Positions 1 through 64,000 are shown, counted from the stretch's first letter. The stretch: 64,000 nucleotides of DNA from an uncultured Acidobacteriota bacterium (GCA_963801475.1 CAWDEX010000002.1:115873-179872), one strand, 5' to 3'. Program-made: numbers and translations. Notes: generated from the letters alone by a model not told the origin.

Positions 1-360
1 TGCCTGCCGCGGAGCCGCCGCCTTGGCCGCCTGGCGCGCAGCAACGGCCTTGGCCGCCTGACGCGGAGCCGCCGCCTTGGCCGCCTGGCGCGCAGCAACG
101 GCCTTGGCCGCCTGACGCGGAGCCGCCGCCTTGGCCGCCTGGCGCGCAGCAACGGCCTTGGCCGCCTGACGCGGAGCCGCCGCCTTGGCCGCCTGGCGCG
201 CAGCAACGGCCTTGGCCGCCATCTTCGGCGCTACGGACGGCGCGATCGCGGGGTTGCTCCCCAGGCTCGCGACATGCACCTCGGGAATATCGTGTCCCGT
301 GCTCTCCTTGATCTTCGCCTTCTGTTCGTCGGTCAGCTTGATCTTCACTTCGTTTGCCAT
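1..360 (-). CDS. Hypothetical small protein (5' end complete, 3' end runs off window). N-terminal about 55 aa are unique (MANEVKIKLTDEQKAKIKESTGHDIPEVHVASLGSNPAIAPSVAPKM); the rest is Ala/Lys/Gln-rich 18-aa tandem repeats (AAPRQAAKAVAARQAAKA), a histone-H1/AlgP-like low-complexity tail
   Basis: Reverse-complement translation from ATG at 358-360 gives a clean ORF. An AGGAGG-like RBS (rc of 361-372) lies immediately upstream. The plus-strand ORFs 185..679 and 274..462 are low-complexity artefacts of the same repeat. Confidence 0.6.
   Translation of the reverse strand, partial: MANEVKIKLTDEQKAKIKESTGHDIPEVHVASLGSNPAIAPSVAPKMAAKAVAARQAAKAAAPRQAAKAVAARQAAKAAAPRQAAKAVAARQAAKAAAPRQAAKAVAARQAAKAAAPRQA
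11..230. repeat. 54-bp perfect tandem repeat, at least 4 copies, continuing past the window edge. Unit on the plus strand is ggagccgccgccttggccgcctggcgcgcagcaacggccttggccgcctgacgc. It is a coding repeat that specifies the 18-aa protein repeat
   Basis: Unit starts seen at 11, 65, 119 and 173. Copies are identical. No interspersed unique spacers, so this is not CRISPR. Confidence 0.9.
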
Positions 361-407
361 GTCCTTCCTCCTCGTTTTCGTTTCGGCTGTTGGCCGCTTC
401 GTAGTAC

Positions 408-423
408 TGCAAGGGGAAGGCCA
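408..423 (-). promoter_or_regulatory. Candidate sigma54 (RpoN) -24/-12 promoter, TGGCCT-N5-TTGCA on the minus strand, driving the repeat-protein gene
   Basis: The rc of 408-423 reads tggccttccccttgca, matching the TGGCAC-N5-TTGCW consensus with GG and GC at the correct spacing. It lies about 45 nt upstream of the ATG at 360. A sigma54-dependent activator gene is immediately adjacent. Confidence 0.5.
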
Positions 424-509
424 GTCCGGACCGTGGTCTCCTATCGCCATATCTCCCAATGAAAACGGGGGGGGCCGACCGCGGAAGGGAAATCTGACGG
501 CCACCGACC

Positions 510-545
510 GGTTGACTTCTTCAACCGCAGTTGACGTTTTCAACC
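510..545. promoter_or_regulatory. Two tandem palindromes (GGTTGA-N5-TCAACC and GTTGA-N5-TCAAC, about 19-bp centre-to-centre) forming a candidate enhancer/UAS for the sigma54 activator
   Basis: The sites are ggttgacttcttcaacc (510-526) and agttgacgttttcaacc (529-545). They sit about 100 bp upstream of the candidate -24/-12 element, in the 3' flank of the NtrC-like gene. Confidence 0.45.
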
Positions 546-555
546 GTACGCCGGA

Positions 556-1929
556 TCAGAGCCTGTACTTCCGGCAGAGGTACTTCATCTGGTTCGCGTC
601 GAGGCCGAGGGCCGTGGCTGCCCGGGCCTTGACGCCACCCGCCTTTTCGATGGCCCGGCGGAGGAGCTCCTCCTCGTAACGGGCCACCGCGTCGGCCAGC
701 GGAAGCCCGTCCGGAGAGGCTGCCGCCATCCGTGAGGGCTCCGGCGCTCCCACCGCCCCCGGAAGGTGGGCGGGGAGTATCACGTCCTCCTCCACCATCA
801 GGGTCAGCATCTCGACGAGGTGTCCCAGCTCGCGGACGTTTCCCCGGAAGGAGTGCGCCGCCAGCACCGCGAGCGCCTCCGGCGAGAAGCTCTTTGCGGG
901 ACGCCCGTGGCGCCGCGCGGCGTCGTCGGCGAAGTGCGTAACGAGGAGGGGGAGATCCTCGCGCCGCTCGCGGAGCGGCGGGATCGTGAGGACGATCGTG
1001 CTGAGGCGGTAATAGAGGTCCTCGCGGAACTCGCCCTTCGCCGCCCGCGCCTTCAGGTCCTCGTTCGTCGCGGCGATCAGGCGAATGTCGACCGAGATCG
1101 TCTTCGACCCGCCGACGCGCTCGAACTCGCGCCGCTCGAGAACCCGGAGGAGCTTGGCCTGGACCGCCGGGGAGAGAGTGGCGACCTCGTCGAGAAAGAG
1201 GGTGCCGCGGTGCGCCATCTCGAAGCGGCCGGAACGCGTCGCGACCGCTCCGGTGAAGGCGCCACGCTCGTGTCCGAATAGCTCCGACTCGGCGAGGCTC
1301 TCGGGGAGTGCCGAGCTGTTCACGACGACGAAGGGACCGTGGGCACGACGGCTTCCCCGGTGAATCGCCTCGGCCACGAGTTCCTTCCCGGTCCCGCTCT
1401 CCCCGTAGACGAGGACCGTCGCGTCGGACGGCGCCACCTTTCCGATGGCGGAAAAGAGCGCCCGCATTCCCGCGCTCGCGCCGACGAGGCCGCCGAAGGA
1501 GCGCTTCTTCAGCATCTCCTCCCGGAGCGCGCGGTTCTCGCCGACGAGCCGGCGCCGCTCCAGCGCCCGGGTCAGGACGAGGACCAGCTCCGCCGTGTCG
1601 AACGGCTTCCGGAAGACGTCGAAGGCGCCCAGCTCCACGGCCTTCTGCGCGAGGCGGCGGTCGGCCTCCCCCGTCATGACGACGATCGAGGCCTCGGGGC
1701 GGCGCTGGTGGACCTCCGCGACGAGCCTCAGCCCTTCTTCCGCCTCGTTCGACGGCGGGAGCCGGAGGTCGAGGAGGAAGACGTCCGGGTCGCGCTCCGC
1801 GAGGGCGAGCCCCTGCACGGCGTCGGAGCCCTTGAAGAGCTCGAAGCGCCCCTTGAGGGCCCAGCTCAGCTGGTCGAGGAGGAGGGGATCGTCGTCGACG
1901 ACCGCGAGGCGTCCCGGATCCACGCTCAC
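556..1929 (-). CDS. Sigma54-dependent response regulator, NtrC family (REC + AAA+ sigma54-interaction + Fis-type HTH)
   Basis: Motifs GESGTGKE (Walker A), ESELFGHERGAFTGA (GAFTGA loop), and a receiver domain with D at LLDLRLP. C-terminal HTH. Overlaps the upstream kinase by 4 nt. Confidence 0.9.
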   Translation of the reverse strand: MSVDPGRLAVVDDDPLLLDQLSWALKGRFELFKGSDAVQGLALAERDPDVFLLDLRLPPSNEAEEGLRLVAEVHQRRPEASIVVMTGEADRRLAQKAVELGAFDVFRKPFDTAELVLVLTRALERRRLVGENRALREEMLKKRSFGGLVGASAGMRALFSAIGKVAPSDATVLVYGESGTGKELVAEAIHRGSRRAHGPFVVVNSSALPESLAESELFGHERGAFTGAVATRSGRFEMAHRGTLFLDEVATLSPAVQAKLLRVLERREFERVGGSKTISVDIRLIAATNEDLKARAAKGEFREDLYYRLSTIVLTIPPLRERREDLPLLVTHFADDAARRHGRPAKSFSPEALAVLAAHSFRGNVRELGHLVEMLTLMVEEDVILPAHLPGAVGAPEPSRMAAASPDGLPLADAVARYEEELLRRAIEKAGGVKARAATALGLDANQMKYLCRKYRL

Positions 1930-2603
1930 CCCTTTCCGCCCACCGCCGGAAGGGCGATCCTCACCGTCGTCCCCGCGCCCGGCGCGCTCCGGACCTCGAT
2001 GGCTCCCCGGTGAAGGCCCACGATCTGGTGCGCGGCGTAGAGGCCGAGGCCGACGCCGTCGCTCTTCGTCGTCTGGAAGGGACGGAACAGCCGGGTCCGG
2101 AGAAAGTCCTCGGTCATCCCCGGCCCGTCGTCCTCGATCTCGAGGACGGCCTTCCGTCGCCGTCCCCGCCCCTCGGCGTCCGTTCGGACCGAGACCCGCG
2201 CCGCCGCCGCTTCGAGCGCGTTCTCAAGGATGTTCGCCAGGGCCTCCCGGAGGAGGGCCGGGTCTCCCCAGACCTTCGGCGGCTCGCCATAGGCCGCTCC
2301 GACGCTCACGGCGCGTCTGGAAACGTCGGAGGTCCGGAGCAGCTCGCCCAGAAGCTCGTTGACGTCGAGGGGAACCTTGATGAGAACCCCGCCCCGCCGT
2401 CCGGCCCACTGCGTCGCCATGGCGTCGAGCCGCTCGACGGTGCTCCGGAGAAGCTCCGAAACGCTCCGCTTGAACTCCGGGTCGCCGTAGTGCTCGTCGA
2501 GGTTCGAAAGGAGAAGCTGCAGGCGCTGCCCCATGTTCTTCATGTCGTGGAGCAGGACCGAGTCCGCCGCCGCGTGGAGGGGAGGACGCCGCCGCGAGGG
2601 CAT
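1926..2603 (-). CDS. Sensor histidine kinase, truncated (DHp + HATPase_c only, no TM or sensor domain)
   Basis: H-box LLHDMKN. N/G boxes (NILENALEA ... DDGPGM ... GLGLYAAHQIV). 225 aa. Translationally coupled to the regulator gene. Confidence 0.8.
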   Translation of the reverse strand: MPSRRRPPLHAAADSVLLHDMKNMGQRLQLLLSNLDEHYGDPEFKRSVSELLRSTVERLDAMATQWAGRRGGVLIKVPLDVNELLGELLRTSDVSRRAVSVGAAYGEPPKVWGDPALLREALANILENALEAAAARVSVRTDAEGRGRRRKAVLEIEDDGPGMTEDFLRTRLFRPFQTTKSDGVGLGLYAAHQIVGLHRGAIEVRSAPGAGTTVRIALPAVGGKG

Positions 2604-2614
2604 CGGGCCGTTCC

Positions 2615-3427
2615 TCAGGGCGACGCCGCGGCGCCGGCGAAGAGAAGCTGGACGGCCATCCCGGGGCGCATCAGCTTCCTGGGATCCCGCTTGACGCGGA
2701 CCACGACCTGGACCGAGCCGCTTCCGGGGTCGAGGACGGGGCTGACGAACGAAACTCGCCCGGTCGAGCGCGCCTCGGGCAGCTCCTTCGAGACGACCGT
2801 GACCTCCTGCCCGACCTTCACCTTCAGGAGAGCCGGGCCCGGCACGTAGGCCCGGGCCAGGAGCGGCTCGAGCGCGACGACCTTGAAGAGCGGCTTGTTC
2901 TCCTCGAGGAGGACCTTCTCGCCGACCTTGGCGAAACGGTCCGCGACGACGCCGTCGAACGGCGCGCGGACGATCGAGCGGTCGATCACGAGCTGGGCGC
3001 GCTCGAACTCCACGCGAGCCAGCTCGTAGCGGCTCCGCTTCTGCTCGAGCTCGGCCTGGCTGCAGAGGTTCTGGCGGAAGAGCTCCTCGTAGCGCTTGTA
3101 ATCGGCCCGGCTGACGTTCAGCGTCTCCTCCGCCGCCCGGAGGTCGAGGCGGAACTCCCTCTGGTCGATCGTGGCCAGCGGCTGGTTCTTCTGGACCGCG
3201 TCACCCCGCTCGACCTGGAGGCCGTCGATGACGCCCGTCACGCGCGTCGTGACGTTCACTTCCTGGTCCACGACGAGGGTGGCCGCCGCCGCGAGCGGCG
3301 CATCGGCCGGCAGGGGATGCCCGGCCGCGCCGATCGCCGTGACGAGGACGGTCGAAAGGGCCGCGACGGACACCGAAACGCGTGCGCTCGTATCGAACCT
3401 CCGGGATCGGCTCTTTGCCGACATCAT
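2615..3427 (-). CDS. HlyD-family / membrane-fusion (periplasmic adaptor)-like protein, 270 aa, N-terminal membrane anchor
   Basis: This is the C-terminal part of artefactual ORF 2615..6136, starting at MMSAKS. It has a TM anchor, a coiled-coil hairpin (REFRLDLRAAEETL...ELEQKRSRYELARVEFERAQ) and a beta-barrel/lipoyl-like C-terminus typical of HlyD_3. It lies 12 nt upstream of the kinase. Confidence 0.6.
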   Translation of the reverse strand: MMSAKSRSRRFDTSARVSVSVAALSTVLVTAIGAAGHPLPADAPLAAAATLVVDQEVNVTTRVTGVIDGLQVERGDAVQKNQPLATIDQREFRLDLRAAEETLNVSRADYKRYEELFRQNLCSQAELEQKRSRYELARVEFERAQLVIDRSIVRAPFDGVVADRFAKVGEKVLLEENKPLFKVVALEPLLARAYVPGPALLKVKVGQEVTVVSKELPEARSTGRVSFVSPVLDPGSGSVQVVVRVKRDPRKLMRPGMAVQLLFAGAAASP

Positions 3428-3444
3428 ACCGAAGCGGGACGGCT

Positions 3445-4521
3445 TCAAACCTTCCAGTACCACCCCTTCTTCTCGAAGACGAGAAGGACGCCGTACCAGA
3501 AGAGGACCGTGGCGAGGGCGAAGGCGTGCGACCGGAGGGTTGGGTCGCCGATGGCGGAGAAGCCTCCGTAGAGGAACCGGTGGAGGTTCGTCGCCTTCCC
3601 GTCCGCAGCCGTCCACGTCACGAGGCCGAGGATCTTGGCGAGGAGGCCGGAGCCGACGAAGGCAACGAGGGGATTCCGGCCGTACGTGAAGAAGAACCCG
3701 TTCGGGCCGAGCCAGCCGCGGAGGTCGACGGCGACGATCGAGAGGGCCAGCCCCACGCACGCAGAGCCCGACGTGAAGAGGACGTACGAGCCGGTCCAGA
3801 GATTCTTGTTGATCGGGATCCGGAGGTTCCAGAGGAGACCCGCCGCGAGGCCCGCCGCCCCCCAGACGAAGAGCCGCGCCGCCGCTTCCCGGAGACCGGG
3901 GGCCGACTTGCCCTCCCCCTTCCGCGTCAGGACGAAGCCCGCCAGCGTTCCGGTCAGCATCGTGGCGACCGACGTCAGCGTCGAGACGATCCCCTCGGGG
4001 TCCCACTCCTTCTTCCAGAGGTGCCCCCGGAGGAGAGCGAGGTCCACCGCCTTCTGGATGTTCCCCTCCGGTGTCAGGTCGAAGCCGAGTCCCGTCAGGA
4101 GGAACGTGTGGAGCGCCAGAAGGAGGCCCGTCGCCACCCAGAGCCCCGGCACCCTCCGCTTCCAGACCGCGAGGATCAGGAGCGTGCCGAGGACGTAGAC
4201 CACCCCGATTCTCGGCAGGACGCCGGGGATGCGTAGTCGGGCGAGGCGCTCCAGCGTGAAGGGGAACCACGCCATGGCCCAGCCGACGAGGACGATCGTC
4301 ATGCCGCGCGTGACGGCGTGACGGGCGAGGGCGGCGCGCGTGGCGCCGCGGTCCATCCGTTTCGTCAGCGAGAAGACCCCCGCCGTCCCGACGATGAAGA
4401 GGAAGAACGGGAAGATGAGATCCGTCGGCGTCCATCCGTGCCACTCCGCGTGGCCGAAGGGGGGGTAGAGATGCCCCCAGTCGCCGGGGTTGTTGACGAA
4501 GATCATGCCGGCCACGGTCAA
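3445..4521 (-). CDS. Polytopic membrane protein, DUF5009/DUF1624-like (heparan-alpha-glucosaminide N-acetyltransferase-like acyltransferase family)
   Basis: About 10 predicted TM helices and Trp/Phe-rich loops. Family assignment is by overall pattern only. Confidence 0.4.
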   Translation of the reverse strand: MTVAGMIFVNNPGDWGHLYPPFGHAEWHGWTPTDLIFPFFLFIVGTAGVFSLTKRMDRGATRAALARHAVTRGMTIVLVGWAMAWFPFTLERLARLRIPGVLPRIGVVYVLGTLLILAVWKRRVPGLWVATGLLLALHTFLLTGLGFDLTPEGNIQKAVDLALLRGHLWKKEWDPEGIVSTLTSVATMLTGTLAGFVLTRKGEGKSAPGLREAAARLFVWGAAGLAAGLLWNLRIPINKNLWTGSYVLFTSGSACVGLALSIVAVDLRGWLGPNGFFFTYGRNPLVAFVGSGLLAKILGLVTWTAADGKATNLHRFLYGGFSAIGDPTLRSHAFALATVLFWYGVLLVFEKKGWYWKV

Positions 4522-4639
4522 CCCGCGGAAGAAGTCGAGCGAGGCGAAGCGGCCGGGAGGCGGGCCGGGACTCTCTTCGGTGGCGATGCGGCGATGGTAT
4601 CAACGCGCGCGGCGGCCGGCCGGTGGCAAGATCCGGCCG

Positions 4640-6232
4640 ATGGCCCGGACCACGTCCCGCCTCGCCCTCGCCGCGACCGTGGCGCTCTTCGGCCTCTCGG
4701 CCTGCACCATCATCCCGACGGGCCTGACCGTCTCGCCTCCGGACGACGCCGTGGCGCGTCGGGTCGCGAGGATCGCCTCGAAGACACCGGCCCGCCTCGG
4801 CATCGTGGCGCTCCACGTCGAGAGCGGGCGGCGTCTGTCCTGGAACGAGACGGAGAGCTTCGAGGCGGCGAGCGTCATCAAGATCGCCCTCATCGCCGAG
4901 GCCGCCGCCGAGTGGCGGGAGGCCCGCTTCGACCCCAACGACCGGTGGAGGCTGACCGCGGCGTCGAAGGCCGCGGGCTCCGGGATCCTCGGCGAGTTCG
5001 ATCCGGGCCTCATGCCGACGAACCGGGATCTTCTCCGGATCATGATCTCGCTCTCGGACAACACGGCCGCGAACAGCTTCATCGACCGCTTCGGCCCCGG
5101 GGCGGTGAACCGCCGGATGGCGGAGCTCGGGCTCCCCGGAATCCGGCTCATCGGTCGGATTCCCGACGCCGACAAGGAGCCGGAGCGCTGGTCGCCGCTC
5201 GGCCGGATCACCCCCGAGGACACGGCGGAGTACTTCCGACGCCTCTTCGCCGGGACGCTCGTCGACCCGTCCGCGGACTACTTCATGCGGGAGATCTTCC
5301 GGACGCAGCGGACGAAGAACCGGGTCCCGCGCCTCCTCCTCGGGCCAAAGGAGAACCGCTGGGCCGGAAAGACGGGCTCGATGACCGGGATGCGGGGGGA
5401 CGCCGGCGTCCTGACGACGAGGAAAGGGACTTTCGTCCTCGTCGTTCTGGCCGACCGGATCCCGGACGACGACCGGGACGGCTCCGCCGTCACGAGGGCC
5501 ATGGGCGACCTCGCCAAAGCCATCGTGGACGGCTGGTCCGCGACGCTCCCGGACGCGCCCGTCCCTCCGGACGTCAAGCCCGCGCCGACCCTGATGACGG
5601 CCCTGCCCCGGTCGGAGCTGACGCTTCGCGAGGCACGCGCCCGGACAGACGACCCGCTCCTCTTCCGCGTCTTCCGCGACGAGGACCGGCGCTTCTGGCA
5701 GCTCTGGGAGGAAGCCGGCGGGTCGCCCGACGACGCCTGTCTCGTCGCCATGCCCAACTCGTGGTGGGAGGGGTACGGCGCCTCCAAGATCGAGCCTGTC
5801 TCGGCGCTCGTCATTCATCACACCTCCCAGGAGACCGACGAGGAGTGCCTCTCGCTCTTCGCGAAGCCCGAGAGCCAGGTCTCCTCCCACTTCCTCGTCG
5901 GACGCGACGGACGGCTCTGGCAGTTCGTCTCCCTCGAGCACCGGGCGTGGCACGCCGGGCCGTCGCTCCTCCACGGCCGGATCGCCCTGAACCGGACCTC
6001 GATCGGCGTGGAGATCACCGGGGACGGGAACCGGGCCCCCTTCACGGCGGCGCAGGTCGAGACCGTCGTCCGGCTCGTCGGCGTCCTGACGGCCCAGTAC
6101 GGTCTCCAGGCTCCCTGGATCGTCGGCCACGAGCACATTGCCCCGGACCGGAAGAACGATCCGGGGGCCCTCTTTCCCTGGAACGACGTCCTTCGGCGCT
6201 CTCTGACGCTGGCGCGGACGCTCTCGCGGTGA
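4640..6232 (+). CDS. Lipoprotein fusion: N-terminal class A beta-lactamase-like (penicillin-binding fold) domain + C-terminal N-acetylmuramoyl-L-alanine amidase (Amidase_2 / AmpD-PGRP type)
   Basis: Start at MARTTSRLALAATVALFGLSAC (lipobox LSAC), which is M51 of ORF 4490..6232. N-domain motifs are SVIK (SxxK), SDN and KTG, with no ExxLN omega loop. C-domain motifs are HHTS...SSHFLVGRDGRLWQ...AWHAG...IGVEITG...GHEHIAPDRKNDPG, the AmpD zinc-amidase signature. Confidence 0.7.
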   Translation: MARTTSRLALAATVALFGLSACTIIPTGLTVSPPDDAVARRVARIASKTPARLGIVALHVESGRRLSWNETESFEAASVIKIALIAEAAAEWREARFDPNDRWRLTAASKAAGSGILGEFDPGLMPTNRDLLRIMISLSDNTAANSFIDRFGPGAVNRRMAELGLPGIRLIGRIPDADKEPERWSPLGRITPEDTAEYFRRLFAGTLVDPSADYFMREIFRTQRTKNRVPRLLLGPKENRWAGKTGSMTGMRGDAGVLTTRKGTFVLVVLADRIPDDDRDGSAVTRAMGDLAKAIVDGWSATLPDAPVPPDVKPAPTLMTALPRSELTLREARARTDDPLLFRVFRDEDRRFWQLWEEAGGSPDDACLVAMPNSWWEGYGASKIEPVSALVIHHTSQETDEECLSLFAKPESQVSSHFLVGRDGRLWQFVSLEHRAWHAGPSLLHGRIALNRTSIGVEITGDGNRAPFTAAQVETVVRLVGVLTAQYGLQAPWIVGHEHIAPDRKNDPGALFPWNDVLRRSLTLARTLSR

Positions 6233-6258
6233 GCGTCTCTGCGTTACGATCGGGGCCG

Positions 6259-7119
6259 ATGCTCGACGGCCTCCGGCGCCTCGACGATGCGGGCACGGCT
6301 CGCCATTTCCTCGAGCGGCTGCGGGAAGGGATCTACGTCTCGACGCCCGCCGGCGAGATCCTCGACGCGAACCCCGCCTTTCTCGCCATCCTCGGGGCCC
6401 GGACGCTCGAAGAACTCCGGGCGTCGAAGGCAGCGAACTGGCTCGCCGAGCCCGCCCAGCGCGATCGGTGGAAGGAGAGCCTCGACCGGTTCGGATCGGT
6501 CGTCGACTTCGAGCTGAAGGTCCGGCGCCGCGACGGGGAGATCCGCGTCGTCCTCGACACGGCCTGGACGCGCGTGGACCCCGAGTCGGGCGACGTCTAC
6601 TACCACGGGATCCTCACCGACGTGACCGACCGGAAAGAGCTGGAGACGGCGCTCGACGAGCAGGCGCTCCGCGATCCGATCACCGGCTGCTACAACCGCC
6701 GCTACCTCTCGCAGGCGACCCGGGAAGAGCCGCCGCGGGGCTGCGTCGTCGTCGAGGTCGACCGGTCGAAGGCGGAAGAAGCCCTTCCGGACGACGGGTC
6801 GCCCGACCCGGTCGCGAACCGGATCAGCCGCTTCCTGATGCGCCAGTCGCGGGCCGAGACGACGCTCGTGAGGATGCACTCGAACGAGTTTCTCCTTCTC
6901 CTGCGCGAGGCGGACGACAAGACGGTCGCCAACGTCATCGAGCGCCTCGCCTTCTCGGCCTCGCGCGAGCTTCTCCCGCCGTTTTCCGTCGGCGGGTCGA
7001 CCCGCGAGGAGAGCGAGCCCCTGACCGAGGCGATCCGGCGGGCGCGGGAGAACCGGACGGAGGTTTCGTCGGCCACCGGACCCGGCCGCAAACCGTCCGG
7101 CATCTACCCGCTCCCCTGA
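6259..7119 (+). CDS. PAS-domain protein with a degenerate GGDEF domain (GGDEF replaced by HSNEF; likely non-catalytic)
   Basis: This is the C-terminal part of ORF 4318..7119, starting at MLDGLRRL. The PAS core LREGIYVSTPAGEILDANPAFLAILG is paralogous to the 10604 gene. RxxD-like and LMRQ motifs are retained but the GGDEF motif is replaced by HSNEF. Confidence 0.7.
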   Translation: MLDGLRRLDDAGTARHFLERLREGIYVSTPAGEILDANPAFLAILGARTLEELRASKAANWLAEPAQRDRWKESLDRFGSVVDFELKVRRRDGEIRVVLDTAWTRVDPESGDVYYHGILTDVTDRKELETALDEQALRDPITGCYNRRYLSQATREEPPRGCVVVEVDRSKAEEALPDDGSPDPVANRISRFLMRQSRAETTLVRMHSNEFLLLLREADDKTVANVIERLAFSASRELLPPFSVGGSTREESEPLTEAIRRARENRTEVSSATGPGRKPSGIYPLP

Positions 7120-7120
7120 C

Positions 7121-9433
7121 GTGACCGACGCCCGGAGCCCCGGCGACGCCGGGTCGTCGCCCGGCGTGACGCCGGTCCTCCCGGTCCGTCTCTGCCTCGG
7201 GCTCGTCTCCTTCGCGCTCGCCGCCTACCAGATCGCCCTGACGCGGGTCTCGTCCGTCCTCGTCTACACGCAGACGACCTTTCTCGTCCTCTCCGTCTCG
7301 ATTGCCGCCATCGGCGTCGGTGCCGCCGCGGTTCACTGGTGGAGGGCGCGCCCGGGACGGTCGGTCACGCCCGCCCAGATCCGGCGCTTCGCCCTTCTGA
7401 CCGGCCTCTCGGCCGCGCTGGCCTGGGTGCTCGTGGTCCGGGCGAAGGTCGCTTTCGAAGCCGGCGTCTTCGCTCTCCCCTTCCTCTTCGCCGGTGCCTG
7501 CCTGGCGACCGCCTACGTCTGGATCGGCGGGCGCGCCTCGCTGACCTACGCTTTCGAGCTGGCGGGAGGGGCGGCCGGCGTGGCCACCGCGCTGCTCCTT
7601 CTCCCCGAGATCGGCGACGTCAACACCGGGCTCGTCGCGGCCAGCCTGGCCGGCCTCGCGGCGCTCCCGCTCTCCGCCGCCGGGTTCCGCGCGGTGCCCG
7701 GCCTCGTCGCAGCGGCGCCGGCGGCCCTGCTCCTCGTGAACCTGGCCGTCCCCGGCGGCGTCCTCGTCGTCGACCCGTACGCCGTCGTGACGTTCGAGCC
7801 GCACCTCGTCTGGCAGACGGGGCCGCACCACGGTCGCGTCACGGCCACGGCGTACGACGACTTCGCCCGCACCGATCTCGTGGAGACGGACGAGCCCTGG
7901 GTGAGGTACCTCTACACCGACCGGATGTACACCGCCCGCGTCGTCCGCTGGGACGGACGCTCGCCCCGCTTCGATGACCCCGAGCCCGAGCGGCTGGCGG
8001 CCTTGAAGGCCCTCCCGTTCCGCCGCGGCGCGCCGAAGAAGGTCCTGGTCCTCGGCGCCGGTGGCGGCTTCGACGTGGCGCTGGCCCTCCAGGGGGGTGC
8101 GACGGACGTGACGGCCGTCGAGATCAACCGCGCGACGATCCGCTTCACGCGCGGTCTGGCCGATTTCTCCGGCCGGATCTACGACCGGAGTGACGTCCGG
8201 GTCATCCGGGCGGACGCACGGCGCTTTCTCAGGGACTCCGCGGAGCGGTACGAACTGATCGAGCTGTCGCTCCTGCAGAACGACCCGTCGGAAGGGCGCA
8301 GCAACGTCGCCCGCCAGAACTGGGTCTTCACCGTCGAGGCGATGGAGGCCTACCTCGAGCATCTCGCTCCGGGCGGGGCCATCGCCGTCGTGCAGAACGG
8401 CGAGGAGCTGGCCGACAAGACCGTCGCGACGGCGCTCGAAGCCTTCCGGCGCCTCGGCCTCGCGGAGATGGCGGCGATGAGGGGGTTCCTGATCCTGACG
8501 TCGGGCGCCTCGGACGAGAACCCCTTCTCCGACCTCGTCCTGATCTGGAGAGAACCCGTGCCGTCCGGGCGCGTGTCACAGCTTCTTGCCGGCGCCGGAC
8601 CCGGAATCAAGGTGCGCTTCGCTCCCGGAGGGCCGGCGGCCGAGCCTTTCCGGAGCCTCGCATCCGGCGAGACGACGCTGGCCTCCTGGGTTGCACGGAG
8701 TGGAGCGGACCTGACCCCTGCGACGGACGAGTCGCCCTTCTTCTTCAACCTCGAGCGAAACGCGGGGTCGGGGTGGGTCCGGCTCGGCGAAGCCTGTCTC
8801 GTTTTCGTCGCCCTGCTCGCGGCCGCCGACACGCTTCGTCGGCGCGAGGGCGCCGGCCGCCTTCCCCTGCCGGGGTGGGGGGCGGGCGCCGCTCTCGGCC
8901 TCGGATTCATCTTCCTGCAGGCCGGGCTGATCCACCGCGCCCATTTCCTCCTCGGCAATCCGACGCTCGCGGTCGCGCTCGGCGTCGGCGGCATGTTCGT
9001 CTTCGGAAGCCTCGGTGCGCTCCTCGCCGTGCGGTTCCAGAGCCTCGCCGCCTCATGGCGGCTTGCCCTCCTCGCGGCGGCGACGGCCGCGGCCCTCGTC
9101 GAGTCGGCGAGTCGATGGGAGCGCGTCTCCGGCGCCTCCGCCGGCAAGGGAGACGCCGCCCTCCTCCTCGCGCTCGCCGGCCTCTTCGTGCTGCCCACGA
9201 TCGCCGCGGGCGCCTGCTTCCCCGCCGTGATCGAGCGCTGGGCCGGACCGAGACAGCGGGCGGCGGCGGCCGTCTACGCGGCGGACGGCCTCGCCTCGGT
9301 GGCGGGCGGGGCGCTCGCGGCGGTCGCGGCGCTCCATTTCGGCATCCGCAGCCTCTTCGTCGCCGCGATCACCTGCTACGTGCTCTGCGCCCTCCTCGCC
9401 CTCGTCCCGGGGCGCCGGCCCGTCACGCCCTGA
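7121..9433 (+). CDS. Polytopic membrane protein with an internal spermidine/spermine-synthase-like (aminopropyltransferase/MTase-fold) domain
   Basis: N- and C-terminal multi-TM regions. The central domain carries VLVLGAGGGFDVALAL...DVTAVEIN (Rossmann-like SAM/dcSAM site). Overlaps the previous stop by 1 nt. Confidence 0.55.
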   Translation: MTDARSPGDAGSSPGVTPVLPVRLCLGLVSFALAAYQIALTRVSSVLVYTQTTFLVLSVSIAAIGVGAAAVHWWRARPGRSVTPAQIRRFALLTGLSAALAWVLVVRAKVAFEAGVFALPFLFAGACLATAYVWIGGRASLTYAFELAGGAAGVATALLLLPEIGDVNTGLVAASLAGLAALPLSAAGFRAVPGLVAAAPAALLLVNLAVPGGVLVVDPYAVVTFEPHLVWQTGPHHGRVTATAYDDFARTDLVETDEPWVRYLYTDRMYTARVVRWDGRSPRFDDPEPERLAALKALPFRRGAPKKVLVLGAGGGFDVALALQGGATDVTAVEINRATIRFTRGLADFSGRIYDRSDVRVIRADARRFLRDSAERYELIELSLLQNDPSEGRSNVARQNWVFTVEAMEAYLEHLAPGGAIAVVQNGEELADKTVATALEAFRRLGLAEMAAMRGFLILTSGASDENPFSDLVLIWREPVPSGRVSQLLAGAGPGIKVRFAPGGPAAEPFRSLASGETTLASWVARSGADLTPATDESPFFFNLERNAGSGWVRLGEACLVFVALLAAADTLRRREGAGRLPLPGWGAGAALGLGFIFLQAGLIHRAHFLLGNPTLAVALGVGGMFVFGSLGALLAVRFQSLAASWRLALLAAATAAALVESASRWERVSGASAGKGDAALLLALAGLFVLPTIAAGACFPAVIERWAGPRQRAAAAVYAADGLASVAGGALAAVAALHFGIRSLFVAAITCYVLCALLALVPGRRPVTP

Positions 9434-10562
9434 CCACCCCGAGCCCCGGGCCCTTCGGCTCCTGCCACACTCCCTCCACGATCGCCAGGCCCTTGAAGGG
9501 ATCGTTCGAGATGAGGAGGTTCCCGTCGAGGTCGAGCCAGTCGTAGAGCGGCGCCACGGCGACGCCGGCCGCGATGCCGAGCGACGACTCGATCATGCAG
9601 CCGAGCATCAGCTTGAAGCCGAGAGCGCGCCCGAGGGCCGCCATCTCGTAGGCCCTCGTGATCCCCCCGCACTTGGCGAGCTTGACGTTGATTCCGTCGA
9701 AGAGCCCGGCGAGCGACGGGACGTCCCCCGGGTGGAGGACCGACTCGTCCGCGACGAGCGGGAGCGGCGACGCGGCCTTCACCGCCCCCATCGCCGCGTT
9801 CTTCGACGCGGGCATCGGCTGCTCCACGAACTCGATTCCCATCGTGGCGAGCCACTTGATCCGCGAGATCGCCTCCTCGGGCGTCTGCCATCCCTCGTTG
9901 GCGTCGACGCGGATCGGCTTGCCCGTCACCGCCCGGATGGCCCGGACGTTCTGCTCGTCGGTCGGGAGCCCGACCTTCACCTTCAGCGACGGGTACCTCT
10001 CTCCTTCCTTCACCTTCTGCTGCATGACCTCGGGACTGTCGATGCCGATCGTGAAGGTCGTCACCGCCATCCGGTTCGCCGGCACCCCGAGGAGGCGGTG
10101 AACGGGGACGCCGAGCTTCTTCCCCTTCCAGTCCCAGAGGGCCATGTCCAGCGCCGCCACGATCTGCGAATCGGCGCCCGCCTCCTTCTCGGCCCGCTCG
10201 AGCCAGGCGAGGTGCTCCCACGGCGCAAGCCCCTCGACGGCCTTCTTCACGCGGGCGAAGGCCGCCTCGCCCGAATCCCAGCTCTGGCCGTAACGGACGT
10301 TCGCCGCCGCCTCGCCCAGGCCGGTGACGCCGTCCGCCGTGAACGTGACGAGGCCGTTCTTCTTCTCGGTCGACGAGTTGCGGGAAATGGTCCAGGTGTG
10401 CGTCAGCTTCAGCTCGAGCGGCGAGAGAGAGAGGGCCGGCTTTCCGGCCGACGGCGCGGTCGCGGCGGCCTGCGAGGCGAGGGCGGCTTCGGGGAGAAAG
10501 GCCCCGGTCGCCAGCGCGGCGGAGCCCCGGAGGAGGGAGCGGCGGGAGAGGTCGCCCGGCAT
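9423..10562 (-). CDS. Enolase-superfamily dipeptide epimerase (L-Ala-D/L-Glu epimerase-like, MR/MLE family) with a twin-arginine (Tat) signal peptide
   Basis: N-terminus SRRSLLRGSAALATGAF...ALA. MR_MLE motifs KVKVG, VDANEGW, and a KxK/D/E/D metal-site pattern. The convergent 3' end overlaps gene 7121..9433 by 11 nt. Confidence 0.75.
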   Translation of the reverse strand: MPGDLSRRSLLRGSAALATGAFLPEAALASQAAATAPSAGKPALSLSPLELKLTHTWTISRNSSTEKKNGLVTFTADGVTGLGEAAANVRYGQSWDSGEAAFARVKKAVEGLAPWEHLAWLERAEKEAGADSQIVAALDMALWDWKGKKLGVPVHRLLGVPANRMAVTTFTIGIDSPEVMQQKVKEGERYPSLKVKVGLPTDEQNVRAIRAVTGKPIRVDANEGWQTPEEAISRIKWLATMGIEFVEQPMPASKNAAMGAVKAASPLPLVADESVLHPGDVPSLAGLFDGINVKLAKCGGITRAYEMAALGRALGFKLMLGCMIESSLGIAAGVAVAPLYDWLDLDGNLLISNDPFKGLAIVEGVWQEPKGPGLGVVRA

Positions 10563-10603
10563 GGGGCCATTATCGCCCGCGAGCAGGGTACGATTTCCGC
10601 ACC

Positions 10604-11461
10604 GTGACTTCCTCCCTGTCGCTCGAGGATCCGGAGAATCTCCGGCGCTTCGTCCGTTCGCTCCGCGAGGGGATCTACGTTTCGACGCCGGACGGGCGGG
10701 TCCTCGAAGGGAACCCGGCGTTCTTCCGGATGTTCGGGGTTTCCTCGCTCGAGGAGCTGGGGCGCGTGCCCGACGTCCTCGTGGACCCCGCCGCGCGCGA
10801 GCGCGAGCTCGAACTGCTGGCCCACGACGGGGTCGTGAGGGATTTCGAGTTCCAGATCCGGCGGAAGGACGGCGAGATCCGGACGGTCATCGACACCTGC
10901 TACGTCTGCGGCGACGCCGCCACCGGCGAGAAGTTCTTCCACGGCATCCTGATCGACATCACGGACCGCAAACGCCTCGAGGAGCAGCTGCGCGACCAGA
11001 TCCTCCGTGATCCGCTGACCGGCTCCTTCAACCGCCGTTTTCTCGCCCAGTTCGCGGCGGCGCACGATCCGATCGGCGGCACCTGGGGCTGCATCATGGT
11101 CGACGTGGACGGCTTCAAGCTCTACAACGACCGGTTCGGGCACGCCGCCGGCGACGCCGTCCTGACGAAGCTCTCGCGCTTCCTGATGCGCCAGACCCGG
11201 GCCGAGGAGGTCGTCGTCCGGATGGGCGGCGACGAGTTCCTCGTCATCCTTCCCGGCGCCGACGACACCGGGACGGAGAACGTCGTCGGCCGCCTGAAGA
11301 CCGAAGCCGAGGCGGAGCGGCTCGTTCCCTTCTCGATGGGCTGGGCCACCCGCGCGGAGCGAGAGCCCCTGGAGCGGACGATCATGCGGGCCGACCGGCG
11401 GATGATCAGCGTGAAGAACGAGACCTCCGGGACCGTCGGCCTCCCGCGCCGCCGGGACTGA
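10604..11461 (+). CDS. PAS-GGDEF diguanylate cyclase (intact GGDEF)
   Basis: PAS motif LREGIYVSTPDGRVLEGNPAFFRMFG. A-site RMGGDEFLVILPG. I-site-like RxxD. Paralog of 6259..7119. Confidence 0.8.
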   Translation: MTSSLSLEDPENLRRFVRSLREGIYVSTPDGRVLEGNPAFFRMFGVSSLEELGRVPDVLVDPAARERELELLAHDGVVRDFEFQIRRKDGEIRTVIDTCYVCGDAATGEKFFHGILIDITDRKRLEEQLRDQILRDPLTGSFNRRFLAQFAAAHDPIGGTWGCIMVDVDGFKLYNDRFGHAAGDAVLTKLSRFLMRQTRAEEVVVRMGGDEFLVILPGADDTGTENVVGRLKTEAEAERLVPFSMGWATRAEREPLERTIMRADRRMISVKNETSGTVGLPRRRD

Positions 11462-11498
11462 CCGGAGCGCGGACCGTCGGGCGAGGCAGAATCGTCCC

Positions 11499-13307
11499 AT
11501 GCGCCGCGCCCTCCGCGCCCTTCCGCTCGCCGCCTTCCTCGTCCCCCTTCGCCTCGCCGCCCTCCCGCCCGAGGCGCCGTCCGCCGCCGCGCTCTCACCC
11601 GCCGTCGTCACGGCCGCGATCGAGAACCTCTATGCCCGGCCCGACGAGACGGGTCCCGTCGACTCGCAGGCGATCCTCGGCGACCGGGTCGAGGTGCTGG
11701 AGCAGACCGCCGGCTTCGCGAGGGCCCGGACCGCGGACGGCAACATCGCATGGATTCCCGAGCGCTCGATCCTCCGACGCGATGTCCCTCCCGCCGCCGG
11801 CGCGAAGGTCGCTCGCGTCACGTCGAACTTCGCACACGTCTACTCGTCCCCCTCCTTCACCAGGACGCGTCCGCTCCTCACCGCCCCGGTCGGGGCCCGA
11901 TTGGCTTATTCGGGGTTCCTGGAAGCCAAGGAGGGCGATTCCTGTTCGTGGGTCCGCGTGGCCCTGCCCGACGGGCGCGACGGGTTCGTCGCCGCCCGCG
12001 ACGTGGCGCTCCTGCCCTTCGACGAGATTCCCCCGCTTCGGTCTCCCGACGCCTGGATCGCCTTCGGCAAGCGCTTCCTCGGCGCGCCGTACACGTGGGG
12101 CGGGACGACGCCCGCCGGATTCGACTGCTCGGGCCTGATCCAGCGGATCTTCTCGGAACATGGCGTGACGCTGAGGCGCAACAGCTACGAACAGGCGTTC
12201 CAGGATCCGCAGCTCGTCCCGGTCGCCGCCGAGACCCTTCGCCCCGGCGATCTCCTCTTCTTCGGGACGGAGGACAGGATCGATCACGAGGCGATGTGGC
12301 TGGGGGACGGGACGGTCCTCCAGGCCACACGCCACAACGTCCCGGGCGTGCAGATCACCCCCTTCGACAGCCCGTTCCTGAAGCCCGTCTTCCGGTACGC
12401 CCGGAGATTGAAGAGCTCTTCAAAGAAAAGTCCGGCGCCCGGCCTCACCCCGGCGAAGTCGCGCGGCCTCGAGGCCGTCCTTCGGGGGATCGCGGCTTCG
12501 AGCGGCGCCCGCTTCGGCATCGTCGTCAAGGACCTGACCACCGGCCAGTCCCTCTCCCTGAATCCGTCTCTCAGCATGCACGCCGCGAGCACCATGAAGA
12601 CGCCGGTGATGCTCGAGGTGCTTCGACGCGTGGATGAAGGATCCCTGAAGCTGTCGGACGAGCTGCTCGTGAAGAACGAGTTCCGGTCGGTCGTCGACGG
12701 GTCGACCTTCTCGATCGGGGCCGACGGCCTCGACCCCGAGGACGAAGGGCCCACGCTGGCGCTGCTCGGGAAGAGCGCATCGCTCGAGTTCCTCGTGAAG
12801 GAGATGATCGTCCGATCCTCGAACCTCGCGACGAACGTCGTCCTCTCGTTCGTCGGCCCGGAGGCCGTCCAGAGGTTCATGGACGCCCTCGGCGCTCCGA
12901 CGGTGAAGGTCCGCCGGTGCGTGGAGGACTCGAAGGCCTACGAGAAGGGGCTCAACAACGAGACAGACGCCGCCGGGATGGGCGCCGTCATGGAGGCGGC
13001 CGTGAGGTCGCCGAAGCTGTCGGCTGCTTCGAGAGCGAAGGCCTGGGAGATCCTGACGGGACAGGTGTTCAACGAGCAGATTCCGGCAGGGCTCCACCCG
13101 CAATCGGGGGCCGTCGTCGGCCACAAGACGGGGTCGATCTCCTCCGTGCAGCATGACGCGGCCGTGGTCCGCCTTCCCGACGGACGGGAATACGTCCTCG
13201 TCATCCTCGCGAACGACTTTGGCGCGAACGAGACCGGGCGGGGGCGCGTCGTCGAGGCGTCGCGGAAGATCTCCCGCGCGGTGTGGGAGGCGATGATCGC
13301 TCCCTGA
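11499..13307 (+). CDS. Secreted multidomain cell-wall hydrolase: 2x SH3b + NlpC/P60 (CHAP-like Cys peptidase) + C-terminal class A beta-lactamase-like domain
   Basis: Signal peptide present. NlpC/P60 motifs YTWGGTTPAGFDCSGLIQRIF ... H. C-domain motifs STMKT (SxxK), SSN, EKGLNNE (E166/N170-like omega loop) and HKTGS (KTG). Confidence 0.75.
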   Translation: MRRALRALPLAAFLVPLRLAALPPEAPSAAALSPAVVTAAIENLYARPDETGPVDSQAILGDRVEVLEQTAGFARARTADGNIAWIPERSILRRDVPPAAGAKVARVTSNFAHVYSSPSFTRTRPLLTAPVGARLAYSGFLEAKEGDSCSWVRVALPDGRDGFVAARDVALLPFDEIPPLRSPDAWIAFGKRFLGAPYTWGGTTPAGFDCSGLIQRIFSEHGVTLRRNSYEQAFQDPQLVPVAAETLRPGDLLFFGTEDRIDHEAMWLGDGTVLQATRHNVPGVQITPFDSPFLKPVFRYARRLKSSSKKSPAPGLTPAKSRGLEAVLRGIAASSGARFGIVVKDLTTGQSLSLNPSLSMHAASTMKTPVMLEVLRRVDEGSLKLSDELLVKNEFRSVVDGSTFSIGADGLDPEDEGPTLALLGKSASLEFLVKEMIVRSSNLATNVVLSFVGPEAVQRFMDALGAPTVKVRRCVEDSKAYEKGLNNETDAAGMGAVMEAAVRSPKLSAASRAKAWEILTGQVFNEQIPAGLHPQSGAVVGHKTGSISSVQHDAAVVRLPDGREYVLVILANDFGANETGRGRVVEASRKISRAVWEAMIAP

Positions 13308-13422
13308 CGCGGCGGCGCCCTCCCGGCCACGCGGCCGCTTCTCCCGCAGCGCCCGCCGGCCGGCGTCGGCGCGGGATCCAATTGAGATACAATCTCTGTA
13401 TCACCATTACGAGGGAGAATTC

Positions 13423-13899
13423 ATGAATCGAGTCGTCCGCTCCACACTGCTGCTCTGCGTCACCCTGGCCGCCTTCTCCGCCCTCGCCGCCGGACCGGCC
13501 GCGCCGAAGCACGGGCTCATGACGGTCGACGGCGCCTGGGTCAAGGCGATGCTCGCGAACGACGCCGCCGCATGCGCCGCCCTCTACGCGGACGACGCCG
13601 TTCTCGTCCTCCCCGGGTCCGGCGCCATCAAAGGAAGAAAGGCGATCGCGGACGCCTACGCGGGCTGGCTCAAGGACGTGAAGGTGACGGACGCCGCCGT
13701 CATGGACTCCCACTACCGCTCGGCCGGCCACGTCTCGGCGGGGTGGGGCGCCTGGAAGGTCACGACGGTGCCGAAGGCGGGCGGCTCGCCGAAGACGGAG
13801 ACCGGGACCTGGAGTGCGGTCGCCGTCGAAAAAGACGGGGCCTGGAAGTACGTCTCCGATCACGCCTCGGCCGACCCCCCGCCGCCCGCGACGAAGTAG
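13423..13899 (+). CDS. Secreted SnoaL-like / DUF4440 (NTF2-fold) protein
   Basis: Signal peptide. NTF2-like pattern (DAAACAALYADDAVLVLPG...KGRKAIADAY). Confidence 0.45.
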   Translation: MNRVVRSTLLLCVTLAAFSALAAGPAAPKHGLMTVDGAWVKAMLANDAAACAALYADDAVLVLPGSGAIKGRKAIADAYAGWLKDVKVTDAAVMDSHYRSAGHVSAGWGAWKVTTVPKAGGSPKTETGTWSAVAVEKDGAWKYVSDHASADPPPPATK

Positions 13900-13902
13900 C
13901 CG

Positions 13903-14475
13903 CTACTCGATCGTCCCGCCGCCCCGGGCCTGCTCGATCCGCGCGGACGCCTCGAGCTCCCAGTTGGCCGGCCCGCGCGTCTGCGAGGCGAGCTTCCCCT
14001 CGGGGCCGTAGAACATCGTCTCGAGGGGTCTCTTGCACCCGAGTTTTTCCGAGGTGTCTCCCGTCGGATCCACGTAAAACGTGTCGGGGGCGGGGGGAAC
14101 GAGCCGGGTTTCCGAGAGCCACCGGTCGAGTGTCGCGAAATCGGCCTTCCTCGCGATCAGGACCCAGTCGAGGCCGCGGTCGGCCTTCAGCGTCTCCTGC
14201 GTGTGGAAAAGGGCGGCCAGCTCCTCCGGGGCGCCGGGAACTCCCGGCGAGAAGAAGTGGATGATCAGGACCTTCCCCGGGCGGCCCACGAGATTCCGCT
14301 CGGAGCCGTCGCGGCGTCCGACCATCAGACGTCCCCCCGCGTCGAGGTTCAGCATCCCGTGGTCGTGATCGGGGTGGGAGGCGGGGACGAGGGAGGCCCA
14401 ATACGAGAAGGCGAACAGAAGGGCGGCGAGGAGGAACCCCCCGCCAAGGGCCAGGCGTCGCTGTTTCGGCGTCAT
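13903..14475 (-). CDS. Thioredoxin-fold (TlpA/redoxin-like) membrane-anchored protein lacking the CxxC motif
   Basis: N-terminal TM. The segment KVLIIHFFSPGVPGAPEEL sits where WCxxC is expected. Similarity is fold-level only. Confidence 0.35.
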   Translation of the reverse strand: MTPKQRRLALGGGFLLAALLFAFSYWASLVPASHPDHDHGMLNLDAGGRLMVGRRDGSERNLVGRPGKVLIIHFFSPGVPGAPEELAALFHTQETLKADRGLDWVLIARKADFATLDRWLSETRLVPPAPDTFYVDPTGDTSEKLGCKRPLETMFYGPEGKLASQTRGPANWELEASARIEQARGGGTIE

Positions 14476-14502
14476 CGGGGCGATTCTAAGCGGCGGAGCG
14501 CC

Positions 14503-15423
14503 TCAGTGCGGAGACGAGGGCGGAGGCGCCTCCTCCGGCCCGCCGACGACCGCCTCCGTCTCGACGCGGAAGCTCTTCGGCCTCCCGAACTCGAAGCGGA
14601 ATCCCGAGGCGATCCGGAAGAAGAGGATCGCTTTCCCGTTCACGTCGAGGTCGACGCGGCACGGAAACCACGAGCCCGGGCCGAGCCGGACGGCGCGGTA
14701 GACCATCCGGGCCTCCTTCACGTTCGCCGCAAGGCCCCCTCCGACCTTGAGATTCTTCGTCAGGTGCGCCTCGAGGGAGAGGATCTGGAGGTCGGAGGCG
14801 TCGATGACCACTCGCCCTGCCATCGAGGCGAAGGTCTTTTCCATGAGGGAGCGGACCGGGAGATTCGGCCGGGGGACGAAGTCGAGGACGTAGACGGGCC
14901 GCTCGTCGAGGATCTCCTCGGCCACGAAGCGGAGCTCGTACCGGCCGAGGATGTCCGAGAGGCGGTGGTTGTCGAACATCGGGTCGTCGTCGTCGTCCGA
15001 GGCCTTCGGGAGGGATGCGGCGCGCCGTGCGGCCCGCTCTTCGATCCGGCGGTGCCGCTTCGCGTCCTCCTCCGCGGCTTCGCGAATCTCGTCCGCCGTC
15101 GCCGGCCGCCCGTCCACCTCAACGAGGTCGCGCGACTCCGGGTGCCCCCCCTCCCCGGCGAGGACGTAGTAGAGGCGGCGGTGGATCTCCTTCGGACGCC
15201 CCTCCTTGTCGAACGTCGTCCGGACGTCGACGACGTCGTACGTCGAGCCCCCCCACCGTCTTTCCATGGCCCGCTGGTTCTTCGCGACGAGGCGGGCGAT
15301 CTCGTCCGGGTCGATCGGCGGCACGACCGGCGCGGCACACGCCGCCGCCGCCGCGAAGCCGAACGAGGCGGCGAGAAGCGTCCCCGCGAGGCGCCATGAA
15401 CGGTGCGGAGGGAGATCGCGCAC
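14503..15423 (-). CDS. Hypothetical secreted protein (signal peptide; acidic DDDDD linker)
   Basis: Clean ORF with an N-terminal signal. No recognisable motif. Confidence 0.4.
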   Translation of the reverse strand: MRDLPPHRSWRLAGTLLAASFGFAAAAACAAPVVPPIDPDEIARLVAKNQRAMERRWGGSTYDVVDVRTTFDKEGRPKEIHRRLYYVLAGEGGHPESRDLVEVDGRPATADEIREAAEEDAKRHRRIEERAARRAASLPKASDDDDDPMFDNHRLSDILGRYELRFVAEEILDERPVYVLDFVPRPNLPVRSLMEKTFASMAGRVVIDASDLQILSLEAHLTKNLKVGGGLAANVKEARMVYRAVRLGPGSWFPCRVDLDVNGKAILFFRIASGFRFEFGRPKSFRVETEAVVGGPEEAPPPSSPH

Positions 15424-15473
15424 CCGTTCACTATACGGCGCGAGGCGGATACGATCACCCGGAGGAGGCGCCG

Positions 15474-16337
15474 ATGCGGGTCGTCGTGACGGGCGGAACG
15501 GGATTCATCGGCCGGCGGCTCGTCGGAAGGCTCCGCGACGCGGGACACGACGCCGTCGTACCCCCGCGCGGCGTCATCACCGGCGTGGACGGCGCCGACG
15601 CCGTCGTCCACCTCGCGGGCGAGAACGTGGCCCAGCGGTGGACGTCCTCGGCGAAGGAGCGGATCGAGCGGAGCCGCGTGGACGGGACGCTGCGTCTCGT
15701 CGGGGCGATGGGAGGAGCGAAGAGGAAGCCTCCGGTCCTCGTCGCCGCCTCGGCGGTCGGCTACTACGGCGCCCGCGGCGACGAGGAGCTGGACGAGGAG
15801 ACCCCGCCGGGGAGCGACTTTCTCGCCCGGACCTGCGTGGCGTGGGAGGCGGCGGCTTCCGCGGCCGAGGCCTTCGGAATCCGGGTAGTCCGCCTTCGGA
15901 TCGGCGTCGTCCTCGCCGCCGACGGCGGCGCGCTCGCGAAGATGCTCCCGGCCTTCCGGGCCTTCGCGGGAGGTCCGGTCGGATCGGGGAGCCAGTGGAT
16001 GTCGTGGATCCATCGGGACGACCTCGTCGAGCTGTTCCTCTTCGCGCTGTCGAACGCCGCCGTCTCGGGCGCCCTCAACGCAACGGCACCGCGGCCTGTC
16101 CGGAACCGCGAGTTCGCCGCGTCCCTGGGACAGGCGATCCATCGCCCGGCCCTCGTGCCGGCCCCGGCAGCCGCCGTGAAGCTCCTCTTCGGCGAGATGG
16201 CGACGATGGTCCTCGACGGACAGCGCGCCGTGCCGAAACGGGCGCTCGGCTTCGGCTTCCGCTTCCGGTTCCCGGAGCTCTCCGTCGCGCTCGACGACGT
16301 ATTCGCCCGCCCCGGCGAAGCCCCTACTCCGGCGTGA
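15474..16337 (+). CDS. TIGR01777-family NAD-dependent epimerase/dehydratase (YfcH-like, C-terminal DUF1731)
   Basis: Starts at MRVVVTGGTGFIGRRL, which is M154 of ORF 15015..16337. Short-chain Rossmann fold. The C-terminal pattern is typical of YfcH. Confidence 0.8.
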   Translation: MRVVVTGGTGFIGRRLVGRLRDAGHDAVVPPRGVITGVDGADAVVHLAGENVAQRWTSSAKERIERSRVDGTLRLVGAMGGAKRKPPVLVAASAVGYYGARGDEELDEETPPGSDFLARTCVAWEAAASAAEAFGIRVVRLRIGVVLAADGGALAKMLPAFRAFAGGPVGSGSQWMSWIHRDDLVELFLFALSNAAVSGALNATAPRPVRNREFAASLGQAIHRPALVPAPAAAVKLLFGEMATMVLDGQRAVPKRALGFGFRFRFPELSVALDDVFARPGEAPTPA

Positions 16338-19300
16338 TCGGTCCGAGCGACCGGACGAGACAGAGCGCCTGCTCTTCGCCGTCCAGGACGGGCTGCCGGA
16401 CCGCGGCCTGTGCCGCCTCGACGTCGGCTACCCCGTCGCCGGCCGGCAGCAGGCCGACCGATTGGTGCCGCCCCGACCGCTTGGCCAGGAGAAGCGCCCG
16501 GTCCGCGAGCCGCAGTACCTCGTCGTAGCTCACCGCGTCCGGGACCGCGAGGATCCACGGGAAAACCGCCCAACCGACCGAGCAGGTCCGCCAGACGCTC
16601 CGGCCCTTGCCGAGGTCGATCGGCTCGCGCGAGACGACGGAGAGAATCCTCTCGGCGAGCAGGCGCGCCTGCTGCCGGTCCCCCTCGCGGGAGACGATGA
16701 GGAACTCCTCGCCGCCCCAGCGGATCAGCCAGTCCGACCTCCGGACGACGTTCCCGAGCCGGGCCGCCACCTCGACGAGCACGCCGTCTCCGACGTCATG
16801 CCCGTAAAGGTCGTTGATCTCCTTGAAGTGGTCGAGGTCCACGAGATAGAAGACGAGATCGCGCCCCTCGGGAGGCGGCCCCCCGCCGGCCGGCCGGAAG
16901 GCGCGAAAGACCTTCGCGACCTCCCGGCCGATCTCCGTCGAGAAGAAGCGCCGGTTCCGGAGTCCCGTGAGCGGGTCGGTGAGAGACGCCTCCTGCAGCT
17001 CCCGGTTCATCGCCGCCAGCTCCGCGCTCCGCTCCACCACGGCCGCCTCGAGCCGCTGCCGCTCCCCCTCGAGGGCCCGGGTCCGCCACTGGGTGAAGGC
17101 CGCGACGGCGACGCCGAGGAGAAGCCCGCCGAGGATCCAGGCCCACCCTTCCTCCCACCAGGCCCGGGCCACGGAGAAGGGAAAGACGGCCATCTTGTCG
17201 CTCGGCATGCCGGCCGCCGAGACGGCCGTCACCTCGAACCGGTAGTCGCCCGAGGGGAGGGCCGTGTAACGAACCTCGCCGAGACGCGTCTCCGCCGGAG
17301 GCGCGTCGAGGCCGACGAGCCGATAGATGTACTTCACCCGCCGGGGCTCGACGAACGTGAGGGCGGCCCACGAGAGTCTCAGGTCCCGCTCGCGGCGCGA
17401 CAGGCGCCCCGGAACCGCGAGGTCGAGCGCGCGCCCGCCCGCCCACGCCTCGAGGAGGACGACCGGGGGCGGCAGCCGCTTCATCGGGGGAACGCCGGGC
17501 GTGAACCGGACGAGCCCCCGGCTCGTCCCGAGCCAGACCGTTCCGTCGGGGTCGCCGAAGAACGCGTTCTGGTTCATGTCGTCCGTGATGAGTCCGTCCG
17601 AGCGGCCGTAGTGAACGGGGGCGCCCCGGGCCGGGTAGACGTTCACGCCGAGCTGAGTTCCCGCCCAGATGGCTCCCTGCGCGTCCCGGCCGAGGAAGAC
17701 CACCTTCCCCGGCGGCGCGCCTGGCGGCTCCGGCAGCGGCGTGACGGTCAGTTTCGAATCGCGGACGACGACCCTGTCGACCCCGGGAATGTTCCGGTAC
17801 CCGACGGCGAAGCTTCCGTCTTCCATCACGACGACGCCCGCGAGGTCTCGCGCCCTGAGCCCGTCCTCCGGCCCGAAGCGACGCGGGTCCGGCCCGGTCA
17901 GACGGAAGAGGCCTCCTTCTCCCGTTCCCCAAAGGACGCCGGCGGAATCCTCGACGAAGGCGAACTTCCTCCAGCCGAAGGGAGACTCGGGGATCGGGAG
18001 TTTCACGAACACGTCCGCCCCGCCGCCGGCAGGCATCCGGAAGACGCCCTTGTCCGTTCCGGCAATCAGGTCGCCCTGTCGCGTCCGAAAGAGCGAGAGA
18101 ACCTTGACGCCCGACGGCTCGGCCCCTTCGAAATCGCAGCGACGGAAGAGGCCCCGGTCCGGCTCCATCCGGGTGACGCCCCCCGGCCAGTGGCCGGCGT
18201 AGAGGCGACCGTCCGGAAAGGCGGCCAGCGCCTGCACCGCGTCTCCCCCGAGGCCGTCCTTCCGCCGGTACGTCCGGATCGAGCCGTCCCGCGGGTCGAT
18301 CCGGTTCAGCCCTTCTTCCGTCCCCACCCAGAGGGCCCCCTTCCCGCCCGGAGCCTCGCCGCGCACGATCGCCCAGACGAGGTTGTTCGCGAGCCCCTCT
18401 TCCTCGCCGCCCCCCAGAAACGCGCCTTGTCCGAGCCGCCGGGCGAGTCCTTCGCCCGCGAGGCCGATCCAGAGCGAGCCTTCCCGGTCCACCAGCGCCC
18501 CGTTGACGGCCCCGAGCAGGCCTTCCCGCCGCCCCGTGAGCCGCCAGGCGCCGTCCCTCTTCTGCGCGAGCCCGCGGACCGTCGGGACGAGAATCTCCCC
18601 GTTCTCACCGAGCGCCAGGCGCCCCGTCTCGCTCGAGGCGGGGAGGCCGTCGTCGTCCCGGACGAAGCGATCGCCTCCCGGCGTTTTCACGCAGAGCGTC
18701 CGGATCGTGCGGACCCAGAGCCGCCCCGCGCCGTCCGTCACGACCCGGTCGATCTGCTCGCCCGCGGGAATCGGAATCGACGTCCCCACCTCGCGCGACC
18801 CGGCCCCGTCCGTGACGGTCAGCGAGACGCCCCGCGCCACCCAGAGGCCGCCGGCCGGATCGCGGTGGAGGGCGGTGATCCGGGCCTCCGGCTGCCCGCC
18901 GGGGCGTGGGACGAGCCGGAAGCGTCCGCCTTCGCCGACGAAGAGCCCTTTCGTCGTCCCGATCCAGACGCGCCCGGCGTCGTCGGAGGCGATCTGTCCG
19001 TCGAGGACCTCCGAGGCCGGCAGGCCCGACTCCTCGCCGATCGCCACGAACCGCTCGCCCTCGCGCCGGGCGAGCCCCGTGCTCGTCCCCGCGAAGAGGA
19101 CGCCGTCCGACGTCTCGTGGAGAACGCTGACCCGGACGTCGAGGGCGGCCAGCTCGGCTCCCATCCGGACGAACTGCCGGCCGTCGTACCGGTAGAGCCC
19201 GTTGTCCGTCCCGACCCAGAGGAAGCCCGTCCGGTCCTGGAGGAGCGATTCGGCGTTGAGGTCGCCGAGGCCGTCGTCACGCCCGTAGGTGGCGAAGACG

Positions 19301-19446
19301 TAGCGGCCTTCGAAGAGGGGGCGGCTCGGCACCCCCGGACCCCCCTCGAGGGCCGGGGCCCCATCGGCGCCGAGGAGCAGAAGCAGCACCGCCGCCGCCC
19401 GGCGCCAGGCCTTCGCCGTTCGTGTCACGGCACAAAGTGTACGCAA
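16324..19446 (-). CDS. Sensor diguanylate cyclase: periplasmic two-component-regulator propeller repeats + Y_Y_Y domain + TM + GGDEF (GGEEF)
   Basis: Repeated GxxGLxRxDG propeller motifs. TM helix WILGGLLLGVAVAAF. Motifs RWGGEEFLIV and DxLTGLxNRR. Confidence 0.85.
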   Translation of the reverse strand: MRTLCAVTRTAKAWRRAAAVLLLLLGADGAPALEGGPGVPSRPLFEGRYVFATYGRDDGLGDLNAESLLQDRTGFLWVGTDNGLYRYDGRQFVRMGAELAALDVRVSVLHETSDGVLFAGTSTGLARREGERFVAIGEESGLPASEVLDGQIASDDAGRVWIGTTKGLFVGEGGRFRLVPRPGGQPEARITALHRDPAGGLWVARGVSLTVTDGAGSREVGTSIPIPAGEQIDRVVTDGAGRLWVRTIRTLCVKTPGGDRFVRDDDGLPASSETGRLALGENGEILVPTVRGLAQKRDGAWRLTGRREGLLGAVNGALVDREGSLWIGLAGEGLARRLGQGAFLGGGEEEGLANNLVWAIVRGEAPGGKGALWVGTEEGLNRIDPRDGSIRTYRRKDGLGGDAVQALAAFPDGRLYAGHWPGGVTRMEPDRGLFRRCDFEGAEPSGVKVLSLFRTRQGDLIAGTDKGVFRMPAGGGADVFVKLPIPESPFGWRKFAFVEDSAGVLWGTGEGGLFRLTGPDPRRFGPEDGLRARDLAGVVVMEDGSFAVGYRNIPGVDRVVVRDSKLTVTPLPEPPGAPPGKVVFLGRDAQGAIWAGTQLGVNVYPARGAPVHYGRSDGLITDDMNQNAFFGDPDGTVWLGTSRGLVRFTPGVPPMKRLPPPVVLLEAWAGGRALDLAVPGRLSRRERDLRLSWAALTFVEPRRVKYIYRLVGLDAPPAETRLGEVRYTALPSGDYRFEVTAVSAAGMPSDKMAVFPFSVARAWWEEGWAWILGGLLLGVAVAAFTQWRTRALEGERQRLEAAVVERSAELAAMNRELQEASLTDPLTGLRNRRFFSTEIGREVAKVFRAFRPAGGGPPPEGRDLVFYLVDLDHFKEINDLYGHDVGDGVLVEVAARLGNVVRRSDWLIRWGGEEFLIVSREGDRQQARLLAERILSVVSREPIDLGKGRSVWRTCSVGWAVFPWILAVPDAVSYDEVLRLADRALLLAKRSGRHQSVGLLPAGDGVADVEAAQAAVRQPVLDGEEQALCLVRSLGPITPE

Positions 19447-19512
19447 CCCGGGCCGCTTCCGGCCGCCGATTCGAGGAAAGGAGCCGAGTCCTCCGTCGGG
19501 GACCCGGGGCCT

Positions 19513-19908
19513 CTAGGCGTCGGGTCGTGGAACCGGTCTTTCGCTCATGAGCGCGAGCGGATTGCCGTCCGGATCGGCGAATTCGGCCAGCCAGACCTCG
19601 CGGTCGGGGAGTCGCGCCACGAGGTGCGGTTCCTGCCCGAACGCGAGGCCCCGGCCGCCGAGGACCCTCGCCACGTCGTGGATGTCGGCGACGCCGAAGT
19701 AGAGGACACTCGAGGACGGCCGGAACGCGCCGCTGCCAAGAGGGCTCACCATCAGCCGCGTTCCGTCGCAGTCGAAGAACGCCACGTTCGGGGCCTGGAA
19801 CAGGAACGGCAGGCCGAGGACGTTGCGATACCAGGCGATCGACCGGTCGAGATCCGTCACGTGCAGCGCGATCTGGTGGATGCGGCCGAGCGGGAGTTCC
19901 GGGCCCAT
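19513..19908 (-). CDS. VOC-family (glyoxalase/bleomycin-resistance/dioxygenase fold) protein, 131 aa
   Basis: This is the C-terminal part of artefactual ORF 19513..20913, starting at MGPELPLGRIHQIALHVTDLDRS. It carries the typical VOC beta-alpha-beta-beta-beta signature. Confidence 0.7.
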   Translation of the reverse strand: MGPELPLGRIHQIALHVTDLDRSIAWYRNVLGLPFLFQAPNVAFFDCDGTRLMVSPLGSGAFRPSSSVLYFGVADIHDVARVLGGRGLAFGQEPHLVARLPDREVWLAEFADPDGNPLALMSERPVPRPDA

Positions 19909-19922
19909 TCCGTCCTCCGTTC

Positions 19923-21602
19923 TCAGTTCGTCAGCTTCCGGTACCTGATCCGGTGCGGCATGTCGGCGGCCGTCCCGAGGCGGCGGTGCCGGTCGGCCTC
20001 GTAGTCCTGGTAGTTCCCCTCGTACCAGACGACCTTCGAGTCCCCCTCGAAGGCGAGGATGTGCGTCGCGATCCGGTCCAGGAACCACCGGTCGTGCGAG
20101 ATGACGACCGCGCAGCCTCCGAAGGAGAGGAGCGCGTCCTCGAGGGCGCGGAGCGTGTCGACGTCGAGGTCGTTCGTCGGCTCGTCGAGGAGGAGGAGGT
20201 TTCCCCCCGACTTCAGGGTCCGGGCGAGGTGGAGACGGTTCATCTCGCCCCCCGAGAGGTCCTTCACGAGCTTCTGCTGGTCGGCCCCCTTGAAGTTGTA
20301 CATGGCGCAGAAAGCGCGGCTCGGGATCTCCCGCTTCCCAAGCAGCACGAGGTCCTGCCCCCCGGACAGCTCGTCGTGGACGGACTTCTTCGCGTCGGGG
20401 CGGTCGCGGTTCTGGTCGACGTAGCTCGGGACCACGGTCTCGCCCACCTTCAGCGTCCCGCCGTCGGGCGTCTCGAGCCCCATGATCATCCGGAAGAGGG
20501 TCGTCTTCCCGGCGCCGTTCGGGCCGATGACCCCGACGATGCCACCGCGCGGCAGGTCGAAGTTCAGGTCGTCGAAGAGGAGCCGGTCGGAGTACCCCTT
20601 CCGGACCCGCTCGGCGCGGACGACGACGTCGCCGAGCCGCAGGCCCGGCGGGATGTAGATCTCGTTCGTCTCGCCGCGCGCCTCGACGCCGGACTCGGAG
20701 AGGAGCTGCTCGTAGGCCTGGAGGCGTGCCTTGCTCTTGGCCTGCCGCGCGCGTGGCGCCATGCGCACCCACTCCAGCTCGTGCTTCAGCGTCCGCTGGC
20801 GGGCCGACTCGGCCTTCTCTTCCTGGGCGAGCCGGGCCTGCTTCTGCTCGAGCCAGGACGAGTAGTTCCCCTTCCACGGGATCCCGGCCCCTCGGTCCAG
20901 CTCGAGGATCCATCCCGCCACGTTGTCGAGGAAGTAGCGGTCGTGGGTCACCGCGACGACGGTCCCCGGATAGTCCTTCAGGTGCTGCTCGAGCCAGGCG
21001 ACCGACTCGGCGTCGAGGTGGTTCGTCGGCTCGTCGAGGAGAAGGAGGTCGGGACGCGCCAGAAGGAGGCGGCAGAGGGCCACGCGCCGCTTCTCGCCCC
21101 CGGAGATCTTCGTCACGTCCGCGTCGGGGGGCGGGCAGCGGAGCGCGTCCATGGCCGTCTCGAGCGTCCGGTCCAGCTCCCAGCCGTTCGCCGCCTCGAT
21201 GGCGTCCTGGACGCGGCCATACTCGGCCATCACCTTTTCCATCTCCTCGTCCGGGAGGGACTCGCCCATCTTCTCGGACAGCTCGTCGAACCGTTTCAGG
21301 AGCGCCTTGACCGGGGCGACCCCCTCCTCGACGTTCTCGAGGACGTTCTTGTTCGGGTCGAGCCGCGGGTCCTGCGGCAGGAAGCCGACGCGCGTCCCCT
21401 CGGCCGGGTACGCCTCGCCGGTGAACTCCTTCTCGACGCCCGCCATGATCCGGAGGACGGTCGACTTCCCGGCGCCGTTCAGACCGAGGATGCCGATCTT
21501 GGCGCCGGGAAAGAAGGAGAGGTAGATTCCGCGGAGGATCTCCCGCTGCGGCGGGACGACCTTGCGGAGGTTTTGCATGGTGAAGATGTACTGCTGGGCC
21601 AT
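19923..21602 (-). CDS. ettA: Energy-dependent translational throttle protein EttA (ABC-F ATPase)
   Basis: Two ABC cassettes (GLNGAGKST / [14 protein letters not shown] signatures). Has the arm and PtIM linker. 559 aa, a near-textbook EttA. Confidence 0.95.
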
Positions 21603-21639
21603 GGGGACCGGAATCTAGCAGGGAGCGCTTGATCTTTCT

Positions 21640-21654
21640 TTAGACTTAATCTAA
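21640..21654. promoter_or_regulatory. 7-1-7 inverted repeat TTAGACT-T-AATCTAA upstream of dps (candidate PerR/Fur-family operator)
   Basis: Located in the 73-bp ettA/dps divergent intergenic region. Near-perfect palindrome with one mismatch. Confidence 0.35.
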
Positions 21655-21675
21655 ATTAGCTCCGGAGGCACTGAG

Positions 21676-22152
21676 ATGGCCAAGAAACTGAAGAAAGAAG
21701 CCGCCGTGGTCGCCACGCTCAACCGTCAACAGGCGAACGCCCTCGTCGCCTACCTGAACTACAAGAAGTACCACTGGCTCACGTACGGGCCCCTATTCCG
21801 CGACATCCACCTCCTTCTCGACGAACAGGCCGCGGCCACCTACGCGATGATCGACGAACTCGCCGAGCGGGCCCTCATGGTCGGCGGCCAGCCGGTCGCC
21901 GACCCGGCGGACTACCTGCCGGCCGCGACGGTCAAGCCCTCGAAGGGCTCTCTCTCGCCGCGGGCCATGCTCGAGGAAGCCGCCACCACCCTCGACCGGA
22001 TCGCCCGGGAGATGCATGCCGACGCCGAGGTGGCGACGGCGGCCGGCGACATCGGCACGGCCGACCTCTACACGCGGCTGGTCCAGGTTCACCAGAAGAA
22101 CCGCTGGTTTCTCGCGGAGATCCTGAAGAAGAAGGACGGCCTCGTTTCCTGA
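21676..22152 (+). CDS. dps: Dps (DNA protection during starvation) ferritin-like protein
   Basis: Has the Dps ferroxidase-site pattern (HW...D...E) and length. Confidence 0.9.
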   Translation: MAKKLKKEAAVVATLNRQQANALVAYLNYKKYHWLTYGPLFRDIHLLLDEQAAATYAMIDELAERALMVGGQPVADPADYLPAATVKPSKGSLSPRAMLEEAATTLDRIAREMHADAEVATAAGDIGTADLYTRLVQVHQKNRWFLAEILKKKDGLVS

Positions 22153-22217
22153 CCGCCCCGCTCGTATCGGAGCGCGTCGATCGGATGGAGGTCCGCACCG
22201 TCCTCTAAACTGCGGCC

Positions 22218-24359
22218 ATGATTCGAACCCCGAGTCTCCGGCTGCTGACCCTCGCGACGGCCCTCTTCCTCGCCACGCCCATCGAGGCCCAGACGCCCGG
22301 GGCGAGGCGTCCCTTCACCCTGTCCGACTTCTACCGCGTCGCGGGGGTCGGCGAGCCAGCCCTCTCTCCCGACGGGAAGACGCTCGCCTACGCCGTCACG
22401 ACCGGGGACTTGATCGCCGGAAAGCGGACGACCGCCCTCTGGCGCGTCGGCGCCGACGGAACGGGCGCACGCCGCCTGACGTACTCCGACGCCCGAGACA
22501 CACACCCGTTCTTCGCGCCGGACGGGCAGACGCTCGCCTTCGTCTCGACCCGCGCCGGAGACCCGCAGCTCTTCTTCCTGCCTCTCGCCGGCGGCGAGGC
22601 CGAGAAGAAGACCGACGTCCCGGGCGGCCTCTCCGACCCCGTTTTCTCGGCCGACGGGACGAAGATCCTCTTCACGGCGGAGGTCGACCCCGCCTGCGGC
22701 TCGGACGCCGCCTGCAACAAGTCCTCGGCCGAGGCCCGCGAGAAGACGAAGCTCAAGGCGTGGGTCGAGGACGCGCTCCTCTACCGGCACTGGACTTCGT
22801 GGCGGGAGGGGAAGCGGACTCACATCTTTCTCCTCGACCTTTCCTACGGCGCGCTCGCGGACCTGACGCCGGGAGATTTCGACTCACCGGTCTTCTCCGT
22901 CGGCGGCGCGCGCGACTTCGACCTGTCGCCCGACGGAAGGGAGCTGGCATTCGCCTCGAACCGGACGGCGGAGCAGGCCGACTCCACGAACGCCGACCTC
23001 TTCGTCGTCCGCGTCGACGGCGGCGACGCCCCTCTGAAGTCTCCGAACAACCTGACGGCGGGAAACAAAGGGTGGGACGGGACGCCGCGCTACTCCCCCG
23101 ACGGGAAGTGGCTCGCGTTCCGGCGGCAGGTGACGCCACGGTACGAGGCCGACCGTTTCCGGATCGTCCTGATCGACCGCGCGACGAGGGCCGAGCGGAG
23201 CCTGACCGACGCCTTCGACAACACGATCGGCGATTTCGAGTGGTCCGCCGACTCGAAAAGGATCTTCTTCACCGCCGACGTCAAGGGACGGACGCCCCTC
23301 CACGAGCTGAACGTCGCGACCGGGGCGATCCGGGTCCTGACCGACGTCGGATCTCTCGACGCCTTCAGCGTCGCGACGGACGGCACCTTCGCCGTCGTGG
23401 CGCGGCGGCGGATCCACGAGCCGACCGAGCTCTGGCGGATCGACATCGCACCGCGGCCGAACCCGGCCGGGACGCGCCTGACCACGCACAACGCGGCGCT
23501 CGAGGCGGAAGTCGACCTCCGGCCCGCCGAGGAGCACTTCTTCCCGGGGGCGGACGGGATCCCCGTCCAGACGTGGATCGTCAAGCCTTACGGTTTCGAC
23601 CCCTCAAAGAAGTACCCGCTCATCCTGAACATCCACGGAGGCCCGCAGCAGCAGTGGGCCGACTCCTTCCGGGGTGACTGGCAGGTCTACCCCGCCGCCG
23701 GCTACGTCGTCGCTTTTCCGAACCCGCACGGGTCGACCGGCTTCGGCCAGGCCTATACCTCGGCCATCTCGGGCGACTGGGACGGCAAGGTGATGACCGA
23801 CGTCGCGAAGGTGACCGACGCCCTCGAGAAGCTCCCATACGCCGACAAGGAGCGGATCGGCGTCATGGGCTGGTCCTGGGGCGGCTACGCCGCGATGTGG
23901 CTCGCGGGTCACACGACGCGCTACAAGGCGATCGCCTCGATGATGGGGGTGTACGACCTCCGCTCGATGTACAGCGCCACCGAGGAGCTCTGGTTCCCCG
24001 AGTGGGATCTCAAGGGGGCGCCGTGGCAGAACCCCGAGGGCTACCGGAAGCAGTCGCCGTCGGAGTACGTGAAGAACTTCAGGACGCCGACCCTCGTCCT
24101 GACCGGTCAGCTCGACTTCCGCGTCCCGTACGTCCAGTCGCTCATGTTCTTCACCGACCTCCAGAAGATGAAGGTGCCCTCGCGCCTCGTCGTCTGGGAG
24201 AAGGCGGGGCACTGGCCGTCCTGGCAGGAGATGGCGCTCTACTACGCCGCACACCTCGACTGGTTCCACCGGTATCTCGGCGGCGGCGCGTCGCCCTGGG
24301 ATCCGAAAGCGATGGCCGCCGGGAAGGTCTGGGACGTGGCGCCTCCGGAAAAGAAGTGA
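22218..24359 (+). CDS. S9-family serine peptidase (prolyl oligopeptidase/acylaminoacyl-peptidase type) with N-terminal TolB-like beta-propeller, secreted
   Basis: Signal peptide. Nucleophile elbow GWSWGGY. C-terminal alpha/beta-hydrolase Ser/Asp/His triad. Confidence 0.85.
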   Translation: MIRTPSLRLLTLATALFLATPIEAQTPGARRPFTLSDFYRVAGVGEPALSPDGKTLAYAVTTGDLIAGKRTTALWRVGADGTGARRLTYSDARDTHPFFAPDGQTLAFVSTRAGDPQLFFLPLAGGEAEKKTDVPGGLSDPVFSADGTKILFTAEVDPACGSDAACNKSSAEAREKTKLKAWVEDALLYRHWTSWREGKRTHIFLLDLSYGALADLTPGDFDSPVFSVGGARDFDLSPDGRELAFASNRTAEQADSTNADLFVVRVDGGDAPLKSPNNLTAGNKGWDGTPRYSPDGKWLAFRRQVTPRYEADRFRIVLIDRATRAERSLTDAFDNTIGDFEWSADSKRIFFTADVKGRTPLHELNVATGAIRVLTDVGSLDAFSVATDGTFAVVARRRIHEPTELWRIDIAPRPNPAGTRLTTHNAALEAEVDLRPAEEHFFPGADGIPVQTWIVKPYGFDPSKKYPLILNIHGGPQQQWADSFRGDWQVYPAAGYVVAFPNPHGSTGFGQAYTSAISGDWDGKVMTDVAKVTDALEKLPYADKERIGVMGWSWGGYAAMWLAGHTTRYKAIASMMGVYDLRSMYSATEELWFPEWDLKGAPWQNPEGYRKQSPSEYVKNFRTPTLVLTGQLDFRVPYVQSLMFFTDLQKMKVPSRLVVWEKAGHWPSWQEMALYYAAHLDWFHRYLGGGASPWDPKAMAAGKVWDVAPPEKK

Positions 24360-24363
24360 GGCG

Positions 24364-25548
24364 GTGTTCTCCGGCCGGACGCCGAAGGTCCACGCCACGA
24401 ACCGGCTGACGCGGGCTCTCGCCGCCCGCGCCGAGCCCCCGCTCGACCTGACGCTGACGAACCCCACGGCGGCGGGACTCGACCTCCCGGGCGATCCGCT
24501 CGCGGCTCTCTCCTCCCCGGGCGGGCGCCACTACGCTCCGGAGCCGGCGGGCCTCCTCTCCGCCCGGGAGGCGGTCGCCGGCTACTACGCCGCGCGGGGT
24601 TTCCCCGCCGATCCCTCTCGGGTCGTCCTCTCGGCCTCCTCCAGCGAGGCGTACGCCTGGCTCTTCAAGCTCCTCTGCGACCCGGGAGAGGCCGTCCTCG
24701 TCCCCGCCCCGAGCTATCCGCTCCTCGACGCCCTCGCCGGACTGGAATCGGTCCGGGTGGCGCGGTATCCGCTCGATCCCGACGGGGGGTGGACCTTTCA
24801 CGCGGCGAGCGTGGGCCGGGAGCTCGACCGGCTCGCGTCGGCCGGCATCCGGACGGGGGCCGTCGTCCTCGTCGCCCCGAACAATCCGACCGGCTCCGGC
24901 GTCGCGCGGGCGGAGCTTCTCGCTCTCCTCACGCTCGCGCGGACGCGCGGCTTCGCCGTGGTCTCCGACGAGGTCTTCCTCGATTACCGGTTCGCAGGCG
25001 CCCCGGACGACGTCCCCGTCGCTGCGGCGCTCGGCGACGACGGGGGCGGCCTCGTCTTCTCGCTGGGCGGCCTCTCCAAGGCGGCCGCGCTCCCCCAGGT
25101 GAAGCTCGGCTGGCTGCTCGCCGGCGGGCCCGACGACCTCGTCCGCGAGGCGCTCTCGCGGCTGGAGTGGATCGCCGACGCCTACCTCTCCGCGGGGACG
25201 CCGGTCCAGCTCGCCCTGCCGGAGCTCCTCGCGTGGGGCGAGACGGCGGCCTCCGCGATCCGCGCCCGCGTCCACGTCAATCATGTGGCGCTGACGCGGG
25301 CCTTCCCGTCCGGTGGAGCCGTCGCTCCGGCGCCGCTCCGCGGCGGCTGGTCGGCCGTCCTCCGCGTCCCGGCGGTCGAGCCGGAGGAGGAACTCGCCCT
25401 CCGACTCCTCTCGGACCACGATCTCCTCGTCCAGCCGGGCTATTTCTTCGACTTCCCCTCCGAGGCTTTCCTCGTCCTCAGCCTCCTCCCCTCGCCCGAT
25501 CTCTTCGCGGAGGGCGTCTCGCGCCTCTCACGCGCGCTCGTCCGCTGA
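24364..25548 (+). CDS. PLP-dependent aminotransferase, class I/II
   Basis: Motifs NNPTG and SLGGLSKAAALPQVKLGW (PLP lysine region). Confidence 0.8.
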   Translation: MFSGRTPKVHATNRLTRALAARAEPPLDLTLTNPTAAGLDLPGDPLAALSSPGGRHYAPEPAGLLSAREAVAGYYAARGFPADPSRVVLSASSSEAYAWLFKLLCDPGEAVLVPAPSYPLLDALAGLESVRVARYPLDPDGGWTFHAASVGRELDRLASAGIRTGAVVLVAPNNPTGSGVARAELLALLTLARTRGFAVVSDEVFLDYRFAGAPDDVPVAAALGDDGGGLVFSLGGLSKAAALPQVKLGWLLAGGPDDLVREALSRLEWIADAYLSAGTPVQLALPELLAWGETAASAIRARVHVNHVALTRAFPSGGAVAPAPLRGGWSAVLRVPAVEPEEELALRLLSDHDLLVQPGYFFDFPSEAFLVLSLLPSPDLFAEGVSRLSRALVR

Positions 25549-25582
25549 GCGATACTCTCCCGGTCTCTTCCGCGTAAACGCC

Positions 25583-26998
25583 ATGTCGCCGACGGTCGCC
25601 GTCCCGCTCTGGATCGCCGTCCTCGCCGGGCTTCTCGCGGCGTGGGCGGTGCTCGACCGGCTGCTCGTTCCGGGAATCCGATGGCTCGTCCGCCGGCGGA
25701 CGGAGCGCCTGCTGGAAAGCCTGGAAACGCGCTTCCGGATCCGGGTGGAGCCTTTCAAGCGAACGAAGCGCGAAGCGCTCGTCGAGCGGCTGGTCTGGGA
25801 TCCCCAGGTCCAGGCGGCCGCGGAGGCCGAGGCCCTCTCCGGGGGGCTGCCGCGCGACGTGGTCTTCGCCCGCGTGAAGACCTACGCCCGCGAGATTGTC
25901 CCCGCGTTCAACGCGTACGCCTACTTCCGGGTCGGCTACTCCATCGCACGGGCTCTCGCCCGGTCGCTCTTCCGGGTCCGGCTCGGCCGGGCGGACGACG
26001 GCGCCCTCGCCTCCCTTCCTCCCGACGCGACGGTCGTCTTCGTCATGAACCACCGGTCAAACATGGATTACCTCCTCGTCGCGTACCTCGCGGCCGAGAA
26101 GACGGCCCTCTCGTACGCCGTCGGGGAGTGGGCGCGCGTCTGGCCGCTCCAGACGCTGTTCCGCGCGATGGGGGCCTACTTCGTCCGGCGGGACTCGAAG
26201 AATCCCCTCTACCGGAAGGTCCTCGAGCGGTACGTCGCCATGGCCGTCGAGGGGGGCGTCACGCAGGCCTTCTTCCCGGAGGGGGGCCTCTCACGCGACG
26301 GCGCGCTCCGGACGCCGCGTCTCGGCCTCCTCGACTACATGCTCCGCGCGTTCGACCCGGCCGGAGCGCGCGACCTCGTCTTCATTCCCGTCGGGATCAA
26401 TCTCGACCGGACGCTCGAGGACCGGACGCTTCTCTTGGACCTCGAGCCCGACGTGCCCCGGAAGGGACTGGCCGCGACGGCGGGGACGGCCCTCCGATTT
26501 CTCGGGCGGAACGCGCTTCTTCTCGCGTCGAACCGCTGGCACCGCTTCGGCTATGCCTGCGTGAACTTCGGCCCGCCGATCTCCCTGCGCGGCTGGTGCG
26601 CCACGAGGCGTCTCGACCCGCGCCGCCTTCCGAAGGACGAGCGGATCGCCCGGGCGGGCGAGCTGGCGGCCGAGCTGATGGGCGCCGTGAGCCGCGTCGT
26701 CCCCGTCCTCCCGGTGCCGCTGATGGCTTCCCTTCTCCTCGCGGCGCCGGAGCGGCGCTTTTCCGAGCTGGAGCTGAAGGCCGGGAGCCTCTCCCTTCTG
26801 GCCCGGCTCGAGGCGCAGGGGGCGAGAGCCTACGTGCCCCGGAGCGACCTCGACTACGCCATCGGCTTCGGCCTCCGGGCGCTGAAGCTTCGACATCTCG
26901 TCCTCGAGGAGGACGGCTTCCTCCGCGCGAATCCCGGCGAGTTGCCGCTCCTGGCGTACTACGCCAACTCCATCGCCCACTTCGCGCGGAAGGAGTGA
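25583..26998 (+). CDS. Glycerol-3-phosphate acyltransferase-like (PlsB/GPAT-type LPLAT) membrane-associated acyltransferase
   Basis: Starts at MSPTVAVPLWIAVLAGLL, which is M91 of ORF 25313..26998. Has the HX4D motif VMNHRSNMD and the FFPEGG motif. Confidence 0.7.
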   Translation: MSPTVAVPLWIAVLAGLLAAWAVLDRLLVPGIRWLVRRRTERLLESLETRFRIRVEPFKRTKREALVERLVWDPQVQAAAEAEALSGGLPRDVVFARVKTYAREIVPAFNAYAYFRVGYSIARALARSLFRVRLGRADDGALASLPPDATVVFVMNHRSNMDYLLVAYLAAEKTALSYAVGEWARVWPLQTLFRAMGAYFVRRDSKNPLYRKVLERYVAMAVEGGVTQAFFPEGGLSRDGALRTPRLGLLDYMLRAFDPAGARDLVFIPVGINLDRTLEDRTLLLDLEPDVPRKGLAATAGTALRFLGRNALLLASNRWHRFGYACVNFGPPISLRGWCATRRLDPRRLPKDERIARAGELAAELMGAVSRVVPVLPVPLMASLLLAAPERRFSELELKAGSLSLLARLEAQGARAYVPRSDLDYAIGFGLRALKLRHLVLEEDGFLRANPGELPLLAYYANSIAHFARKE

Positions 26999-27008
26999 CC
27001 CGCTCCGT

Positions 27009-27701
27009 TCAGCGCCGCTTCCGGTACGGCCCCTCGGGCCCCAGCTCCGACGCGCCGACGAGCCCGGAATGGTAGAGGCGCGCGTCGACGCGCGAGAGAC
27101 CTCGTACCTGCGCGCGGGTCAGGAGCGGGTGGAATCGCCGCGTCGCGATCCAGTCGGCCACGTCGCAGATGTTTCCCTCCGCCGTCTCCCACCTCTTCGC
27201 GTCGAACCGCGAGAGATCCACCGGACGGGTGAAGGTGCGGAGGGTCCGCTCGCCGGACGGGCTGTAGTAGTCCTCGAAGTAGGAGAGGACCAGCTCGCGA
27301 ACCGTGCGATAGACGGCGGAGCGGTACCGCAGCCCGGCGTAGTTCGACTTCGCGACGGCTCCCCATGACCGCCGTCCCCGGCCGTCCGGCGTGGCGAAGA
27401 GCGCGACGACGTGGTCCGTGTCCCGGACGGCCCGGAGCTGGATCACGAGAGGCCTGCGTCCGTGGAAGCGGAGGGCGGCCGCCGCGAAGATGGAGCCCTC
27501 GCCGCAGTGGGCGATCCGGTCGCGGAGGACGGCGCGCGGGGACCGGCAGGTTTCGCCGCCCTTCTCGTGGTTGTAGCCCACCTCCTCGTCGAGGAAGCGC
27601 TGGATCCTCTCCGGGGTCGACAGCTTCGCGAGGACCCGACGCTCCTCTGCGAACCAGCCGTATTCCGGCGGCCTCTCTCGATCCGTTCCCGGTTTCGCCA
27701 T
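27009..27701 (-). CDS. Hypothetical protein, possible papain/transglutaminase-like cysteine-peptidase fold
   Basis: This is the C-terminal part of artefactual ORF 27009..28271, starting at MAKPGTD. Candidate catalytic residues are Cys (HCGEGSIFAAA) followed by TDHVVALF. Fold-level guess only. Confidence 0.3.
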   Translation of the reverse strand: MAKPGTDRERPPEYGWFAEERRVLAKLSTPERIQRFLDEEVGYNHEKGGETCRSPRAVLRDRIAHCGEGSIFAAAALRFHGRRPLVIQLRAVRDTDHVVALFATPDGRGRRSWGAVAKSNYAGLRYRSAVYRTVRELVLSYFEDYYSPSGERTLRTFTRPVDLSRFDAKRWETAEGNICDVADWIATRRFHPLLTRAQVRGLSRVDARLYHSGLVGASELGPEGPYRKRR

Positions 27702-27740
27702 CGACGGCCGGGATTCTAAAGGCCTCCCTACAATCAGGCC

Positions 27741-28505
27741 GTGAAGAGCGACGAGGGCCGCGTCCGCTTCGAAGGCGGCTTCGGTCTTTTCCCCGGTCTT
27801 CCGGGGGGCGTCGTGGCCGGCTTCACGACGCGCACGTGCGGAACGACGGCGGCCGCGCCCCAGCTCGCCCGCGGCCTTGCGAAGGCGCTCGGGGCGCCGT
27901 CGGCCCGGATCGCGCTCGTCCGGCAGGCCCACGGCCGGCAGGTCCTCGTCGTCGACGGCGCGGCGGCCGGTCGCGGGGACGACGTCGTCGGGGTCGGGGA
28001 CGCGCTGATGACGCGAGAGGAGGGGATCCTTCTCGGCGTCCAGTCGGCCGACTGTGTCCCCATCCTCCTGGCCGACGCCGCCGGGGTGTGGATCGCGGCC
28101 GTGCACGCCGGCTGGAGGGGCACCGCGGCGCGCATTCTCGACGCCGTCCTCGATCTTCTCGAGGAAAAAGACGTCCCCGCCTCGCGCCTCGTCGCCGCGA
28201 TCGGCCCCCGCATCTCTCAAGGCGAATACGAGGTCGGCCCGGAGGTGGTCGAGACGTTGAATGGCGCCCACGGCGACGTCGCCGTGCCGCCCGGCGCCGT
28301 CCGGCCCGGCCGCGGCGACCGCGCGTTTCTCGACGTCGCCGCGTTCAACACGGCTCTCCTCGTCGCCCGCGGCGTTCCGCCCGGCCGGATCCTCGACGCC
28401 TCTCTCTGCACCGCCGCGCGCCCCGACCTCTTCCCCTCCTACCGCCGCGACGGGAAAGGCGCCGGGCGCATCGTGACGGGGATCCTTCGGCGGCCACCCG
28501 ACTGA
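27741..28505 (+). CDS. pgeF: PgeF/YfiH family peptidoglycan-editing factor (purine nucleoside phosphorylase/laccase-domain protein)
   Basis: Motif SADCVPILL ... HAGWRG is the hallmark of the YfiH family. Confidence 0.85.
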   Translation: MKSDEGRVRFEGGFGLFPGLPGGVVAGFTTRTCGTTAAAPQLARGLAKALGAPSARIALVRQAHGRQVLVVDGAAAGRGDDVVGVGDALMTREEGILLGVQSADCVPILLADAAGVWIAAVHAGWRGTAARILDAVLDLLEEKDVPASRLVAAIGPRISQGEYEVGPEVVETLNGAHGDVAVPPGAVRPGRGDRAFLDVAAFNTALLVARGVPPGRILDASLCTAARPDLFPSYRRDGKGAGRIVTGILRRPPD

Positions 28506-28529
28506 GCGGCACCGTTCGAACCTCCTTCG

Positions 28530-29630
28530 TCACGGGGCGGTGGAGCCGCCCTCCCGACGGTTCCCGCGGGGCGTCTCGCGCCCCTTGAGCTGTCCGCAGG
28601 CGGCATCGGCCTGAAGACCCTTCGACCAGCGAACCGTCACGTCGACGCTCGCCTGCGAGAGGGTGCGGGCGAACGCGTCGACGACCGCCGGCGAGGGGCG
28701 CTTCAGGCCCGGCAGCCACTTCGCCGATTCGTTGAGCGGAATCAGGTTCACCTTCGACGGGAGCTGGCGCGCCAGGGCCACGAGCCGGCGGGCCATCTCG
28801 GGCGAGTCGTTGACCCCCGCGATCAGGACCCACTCGAACGTGATCCGGCGCCCCTTCTCGAGCGGCCACGCCTTCAGCGCGGCGAAGAGCCGGGCGAGCG
28901 GGTACGTCCTGTTGACCGGCATGAGCCGGCTCCGCGTGGTGTCGTCCGCCGCCGACAGCGACACCGCCAGATTCGGCAGGGACGGACGGCCGGCCAGCGC
29001 CTCGATGCCCGGCACGATCCCCGCCGTCGAAAGCGTCGTTCGCCGCGGCGCGACCTCGCGGCCGAGAAGGTCCAGCGCGACCGAGACGTTCGCGACGTTC
29101 AGGAGAGGCTCGCCCATCCCCATGAAGACGACGTTCGCCTCGCGGGGGCCGAAACGTCTCTCGCGGGCGAGAACCAGGTACTGTCCGACGATCTCTCCCG
29201 CCGTCAGGTTCCGCCCGGCTCCCAGCCGCCCCGTGACGCAGAAGATGCAGTCGACGGCGCAGCCCGCCTGGGCGGAGAGACAGATCGTGATCCGGGTCCC
29301 CGGCGCGCTCTCCGAGGCCTCGGCGGCCGGACGGCGCTTCGAGTCGACCATGTAGACCGCTTCGACGCGCACACCGTCGGCGAGCTCGAGGAGGAACTTC
29401 TCCGCGCCGTCCACCGAGGGCGAACGCCTGGAGACCCGCGGCAGCCCGATTTCGAACCGATCCGCGAGGGCCTCCCGCATCGCCCGCGGCAGGTCCGTCA
29501 TCTCCGAAAACGACGCGGCCCGCCGTTCCCAGATCCAGCGCTGGATCTGGGCGGCCCGGTAGGGCTCGGGAGCGACCTCGCGGATCGCGCGCGTCAGGTC
29601 GAGGAGCGACAGCCCGAGCACGTCCTGCAC
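28530..29630 (-). CDS. rlmN: 23S rRNA (adenine2503-C2)/tRNA methyltransferase RlmN (radical SAM)
   Basis: This is the C-terminal 366 aa of artefactual ORF 28530..31976. CxxxCxxC appears as CAVDCIFC. Has GMGEPLLN and the C-terminal Cys of the RlmN/Cfr family. The probable GTG start gives an N-terminus of xQDVLGLSLLDL. Confidence 0.9.
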   Translation of the reverse strand: MQDVLGLSLLDLTRAIREVAPEPYRAAQIQRWIWERRAASFSEMTDLPRAMREALADRFEIGLPRVSRRSPSVDGAEKFLLELADGVRVEAVYMVDSKRRPAAEASESAPGTRITICLSAQAGCAVDCIFCVTGRLGAGRNLTAGEIVGQYLVLARERRFGPREANVVFMGMGEPLLNVANVSVALDLLGREVAPRRTTLSTAGIVPGIEALAGRPSLPNLAVSLSAADDTTRSRLMPVNRTYPLARLFAALKAWPLEKGRRITFEWVLIAGVNDSPEMARRLVALARQLPSKVNLIPLNESAKWLPGLKRPSPAVVDAFARTLSQASVDVTVRWSKGLQADAACGQLKGRETPRGNRREGGSTAP

Positions 29631-29665
29631 GGAGAGATTATCCGGGCGCCGGACCCGAGGCCGGC

Positions 29666-30040
29666 CTAGCCCTTCCGGGAGACCGTGGAGCGGATCGTGA
29701 CCGTGGAGGCCGGTCGGCGCCTCGTCCGGGCAGGGCGCGTCGGATCGATGCCGAGCGAGCGGAGGAGGTTCAGGTCCTTCACGTCGATCTTGAAGGTCGC
29801 CGACTCGCCGTCGCCCCGTGCGCCCGGAGGCGCTCCGCGCCGGATGGAAGGGAGCGCCGCCGAGGAGCGCCGGCCGCGGCGGTCGAGCGCGACGGTCGCG
29901 TCGAGAACGAGGTACGCGTCGTAGCCCTCGGCCTTCACCTTCGCCAGAATCTCGTGGACCTTCGCCGAGGCGGACACCGCCTCGTTGAGCGCCGTCCCGA
30001 GGTCGCGAAGGTGCGCGCGGACCCTGTCGTCGATCGCCAT
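29666..30040 (-). CDS. Hypothetical protein, 124 aa
   Basis: Starts at MAIDDRVRAHL, which is M33 of ORF 29666..30136. No recognisable motif. Confidence 0.4.
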   Translation of the reverse strand: MAIDDRVRAHLRDLGTALNEAVSASAKVHEILAKVKAEGYDAYLVLDATVALDRRGRRSSAALPSIRRGAPPGARGDGESATFKIDVKDLNLLRSLGIDPTRPARTRRRPASTVTIRSTVSRKG

Positions 30041-30185
30041 GCCGCGGGCACTGTAGGACCGTCCGCTCCGCCGAGTCAATCGCCGGCGCATGTTCCTCGC
30101 GCGAACGAGCGCCGGCGGCGCGCGGCGGGCGTACAATCCCCCGCTTTCGCTTCCCGTTGAGAACGGCTCTAGACTCGCCCCTCCG

Positions 30186-32170
30186 ATGACCGCCCCGCGC
30201 TACGCGTCCCTCCGTCCCCGCTTCGAGCCGTTCCTCCTCTCCGTGGAGCGGCCGGGGCGCTATCTCGGCCTGGAGAGGAACGTGACTCGGAAGGACCTCG
30301 CGTCGTGCGCCGTGACGATCTGCCTCGCCTTCCCCGACACCTACGAGATCGGGATGAGCCACACGGGGACGAAGATCCTCTACGAGATCGTGAACCGTCG
30401 GGAAGCGTGGGCCTGCGAGCGGACCTACGCCCCGTGGGTCGATTTCGAGGCCGTCCTCCGCCGGGAGGCGATCCCGCTGTTCGCCGTCGAGTCGGCGGCG
30501 CCCGTCCGCGACTTCGACGTCGTCGGCTTCTCGCTCCAGAGCGAGCTGAACTACACGAACGTCCCGAACCTTCTCGACCTCTCCGGGGTCCCGGTCCTCG
30601 CGGCGGAGCGGGGGGACGGCGACCCGCTCGTCATCGGCGGGGGGCCGTGCGTCGCGAACCCCGAGCCGGTGGCGGACTTCTTCGACCTCTTCCTGATCGG
30701 CGACGGCGAGGAGGCCTTCCCGCGCTTCCTGGAGGAGGTCGAGCGGACGAAAGGGCTCTCCCGCCACGAGCGCCTCCTCCGTTTCGCGGCGACTCCCGGG
30801 CTCTACGTCCCGTCCCTCTACGACGTCGACTACGACGGCGACAGGATCGCCTCGATCCGCCCGAACGCTCCGGGCGTGCCGCGGCACGCCTCGCGCGTCT
30901 GGGTCGAGAAGCTCTCGGCCGAGGTCTACGCGGACAAGCCGATGGTCCCGTCCGTCGAGATCGTCCAGGACCGGCTCGGCCTCGAGATCATGCGCGGCTG
31001 CACGCAGGGCTGCCGCTTCTGCCAGGCCGGTTACTGGTACCGCCCCGTCCGCGAGCTGGACCCGGCCGACGTCGCCCGCGCCACGAAGGCCTTCATCGAC
31101 GAGGCCGGGTGGAGCGAGGTCGGACTCCTCTCGCTCTCCTCCGCCGACTACTCGCAGATCGAGCCGCTGGTCGCCTGTCTCGCGCCCGAGCTCGCGAAGA
31201 CGAAGGTCTCCATCTCGCTCCCGTCGCTCCGGGCCGAGGCGTTCTCGGTCGCCCTCGCCGATGCCGTCTCGGAGGTCCGGAAGTCGGGCTTCACCTTCGC
31301 CCCCGAGACGGGCTCCGACCGCCTTCGTCGGGTCATCAACAAGACGTTCACGAACGAGGACATGGTGAGGGCGGCTGACGTCGCCTTCGGACGTGGCTGG
31401 GACCTGATCAAGGTCTACACGATGATCGGCCTCCCGACCGAGACCGACGCGGACCTCGATGAGCTCGTGACGCTCGTGAAGAACATCCTCGCCGAGGGGC
31501 GGAGGCACGGGATCCGGCCGACCGTCCACGTCTCGATCGGTTCCTTCGTCCCGAAGAGCTTCACGCCGTTCCAGTGGTGCCCCTTCGACGGCGTCGAGAC
31601 GCTGGAGCGGAAGCTCGCCTACCTGAAGGAGAGCTTCCGGAGCGTGAAGGGGGCGAAGCTGAAGTGGCACGCCCCGAAGGAGGCCGAGATCGAGGCGCTC
31701 CTCTCGCTCGGCGACCGCCGGATGGCGAAGGCCCTCCTCGAAGTCTGGAAGCGCGGCGGGCGGTTCGACGGCTGGTCGGAGCATTTCTCGTGGGAGAGCT
31801 GGAACGAGGCGCTCGCGGCGGCCGGCGTCCCCAAGGAGCGTCACCTCCGCCCTAAGGACCTGAAGGAGACCCTTCCGTGGGACGTCCTGGACGCCTTCAT
31901 CCGGAAGCCCTTCCTCGTCGTCGAGTGGAAGAAGGCTCTCCAGGAAGGCGGGACGGAGGACTGCAAGTGGGGGCACTGTACTGCTTGCGGTGTCCCCGGC
32001 AACGGGGAGGACACGGTGCTCGCCACCCCCCTTCCGGGGGATTTCTCCTTCGGAGGGAAGACCAGCCTCCCGGCTCTCGCGCCCGCGCCGGCCGCGCCGG
32101 CCGCAGCCGCCGCGTACCGGACGAAGGCGACCCCGGACCTCCCCCCCTCCGGGAACGGCGGAGGGTGGGC
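30186..32170 (+). CDS. B12-binding-domain radical SAM protein (TIGR03960-like). The 3' end is uncertain because of an apparent frameshift
   Basis: Starts at MTAPRY, which is M33 of ORF 30090..32423. The B12-binding-like N-domain has DTYEIGMSH. The radical SAM site is MRGCTQGCRFCQAG. After about 32150 the frame-0 translation becomes low-complexity while frame 2 encodes the partner domain. Confidence 0.65.
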
Positions 32171-32704
32171 GATGGTACCGCCGTGCCGGTGCCCGAGACC
32201 GCCCGGACGTACCGCGTCTCGTTCGAGAAGCTGGGCGACGCGAGGTACCTGTCGCACCGGAACGTCATGGACCTCTTCGAGCGCGCCTTCCGCGCCGCCC
32301 GCGCCCCGATCCGTTACACCGAGGGCTACAACCCGCACATCCGGATGTCGATGGGACCGGCCCTTCCCCTCGGCCAGGAATCGAGACACGAGTTGTTCGA
32401 CGTCGATCTGCTCGACGCGCTGACGGACGGGCACCTCGCCGCCGTGAACGCCCGCCTTCCCGACGGCGTCCGGGTCACCGGCTGGTCGGAGCTTCCGGCC
32501 GGCGCCCGCTCCCTCGGCAAGGCGGCGACGGAGGCGGTCTACCGTTTCGTCCTTCCGGACGGCGAAACGCGCGTCGAACGGCTCCGGATCGCCGGCGACG
32601 GCGCGACGACGCCGAAGCGCTTCCTCGAGTCGACGTACGGCCTCGCCCCGGAGGACCAGCACGCCATCCGCGTCGTCCGGGAAGAAACCGTTCTCAGCGC
32701 TTAG
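32165..32704 (+). CDS. DUF2344 / TIGR03936-like radical-SAM-associated protein (separate gene or frameshifted C-terminal domain)
   Basis: Frame-2 ORF with YRVSFEKLGDARYLSHRNVMDLFERAFRRA, typical of DUF2344. Candidate GTG starts lie at about 32165 and 32183. Confidence 0.55.
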   Translation: MGDGTAVPVPETARTYRVSFEKLGDARYLSHRNVMDLFERAFRAARAPIRYTEGYNPHIRMSMGPALPLGQESRHELFDVDLLDALTDGHLAAVNARLPDGVRVTGWSELPAGARSLGKAATEAVYRFVLPDGETRVERLRIAGDGATTPKRFLESTYGLAPEDQHAIRVVREETVLSA

Positions 32705-32713
32705 ACTGGGCGC

Positions 32714-33088
32714 ATGGGCTGGACCGTCCGCTGCCACGCGACCTTCGAGGCGGCGCATCATCTCGTCGACTATGTGGGCGGACCCGAGCCGGTGCACGGG
32801 CACTCGTGGAAGATCGAGGTCGCCCTCGGCGTCGAGGCGCTCGGCGCGTACGACCTCTCGGTCGACTTCGTCCCGACGGAGGCGCTCGTGAAGGAACTCG
32901 CCTCTCGCCTCCACAACCGGGACCTCAACACGGTCTCCCCCTTCGACCGGCAGAACCCGAGCGCCGAGAACGTCGCTCTCTGGGTGGCCGAGCAGATCCA
33001 GAGGGCGGGACTCCTGAAGGACGGCATCCGGCTGGAGCAGGTCACCGTTTGGGAGGGCCCGCGAAACAACGTGACATTCAGGCCATGA
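32714..33088 (+). CDS. queD: 6-carboxy-5,6,7,8-tetrahydropterin synthase QueD (PTPS family)
   Basis: Motif CHATFEAAHHL...HGHSW (Zn site and catalytic Cys). 124 aa. Confidence 0.85.
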   Translation: MGWTVRCHATFEAAHHLVDYVGGPEPVHGHSWKIEVALGVEALGAYDLSVDFVPTEALVKELASRLHNRDLNTVSPFDRQNPSAENVALWVAEQIQRAGLLKDGIRLEQVTVWEGPRNNVTFRP

Positions 33089-33160
33089 CACCTCACATCA
33101 GCACCGACGCGGGGGGTCCGGGGGCGCAAGGGAACGCGCCCCCCGGCGATCCAGCGTAAC

Positions 33161-33949
33161 GTGCGAGCCATGAGCGATCTCACCCTTCTCTGCATCCACG
33201 GTTACCCGCTCGATCACCGCATGTGGGGGCCGCTCGCCGAGCGGCTCGAGAGAGTCCGGTCCTGTCACGTCGTGGCACCCGACCTCCGCGGCCGAGGCTC
33301 GTCGCGTTGGCCGGCGGCCGACGTCCACGCGATGTCGCTCTTCGCCGACGACCTGGCCGCCGACCTGAAGTCGCTCGTCCCGGGCGATGCGCCGTTTCTC
33401 CTCTGCGGCCTCTCGATGGGAGGCTATGTCTCGTTCGAGTTCCTCCGGCGCCACGGCGGGCGGCTGCGAAAGCGGCTGAAAGGGCTCGTCCTTTGCGACA
33501 CGCGGGCGGCCGGGGACGACGACGCGGGACGGGCGAAGCGGAAGGAGGCGATCGAGGCGATCCGGAGAAACGGCATCGGCGCCGCATTCGAGGCGATGGC
33601 GCCGAAGCTCCTTTCGCCGAAGTCGAAGGGGACGTCCGCCGAATCGCTCGTCCGCGAGATGATCCTCGGGACGCCGCCGGCGACGGCGGCAGCGGACCTC
33701 GCCGGGCTCGCCCTGCGGAGCGACGGCTTCGACGTCCTCGGCGCTTTCGACCGTCCTGTTCTCGTCGTCTGCGGCGACGACGACGCGATCACGCCGGTCG
33801 CCGACGCCGAGGCGATAGCCGCCGCCTGTCAGAACGCCCCGTTCGTCCGCCTTCTCACCGTGCCGAAGGCCGGCCACATGGCGCCGCTGGAGAACCCCGA
33901 CGACGTCGCCGGAGCGATCGTGGACCTTATTTCCCGGTTGCCGGCGTGA
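33161..33949 (+). CDS. Alpha/beta-fold hydrolase
   Basis: Motifs HGYP, nucleophile elbow GLSMGG, and a C-terminal GHM. Confidence 0.8.
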   Translation: MRAMSDLTLLCIHGYPLDHRMWGPLAERLERVRSCHVVAPDLRGRGSSRWPAADVHAMSLFADDLAADLKSLVPGDAPFLLCGLSMGGYVSFEFLRRHGGRLRKRLKGLVLCDTRAAGDDDAGRAKRKEAIEAIRRNGIGAAFEAMAPKLLSPKSKGTSAESLVREMILGTPPATAAADLAGLALRSDGFDVLGAFDRPVLVVCGDDDAITPVADAEAIAAACQNAPFVRLLTVPKAGHMAPLENPDDVAGAIVDLISRLPA

Positions 33950-35804
33950 GCGAGGGGAGCATCGTCAGGGGCGCGGGGGTCGCCGACCGCGCCGCGGCAG
34001 GGAGCTCCACCGGCGGGGCCGACGGGCTGTAGGCCGGGAGCGGGATCCGCGCGCCGCCCGCGTACACGGGGTGGCGTCCCTTCTCCCGGTACCACTGGGC
34101 CAGCGTCGCGCTCTGGTGCATCTCCTCGACGATCTTCCGCCAGCCGGCTCCCGTGTTGTAGGCGCAGAAGGAGATCTCGCCGAGCTGCGTGCCGTACGGA
34201 ATGATGCACATCTCCGTCCGACGGAAGTCGTAGTTGAAGAGGTCCTGGAACCACATCCCGGCCACGAGTAGGACGCGCCACGGGTGCCGGCCGGACTTCG
34301 AGATCCCCATCGACTTCCCCGTGTGGCCGTCGAGGACCTTCAGGGTCTCGAAGAGGCCGAGGTTCTCCGGCACGCCGTCCGGGCGGATGTTCCGGGCCAC
34401 GGCGAGAGCCGTCTGGAGAACCGTCAGGAACTTCCCGCGCGCGGCGTCCGTGATGGCGGTCAGGTCGCGCAGGAGCCGGTCGGCATCGAGGACCTGCGTC
34501 ACGGGGACCGCCTGTCCGGTCTCCGGGCGGACGAGGAGCATCGTCGCGATGCCGCAGTTCGGGTGGCAGCCGCACTTGAGCGAGCCCCACTCGGCCTCCA
34601 GCCCGCCGAGGAGATCCCGCAGGTCGCTGAAGGGTCCGGAGGCGGACAGGGGGAACCAGTCCCGCATCGGCTCGCCGATCCCGGCCTGCGCCTTCACGTC
34701 GTGGGCGAGGTGGGAGAGGGTGTAGCGCTGCTTCTTCCGCGTCTCGTCGTCGATCTCCTCGTCCCGCCCCGTGAAGGAGACCGGCTGGAAGGAGAGCGCG
34801 TTGATCTTGTCGACGTTCCGGACGGCGAACCGGATGATCTCGCCCACCTGGCCGTCGTTCACGCCGTTGACAATGGTGATGACCAGCGTCGCGTCGATCC
34901 CGGCCGCCTTGAGCGCGTCGAGGGCCGCCAGCTTCACGTCGTAGAGATTCGAGACGCCGCGGTGCCCGTTCACGTCGTTGCCGACGCCGTCGAACTGGAG
35001 GTAGGCGAGACGAAGCCCCGCCCCTGCGGCGGCCTGTGCGAATTCCGGCTCCTGGGCGAACCGGACGCCGTTCGTGGCGCACTGGACGGAGAAGTACCCC
35101 AGCTCGCGCGCGTACCGGATCGCCGGCAGGAAGTGCGGCGAGAGCGTCGGCTCGCCGCCGGAGAACTGGACCGACATCTGCCGGCGCGGCCTGATGGACG
35201 CCGCGTTGTCCAGGATCTCCTTGATGTCCTCCCACGTCAGCTCGTGGACGTAGCCGACCTGGTTCGCGTCCATGAAGCACGGGTTGCACATCATGTTGCA
35301 CCGGTTCGTCAGATCGACCGTGAGGACGGCGCCGCGGCCGTGGCGCATCGACGAGGATCCGTGGTCGTGCAGGGCGTCCTTCGCGATCTTCACGTCGCGG
35401 CCGAAGAAGTTCTCCTCCAGCCGGGCGAAGAAGGCGGCGTCGGTCGACATCAGGTCCTCGAAGGTGCCGTGTTCCGGACACGTCTTGACCATCCAGATCT
35501 GGCTTCCCCGCTGGACGATGTCGGCCGGGATCTCGCCCGGGCGCCCATCGATCAGGTCCCGGAGCTCGCGTCTTCCGCCCAGGATGTCGTCGCGGACCTC
35601 CTTCGTGCAGGTCGGGCAGAGGGAGTCCGTCCGGCGGGGGAAGCCGAGAGGCGGCTTCGTGCGCTCCCAGCTCTTCGGAAGTGGTTCCGGCGACCACGAA
35701 GGCTGGAACGAACGGGCCGGCAGGCGCCGGTTGGCCCACTGGAACCCCGTCCAGGCAACAGTCGCCGTCCCGCGGATCATCCGGTAGAACGCCGTCTTCC
35801 TCAT
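33927..35804 (-). CDS. Large radical SAM enzyme (625 aa) with N-terminal Cys4 zinc-ribbon/rubredoxin-like motif and C-terminal Cys-rich auxiliary-cluster region. The architecture is reminiscent of tetraether lipid synthase (Tes/GDGT-MAS); family not confirmed
   Basis: Motifs CPTCTKE...KTCPEHG (N-terminal), VDLTNRCNMMCNPCF (CX3CX2C), SGGEPTL, and C-terminal LKCGCHPNCG plus MCIIPYG...FCAYNTG. Overlaps the 3' end of the hydrolase gene by 23 nt (convergent). Confidence 0.5.
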   Translation of the reverse strand: MRKTAFYRMIRGTATVAWTGFQWANRRLPARSFQPSWSPEPLPKSWERTKPPLGFPRRTDSLCPTCTKEVRDDILGGRRELRDLIDGRPGEIPADIVQRGSQIWMVKTCPEHGTFEDLMSTDAAFFARLEENFFGRDVKIAKDALHDHGSSSMRHGRGAVLTVDLTNRCNMMCNPCFMDANQVGYVHELTWEDIKEILDNAASIRPRRQMSVQFSGGEPTLSPHFLPAIRYARELGYFSVQCATNGVRFAQEPEFAQAAAGAGLRLAYLQFDGVGNDVNGHRGVSNLYDVKLAALDALKAAGIDATLVITIVNGVNDGQVGEIIRFAVRNVDKINALSFQPVSFTGRDEEIDDETRKKQRYTLSHLAHDVKAQAGIGEPMRDWFPLSASGPFSDLRDLLGGLEAEWGSLKCGCHPNCGIATMLLVRPETGQAVPVTQVLDADRLLRDLTAITDAARGKFLTVLQTALAVARNIRPDGVPENLGLFETLKVLDGHTGKSMGISKSGRHPWRVLLVAGMWFQDLFNYDFRRTEMCIIPYGTQLGEISFCAYNTGAGWRKIVEEMHQSATLAQWYREKGRHPVYAGGARIPLPAYSPSAPPVELPAAARSATPAPLTMLPSLTPATGK

Positions 35805-35917
35805 CGAATGCCCTCTGTCATGCCCCCTTCGACGCCCCGGCCGGTTCGCTCCGGTCCGGGCTGCGAACGAGTCGCATCGACCGGGAAGGACACAACATTA
35901 ACATGGGCGAGGGGGGC

Positions 35918-37015
35918 TCAGAGGCCGAATCGGGCCGGCGAGAACGGTCCGGGCGGGAGAGGTGGTGTCTTGCCGGTCAGGAGATCGGCCAGGAGGAGCG
36001 CGGCCGCCGGGGCGAGGAGGATCTCGTCGCGCCCGTCGCCGGCCGCCGCCACGAGACCCGCGAGGTTCGTCTCCCCGAGAATCGGCCCGCCGTCGGGGGA
36101 TCCAGCCGACGGCCACGACCACGCGGCGAGAACCGGGTAACCGGCCACCGCAGGGACGAGCCGGGCGGCTTCGACGAGGAGCTCCGCGGCCTCGCCCGCC
36201 GTGAGGCGCCCGTCGAGTCCCTCGCCGCTTCCGGGGCCCGTGACGACGAGCGTACCGTCACGGCGCGGTACGAGGCTGCAGCGTCTTCCGTGGACGAAAC
36301 GCGAAAGACGCTCGGGGTCGGCCGCGGCGTCGAGGAGGAGGAGGGGCGTCCGGACCGGCTCGACGGGCAGCGGCGGCGCACCCGCCAGAAGGCCCGCCCG
36401 GGCGCCCGCCGCATTCACGACGACCTCCGCGCGGACGAGGCCGCGCATGGTCTCGACGCCGGCCACGCAGCCGTTCTCGACACGGACGGCCCCCGGAGCC
36501 GCCTGCTCGGCCACCATGACCCCCGCGCGGTGAGCCGCGAGGACGACGGCTCTAAGGAGGCGTGGCGGCGGCAGCTGACCGTCGTCCGGGAACGAGAAGG
36601 CGGCCCGAACCTCGCCGGAAAGGCCCGGCTCTCGGCCGCGCACCTCCTCGCCCGGCAGCACCTCGAACGCCAGCGCCCGGGACCGCTGCCAGTCGAGGGC
36701 ACGATCGAGAACGACTTCCTCTGCCTCGGTGAGGGCTACCGCGAGGCCGCCGCGGACGTCGTACTCGCACGGAAAGCCCGTCTCCACCTCCAGGAGCTCG
36801 ATCCAGTCGCCCCAGAGCCGGCGGGAGAGGAGCGTCAGGTCGCGAAGCGGTTCGGGCGCCGGGCCGGGGCGTGACTGCGCGTCGACGAAGCCGGCGGGAC
36901 CCGAGGCGGGTGACACCGCGCCGGTGGAAGCACCGTCACCGACGACCATCGTCTCGACGCCGCGGCGTGCCAGCTCGAACGCCAGAGCGAAACCGAGAAG
37001 CCCCGCTCCTGCCAC
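35918..37015 (-). CDS. FAD-dependent oxidoreductase (DAO/ThiO glycine-oxidase-like)
   Basis: N-terminal GAGLLG dinucleotide-binding motif. DAO-family length. The printed sequence suggests a GTG start near 37006. Confidence 0.75.
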   Translation of the reverse strand: MAGAGLLGFALAFELARRGVETMVVGDGASTGAVSPASGPAGFVDAQSRPGPAPEPLRDLTLLSRRLWGDWIELLEVETGFPCEYDVRGGLAVALTEAEEVVLDRALDWQRSRALAFEVLPGEEVRGREPGLSGEVRAAFSFPDDGQLPPPRLLRAVVLAAHRAGVMVAEQAAPGAVRVENGCVAGVETMRGLVRAEVVVNAAGARAGLLAGAPPLPVEPVRTPLLLLDAAADPERLSRFVHGRRCSLVPRRDGTLVVTGPGSGEGLDGRLTAGEAAELLVEAARLVPAVAGYPVLAAWSWPSAGSPDGGPILGETNLAGLVAAAGDGRDEILLAPAAALLLADLLTGKTPPLPPGPFSPARFGL

Positions 37016-37062
37016 GACGACGTCGGCGCGCGCCGGAAGCGGCGGCCCGTCGGTCCGGCGGC

Positions 37063-37659
37063 TCAGGCGACCTCCCCCCTGACGTCGACGACGGGCGCCG
37101 GGCCCGGCACCTCCGGCGGTCCGTAGAGCCGCACGACCCGCGCCAGCGCCGCGCGGCCCACGGCCCGGACGGCCGCGTAGTTCAGCGCGGCCGAGGCCGC
37201 GACGCCGGCAAGCGGCACGAACCGCGCCGCCTCCCGGCCCGCGAGTCGGACGGCGATCCGGCCCGCCACCTCCTCCGCCGCCCGGGCGCTCAGCCGGCGT
37301 CCCACGTTGATACCGGTGCCCGCCGCCACGCCGGCAAGGACCTCGAGCGCCCGTTCGTCGGGCTCGGGCGTTCCGCCGTAGAGCAGGTGCAGGCCGACGA
37401 TGAGCCGGCTCTGGAGGACGATCAGCGCCGAGAGCTCCGGCGCGACGGCAACGACGGCGGCCCAGCCCGGCGGCAGGCTCGCGAGGGCGCCGAGGGCCGC
37501 GGCGCGCCGCGCGGCCCGCCGCACCATCCGGTCGGCCCTTTCACGGGTCGAGAGGTCCGGGGTCCGCGCGACGAACGCGGCGACCTCCGCCCGGACCTCG
37601 TCGAGGTCGAGCTCCCGGGTGGCCTTCCGGACGAGGCTGAGGAGCGCGTCGGCGAGCAT
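37063..37659 (-). CDS. Hypothetical protein (possibly EcsC-like)
   Basis: Clean ORF. Ala/Arg-rich. No diagnostic motif. Confidence 0.35.
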   Translation of the reverse strand: MLADALLSLVRKATRELDLDEVRAEVAAFVARTPDLSTRERADRMVRRAARRAAALGALASLPPGWAAVVAVAPELSALIVLQSRLIVGLHLLYGGTPEPDERALEVLAGVAAGTGINVGRRLSARAAEEVAGRIAVRLAGREAARFVPLAGVAASAALNYAAVRAVGRAALARVVRLYGPPEVPGPAPVVDVRGEVA

Positions 37660-37755
37660 CGGCCGACCTCCACGGCGGCGTTCGGTCTATCATCCGTCGG
37701 CGCCGGCCGCCCGACAAGGAGCCGGTGGAATCCACCCGCCAAGGAGGGTCCCCCC

Positions 37756-38433
37756 GTGAACGGAACTCGCATCGCATCGGGCCGGCGTTTCGCCTTCGTC
37801 GCGGCTCTTCTTGCCGTGGCGCTCTCTGCGGCTGCGCAAGCGCCGAAAAAGGAGACGAAAGTGAGCAAGCCCCGCGACTACGCCCACACCCTCGCGATCC
37901 TCAAGACCTCGCAGGGCGACGTGACGGTCCGGTTCTTCTACGACAAGGCGCCGGGCCACGTGAAGAACTTCATCGATCTCTCGGCGAAAGGCTTCTACGA
38001 CGGGACGCTCTTCCACCGGGTGATTCCGGACTTCATGATCCAGGGCGGCGACCCCTACACGAAGCAGCCCGAGACGCCCACCTCGCGCTACGGCACCGGC
38101 GGCAACAAGGACGCCTCCGGGGCGCCCGTCAACGTCAAGGCCGAGTTCAACGACACGCCGCACCGCCGCGGCATTCTCTCGATGGCACGTGCCTCGAACC
38201 CCGATTCCGCCTCCTCGCAGTTCTTCATCGTCGTCAAGGACTCTCCGTTCCTCGACCGCCAGTACACCGCTTTCGGCGAAGTCGTGAAGGGACTGGAGGT
38301 GGTGGACAAGATCGTCGCCGAGTCGAACTACGATCCGGCCAGCGGCGGCGCCGGAAAGCCGAGGAACCCCCAGAAGCTGCTCAAGGTCGAGCTCGTGGAA
38401 GAGCCGGCCGCCGCGGCACCCGCCAAGAACTGA
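37756..38433 (+). CDS. Secreted cyclophilin-type peptidyl-prolyl cis-trans isomerase
   Basis: GTG start preceded by AAGGAGGG at 37741-37748. Signal peptide. Cyclophilin motifs FHRVIPDFMIQGGD and SMAR...SQFFI. Confidence 0.85.
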   Translation: MNGTRIASGRRFAFVAALLAVALSAAAQAPKKETKVSKPRDYAHTLAILKTSQGDVTVRFFYDKAPGHVKNFIDLSAKGFYDGTLFHRVIPDFMIQGGDPYTKQPETPTSRYGTGGNKDASGAPVNVKAEFNDTPHRRGILSMARASNPDSASSQFFIVVKDSPFLDRQYTAFGEVVKGLEVVDKIVAESNYDPASGGAGKPRNPQKLLKVELVEEPAAAAPAKN

Positions 38434-38440
38434 ACCGTTC

Positions 38441-39403
38441 GTGACGCCGCCCCCCGTCGCGCCGGCGCTGGCGCCCGCGGAAGAAGCGCGCCTCGCGACG
38501 GTCCGGAAGCGCTTCCGCCTCGGGCCGGGCGGAGGTGAATCCCCCCTCGCCGGGGACGTCGGGGCTCGCCGTTACTTTCGCCGGAGGACGCCCGGCCGAA
38601 CGCCGGTCCTCGTCGTCCTCTACCCCGAGCCGGCCTCGGCCGCCCAGGCGAACTGGGCGGCCCTCGGCGCGGCCCTCTCCGCCGCGGGCCTTCGCGTCCC
38701 GGCACTCCTCGAGGACGCGCCCGACCTCGGTGCGGCCCTCGTCGAGGATCTCGGCGATCGCGACCTCGCCGTGGAAATCCAGGAGACCGCCGTCGAGGAC
38801 CGCCCCCGGCTCCTCGACGAGGCCGAGGAGCTTCTCCACGCGGTCCGGACGCTCGACTCCGCGGCGGCGCGCCGGAATCCCCCCTTCGACGGGGAGTTCT
38901 TCTTCCGTGAGCTCGCACACACGCGCCTCTGGGCCTTCGAGAAGGGAGGCGCCGCGCCGCTGGCCGCCGAGCACGCGAGCACCTGGGACCGGCTCGCCGG
39001 CGACCTGGCACGGACCGCCGCGGATCCGGCGGTCACGGGCGACCCCGTCCCGACCCACCGCGACTTCCACGCCAACAACCTGATGCGGGCCCCCGACGGG
39101 CGGCTCGCCCTGATCGACTTCCAGGACCTGCGTCTCGGCCCTCCGGACTACGACCCCGTCTCCCTCCGGTTCGAACGCGCCGGCGAGCGCGTGGCACAGC
39201 TCCCCTTGGCCTATGCCGAGGCCGTCCTCCTGCAGCGGGCCTGGAAAGTCCTCGGGACCTTCGAAAAGATGCTCGCGCTCGGGCGGCCCATCTACCGTCC
39301 CCACCGCGACACGGCCCTTCGCGTACTCTGGTCGAAGACGACGCCCGGCGGAGCCTGGGCTCCCCTCCTCCGCTTTCTTCCGCCTTCCATCGCCGCGGTA
39401 TGA
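38441..39403 (+). CDS. APH/choline-kinase-family phosphotransferase (protein-kinase-like fold)
   Basis: Brenner motif HRDFHANNLM. The metal-binding DFQD motif. Confidence 0.7.
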   Translation: MTPPPVAPALAPAEEARLATVRKRFRLGPGGGESPLAGDVGARRYFRRRTPGRTPVLVVLYPEPASAAQANWAALGAALSAAGLRVPALLEDAPDLGAALVEDLGDRDLAVEIQETAVEDRPRLLDEAEELLHAVRTLDSAAARRNPPFDGEFFFRELAHTRLWAFEKGGAAPLAAEHASTWDRLAGDLARTAADPAVTGDPVPTHRDFHANNLMRAPDGRLALIDFQDLRLGPPDYDPVSLRFERAGERVAQLPLAYAEAVLLQRAWKVLGTFEKMLALGRPIYRPHRDTALRVLWSKTTPGGAWAPLLRFLPPSIAAV

Positions 39404-39427
39404 TTCCCCGCGCTTGAGGAGGCACCC

Positions 39428-39613
39428 GTGCCGAACATCGGACTCCCGGAGCTTCTCGTCATCCTGGTCATTGTCGTCCTGATCTTCGGGGCGGGAAAGA
39501 TCCCCCAGCTCGGCAAGGGCCTCGGAGAAGGGATCAGGAACTTCAGGGACTCGATGCGCGAAGGGCAGAAGGGCGACGAGAAGAAGGACGAGACGAAAGA
39601 CGCCCCGAAGTAG
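39428..39613 (+). CDS. tatA: Twin-arginine translocase subunit TatA/E
   Basis: Motif [36 protein letters not shown]. 61 aa. Confidence 0.9.
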
Positions 39614-39625
39614 CTCGCGGGCCGT

Positions 39626-39690
39626 CCCCCTCCTTTCGGAGGGGGTCAGGATGCTCAGAGGAACCCTGACGGGTTCCTTTTTCTTTTCGC
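39626..39690 (+). terminator. Tandem GC-rich hairpins followed by a T-run: rho-independent terminator for tatA
   Basis: ccccctcc-tttc-ggaggggg, then aggaaccctgacgggttcct followed by ttttctttt. Confidence 0.5.
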
Positions 39691-39814
39691 CGCGAAGGGG
39701 TCGCGAAGCGAGGGGGGACGACGCATCGCGTCGTCAGGCCGGGTTCTCCCTTTCGTTCCGCCGCGGAAGGGGTGCGAAGCAGGGGAAACCCGAGGCGGGG
39801 TTTCCCCTATCGAT

Positions 39815-40057
39815 TCACGAGTTGTCGGCGTGACGTCGCGATGTCCGGACGTTCAGGAGCGAGATCTTCGCGCGCAGCGTGTTCCGGTGGATGCCGAGCG
39901 ACTTCGCGGCGCGGCCCATGTTGCCGTCCGCTCTGGTCACCGCCGCCGCCACGTACTTCTTTTCGAATTCCTTCTTGGCCGCCTCCAGGGGAATTCCCTT
40001 CGAGACGAGTTCGTCAATGATCCGCTGCAGCTGTCCGTCGATCGTCACGGGAGACAT
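39815..40057 (-). CDS. Fis-family DNA-binding protein (about 80 aa, HTH_8)
   Basis: Starts at M37 of ORF 39815..40165 (MSPVTIDGQLQRIID). C-terminal HTH GNMGRAAKSLGIHRNTLRAKI is typical of Fis/NtrC HTH. Confidence 0.75.
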   Translation of the reverse strand: MSPVTIDGQLQRIIDELVSKGIPLEAAKKEFEKKYVAAAVTRADGNMGRAAKSLGIHRNTLRAKISLLNVRTSRRHADNS

Positions 40058-40197
40058 CTCCTCCACGAAACCTGGCGGTCGCGTGGTTTCCTTCCGATTC
40101 AGGAAACGTATCACGGGCGAGGGACTCCGGGAAGGGGTCGGACGCATCGCCGCCCCCGGCGGCACGAAAACGCGGCGGGTCGGAGGAGAGTCTCCGG

Positions 40198-41061
40198 CTA
40201 CTTCAGCTCGACCCGGTCGCCGACGTACATCGTGTCGCGCATCGAGGTGATGATGGCGACCGAGGTCTTCTTCCGGGTCGTCAGGATCGCGGCCTCGCCG
40301 AGCATGATCCGCACCTCGCTCGCCTCCGGCAGGTCGCGGATTCCCCGGATGAGCCGGAGGCTGTTGTCCTCGACCGGCAGGCGGAAGACGGAGAGGAAAT
40401 CCCCGGGCAAGAGGCCGTCGTCCTCTCCAAGGTCGAGGTAGACGACGCTGTCCTTCGCGATCGCCGTGACGGTGTCGAAGTCAGCCACGATGTGGCCACT
40501 CACCTTGCCGGTCTCCGGGTCGCAGGACGAGAGCGGCGCCGTTCGCCGGACGAGGGGGATGGGAATCGGCTCGAACGGAAGCAGGGAATCACCGATGTTG
40601 GTGTCGGAGCAGGACAGGACGATCTCGGCGATGGAGGAGTTCTCCTGCGCGCAGAGGATTCGGACGCGGCCGGGGGTCAGGTAGACCCGCCCCACGACGG
40701 AGAGGACCGACTGCGCCTGGTTGACGAGGCGCTCCGGCCGGACGATCCAGTACTCCTGGCCGGCGGCGAAGCCCTGATTGACGCCGCCGCTGACGTAGAC
40801 GACGTCCCCCTCGAAGAACCCCCATTTCGAGTTGATGAGCTCGGCGCCGAAGATCGTCCCGGGGAAGCTGGCGTCCGGCGCATCGAGCCAGCCCGTGCAG
40901 TAGACGTCGGCCTCGACGCCGATCGGCAGAGGGGACGAAATGGTCGGCGCTCCCGTCCGCTGAGTCTTCTGCGGAGTCGTGTCCGGGACGTCGACGGCCC
41001 ACGCGCCGCCGGACCCGACGAGGGCCACCGTGAGTAGGAAAACTGGAAGAGGCTGACGCAT
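40198..41061 (-). CDS. Hypothetical secreted protein
   Basis: Starts at MRQPLPVFLLTVALVGSGGAWA, which is M21 of ORF 40198..41121. Signal peptide. Confidence 0.4.
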   Translation of the reverse strand: MRQPLPVFLLTVALVGSGGAWAVDVPDTTPQKTQRTGAPTISSPLPIGVEADVYCTGWLDAPDASFPGTIFGAELINSKWGFFEGDVVYVSGGVNQGFAAGQEYWIVRPERLVNQAQSVLSVVGRVYLTPGRVRILCAQENSSIAEIVLSCSDTNIGDSLLPFEPIPIPLVRRTAPLSSCDPETGKVSGHIVADFDTVTAIAKDSVVYLDLGEDDGLLPGDFLSVFRLPVEDNSLRLIRGIRDLPEASEVRIMLGEAAILTTRKKTSVAIITSMRDTMYVGDRVELK

Positions 41062-41139
41062 GGACGACCTCCCACCGTTTCCCGGCTCCGGCGTGCTCGA
41101 AACCGGGCCGCCGGTCCGCATCCTTGGAAGCGCCCTAAG

Positions 41140-41985
41140 TTACCTCATTCGTATCGGTTGGTCAAAACCGGTGCTCGCGGAACGAACGGCCGGCTTCGGC
41201 GGGGCGCTCGTCTGGGGGATCTTCTTCGCCCACTGGCTCTGCGGAAAGTCGCGCGCGAGCCGCTGCCAGCTTTCCAGCGCTTTCTGCTCGTTCCCCAGCT
41301 TCCGCTGAGCGAATCCCATCTCGAAGAGAACCCGATCGACGCTCGAATAGTCCGGGTAGGCCTGGAGGATCGTCTCGAACCGGCCCCGTGCGGCGTTGAA
41401 GGCCTTCCGGCGGTAATAGAAGCGCCCCACGAGGTACTCGTGCTCCGCCAGGAGGTTCCGGATCCGCTGAAGCCGCGCCCGCGCCTCCGTGATGTAGGGC
41501 GAGTCCGGGTAGCCGAGGATCAGCTCGCGATAGCTCGTCGCGGCGAGGCGGGTATTCGTCTGCTCGCGGTCCGGCTTCTCGGCCTCCCTGTCGGCCGTCT
41601 GAGCCAGACGGAAGAGGGCGTAGTCCGCCCGCGGGCTCGACGGATACCGGTTGCGGAAATCGCGGTAGCGGGTCTGCGCCTCGAGATAGCCGAGGGTCGT
41701 CCCCTCGTCGAAATACGAGTCGGCGAGCTTCAGCGCGGCCTGGCGACCGATCGGGTCGTTCGCGTAGTTCTCCGCGACGAATCGCAGGTACTGCCGCCCG
41801 AGGTCCCACTTCTTCTTCGCGATCAGCTGCTCCCCTCGCGCGTACGCCTCCTCTTTCGGCATCGTCAGGAGCTCGCGCGTCAGCTTCATCGACGAAGAAT
41901 CCGACGACGAGCAGCCGGCGAGGAGGCCGACGACCGCAAGAAGCACGACGGGGAGCCCGGTGGGGCGGGGGCGCGAAGACCGCAT
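41140..41985 (-). CDS. bamD: Outer-membrane protein assembly factor BamD-like TPR lipoprotein
   Basis: Lipobox LLAGCSS. TPR repeats with the conserved BamD pattern (YxxGxxLxxxKxW...AxxxFxxF). Confidence 0.65.
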   Translation of the reverse strand: MRSSRPRPTGLPVVLLAVVGLLAGCSSSDSSSMKLTRELLTMPKEEAYARGEQLIAKKKWDLGRQYLRFVAENYANDPIGRQAALKLADSYFDEGTTLGYLEAQTRYRDFRNRYPSSPRADYALFRLAQTADREAEKPDREQTNTRLAATSYRELILGYPDSPYITEARARLQRIRNLLAEHEYLVGRFYYRRKAFNAARGRFETILQAYPDYSSVDRVLFEMGFAQRKLGNEQKALESWQRLARDFPQSQWAKKIPQTSAPPKPAVRSASTGFDQPIRMR

Positions 41986-41998
41986 GAACCGCAGGAGA

Positions 41999-42679
41999 TT
42001 ACACTGCCTGACGGCCGGAGGCGGCCGACCGGAGCGCCGCGACGGCGGCCGGGACGTCGCCGCGACCGAAGACCGACGAGCCGGCCACGAGGTGCCGGGC
42101 CCCGGCGGCGGCGAGGTCCCCGGCGTTCTCCCCGCCGACGCCGCCGTCCACGGCGATCTCGCACGCCGCGCCGCGCGACCGGATCAGGGCCGCGAGATCG
42201 CGCACCCGATCGATCGAGCCGGGGAGGAAGGACTGGCCGCCCCAGCCCGGGTTGACCGTCATGAGGAGGACGAAGTCGGCGAACCGCACGGCTTCGTCGA
42301 GAACCGCCAGCGACGTGCCGGGATTGATCGCCACCCCGGGCGAGACGCCGCGCCCCCGGACGTGCTCGGCGAAGCGGTGAAGATGCGGCTCGGCCTCCAC
42401 GTGGACCGCCACGCGCGCCGCCCCGGCGTCGAGGTACTGGTCGACCGTCCGGAGCGGCTCCTCGATCATCAGGTGGACGTCGAACGAAAGGCGCGTCGCG
42501 CCCCGGAGCGCCCGGAGGACGAGCGGGCCGACGGTGAGGTTCGGGACGAACCGCCCGTCCATCACGTCGAAGTGAATCGCGTCGGCCCCCGCCCGCTCGC
42601 AGGCGGAAACCGCCTCGGCGAGACGTCCGAAGTCCGCCGACAGGAGCGACGGGGCGATCTTCACGCGGGTCTCGGTCAT
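41999..42679 (-). CDS. rpe: Ribulose-phosphate 3-epimerase
   Basis: This is the C-terminal 226 aa of ORF 41999..43459 (MTETRVKIAPSLLSADFGRL ... HFDVMDG ... VNPGWGGQ). Confidence 0.9.
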   Translation of the reverse strand: MTETRVKIAPSLLSADFGRLAEAVSACERAGADAIHFDVMDGRFVPNLTVGPLVLRALRGATRLSFDVHLMIEEPLRTVDQYLDAGAARVAVHVEAEPHLHRFAEHVRGRGVSPGVAINPGTSLAVLDEAVRFADFVLLMTVNPGWGGQSFLPGSIDRVRDLAALIRSRGAACEIAVDGGVGGENAGDLAAAGARHLVAGSSVFGRGDVPAAVAALRSAASGRQAV

Positions 42680-43401
42680 GGCGATCCCTCCGTCGAGGCG
42701 ACGACGAACGAGAGGACGTCCTTCCGAGACACCGGGAATCCGGCCTGCGGGAACTGCCGGAGGATCGTCCCCGCCGGCGCCCCCTCGTACGCCTGACTCC
42801 TCACGCCGCCGACGCGGAAACCGCGCGCCTCGAAGGCCGTGCGGACCCGCTCCACGTCGCGGCCGATCAGGTCCGGCATGACCCACGCCGCGTCGGGAAG
42901 CCCGCGGTTCACGAGGAGGCCCATCGGCGCCTCCGGCGGCACGACGGAGCCCGGCATCGCGCCCTGCGCGACGACGCCCGCCGGTCCGGGGAGCCGGATG
43001 GCCGCGAACGCGGGCGCCGGGAGGCCCTGCCGGACGAGGGCCGCCGCGGCGGCCCGGGGCGACTGTCCGATCAGGTCGGGCATCCGGAGGGTCTTCGGCC
43101 CCAGCGAGAGGAAAAGCCGGATCGTCTGCCCCTCCTTGACGGCCGTCTCGGCGGCCGGTTGCTGCGCCCGGACACGGCGGGCCGGAACCTTCTCGTCGAA
43201 GTCGTCCTTCTGCGGGTCGACCACGGCCTCGAGCCCGAGCTCGGTGGCGCGCGCTGCGGCCTCCTCCACCGTCAGGTTCGACAGGTCGGGAACGCGCGTC
43301 GACCGCCCCGCGACGAAGCGGGAAAAGGAGATCCAGGTCGCGGTCGCCAGAACCCCCGCGAGGACGAGCGCATAGATCACGCGCGCGAGCACTCCCCCCA
43401 T
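42676..43401 (-). CDS. Membrane-anchored PASTA-domain protein (2 PASTA repeats)
   Basis: N-terminal TM. Repeated PASTA-type signature VPDLxGxxxxxAxxxLxxxGL. Overlaps the rpe start by 4 nt. Confidence 0.65.
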   Translation of the reverse strand: MGGVLARVIYALVLAGVLATATWISFSRFVAGRSTRVPDLSNLTVEEAAARATELGLEAVVDPQKDDFDEKVPARRVRAQQPAAETAVKEGQTIRLFLSLGPKTLRMPDLIGQSPRAAAAALVRQGLPAPAFAAIRLPGPAGVVAQGAMPGSVVPPEAPMGLLVNRGLPDAAWVMPDLIGRDVERVRTAFEARGFRVGGVRSQAYEGAPAGTILRQFPQAGFPVSRKDVLSFVVASTEGSP

Positions 43402-43488
43402 GATCCGCCGACTCTACCAGCCCGCCCGCACGGTCCGCTCGCCGGCGTATTTGACTCACGCCGTCCCGCGACCCAGACTCCGTCTCCC

Positions 43489-44469
43489 GTGACGGAGACC
43501 CGCCCGCACCGCGTCGTGCACGCCCTTTCCCGCGCCGAGTTGCCTCTCGCCCGGGCCGACCTCCACCTCCACACGGAAGCCTCCATCTTCAAGTACTTCC
43601 GGGCCGCGAACACGCGCGACTCGTACAACGATCCCGATGAAACCTACCGGCTGGCCAAGGCCCGCGGGATGGACTTCGTCACCTTCACCGACCACGACAC
43701 CGTGGACGGGTGCCTCCGGTTCCTCGACCGCCATCCCCACCTGACGGACTTCTTCGTCTCCGAGGAGGTCGAGACCTTCTTTCCGAAGACGGGGCACCGG
43801 ATCCACGTCAACGTCTTCGACCTGACGCTCGCCCAGCACAACGTCATCTCGAAGAAGCGGCGGAACATCTTCGACCTCGTCGAGTACCTCCGGGCCGAGA
43901 GCCTCCTCTTCTCGGCCAACCATCTCTTCCAGTCCTACCGGATGCGGCAGGCTCCCGAGGACTTCGTGACGACCATGCTGACGCTCTTCGACGTCTTCGA
44001 GGTGAAGAACGGTTCGATGGCCTACCAGCACAACGCGCTCGTGGCCGACCTGCTGAGCGTGGCCAAGCAGAAGCGCGGGTCCCTCGCCCTCGTCGGCGGG
44101 TCGGACGGGCACACCTACCCCCCCATCGCGTCGGTCTTCACCCTCGCGCCCGGCAAGACGTGGAAGGAGTTCCTCGCCGCGATCCGCCAGGGCCGGTGCC
44201 TCGCGTGGGGAACGGAGATGGGCTTCACGCGCGTCCTCGGCGACGTCTACAAGAATCTCGGAAAGTACTACCGGTCGGTGACGAAATTCCGGAACCCCGA
44301 TTTCACGACGGCGGAGAAGGCCCGGCACTTCGCCATCGCCGCCGCCTCGATCCCCTTCAACGTGGCCGGCGTCCCGGCCGCGATCTACTCGCTCAACTAC
44401 GCCAAACAGCTCGCCTTGACGCGGAGCCTGAAGTCCCGGTTCCAGCGGCGGGGCCGCCCGCCGGCGTGA
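43489..44469 (+). CDS. PHP-domain (polymerase/histidinol-phosphatase-like) metal-dependent phosphoesterase
   Basis: GTG start at V111 of ORF 43159..44469. Motifs DLHLHTEAS, FTDHD and GGSDGH. Confidence 0.75.
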   Translation: MTETRPHRVVHALSRAELPLARADLHLHTEASIFKYFRAANTRDSYNDPDETYRLAKARGMDFVTFTDHDTVDGCLRFLDRHPHLTDFFVSEEVETFFPKTGHRIHVNVFDLTLAQHNVISKKRRNIFDLVEYLRAESLLFSANHLFQSYRMRQAPEDFVTTMLTLFDVFEVKNGSMAYQHNALVADLLSVAKQKRGSLALVGGSDGHTYPPIASVFTLAPGKTWKEFLAAIRQGRCLAWGTEMGFTRVLGDVYKNLGKYYRSVTKFRNPDFTTAEKARHFAIAAASIPFNVAGVPAAIYSLNYAKQLALTRSLKSRFQRRGRPPA

Positions 44470-45341
44470 CGGCGCGCGCCGGGACCGGGCCGCTCGTCGG
44501 CGCGCACATGAGCGCCGCCGGGGGTCTCGCACGGGCCGTCGAGCGGGCCGTCGGCGTCGGCTGCCGGACCCTTCAGGTCTTCACGAAGAACTCGAACCAG
44601 TGGGCGGGCAAGGCGCTCGACCCGGACGATTCGGCCGCGTTTCGCGCGGCGGCGAAGGCCGCGGGGATCGCGCCCCTCGTCTCGCACTCGGCCTATCTCA
44701 TCAACCTTGCCTCGCCCGACGAGGCCACGCGGAACCGCTCGGCCGCCGCGCTCGTCGACGAGATCCGGCGCTGCGACGCGTCCGGTATCCCCTACCTCGT
44801 CCTTCACCCCGGTTCGCACGGCGGAGACGGGGAGGAGACGGGCCTCGACCGGATCGCGCGGGGCCTCGATGACGCGGCGAAAAGGACGTCCGGGTCGACG
44901 ACGACGATCCTGCTCGAAACGGCCGCCGGACAGGGGGCCTGCCTCGGCCACACGTTCGCCCAGCTCGCGGAGATCCGCCGGCGATCCTCGTCGAAAGGGC
45001 GGATCGCCTTCTGCCTCGACACCTGCCACGTCTGGGCCGCCGGATATGACGTCGTGACGAGGGACGGGTGGCGCGCGATGCTGGCAGAGGCCGACCGGAC
45101 GATCGGCCTCAAGCTCGTGAAGGTCGTTCACGGGAACGACTCGAAGAAAGAAAGAGGGTGCCGCGTCGACCGGCACGAGCGGATCGGCCTCGGGGCGATC
45201 GGCGAAGCGGGCTTCGCGAACCTGATGACCGCGCCCGCCTTCGCGAAGGTCCCGAAGATCCTCGAAACGCCGAAGGACGAGAGCGGCGCCTGGGACCGGG
45301 AGGGCCTCGCCGCCCTCCGGCGCCTCGCCGGGGCCGCCTGA
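44466..45341 (+). CDS. nfo: Endonuclease IV (AP endonuclease, Nfo)
   Basis: Motifs GAHMSAAGG, HSAYLINL, HPGSH, LETAGQG and CLDTCHVWAAGYD. The probable GTG start overlaps the PHP gene stop (GTGA). Confidence 0.85.
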   Translation: MTARAGTGPLVGAHMSAAGGLARAVERAVGVGCRTLQVFTKNSNQWAGKALDPDDSAAFRAAAKAAGIAPLVSHSAYLINLASPDEATRNRSAAALVDEIRRCDASGIPYLVLHPGSHGGDGEETGLDRIARGLDDAAKRTSGSTTTILLETAAGQGACLGHTFAQLAEIRRRSSSKGRIAFCLDTCHVWAAGYDVVTRDGWRAMLAEADRTIGLKLVKVVHGNDSKKERGCRVDRHERIGLGAIGEAGFANLMTAPAFAKVPKILETPKDESGAWDREGLAALRRLAGAA

Positions 45342-45345
45342 CGCC

Positions 45346-46620
45346 TCAGGCGGGCGCGGGCTCCTTCTTGGGGTATTTCGTCGCCACGTAGTCGTCCACG
45401 AGGGCCTGGAAGGCCGCCGACAGCTCGTCGTAGGTCCCCTTCAGGGTCGTGAACTTCTGGCCGTCGACGTAGACGGGACAGCTCGGCGCCTCGCCCGTGC
45501 CGGGAAGACTGATTCCGATGTTGGCGGCCTTCGACTCCCCCGGGCCGTTCACGATGCATCCCATGACGGCGAGGGTCATCGTCTCGACGCCGTCGTACTC
45601 CTTCTTCCAGAGGGGCATCTTCTCCCGGACGTAGCCCTGGATCCGCTCGGCCAGCTCCTGGAACGTCGTGGAGGTCGTCCGGCCGCAGCCCGGGCAGGCC
45701 GTGACGGACGGGGCGAAGGAGCGGAGGCCGAGCGACTGGAGGAGCTCGCAGGCCGCGTAGACCTCCTCGCGGCGGTCGCCGCCGGGACGCGGCGTCAGGG
45801 AGACGCGGATCGTGTCGCCGATCCCTTCCTGGAGCAGGACGCCCATCGCGGCCGAGGACCAGACGAGCCCCTTGGTCCCCATCCCGGCCTCTGTCAGCCC
45901 GAGGTGCAGCGGCTGGTCCGTGTGGCGGGCCAGCTCGCGGTAGACCGCGATCAGCTCCTGCGGCTTCGAGACCTTGCACGAGATGATGATCTGGTTCCTC
46001 GTCAGGCCGTTCTGGAGCGCCAGCTCCGTCGACTCGAGCGCCGAGAGGACCATGCAGTCACCGACGATCTCCTCGGAGCTCTTCCCGAGCTCCCGGTCGG
46101 TGTTCTCCTGCATCTTCCGCATGACGAGATCCTGGTTCAGGGAGCCGCCGTTGACGCCGATCCGGACCGGCTTGACGTGGTCCACGGCCACCTTGCAGAT
46201 CGTCGAGAACTGCTCGTCGCGGAGGCGCCCCGAGCCGACGTTTCCCGGATTGATCCGGTACTTGTCGAGGGCTTCCGCGCAGGCGGGGAATTTCGTCAGG
46301 AGGATGTGGCCGTTGTAGTGGAAGTCGCCGATCAGGGGCACGTCGCACCCCGCGTCGCGGAGCCGCCTGACGATCTCGGGGACGGCCGAGGCCGCCTCGG
46401 GGACGTTCACGGTGACACGCACCAGCTCGGAGCCCGCCTGAGCGAGCTCGAGACACTGCCGGGCCGTGGCCGCGGCGTCGGCCGTGTCGGTCATCGTCAT
46501 CGACTGGACGACGACCGGGGCGTCGCCTCCGACCGTGACCTTGCCGACCTTCACCGGGACGGTCACGTGGCGGCGCCGCGTCGGGACGGAGACGGCAACG
46601 ACGTGAGGTTCGGGGCCCAT
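45346..46620 (-). CDS. ispG: 4-hydroxy-3-methylbut-2-en-1-yl diphosphate synthase (flavodoxin), IspG/GcpE
   Basis: C-terminal 424 aa of ORF 45346..47073. C-terminal motifs ACPGCGRT and GCIVNGPGE (4Fe-4S ligands). Confidence 0.9.
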
Positions 46621-46625
46621 GGCGC

Positions 46626-47960
46626 TCAGAAGTTGACGTTCTTCAGGACGTCGAAGTAGAGAACCGTGACCATCACGAGGACGAGGAAGACGAAGCCGGC
46701 CTGGAGGAGCCGCTCCTTCACCTTGATCGGGAAGTCCCGGCGGGCGACCGACTCCAGGAGCGTCACGAAGATCTGCCCGCCGTCGAGCAACGGGATCGGA
46801 AGGAGGTTCAGGAGGCCGAGCTGGAGGGAGAGGATGCCCATGAGCCCGAGGAGAGGTCCCGGCCCGCTCCGCGCCGCCTCGCCCGAGAACTTGGCGATGT
46901 CGATCGGCCCCGAGAGCTGGCGCATCGAGCTCGTGCCCCGGAAGAGGCGGGCCACGGTGGCCCCGGTCGTCTGGGTCTGCCGGACCAGCTCCCGGAAGGA
47001 GGACCGGAAGGCGTCGGCGACCCCGAGCCGCTTCATCACGGTCTCGTAGCGGGGCGAGAAGCCGATCCGCCACGATCCCGCCTCCTTGCGCGGCGTGATC
47101 GGGATCGTGAGGCGCTGCCCGCCCCGCTCGACCACGAACTCGATCGGCTTGGCTCCCTCGGGACCGTCGAGGCTGGCCGCGGCCTCGCGGATCCGCCGGA
47201 CGACTTCGTAGTACGACTGGACCTCCCGACCGCCGACGGAGACGATCCGGTCGCCGGTCATGAGACCGGCCTTCTCCGCCGGGTAGTTCTTCACGAGCGT
47301 GCCGACGAGGGGCGGCAGGAAGGGATTCAGGCCCGTGTACCCGAGGTCGTACTTCTTGTCCGGCTCGGGCCGGAGGATGACGCGGACGGTTTCTCCGCCG
47401 CGCGAGAGCTCCACCGGGATGTTCTCGCGGGGCGCGAGGCCCAGATCCATCTCCACCTCGCGCCAGGTCGAGACCGGCGTTCCGGAGATCGTCAGAACGA
47501 GATCGTCCGCCTTCACGCCGGCCCTCTCGGCCGGGCTTCCCGGCTCGACGTACTTCACGAGCGGCGCTTCGTCCTGGTACTTGAAGACCTCCATCCCGAC
47601 CACGAAGGCGCCGGCGGTCAGGAGCAGCGCGAGGACGAAGTTCATTCCCGGTCCCGCCACCAGGACGAGGAGACGCTGCCAGCGCGGCCCGACCGGCGCC
47701 GCCGGCTCGCTGCCGGCGACGACGTCGCTCTCGTCGGGTCCGAGGCCGACGACCTTCACGTAGCCTCCGAGGGGAATGAGGGAGACGCGGTAGTCCGTCT
47801 CCTTCCGCTTGACGCCGAAGAGGCGCTTGCCGAATCCGAGGGAGAAGATCTCGACCGGGAACTTGAAGCCCTTCGCCACGGCGTAGTGCCCGAACTCGTG
47901 AACGACGATCAGCACCGACAGGACGAAGACGAGGGCCAGGATGTTGATCGGGATGTTCAT
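46626..47960 (-). CDS. rseP: RIP metalloprotease RseP (site-2 protease, 2 PDZ domains)
   Basis: Motifs HEFGHY (HExxH) and LDG. Two PDZ domains. 4 TM helices. Confidence 0.9.
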
Positions 47961-47981
47961 GCGTCGGGACGCCCCTTCCCT

Positions 47982-49175
47982 CTACGCCCGGTCGTGCCCG
48001 GCGGTTCCCGCCGGAGACGACCGTTCGAGGGCGGGAAGGATCTCACGAGCGGCCCTCCGGCCCCAATCGTCGGCTTCCAGGGCCTCTTCCACGCTCCCCA
48101 GCGCGCCGGGCGCGTGCCGCGCCAGGACACGGGCCGTCGTCTCGACGATGGCCGGGAACGGGATCCGGCCCGCGAGAAAAGCCTCGACGGCGATCTCGTT
48201 CGCCGCGTTCAGGACGGCCGGCGCCGAGCCCCCGGCCTCGAGGGCCTCGCAGGCGAGCGAAAGCGCCGGGTACCGCTCCGGCTCCGGGCGGAAGAACTCC
48301 AGCGTCCCGAGCGAAGGCAGGTCGAGTTTCGCGAGGGGCGTCCCGATCCGGTCGGGATAGGTCAGGGCGTAGAGGATCGGGAAGCGCATGTCGTTCGGCG
48401 ACATCTGCGCGATGAGCGAGCCGTCGACGTACTCCACGAGCGAGTGGACGATCGACTGGGGATGGAGGAGGACCTCGATCTTCTCGCCCGGCACGTCGAA
48501 GAGCCAGCGGGCCTCGATGACCTCGAGCCCCTTGTTCATCATCGTGGCTGAGTCGATCGTGATCTTCGGCCCCATGCGCCAGGTCGGGTGGGCCAGCGCG
48601 TCGGCCACGCCGATGGCCCCGAAGGTCCCGAGGGCGCGCGTCCGGAAGGGTCCGCCCGAGGCCGTCAGCATCAGCTTCGAGACCTCGGCGGCCGTGCCCG
48701 CGCGAAGCGCCTGGTGCAGGGCGCAGTGCTCCGAGTCGACCGGAATCACCTCGCCTCCCGAGGCGCGCGCGGCGGCCATGACCAGCTCCCCCGCCACGAC
48801 GAGGGTCTCCTTGTTCGCCAGGGCGAGACGCTTCCCCAGCTTCGCCGCGGCGTACGACGAGGGAAGGCCGACCGATCCGACGAGGGCGCCGAGGACGACG
48901 TCCGCCTCGGGGAGGGTCGCGACGTCGACGAGTCCCCGGGGGCCCCAGCCGACCGCGAGTCCCGGGAACTCGCTCCGGAGCCGGGCGGCGTCCTCTTTCG
49001 TCTTCACGGCCACGACTTTCGGGCGGTGCGCCGCGACGGCGGGGAGAAGCTTGTCGAGCTTCGAGCCGGCCGCCATCGAGACGATCTCGAATCGGTCCGG
49101 GAAGTGCGCCACGACCGAGAGAGCCGAGTCGCCGATCGAGCCCGTGGCTCCCATCAGGGCGATCCGCCGCTTCAT
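47982..49175 (-). CDS. dxr: 1-deoxy-D-xylulose 5-phosphate reductoisomerase
   Basis: C-terminal 397 aa of ORF 47982..49826, starting [15 protein letters not shown]. Motifs DSEH and LTASGGPF. Confidence 0.9.
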
Positions 49176-49978
49176 CGGGGAAGCACCTCCGGCAGGTACA
49201 GCGCGACGCCGAGGACGAGGGGCGAAACGTAGAGGAGCGAGTCGAGCCGGTCGAGGAAACCGCCGTGCCCGGGGAGGAGCCCTCCCGAGTCCTTCACGTC
49301 GCAGCTCCGCTTGAAGGTCGATTCGAGGAGGTCTCCGACGACGGCGAAGCCGGCCGCCGACAGGCCGAGGAGAGCGAGGCCGGGGAGACTTCCCGACGGA
49401 AAGAGGAGCACGTGGGCGAGGACTCCGACGAGAAGGCCGGCGCCGAGCTGGCCCCAGAGCCCCTCCCAGGTCTTCTTCGGGCTGACGACCGGGGCGAGCT
49501 TCCGCTTCCCGAAGCGGCGCCCCACGTAGTAAGCCGCCGAGTCGCTGGCCCAAACGACGGCCAGGACGAAAATCACGGAGCGCCAGCCGACCGCCCGGAG
49601 GGCGATCATGGCGGCCGCCCCGAGGGCCACGTAGAGCGTCGCGAAGACCGAGGCGGACGAGGAAGCGAGGAGGACGCCGACGGGCGGCGACGCGAACATG
49701 ACGAGCGTCGGGAGAACGATCAGACCCGCGGCCGCCGCGACGACGAGGCCGGCGGCCGAGCCGAGATACGCCGCCGCGCAGACGGCGAGGAAGACCACGA
49801 ACCCCGCCGTCCGGGGCGCCGTCCACCCGGCGGCCGCGATCAGCCGGTAGAACTCGAGGAGCGCGAGCCCTGCCGCGAGCGCCACGAGGGCGGCCCAGGC
49901 CCAGAAGGGGGCGGCGACCAGGATCGCGAGGACGGCGGGGATGAGCACCGCCGCCGTCAGCTCACGCTGGTACTTCAT
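49172..49978 (-). CDS. cdsA: Phosphatidate cytidylyltransferase
   Basis: CTP_transf_1 C-terminal signature SxxKRxxxxKDxGxxxPGHGGxxDRxDS. Overlaps the dxr start by 4 nt. Confidence 0.85.
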   Translation of the reverse strand: MKYQRELTAAVLIPAVLAILVAAPFWAWAALVALAAGLALLEFYRLIAAAGWTAPRTAGFVVFLAVCAAAYLGSAAGLVVAAAAGLIVLPTLVMFASPPVGVLLASSSASVFATLYVALGAAAMIALRAVGWRSVIFVLAVVWASDSAAYYVGRRFGKRKLAPVVSPKKTWEGLWGQLGAGLLVGVLAHVLLFPSGSLPGLALLGLSAAGFAVVGDLLESTFKRSCDVKDSGGLLPGHGGFLDRLDSLLYVSPLVLGVALYLPEVLPR

Positions 49979-50003
49979 GGGGAAGCTCCCGGGTTTCGGG
50001 ACC

Positions 50004-50828
50004 TCACCGAGAGGCCGCCGCCGGTGGAGCGAGGGCGGGCACGTCGCCGGGCTCGGGCTCGAGGACGCCGCCGTACCGGCGTTCGCGTTTCTGGAAGTCG
50101 GCGATCGCCTCGAGGAAGTGCCGTGCGCGGAAGTCCGGCCAGAGGACCGGCGTGACGTGGATCTCGGCGTAGGCGATCTGCCAGAGGAGGAAGTTGGAGA
50201 CGCGCTGCTCGCCGCTCGTCCGGATCAGGAGGTCCGGGTCGGGCAGCCCCGCCGTATAGAGGCGCGAGGCGACGACGGCCTCGTCGATCGCGCCGGGCGA
50301 GAGGCGACCGGCCGCGACGTCCGCCGCGAGCGACCGCATGGCGTCCGCCAGCTCGGCGCGACCCGAGTAGTTCAGGGCGATCGAGAAGACCATGCCGCCA
50401 CACCGCGCCGTCGCGTCGAGCGCCTTTTGGAGCTCCCGCACGACCGACGGGTCGAGCCCGTCCATCCGGCCGACGACACGAAAGCGGATGTCGTTCGCGA
50501 GGAGCGTCTGAAGCTCGCGCGCCAGCCACTCCTTGAGGAGCGCCATGAGGGTCGCGACCTCGAGCCGCGGCCGCTTCCAGTTCTCGATCGAGAAGGCGTA
50601 CAGCGTGAGCGCGGGGAGATGGAGGCGCGCCGCCGTTTCGACCGTGGCCCGGACGGCGTCGATGCCCGCCCGGTGTCCCTCCACCCGGGGAAGCCGGCGC
50701 TGCTGGGCCCAGCGCCCGTTTCCGTCCATGATCACGGCGACGTGCCGCGGCAGACGGACGAGGTCGAGCCCGTCGAGAATCGCGCGCTCCGGCGTGCCGG
50801 GCGCGGCGAGGACGTCCTTGTCGATCAT
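50004..50828 (-). CDS. uppS: Ditrans,polycis-undecaprenyl-diphosphate synthase
   Basis: C-terminal 274 aa of ORF 50004..51599. Motifs HVAVIMDGNGRWA and LIRTSGEQRVSNFLLWQ. Confidence 0.9.
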   Translation of the reverse strand: MIDKDVLAAPGTPERAILDGLDLVRLPRHVAVIMDGNGRWAQQRRLPRVEGHRAGIDAVRATVETAARLHLPALTLYAFSIENWKRPRLEVATLMALLKEWLARELQTLLANDIRFRVVGRMDGLDPSVVRELQKALDATARCGGMVFSIALNYSGRAELADAMRSLAADVAAGRLSPGAIDEAVVASRLYTAGLPDPDLLIRTSGEQRVSNFLLWQIAYAEIHVTPVLWPDFRARHFLEAIADFQKRERRYGGVLEPEPGDVPALAPPAAASR

Positions 50829-50872
50829 CGCTTCGAGGGGCCCCGGCCGCCGGAAGTCCCCGAGCGGCGATT

Positions 50873-51646
50873 CTAGCGCGGGGTCCCGCCGTCGCTCGCG
50901 AGGCGCTCGGGCGGATAGAGCACGTGAAGAAGCGTCAGACCGCGCGCCTCGGCCGTCGGACCGGGGCGCTCGAGCGCCGCCTCGGGCGGCGTCCTTCCGC
51001 GTCCCGCCTCGCGAAGCGTTCCGACGAGCCGCCGCACCATGCCGCGAAGAAAGCCGTCCCCGACGGCGCGGATCAGGAGAAGGTCGCCGTCCTCCTCGAC
51101 GTCGAGCCGAGAGAGCGTCCGGACCGTCGAGCCCGGATCCGAACCCGTGATCGAGAACGGCCCGAAGTCCCGGCGGCCGACGAGTCGGCGCGCCGCCTCG
51201 CGCATCGCGGCGACGTCGAGCCGCTCTTTCGCGAGCGCCTCGACGAGGCCCCGGTGCGGGTGAAGGAACTCGCCGCGACGGAGGCGGTAGAGATAGATCT
51301 TCCCCACAGCCGAGAAGCGGGCGTGGAAGTCGTCGGGAACGGCGGACGCCGCGAGGACCCGGAGGTCCTCCGGAAGGCCCGAGTTCAGGCCGCGCCGGAG
51401 CCCGTCCGGCGGGATCCGCGGCCCGTCCGCGGGCGCGTCGAAATGGGCGACCTGCCCTTCCGCGTGGACTCCGGAGTCGGTCCGCCCCGCTCCCGCCACC
51501 GGGAGCTGCCGTCCCTGGAGTGACGCGAGAGTCCGCTCCAGTTCCCCCTGGACCGTCCGGGGCCTCACGCCGGCGCGAATGGTCTCCTGCGCCTGCCACC
51601 CCTCGAAGAAGGTGCCGAGATAGGCGAGGTCGAGACGGATCCGCAC
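50873..51646 (-). CDS. truA: tRNA pseudouridine(38-40) synthase TruA (start uncertain, GTG about 51646 or ATG about 51685)
   Basis: Motifs RIRLDLAYLGTFFEGWQ and GRTDSGVHA (catalytic Asp). Confidence 0.8.
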   Translation of the reverse strand: MRIRLDLAYLGTFFEGWQAQETIRAGVRPRTVQGELERTLASLQGRQLPVAGAGRTDSGVHAEGQVAHFDAPADGPRIPPDGLRRGLNSGLPEDLRVLAASAVPDDFHARFSAVGKIYLYRLRRGEFLHPHRGLVEALAKERLDVAAMREAARRLVGRRDFGPFSITGSDPGSTVRTLSRLDVEEDGDLLLIRAVGDGFLRGMVRRLVGTLREAGRGRTPPEAALERPGPTAEARGLTLLHVLYPPERLASDGGTPR

Positions 51647-51683
51647 GGAGCCATTATCGGCGCGCCCGTCGTACTCTCCCGCC

Positions 51684-52352
51684 ATGACGCGCGCGGCCGG
51701 GACGACGACGGTCGTCGTGACCGAGATCTTCCGGAGCCTGCAGGGGGAGTCGACCTGGGCCGGGCTCCCCTGCACGTTCGTCCGGCTGACGGGGTGCTCC
51801 CTCCGCTGCGTCTGGTGCGACTCGGCCTACGCCTTCTCCGGCGGGACCGGGCTTTCGATCGACGCCGTGGTCGGGCAGGTCGCCGCCCTCGGTGCGCCTC
51901 TCGTCGAGATCACCGGGGGCGAGCCGCTCGAGCAGGAGGGCGTCTACCCCCTCGCCACCACCCTCTGCGACCGCGGCTACACCGTCCTCCTCGAGACGGG
52001 CGGGCACGTCCCCGTCGACCGCGTCGATCCGCGCGTCGTGAAGATCCTCGACGTGAAGTGCCCCGGCTCGGGAATGGCCGCCGCGAACGATCTCGCGAAC
52101 CTCTCCCGGCTCGGGCCGCGCGACGAGGTGAAGTTCGTCGTGGCCGACCGTCGCGACTTCGACTTCGCCCTCGACCTCGTCCGCCGGCGCGATCTCGACG
52201 CACGGCACATCGTCCTCATCTCACCGGTCTTCGAAGGCGATCGATCGCCGCTGGCCGCAGACGTCGCGGAGTGGGTGCGGGACTCGGGCCGGAGGCTGAG
52301 ACTGAGCCTGCAGGTTCACAAGTTCCTCTGGGGAGACAAGCCGGGACGATGA
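51684..52352 (+). CDS. queE: 7-carboxy-7-deazaguanine synthase QueE (radical SAM)
   Basis: Motifs EIFRSLQGEST, FVRLTGCSLRCVWCDS, and ITGGEPL. Confidence 0.85.
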   Translation: MTRAAGTTTVVVTEIFRSLQGESTWAGLPCTFVRLTGCSLRCVWCDSAYAFSGGTGLSIDAVVGQVAALGAPLVEITGGEPLEQEGVYPLATTLCDRGYTVLLETGGHVPVDRVDPRVVKILDVKCPGSGMAAANDLANLSRLGPRDEVKFVVADRRDFDFALDLVRRRDLDARHIVLISPVFEGDRSPLAADVAEWVRDSGRRLRLSLQVHKFLWGDKPGR

Positions 52353-53071
52353 GGGAGCGAACCGGCCCCGCGGCGATCCCCTCCGCCCCGGCCCGTGGGC
52401 GGAGGGTTGCGGTGCTGCTCCTCTCGGGCGGACTCGACAGCGGCACCTGCCTGGCGCTCCTTTCCCGCTGGGGCTGGACGGTTCACGCCGTCTCGTTCGA
52501 CTACGGCCAGAGGCATCGCGTCGAGCTTCGTGCCGCCCGGGGGCTGGCCAGGGCCTATCGCGTCGCCTCGCATCGCGTCCTCCGCGTCCCCGACCTCGGG
52601 ACCCTCGGCGGATCGGCGCTGACCGACCGGCGAATCCCCGTCCCGAAGTCCTCCTTCCGGCCAGGCTCGATTCCCGTCACGTACGTTCCGGCCCGAAACA
52701 CGCTCTTCCTCTCCTTCGCACTGGCCGTGGCCGAAACGACGGGATCGACGGAAATCGTGATCGGCGCGAACGCCCTCGACTATTCCGGCTATCCCGACTG
52801 CCGCCCGCCGTTTCTCCGGGCCTTCGAAAGAGCCGCCCGGCTCGGAACGAAAGCCGGTGCGGAAGGGCGAGCGCTCTCGATCCGCGCGCCGCTTCTCCGG
52901 ATGACGAAAGCCCAGATCGTGAAGCTCGCCTTCGCCCTCGGCCTCGATACGTCCTTCACCTCCTCCTGCTACGACCCGGCACCCGGTGGCACGCCGTGCG
53001 GTCGCTGCGATTCCTGTCATCTGAGGAAGAAGGGCTTTCGAGAGGCCGGGCTCATCGACCGGAAGGCCTGA
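52349..53071 (+). CDS. queC: 7-cyano-7-deazaguanine synthase QueC
   Basis: PP-loop LLSGGLDS. C-terminal Zn ribbon CGRCDSC. Its start overlaps the queE stop (ATGA). Confidence 0.9.
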   Translation: MRERTGPAAIPSAPARGRRVAVLLLSGGLDSGTCLALLSRWGWTVHAVSFDYGQRHRVELRAARGLARAYRVASHRVLRVPDLGTLGGSALTDRRIPVPKSSFRPGSIPVTYVPARNTLFLSFALAVAETTGSTEIVIGANALDYSGYPDCRPPFLRAFERAARLGTKAGAEGRALSIRAPLLRMTKAQIVKLAFALGLDTSFTSSCYDPAPGGTPCGRCDSCHLRKKGFREAGLIDRKA

Positions 53072-53192
53072 AGGTCATAGGTTGCTGCGGACGGCTGCGA
53101 GGCAGCCGCCAGAAAGCGGACCAGCCCTCGCCATCTAAAGGTCTTTACTCCAATGAGTTACAAGAATCTACATCGTAACTGTAGAAAACTAC

Positions 53193-53221
53193 TTGACAAT
53201 GTTCTAATAAGATCCTAGATT
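53193..53221 (+). promoter_or_regulatory. Candidate sigma70-like promoter (TTGACA-17 bp-TAGATT) in the only AT-rich island of the window, 9 nt upstream of the clpB ATG
   Basis: The -35 is at 53193-53198 and the -10 at 53216-53221. Inverted repeats CTACA-N7-TGTAG (53168-53184) and GTTAC..GTAAC lie upstream. Confidence 0.35.
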
Positions 53222-53229
53222 GGCGGCGT

Positions 53230-55857
53230 ATGAACCTCGACCGGTTCACCCTGAAAGCGCAGGAAGCCCTTCAGCGAGCGGCCCAGCTCGGACGCGAGGA
53301 AGGGCATCCCGAGCTGACGTCCGAACACCTCGCCCTCGCGCTCGTCGAGCAGGAGGCGGGGACGGTGCCGGCCCTCCTCGGCCGGATCGGCGTCCCGGCG
53401 TCGGCTCTCGCGGCCGATCTCGAGGCGGCTCTCGCAAAGCTCCCCCGCGTCACGGGCGAAGGACACGAGCCGCGGCTCTCCCCGCCGCTCGTCAAGCTCG
53501 TCGACCTCGCCGAGAAGATCGCGCGCGAGTTCCGCGACGACTACGTTGCCGCCGAGCACCTCTTCCTCGCGCTGGTTCGCGACGGAAAGTCGCCTTCGGC
53601 GAAGCTCCTCGCAAAGCACGGCCTCTCGGAGGCGTCGCTCCTCGCCGCCCTCAAGGAGGTCCGCGGCTCGGCCCGCGTGACCGACCCGGCCTCCGAAGAG
53701 AAATACCAGGCCCTCAAGCGCTATGCGCGCGATCTGACCGAGCTCGCCCGCCGCGGGAAGCTGGACCCCGTCATCGGCCGCGACGACGAGATCCGCCGGA
53801 TCATGCAGGTCCTGACCCGGCGAACGAAGAACAACCCCGTCCTGATCGGGGACCCGGGGGTCGGCAAGACCGCCATCGTCGAAGGGCTCGCCCGCCGCAT
53901 CGTGGCCGGAGACGTCCCCGAGACGCTGAAGGACAAGCGCGTCGTCGCGCTCGATCTCGGCGCCATGGTGGCCGGCGCGAAGTTCCGCGGCGAGTTCGAA
54001 GAGCGCCTGAAGTCGGTCCTGAAGGAGGTCGAGGAGTCGGAGGGAAACGTCATCCTCTTCATCGACGAGCTTCATACCCTCATCGGGGCGGGCGCGGCGG
54101 AAGGGGCGATGGACGCCGGGAACATGCTGAAGCCCGCCCTCGCGCGGGGGGAGCTGCGCGCCATTGGCGCCACGACCATCGGCGAGTACCGCAAGCACAT
54201 CGAGAAGGACCCCGCCCTCGAGCGCCGGTTCCAGCCCGTCCTCGTCGGCGAGCCGTCGGTCGAGGACTCGATCGCCATCCTTCGCGGCCTCGCCGAACGG
54301 TACGAGCTTCATCACGGCGTCAAGATCACCGACGCGGCCCTCGTCGCGGCGGCTACCCTCTCGGACCGCTACATCTCCGACCGGTTCCTCCCCGACAAGG
54401 CCATCGACCTCGTCGACGAGGCGGCCTCGAAACTGAAGATGGAGATCGACTCGCTCCCGACCGAGATCGACGAGGTGGAGCGACGGATCCTCCAGGCCGA
54501 GATCGAGAAGAAGGCGCTCGAAAAGGACGATGCGCGCCCCGCGAAGGAGCGTCTCAAGGCCCTCGAAAGGACCCTCGCCGAGATGAAGGAGCGCGCCGGC
54601 GCGATGAAAGCGCGCTGGAAGGCGGAGAAGGATGCCCTCGCGTCGATCCGCGCCCTCAAGAAGACGGTCGACGAGACGAAAGTGGCAGCCGAACAGGCCG
54701 AACGCCAGGGAGACCTGAGCCGGGCCGCCGAACTCCGCTACGGCACCCTCCTGAAGCTCCAGAAGGAGCTGGACGCCGCCTCGGCCCGGCTCGAGGAGCT
54801 CCAGAAGGGGGGCGCCGTCCTCCGGGAGAAGGTGGACGAGGAGGACATCGCCCAGATCGTCTCGAAGTGGACCGGGATCCCCGTGTCGAAGATGGTCGAG
54901 GGGGAGACGCAGAAACTCCTGAAGATGGACGAGCGCCTGAAGAAGCGCGTCGTCGGGCAGGACGAGGCCGTGGACGCCGTCTCCGCCGCCGTCCGGCGCG
55001 CCCGGGCGGGGATGAAGGATCCGAAGCGGCCGGTCGGCTCGTTCCTCTTCCTCGGGCCGACGGGGGTCGGGAAGACGGAGCTCGCGCGCGCGCTCGCCGA
55101 CTTTCTCTTCGACGACGAGAACGCGATGGTCCGGCTGGACATGTCCGAGTACCAGGAAAAGCACTCCATCTCCCGGATGATCGGCGCTCCGCCGGGGTAC
55201 GTCGGCTACGAGGAGGGGGGCCAGCTGACCGAGGCGGTCCGCCGGCACCCCTACTCCGTCGTTCTCTTCGACGAGGTGGAGAAGGCGCACCCCGATGTCT
55301 GGTCGACTCTGCTCCAGGTGCTCGACGACGGGCGGCTGACCGACGGCAAGGGGCGCGCCGTCGACTTCAAGAACACCGTCGTCATCATGACGTCGAACGT
55401 CGGATCGGAGCTTTTTTCGGGGGGCGAAGGCGCCGCCCCCCGGACCCCCGGCGAGGAAAAGCGGATCCTCGAAGAGGCGCTTCGCGCCCACTTCCGTCCC
55501 GAGTTCCTCAACCGGATCGACGACATCGTCGTCTTCCACCGCCTTTCGCTCTCCGACGTCGAGAAGATCGTCGACCTGCAGCTCCGGCGGGTCGCCGAGA
55601 TCGTCGCCACGCGGGGTGTTCGCCTCGACTGGACCGAGCCGGCGCGGACGTTCCTCGCCCGGGAGTCGTACGACCCCGTCTACGGCGCCCGCCCGCTCAA
55701 ACGCAACCTGCAAAAACTCGTCCAGGATCCGCTGGCGCTGAAGCTCCTCGCCGGGGAGATCGGCGACGGCGCGTCCGTGACCCTGGACCTCGAGAACGAC
55801 CGGCTCGCCTTCCGAAGCACGGAGGCGCCGGCGGAAGCTAAGAGGAAGAAGACCTGA
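53230..55857 (+). CDS. clpB: ATP-dependent chaperone ClpB
   Basis: Two AAA+ modules (GDPGVGKTA / GPTGVGKTE). Has the M-domain coiled coil. 875 aa. Confidence 0.95.
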
Positions 55858-55910
55858 ACCCGATTTCACATCCCGCGCCGACGACGGCGCGGAGACCCAG
55901 GAGGAACACC

Positions 55911-56393
55911 ATGGCCGTCATTCGCTGGAACGACCCCTTCCGTGATCTCGCCGCCCTGCAGGACCGGATGAACCGGATGTTCGAGGGGACGGTCGCCCGC
56001 ACCCGGAACGAGGAAGAGCTCTTCACGGGCACGTGGGCGCCCCCCGTCGACATCTACGAGACCAAGGACAAGATCACGCTCAAGGCCGAGCTTCCCGGCT
56101 TCGAGGAGAAGCAGATCAATCTCCGCTTCGAGGACGGCATCCTCACGCTGGAGGGGGAGCGGAAGTTCGAGAAGGAGAGCGGCGACGAGAACTACCACCG
56201 CGTGGAGCGGAGTTACGGGAAGTTCGTCCGCTCCTTCGCCATTCCCGCCGGCGTCGAGGGAGACAAGATCGCCGCGAGCTTCTCGAACGGCGTCCTGACC
56301 GTCGAGTTGCCCAAGCGCGAGGAGACGAAGCCGAAGCAGATCCGGATCGAGGCCGGCGCCTCGAAGCCCGCGCTCGAGGTCAAGAAGAAGTAG
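55911..56393 (+). CDS. Hsp20/alpha-crystallin family small heat-shock protein
   Basis: ACD domain (AELPGF ... GVLTV). 160 aa. AGGAGG RBS present. Confidence 0.9.
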   Translation: MAVIRWNDPFRDLAALQDRMNRMFEGTVARTRNEEELFTGTWAPPVDIYETKDKITLKAELPGFEEKQINLRFEDGILTLEGERKFEKESGDENYHRVERSYGKFVRSFAIPAGVEGDKIAASFSNGVLTVELPKREETKPKQIRIEAGASKPALEVKKK

Positions 56394-56399
56394 GTCCTG

Positions 56400-56432
56400 C
56401 CGGGGGAGGGCCGTGCCCGCCCTCCCCCGGAC
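56400..56432. terminator. GC-rich hairpin between the convergent hsp20 and cysK genes (bidirectional terminator candidate)
   Basis: ccgggggagggc-cgtgcc-cgccctcccccgg. Confidence 0.45.
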
Positions 56433-56451
56433 TTCCTCCCCGGCCCGGGAT

Positions 56452-57414
56452 TCAGATGGCGGCCGTCGCCGCCAGCTCCTCGTCCTTGAACAAATCCGTC
56501 GAAATGTAGCGCTCCGACGTCGAGGGAACGACGAAGACGATGAGCTTTCCCGCATTCGCCGGCCGCTTGGCGACCTCCACGGCCGCATGCGCGGCCGCGC
56601 CGGAGGAGATCCCCCCGAGGATGCCCTCCTCGCGCGCGAGGCGGCGGGCCATAGCGAAGGACTGGTCGTTCGTGACCTGCACGACCTCGTCGACGAACCG
56701 GACCTCGAGGTTCACCGGGATGAAGCCGGCGCCGAGCCCCTGGATCTTGTGGGGACCGGGAGCGCCGCCGGAGAGGACCGGCGAGTGAGTCGGCTCGACG
56801 GCGACGATCTTCAGCTCGGGTCGCTTCGGCTTCCAGTACCGTCCGACTCCCGTGAGCGTCCCGCCCGTCCCGACGCCGGCCACGAAGATGTCCATGCGGC
56901 CGTCGGTGTCGTTCCAGAGCTCGACGGCGGTCGTCGCCTCGTGGATGGCCGGATTCGCAGGGTTCTCGAACTGCTGCGGGATGACCGCGTTCGGGCCATG
57001 TTCGGCGACGATCTCGTTCGCCTTGGCGATGGCGCCCTTCATCCCGAGAGGGCCCGGCGTCAGGACGACTTCCGCGCCGAGGAGCCGGAGCACCTTCCGC
57101 CGCTCGAGGGACATCGTCTCGGGCATCGTCAGGACGAGGCGATAGCCCTTCGCGGCGGCCGCGAAGGCCAGGCCGATCCCGGTGTTCCCCGACGTCGGTT
57201 CGACGAGGACGGTCTTTCCGGCCTGGATCTTCCCCGCGTTTTCCAGCGCCTCGATCATGGCGACCCCGATCCGGTCCTTCACCGAGTGGGCGGGGTTGAA
57301 GAACTCGAGCTTCGCGGCCACGGTCGCGCCGCGGGCAATTCCGGCCGTCACCTTGTTCAGCCGGACGAGCGGCGTATTTCCGATGAGCTTCGTGATGTCG
57401 GCGGCGATCTTCAT
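56452..57414 (-). CDS. cysK: Cysteine synthase A (O-acetylserine sulfhydrylase)
   Basis: Motifs PLVRLN, SVKDR (PLP lysine), and GTGGT. Confidence 0.9.
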
Positions 57415-57453
57415 GATCCACTCCTCGTGCCGGACGCGCCCGACGCGGTCCGG

Positions 57454-57858
57454 CTAGATGACCCAGGAGAGCGCGTTGCGCTCGGCGCGCACGGCCCCCG
57501 CGATCTCTTCGATGGTGATGGAGGCCAGCACGCTTCGATACGCCTCGTCGGCCCGCCCCTCGAGGCGACGGATCCAGCGCGGAGCCTCCCGCGAGGTCAT
57601 TTCCGGCTGGCCTCGCGAAAGGACCGAGACGACGTCGAGGATCGACGCCTTCGCCGCGGCCGGCGTCACCCGGTATCCACCGCGACGGCCGCGCCCGGCG
57701 GAGACCCAGCCCACTCTCACCAGGGGGAGAAGAAGCTGATGGACCGAGTCCCGCGAGAGCGACAGCGCGGCAGCGAGCTCCGACGACGAGGCGTCGCCCG
57801 CGCGGTGCTCGAGTTCGACGAGCGCTTCGATGGCTTTCTTCTGGCGGCGGCTTAAAAT
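57454..57858 (-). CDS. Rrf2-family transcriptional regulator (IscR/CymR-like). No canonical start codon for the full-length N-terminus (possible ATT start or base error)
   Basis: Listed ORF 57454..57720 is only the C-terminal part. The in-frame upstream sequence encodes xLSRRQKKAIEALVELEHRAGD..., the Rrf2 wHTH N-terminus. It is bounded by TGA (rc of about 57874-57876), with ATT-TTA immediately before LSRR. Confidence 0.65.
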   Translation of the reverse strand: MLSRRQKKAIEALVELEHRAGDASSSELAAALSLSRDSVHQLLLPLVRVGWVSAGRGRRGGYRVTPAAAKASILDVVSVLSRGQPEMTSREAPRWIRRLEGRADEAYRSVLASITIEEIAGAVRAERNALSWVI

Positions 57859-57896
57859 AGTTGAAATCTCCCGTCAAATATTTCAAGATTAGTCTA

Positions 57897-59258
<1,362 letters not shown>

Positions 59259-59261
59259 CGG

Positions 59262-60176
59262 TCATTTGCGCGTGAGCGGCAGCTCGGAAACGAGGATTCC
59301 GCCGAGCACGAGCGCGCCGCCCCAGAGCTCGCGCCCGGCGAGCCGCTCGCCGAGAATCGGTGCCGCGAGGAGCGCCGCGAAGACCGGCTCGAGGGCGTAG
59401 ATGACGGCCGCGTGCGTGGCCGACATCCGCGCCTGCGCCCACGTCATCAGGAGGAACGTGACGACGGTGGCGGCGAGTGCCATCCAGAGAAGAAGCCCGA
59501 CGAACTTCGGGTCGACCGTGAGCGGACGCGCTTCCGCGCGGAACACGGCCTCGGACCGCCCGAGGAACGGCTGCACGGCGAGGCGGAGAAGGAGGGTCGT
59601 CGCCGCCGCGCAGGCGATCTGGCCCGCCGCGAAGCGCCTCACGTCATGCCGGCCGCTGGCCTCGGAGAGGCGGACGACGACATACGCGTAGGCGAAGGCG
59701 GTCACGAGAACGAGGAGATCGCCGCTGTTGACGGCTGCGAAGTCTCCGGGCCAGGCCATGACGGCAAATCCCGCCGTGGCGATCGCCAGCCCCGCGAGGT
59801 TCTCCGACGACGGCCGCTTCCGGGTGACGAGGTAGGCGACGGGCGCCGTGAGCGGCACGGAGAGCCCCGTGATGAAGGCCGCCTTCGAGGCCGTCGTGTA
59901 GACCTGCCCGGCCAGCTGGAAGGCGATGCCGACGGCCGTCAGCCCGCCGATTGCGAGACTGTCGGCCCAGAGGCCCGGCGTCCGGGGCCGACCGCGCGCA
60001 AGAAGGAAGAGAATCACGCCCGCGAGCGAGAAGCGGAGCAGGAGGAACAGGAGCGGCGGCACGTCGCCTGTGACGACGAGCCGGTTGGCGACGAAGGTGG
60101 AGCCCCAGATCACCGTGACGCCGGCCAGGACGGCATCGGCGGCGAGCGCTTCGCGGCGCCGGGAAGTCGGCGGCAT
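59262..60176 (-). CDS. DMT-superfamily (EamA-type) transporter
   Basis: 10 TM helices. Two EamA repeats. Confidence 0.8.
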   Translation of the reverse strand: MPPTSRRREALAADAVLAGVTVIWGSTFVANRLVVTGDVPPLLFLLLRFSLAGVILFLLARGRPRTPGLWADSLAIGGLTAVGIAFQLAGQVYTTASKAAFITGLSVPLTAPVAYLVTRKRPSSENLAGLAIATAGFAVMAWPGDFAAVNSGDLLVLVTAFAYAYVVVRLSEASGRHDVRRFAAGQIACAAATTLLLRLAVQPFLGRSEAVFRAEARPLTVDPKFVGLLLWMALAATVVTFLLMTWAQARMSATHAAVIYALEPVFAALLAAPILGERLAGRELWGGALVLGGILVSELPLTRK

Positions 60177-60217
60177 GGGGCGGCGATGATACGGGGATGC
60201 CGTAACATCCCGCCGCC

Positions 60218-61639
60218 ATGACGGCTCCCCGTGTCCGGTTCGCTCCGTCCCCGACCGGGTCGCTTCACGTGGGCGGGGCGCGGACGGCGCTCTACAACTG
60301 GCTCTTCGCGCGGCGGCACGGCGGGACCTTCATCCTCCGGATCGAGGACACCGACGTCGAGCGGAGCCGGAAGGAGCTGACACAGCAGATCCAGGACGCG
60401 ATGAGCTGGCTCGGGCTCACGTGGGACGAGGGTCCGTTCTTCCAGAGCGAACGTCAGCACCTTTACCACGAGGCGGCCGGCCGGCTCCTGGCCGAAGGGA
60501 AGGCCTACCGGGCCTTCGAGACGCCCGAGCAGCTCGAGGCGGAGAAGAAGGCTGCCGAGGCGGCGGGCACGGCGTTCCGGTACTCGGGCGCCGGCCGGAC
60601 AACCTCCCGGGAAGAGTCCGACCGCCGCGCCGCCGACGGCGAGAGATTCGTCCTCCGGCTGAAGATGCCCGACGAGCCGATCGTCGTGGACGACGTCGTC
60701 CAGGGGCGGGCCGAGTTCGCGGCCGGCGCCCTCGACGACTTCGTCCTCCTCCGCTCGGACGGCCACCCCCTCTACCATTTCAGCGTCGTCGTAGACGACG
60801 TGTCCATGGGAATCACGCACGTCGTCCGCGGCGTCGACCACCTCCCGAACACGCCGAAGCACGTCGCCCTCTTCCGCGCCCTCGGCGCACCCGTCCCCGT
60901 CTTCGCCCACCTCGGAATGATCCTGGGCGCCGACGGGAAGAAGCTCTCCAAGCGCCATGGCGCGGCCGGCGTGGAGGAGTTCCGGGAGCAGGGCCTCCTC
61001 CCGGAGGCGCTCTTCAATTTCCTCGCCCTCCTCGGCTGGTCCCCCGGCGAGGACCGGGAGAAGATGACGATCGAGGAGATGACTGGCGTCTTTTCGCTCG
61101 AGCGGATCGGCCCTTCTCCTTCCCGCTTCGATCACGAGAAGCTCCTCTGGCTGAACGGCCAGTACATGCAGGCGCTCTCGGCGGAAGACCTTCTCGGGCG
61201 GCTCGCCCCGTTCGGGCTCCCGGCCTGCGACCCGAGGATCCTCGCCCGGGCCGTGGCGCTGCACCGGTCGCGTGCCCGGACGCTCCGGGAGCTGTCCGGT
61301 GCGCTCGCCCTCTACGGAGCCGATCCCGTGGCGTTCGATCCGGCCGGTCTGAAGAAGTTCGGCAAGCCCGAGAGCGCGCCGCTCCTCCGGACCCTGGCCG
61401 GCCGGCTCTCGGCCGTCGAGCCGTTCACGCACGCGACGCTTGAGGAGGCCGCCCGCCTCCTCGCGGCCGAACGAGGTCTCAAACTGGGCGACCTGGCGCA
61501 GCCGGCGCGCCTCGCCCTCACGGGCTCTCTCGCGTCGCCTCCTCTGTTCGAGCTGATCGAAGTCCTCGGCGAGGAGACGACCCGGCGGAGGCTCCTCGCC
61601 TTCGCCGACCGGATGGCGAGCCCCTCTCCGACCGCCTGA
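60218..61639 (+). CDS. gltX: Glutamate--tRNA ligase
   Basis: Motifs [19 protein letters not shown] (HIGH-like) and KLSKR (KMSKS). Confidence 0.9.
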
Positions 61640-61647
61640 GGAGACCC

Positions 61648-63365
<1,718 letters not shown>

Positions 63366-63369
<4 letters not shown>

Positions 63370-63758
63370 GCGGGCGCGCCCGGGTCGTTCTCTGGGCGCC
63401 GGTCGCCCTGCTCCTCGCATTCGAGGCGTACCTCTCGTCGCAGTCCCGGCTCCCGGAATTCGGCGTGTCGGTTCCGGATCTCGACAAGATCGAGCACGCC
63501 GGCTATTTCTTCCTGACGGGACTTCTCGCGGTCCGCGCCGCCCGATTCGGCGAGCGTTGGAGCCGGACGAGGACGGCGGTCTTTCTCGTCCTCCCCGCGT
63601 TCCTCTGGGGCTGCCTCGACGAGATCCACCAGTCCCGGGTCCCGATGCGGAGCGTCGAAATCGCCGACGTCATCGCCGACACCACGGGGGTCGCCCTCGC
63701 GGTGATCTTCGGCGAAGGAATCCTCCGAAGGACGGGATTGGACCGAACCGTCGCTTGA
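63366..63758 (+). CDS. VanZ-family membrane protein
   Basis: 130 aa, 4 TM helices. VanZ motif (IEHAGYFFL ... DEIHQ). Its start overlaps the glnS stop (ATGA). Confidence 0.65.
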
Positions 63759-63841
63759 GGTACTCCCCGGGCTGCGGAGGGGAAGACGGGGGTGGGACCC
63801 CGTCGTCGGGAACCCGAGCGCGGGTTCCCCGAGGAAATGAG

Positions 63842-63906
63842 TAGCCGCCACTTGCTCACGCGGGCCGAAGGCGCGCTGGCCGGGCTCCGCCCGGCCGAGC
63901 AAGTGG
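63842..63906. terminator. Long inverted repeat (11-bp stem gccacttgctc/gagcaagtggc) between VanZ and the tRNA (bidirectional terminator candidate)
   Basis: gccacttgctcacgcgggccgaagg...ccgagcaagtggc. Confidence 0.4.
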
Positions 63907-63978
63907 CTGGGGGGCAGGGATTCGAACCCCGATAGCCAGATCCAGAGTCTGGAGTCCTACCGTTGGACGACCCCCCAG
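63905..63978 (-). tRNA. tRNA-Gln (anticodon CTG)
   Basis: The rc folds as a cloverleaf. Acceptor stem tgggggg/cccccca with discriminator G and CCA. D-arm gtcc...ggac. Anticodon loop ctCTGga. T-arm GGTTCGAATCC. Confidence 0.8.
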
Positions 63979-64000
63979 CGAGTCGGCGCCCCCACCGAGA

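What the first reader, a model, noticed from the sequence alone, without database searches (positions are those of the whole stretch)
33927..35804. 625-aa radical SAM enzyme with N-terminal Cys4 ribbon and C-terminal Cys cluster: candidate tetraether/membrane-spanning-lipid synthase (Tes/GDGT-MAS-like)
The protein has CPTC...CPEH near the N-terminus, a canonical CNMMCNPC radical SAM site at about residue 165, and GGEP. It has two further Cys clusters, CGCHPNC and MCIIPYG...FCAYNTG, suitable for auxiliary Fe-S clusters. The size and domain order resemble the archaeal tetraether synthase family. Bacterial homologs of that family have been proposed as the source of membrane-spanning branched GDGT-type lipids. 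The window also has GPAT-type and CdsA lipid genes. It is not QueE, which is present separately at 51684.
Basis: inference. Interest (0 to 1): 0.7.

Follow-up and report, generated by a model that had tools for sequence, protein, structure and literature searches.

The report
Bacterial tetraether-synthase-like radical SAM enzyme
This gene encodes a bacterial relative of the archaeal enzyme that fuses two lipid tails into membrane-spanning lipids; it belongs to a large, still untested acidobacterial branch that keeps the catalytic machinery but lacks one of the enzyme's three iron-sulfur clusters.

Summary
It is a full-length homolog of archaeal tetraether synthase (Tes/GDGT-MAS): PDB 7TOL E = 4.7e-68, and the predicted fold matches 7TOM/7TOL at TM 0.86. 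The rubredoxin-like Fe site (3 Cys + His), the radical SAM CX3CX2C motif, nine SAM/5'-dA contact residues, the catalytic C-terminal [4Fe-4S] site (C417/C533/C547 + Met517) and Tyr537 are all conserved.

It is not a strict Tes. It scores 330 bits against NCBI's Tes model, whose cutoff is 450. The N-terminal auxiliary [4Fe-4S] motif (C73/C77/C80/H83), present in all 17 archaeal Tes examined, is replaced by a conserved Cys-free, His-rich loop. This variant forms its own clade across Acidobacteriota, Gemmatimonadota and Polyangia (80/80 loci examined). The gene stands alone, with no conserved lipid-gene neighbours.

The most likely function is SAM-dependent tail-to-tail C-C coupling of lipid chains (confidence about 0.55). 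Zeng et al. published that hypothesis for bacterial Tes homologs in 2022, and papers from 2025-26 still call it untested. The case is therefore of moderate interest. The part that appears new is the anatomy of this sub-clade.

The parts
33927..35804 (-). Complete CDS (625 aa + stop) of a Tes/GDGT-MAS-like radical SAM enzyme
   Evidence: ORF; GC3 0.92; Pfam PF23545+PF04055; PDB 7TOL E 4.7e-68; fold TM 0.86 to 7TOM/7TOL.
35724..35801 (-). Clade-specific N-terminal helix (aa 2-27). It is moderately amphipathic and is a possible membrane-surface anchor (inferred). It is absent from archaeal Tes.
   Evidence: AF2 helix 2-27 with pLDDT 86-95; muH about 0.45-0.49; median N-extension 62 aa in the clade vs 8 aa in archaea.
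35445..35639 (-). Rubredoxin-like Fe domain (aa 56-120) with ligands C63, C66, C109, H112. It carries a 22-residue insertion between the CxxC and CPxH halves relative to archaeal Tes.
   Evidence: Pfam Zn_ribbon_HMPTM; alignment to Mj C9/C12/C33/H36; spacing 42 vs 20; invariant in 80/80 loci.
35331..35384 (-). Conserved His-rich, Cys-free loop (aa 141-158, D143-x-L-H146-x-H148-G-S-S...G-R-G). It occupies the position of the archaeal [4Fe-4S]N motif C73-X3-C77-X2-C80-X2-H83.
   Evidence: Alignments; 77/80 loci have no Cys between the rubredoxin site and the radical SAM motif; H148, G149, G156, R157 and G158 are 80/80; this is the only internal AF2 segment with pLDDT < 50.
34824..35312 (-). Radical SAM core (aa 165-327) with CX3CX2C at C169/C173/C176 (nt 35277-35300) and the GGEP motif at aa 216-219. 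Three further SAM/5'-dA contacts (Q340, S343, R347) lie just downstream.
   Evidence: Pfam Radical_SAM E 1e-22; the Mj contacts G145, Y195, D199, V236, T238, Q268, S271, T273 and R275 are all conserved.
34149..34592 (-). C-terminal auxiliary-cluster domain (aa 405-552). The predicted [4Fe-4S]C ligands are C417, C533, C547 and the labile M517. It also holds the conserved active-site Y537, the clade-specific invariant pair C411/C413, and H414.
   Evidence: The equivalent Mj columns C338, C455, C470, M439 and Y459 are conserved in all archaeal Tes and in the clade. Mj C438 and C456 are variable, so they are not counted as ligands (inference). CGCHPNCG is 80/80.
33930..34031 (-). Low-complexity Pro/Ala-rich C-terminal tail (aa 592-625), predicted disordered. 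Its last 23 bp overlap the 3' end of the convergent alpha/beta-hydrolase gene (33161-33949).
   Evidence: pLDDT < 50 for residues 592-625; ORF coordinates.

Best explanation
The gene encodes a functional radical SAM lipid-tail coupling enzyme of the Tes/GDGT-MAS family. It belongs to a distinct bacterial clade, centred on Acidobacteriota, that has lost the N-terminal auxiliary [4Fe-4S] cluster.

Proposed mechanism, by homology with M. jannaschii GDGT-MAS (PMC9433317):
1. The C169/C173/C176 cluster reductively cleaves SAM.
2. The resulting 5'-deoxyadenosyl radical abstracts H from the terminal (omega) carbon of a saturated lipid chain held in a hydrophobic tunnel.
3. The substrate radical is parked on a sulfide of the C-terminal [4Fe-4S] cluster (C417/C533/C547, labile M517; Y537 nearby).
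4. A second SAM generates a radical on a second chain, which attacks the S-bound carbon and forms a C(sp3)-C(sp3) bond.

In a bacterium the likely substrates are iso-branched acyl or alkyl chains of glycerophospholipids. The products would be iso-diabolic-acid-type membrane-spanning lipids, which are brGDGT precursors.

What is shown: homology, fold, conservation of the catalytic residues, loss of the N-cluster ligands, and clade distribution. What is inferred: the substrate, the product, membrane association through the extra N-terminal helix, and electron delivery through the rubredoxin-like site without the N-cluster.
For: Sequence homology runs over 480 residues to the crystallised Tes, and NCBIfam Tes is the top hit. 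The AF2 model (pLDDT 83, pTM 0.86) matches 7TOM/7TOL at TM 0.86 and E 1e-37; the next hit, MoaA, covers only the core. The radical SAM motif, nine SAM/5'-dA contacts, the three invariant C-cluster Cys, Met439 (M517) and Tyr459 (Y537) are conserved in the query, in 39/39 clade members of alignment A2 and in 80/80 loci. Identity is 56-60% across classes and 87-95% within Terriglobia, and metagenome clusters are very large (up to 2,074 members), which suggests strong purifying selection on a core function. The clade occurs in Acidobacteriaceae, Bryobacteraceae/Solibacter, Pyrinomonadaceae/Blastocatellia and Vicinamibacteria. These are the lineages of subdivisions 1, 3, 4 and 6, which are reported to make iso-diabolic acid (PMC13159169, PMC4644332). 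Edaphobacter MAGs carry it. E. aggregans, a brGDGT producer, is reported to have a single Tes homolog of about 32% identity to archaeal Tes (PMC8941075); the query's identity to Mj Tes is similar, at 33%. [quoted passage not shown]
Against: No bacterial Tes homolog has been tested experimentally (PMC11868695; bioRxiv 10.64898/2026.06.23.733905). The protein scores 120 bits below NCBI's Tes equivalog cutoff. One of the four metallocentres of the characterised enzyme is missing; its role in Tes is unknown (PMC9433317). No lipid gene is a conserved neighbour, and the window contains no Ger/PlsA, Elb, Mss, Gms or Grs gene. The clade is also present in Gemmatimonadota, Polyangia, Holophagales and Thermoanaerobaculia, and I found no report of membrane-spanning lipids in those groups. 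From my own recollection, not verified here, cultured subdivision 8, 10 and 23 acidobacteria lack iso-diabolic acid. Sahonero-Canavesi et al. found Tes homologs in only 3 of 14 iso-diabolic-acid-producing acidobacteria with their thresholds and favoured an alternative pathway (PMC13159169).
Confidence: 0.55

Rival explanations
1. The fold and radical chemistry are the same, but the lipid reaction differs. Examples are intramolecular macrocyclisation, mid-chain cross-linking or cyclisation of fatty acyl, alkyl or polyprenyl chains, or coupling of non-glycerolipid tails. The clade would then be a Tes paralog with a diverged product.
For: The clade is separate from all archaeal Tes in the NJ tree and falls below the Tes cutoff. 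It has its own invariant features: C411/C413, the His-rich loop, the N-terminal helix and the rubredoxin insertion. S. usitatus is reported to have two Tes homologs (PMC10087280), which would allow a division of labour. M. jannaschii Tes itself makes both macrocyclic archaeol and GDGT (PMC9433317). The clade also occurs in phyla with no reported membrane-spanning lipids.
Against: The residues positioned around the terminal carbon and the C-cluster (Met, Tyr, three Cys) are unchanged, which argues for the same omega-omega coupling geometry. There is no positive evidence for any other product.
Confidence: 0.22
2. The enzyme acts on a non-lipid substrate, such as a cofactor or small-molecule intermediate, and the similarity to Tes reflects only a shared scaffold.
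For: The gene sits in housekeeping synteny with no lipid neighbours. In some genomes it lies next to a ThiO-like oxidase, UbiX-like or UbiA genes. Divergent relatives in the same N-cluster-less superclade (P0245, P0246, P0273) have lost the C-cluster ligands and the Tyr, so the scaffold is functionally plastic.
Against: The query keeps every catalytic element of the lipid enzyme. The full-length fold, including the helical C-terminal lipid-pocket domain, matches 7TOL. The neighbouring genes vary between lineages.
Confidence: 0.15
3. It is the pterin methylase that JGI names it: 7,8-dihydro-6-hydroxymethylpterin dimethyltransferase, a 'class D' radical SAM methylase.
For: Several homologs carry this JGI annotation, and the Pfam ribbon domain is named after HMPTM. 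QueD/PTPS-like pterin-fold genes lie nearby at 32714-33088.
Against: The annotation derives from MJ0619, which is the same protein as GDGT-MAS. Lloyd et al. could not reproduce the methylase activity and showed that it is a lipid synthase (PMC9433317). I know of no report of methanopterin in Acidobacteriota (own knowledge). The QueD-like gene is on the opposite strand, beyond a hydrolase gene, and belongs to queuosine-type chemistry.
Confidence: 0.02
4. It is a SPASM/twitch peptide maturase or an anaerobic sulfatase-maturating enzyme.
For: There are weak radical SAM core hits to SkfB, PqqE, NirJ and mycofactocin maturase.
Against: Those hits cover only the core, at E 1e-4 or worse in PDB and at most 69 bits in NCBIfam, against 330 bits and E 1e-68 for Tes. 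No SPASM domain is found. There is no precursor-peptide context.
Confidence: 0.01

Closest known systems
Archaeal tetraether synthase Tes / GDGT-MAS (M. jannaschii MJ0619, PDB 7TOL/7TOM; M. acetivorans MA_1486)
   Same: The domain order is the same: rubredoxin-like Fe site (3 Cys + His), radical SAM core, C-terminal auxiliary cluster domain. CX3CX2C, nine SAM/5'-dA contacts, three C-cluster Cys, the labile Met and the active-site Tyr are all conserved. The predicted fold has TM 0.86.
   Different: Identity is only 33%. The protein falls below the NCBIfam Tes cutoff (330 vs 450 bits). The [4Fe-4S]N ligands C73/C77/C80/H83 are replaced by a conserved His-rich, Cys-free loop. It has about 55 extra N-terminal residues with a confident helix, a 22-residue insertion in the rubredoxin domain, an extra invariant Cys pair (C411/C413) and a longer C-terminal tail. 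The host is bacterial, so the substrate would be fatty-acid-based rather than isoprenoid.
Bacterial 'Tes homologs' proposed for brGDGT synthesis (Zeng et al. 2022; S. usitatus, K. versatilis, E. aggregans)
   Same: The window protein is one of these, from Thermoanaerobaculia, and the published hypothesis applies to it directly. Orthologs at 56-60% identity occur in Solibacter, Bryobacteraceae, Acidobacteriaceae and Edaphobacter MAGs.
   Different: The literature treats the bacterial homologs as one group. Here they split into an archaeal-like, N-cluster-containing type that passes or approaches the Tes cutoff (432-593 bits) and includes Phycisphaerae, and the N-cluster-less type to which the window protein belongs (299-330 bits; the outlier P0242 scores 414). 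I infer, but did not test, that the S. usitatus homolog with 40% identity to MA_1486 is of the first type, and that the roughly 32% E. aggregans homolog is of the second.
Mss, bacterial membrane-spanning lipid synthase (Thermotoga maritima, Thermoanaerobacter ethanolicus; Sahonero-Canavesi et al. 2022)
   Same: It is a radical SAM enzyme shown to couple fatty acid tails into diabolic acids. The mechanism postulated for it is the same auxiliary-cluster-dependent one (PMC13459092). The functional outcome proposed here is analogous.
   Different: Mss is described as only remotely related to Tes, and no mss homologs were found in cultured Acidobacteria (PMC13159169). The window protein is unambiguously on the Tes side. 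I had no Mss sequence, so no direct comparison was made.
TrsS radical SAM (seleno)protein (NCBIfam NF045646)
   Same: It is the second-best NCBIfam hit and shares the N-terminal ribbon and the radical SAM core.
   Different: The score is 213 bits against a cutoff of 490, and the match covers mainly residues 91-375. The C-terminal Tes-type domain is not matched.

Membership tests
Tes / GDGT-MAS sensu stricto (NCBIfam NF045702 equivalog) | Whole-protein score at or above the curated cutoff (450 bits) | tested here: not met
   The query scores 329.8 bits. The clade members P0393 and P0241 score 326.6 and 298.9, whereas N-cluster-type representatives score 432-593.
Tes / GDGT-MAS sensu stricto | Rubredoxin-like mononuclear Fe site CX2C...CX2H (Mj C9, C12, C33, H36) | tested here: met
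   C63, C66, C109 and H112 align to the Mj ligands and are invariant in 80/80 loci. The spacing is 42 rather than 20 residues.
Tes / GDGT-MAS sensu stricto | N-terminal auxiliary [4Fe-4S]N cluster ligated by C73, C77, C80 and a conserved His | tested here: not met
   The query has A144, H148, S151 and R154 at these columns. All 17 archaeal Tes examined have C/C/C/H. In 77 of 80 clade loci there is no Cys anywhere between the rubredoxin site and the radical SAM motif.
Tes / GDGT-MAS sensu stricto | Radical SAM CX3CX2C cluster and SAM/5'-dA binding residues | tested here: met
   C169, C173 and C176 are present. G217, Y268, D272, V308, T310, Q340, S343, T345 and R347 correspond to Mj G145, Y195, D199, V236, T238, Q268, S271, T273 and R275.
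Tes / GDGT-MAS sensu stricto | C-terminal [4Fe-4S]C cluster with three Cys and the labile Met439, plus the strictly conserved Tyr459 | tested here: met
   C417, C533, C547, M517 and Y537 align to the invariant columns Mj C338, C455, C470, M439 and Y459. Assigning the three Cys as ligands is inferred from their invariance; the paper names only Met439.
Tes / GDGT-MAS sensu stricto | Four-domain fold of 7TOL, including the hydrophobic lipid tunnels | tested here: met
   Foldseek finds 7TOM/7TOL at E 1e-37 and TM 0.86, normalised to the target. The lining of the tunnels could not be inspected because no coordinates are available.
Tes / GDGT-MAS sensu stricto | Catalyses omega-omega C-C coupling of two saturated lipid chains (GDGT or macrocyclic archaeol formation) | not testable with these tools
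   This needs an enzyme assay or lipidomics. No bacterial homolog has been validated.
Broad Tes-like radical SAM family (Pfam PF23545 + PF04055 architecture; InterPro IPR034474 as used by Lloyd et al.) | HMPTM-type zinc-ribbon/rubredoxin domain followed by a radical SAM core | tested here: met
   PF23545 scores 59.5 bits (cutoff 27) and PF04055 scores 81.6 bits (cutoff 29.5).
SPASM/twitch radical SAM maturases (incl. anSME) | C-terminal SPASM or twitch domain with a CX9-15GX4C...CX2CX5CX3C motif | tested here: not met
   There is no SPASM Pfam hit, and only weak core-only hits to SPASM families.
TrsS (NF045646) | Score at or above 490 bits over the full 441-position model | tested here: not met
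   The score is 212.9 bits, and the best stretch covers model positions 13-296.
Mss (bacterial membrane-spanning lipid synthase) | Homology to T. maritima / T. ethanolicus Mss (E <= 1e-50 and >= 30% identity, as used by its discoverers) | not tested
The literature states that Mss is only remotely related to Tes (PMC13159169).

The most novel reading that the evidence does not exclude
The N-cluster-less clade to which this gene belongs, rather than the archaeal-like Tes paralog, could be the general acidobacterial synthase for iso-diabolic-acid and brGDGT membrane-spanning lipids. It may have been under-detected in earlier surveys because it sits at about 31-33% identity to archaeal Tes, right at the BLAST thresholds those surveys used. 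Its conserved His-rich loop (H146/H148), together with the invariant C411/C413 pair, could form a new metal site that replaces [4Fe-4S]N and adapts electron input to facultatively aerobic bacteria.
Probability: 0.3. Interest if true: 0.8.

Novelty: new variant of a known kind. Interest (0 to 1): 0.42.

Why it matters
brGDGTs are among the most widely used terrestrial palaeotemperature and pH proxies, yet the enzyme that makes their membrane-spanning backbone in Acidobacteria has not been demonstrated. Bacterial Tes homologs are the leading candidates. This analysis shows that they are not one group. The window gene represents a very abundant, highly conserved acidobacterial-type clade that retains the catalytic cluster but lacks one auxiliary cluster of the archaeal enzyme. 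This tells experimenters which paralog to express or delete. It suggests that homology thresholds of about 30% identity to archaeal Tes may undercount candidate producers. It also provides a natural variant for asking what the [4Fe-4S]N cluster does. The individual gene adds little beyond that: it is one of thousands of near-identical database entries, and the functional idea is already published.

Tried and rejected
- **Genomic context as functional evidence.** I annotated about 45 ORFs of the window and five relatives' contexts, and clustered neighbours across 84 compared regions (83 related loci plus this window). No neighbour family occurs in more than 9 of the 84. The ThiO-like oxidase directly upstream is kept in L001 and L004 but absent in L002. 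There are no Ger/PlsA, Elb, Mss, Gms or Grs genes in the window. Context was rejected as uninformative.
- **Source organism.** The exact protein is not on record, so the taxon rests on the closest hits, which are Thermoanaerobaculia MAGs at 80-92% identity.
- **Cultured strains carrying the clade.** Cluster-member look-ups returned only MAG names: Edaphobacter sp., Terracidiphilus sp. and Korobacteraceae. The link to E. aggregans, A. capsulatum and S. usitatus isolates therefore stays inferential.
- **Lipids of cultured Thermoanaerobaculum aquaticum.** Three papers that cite the species gave no membrane-spanning-lipid data.
- **Promoter and terminator scan around the gene.** Nothing was found. 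The sigma-70 consensus is probably unsuitable for this organism.
- **Rejected interpretations.** SPASM maturase, anSME, MoaA, NirJ, TrsS and pterin-methylase readings were rejected on scores and architecture.
- **A new His/Cys metal site.** Whether H146/H148 and C411/C413 are close in space could not be tested, because the structure tool returns no coordinates.
Full report
**1. Observation**

Window 33927-35804 holds a single ATG-to-stop ORF of 625 codons on the minus strand. In this 70% GC window its codon-position GC is that of a real gene: GC3 0.92, GC2 0.49. CPTC is at residues 63-66, CPEH at 109-112, CNMMCNPC at 169-176, GGEP at 216-219, CGCHPNC at 411-417, MCIIPYG at 532-538 and FCAYNTG at 546-552. 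There are 12 cysteines in all. Pfam finds a radical SAM core at 165-327 (E 1e-22) preceded by the HMPTM-type zinc-ribbon domain at 56-120 (E 2e-16). Two details need correcting: the ribbon is Cys3His rather than Cys4, and the gene is on the minus strand.

**2. What it is homologous to**

The only strong match among solved structures is M. jannaschii GDGT-MAS/Tes (7TOL). It aligns at E 4.7e-68 over query residues 91-573. The next hit, SkfB, is at 2e-4. The top NCBIfam hit is the Tes equivalog NF045702, which aligns end to end (profile positions 2-483 of 486). The score of 329.8 bits is well below the curated cutoff of 450. TrsS comes second at 213 bits against a cutoff of 490.

An AlphaFold2 model was built from a 57-sequence alignment and is confident (mean pLDDT 83, pTM 0.86). 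It superposes on 7TOM/7TOL at TM 0.86 (normalised to the target) and E about 1e-37. The next structure, MoaA at 1.5e-9, matches only the radical SAM core.

**3. Residue-level comparison with the characterised enzyme**

The structure paper (PMC9433317) and a 2026 review (PMC13459092) define four metallocentres in M. jannaschii Tes:

- a rubredoxin-like Fe (C9, C12, C33, H36);
- a surface [4Fe-4S]N (C73, C77, C80 plus a His);
- the radical SAM cluster;
- a catalytic [4Fe-4S]C with three Cys and the labile Met439, next to the strictly conserved Tyr459.

I rebuilt the Mj sequence from the HMMER alignments. It reproduced the paper's numbering exactly, and the full-length protein was later retrieved as P0121. 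I then aligned three sets. The first held the query, 8 close relatives, 44 full-length 50%-identity representatives and 16 archaeal Tes. The second was the 57-sequence alignment A2, with 17 archaeal Tes. The third held 80 genomic loci.

The conserved features are as follows:

- The rubredoxin site (C63, C66, C109, H112) is invariant.
- The radical SAM cysteines are invariant.
- All nine SAM/5'-dA contact residues named in the paper are conserved (G217, Y268, D272, V308, T310, Q340, S343, T345, R347).
- The three family-invariant C-terminal cysteines (C417, C533, C547, equivalent to Mj C338, C455, C470), Met517 (M439) and Tyr537 (Y459) are conserved.
- Mj C438 and C456 vary across the family, so I do not count them as ligands. 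This is an inference.

The [4Fe-4S]N motif is different. All 17 archaeal Tes have C/C/C/H at these columns. The query has A144, H148, S151 and R154. In 77 of 80 clade members there is no cysteine at all between the rubredoxin site and the radical SAM motif.

The replacement loop is not decayed. D143-x-L-H146-x-H148-G-S-S-T-I-x-[H/Y]-G-R-G is strongly conserved, with H148, G149, G156, R157 and G158 in 80/80 loci and H146 in 76/80. It is also the only internal segment that AlphaFold models with pLDDT below 50.

The clade has further signatures of its own:

- an invariant C411-G-C413-H414-P-N-C417-G motif, where Mj has L-S-S-H-Q-H-C-G;
- about 55 extra N-terminal residues that form a confident, moderately amphipathic helix (residues 2-27);
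- a 22-residue insertion inside the rubredoxin domain;
- a longer, disordered C-terminal tail.

**4. The clade**

The closest proteins, at 65-92% identity, are from Thermoanaerobaculia (Acidobacteriota) MAGs. The exact protein is not on record.

A pattern scan of one genome per GTDB species found at least 596 relatives. The best 80, at 56-81% identity, span Thermoanaerobaculia, Holophagales, Vicinamibacteria, Blastocatellia/Pyrinomonadaceae, Chloracidobacterium, Bryobacteraceae/Solibacter, Acidobacteriaceae/Terriglobia, Gemmatimonadota, Polyangia and Eisenbacteria. All 80 share the signature described above.

Terriglobia orthologs are about 700 aa long and 87-95% identical to the Acidobacteriaceae query sequence (L067). 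They form metagenome clusters of up to 2,074 sequences and include Edaphobacter, Terracidiphilus and Korobacteraceae MAGs.

In the 50%-identity representative library, 507 clusters match the query at E <= 1e-30. A neighbour-joining tree of the full-length representatives separates two superclades. The N-cluster-less superclade holds the query clade plus divergent branches that have also lost the C-cluster ligands and the Tyr. The other superclade holds every archaeal Tes together with the N-cluster-type representatives.

NCBI's Tes model scores the N-cluster-type representatives at 432-593 bits. It scores the query, P0241 and P0393 at 299-330 bits; the outlier P0242 scores 414. At least one N-cluster-type cluster is bacterial, from Phycisphaerae. 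Bacteria therefore carry both types.

**5. Context**

Within Thermoanaerobaculia the gene sits in conserved housekeeping synteny. PASTA, Rpe, BamD, TatA, an APH-family kinase and a cyclophilin lie on one side. On the other, diverging from them, come a small EcsC-like gene, a ThiO-like FAD oxidase (192 bits against a cutoff of 251) and the Tes-like gene. An alpha/beta-hydrolase, QueD-like PTPS and a TIGR03960 B12-radical SAM gene lie beyond it. The oxidase is missing in an 83%-identity relative (L002).

Across 84 compared regions (83 related loci plus this window), no neighbour family recurs in more than 9. Terriglobia contexts differ again.

The window's lipid genes are a PlsB-like GPAT at 25313-26998 and CdsA at 49172-49978. 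CdsA lies in an IspG-RseP-CdsA housekeeping region. Both are distant from the Tes-like gene. There is no Ger/PlsA, Elb, Mss, Gms or Grs gene in the window. The gene is effectively stand-alone, and context neither supports nor contradicts a lipid role.

**6. Literature status**

Zeng et al. 2022 reported 456 bacterial Tes homologs and proposed that they make brGDGT-type membrane-spanning lipids. They cited K. versatilis at 42% and S. usitatus at 40% identity to MA_1486, and the single E. aggregans homolog at 32%. Lloyd et al. also noted bacterial homologs of unknown function. Chen et al. used Tes homology to pick S. usitatus as a brGDGT producer. Halamka et al. state that S. usitatus has two Tes homologs.

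Sahonero-Canavesi et al. found Tes homologs in only 3 of 14 iso-diabolic-acid-producing acidobacteria, using thresholds of at least 30% identity and E <= 1e-50. They found no Mss there, and suggested an alternative pathway. Papers from 2025-26 still say that the bacterial homologs are not experimentally validated. A search found no paper describing loss of the N-cluster.

**7. Interpretation**

The most likely reading (confidence about 0.55) is that this is an active radical SAM enzyme performing Tes-type omega-omega C(sp3)-C(sp3) coupling of lipid chains. The substrates would be bacterial iso-branched acyl or alkyl glycerolipids. The mechanism would follow the one shown for GDGT-MAS:

1. SAM is cleaved at the radical SAM cluster.
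2. H is abstracted from a terminal carbon.
3. The radical is stored on a sulfide of [4Fe-4S]C.
4. A second SAM turnover generates a second substrate radical.
5. The second radical attacks the stored carbon and forms the C-C bond.

Homology, fold and conservation of the catalytic apparatus are shown here. Substrate and product are inferred. The role of [4Fe-4S]N in the archaeal enzyme is unknown; the cluster lies on the surface and is presumed to act in electron transfer (PMC9433317). Its loss therefore lowers the claim 'this is Tes' more than the claim 'this works like Tes'.

The rivals are:

- a diverged lipid reaction on the same scaffold (0.22);
- a non-lipid substrate (0.15);
- the obsolete pterin-methylase annotation (0.02);
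- a SPASM-type maturase (0.01).

**8. Novelty and score**

The functional idea is already published, and the gene is one of thousands of database entries.

Three points appear to be undescribed:

- The 'bacterial Tes homologs' split into two architectural types.
- The abundant, highly conserved acidobacterial type lacks one of the four metallocentres and has a conserved His-rich loop plus an extra Cys pair in its place.
- This type sits at about 31-33% identity to archaeal Tes, at the edge of the thresholds used in published surveys.

If this clade proves to be the general acidobacterial membrane-spanning-lipid synthase (probability about 0.3), it would matter for brGDGT proxy interpretation. 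I rate it a new variant of a known kind, with interest 0.42.

Noticed in passing
window 30090-32423 (+), 32714-33088 (+), 33161-33949 (+): A TIGR03960-family B12-binding radical SAM protein (678 bits), a QueD/PTPS-like protein and an alpha/beta-hydrolase form a block next to the Tes-like gene. The block is conserved in close relatives (L002, L003), where the radical SAM protein is 890 aa and carries a DUF2344 domain; here the ORF is 777 aa. The hydrolase's 3' end overlaps the Tes-like gene's 3' end by 23 bp, and the two genes are convergent.
   Followed up: partly
window 35918-37015 (-): A ThiO-like FAD oxidoreductase of the DAO family (192 bits, below the 250.8-bit ThiO cutoff) lies 113 nt upstream of the Tes-like gene on the same strand. 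The pairing is kept in L001 and L004 but is absent in L002, so it is probably not a functional partner.
   Followed up: partly
window 4490-6232 (+) and 11499-13307 (+): Two unusual fusion proteins each contain a Beta-lactamase2 domain. One is fused to an N-acetylmuramoyl-L-alanine amidase domain. The other is fused to SH3 and NlpC/P60 peptidase domains. Both look like cell-wall remodelling or recycling enzymes.
   Followed up: no
window 7121-9433 (+), 3445-4521 (-), 14503-15423 (-), 40198-41121 (-): Several long ORFs have gene-like GC3 (0.88-0.92) but no Pfam match, including one of 770 aa.
   Followed up: no
L086 12990-14462 (+); L001 482-1783 (-): In a Korobacteraceae genome a 490-aa B12-binding radical SAM gene lies 3 kb downstream of the Tes-like ortholog. 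In a Thermoanaerobaculia relative a radical SAM/SPASM gene lies 8 kb away. They could be Grs-, methylase- or Gms-like lipid modifiers, because bacterial gms genes are reported to cluster with tes (PMC11214058). Neither has a counterpart in the window.
   Followed up: partly
proteins P0245, P0246, P0250, P0261, P0273: Divergent full-length relatives in the same N-cluster-less superclade also lack the C-terminal cluster ligands and the active-site Tyr. They probably represent further uncharacterised subfamilies with different chemistry.
   Followed up: no
alignment column of query C413: A Cys at the position of query C413 also occurs in a subset of bona fide archaeal Tes (for example P0125, P0146, P0156, P0157, P0193) but not in M. 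jannaschii. P0267 and P0293 carry both the N-cluster motif and the C411/C413 pair. The extra Cys pair is therefore not simply a replacement for the N-cluster.
   Followed up: no
window 45346-47073 (-), 46626-47960 (-), 49172-49978 (-): IspG (GcpE), RseP (M50 protease) and CdsA form a standard isoprenoid and phospholipid housekeeping region.
   Followed up: yes
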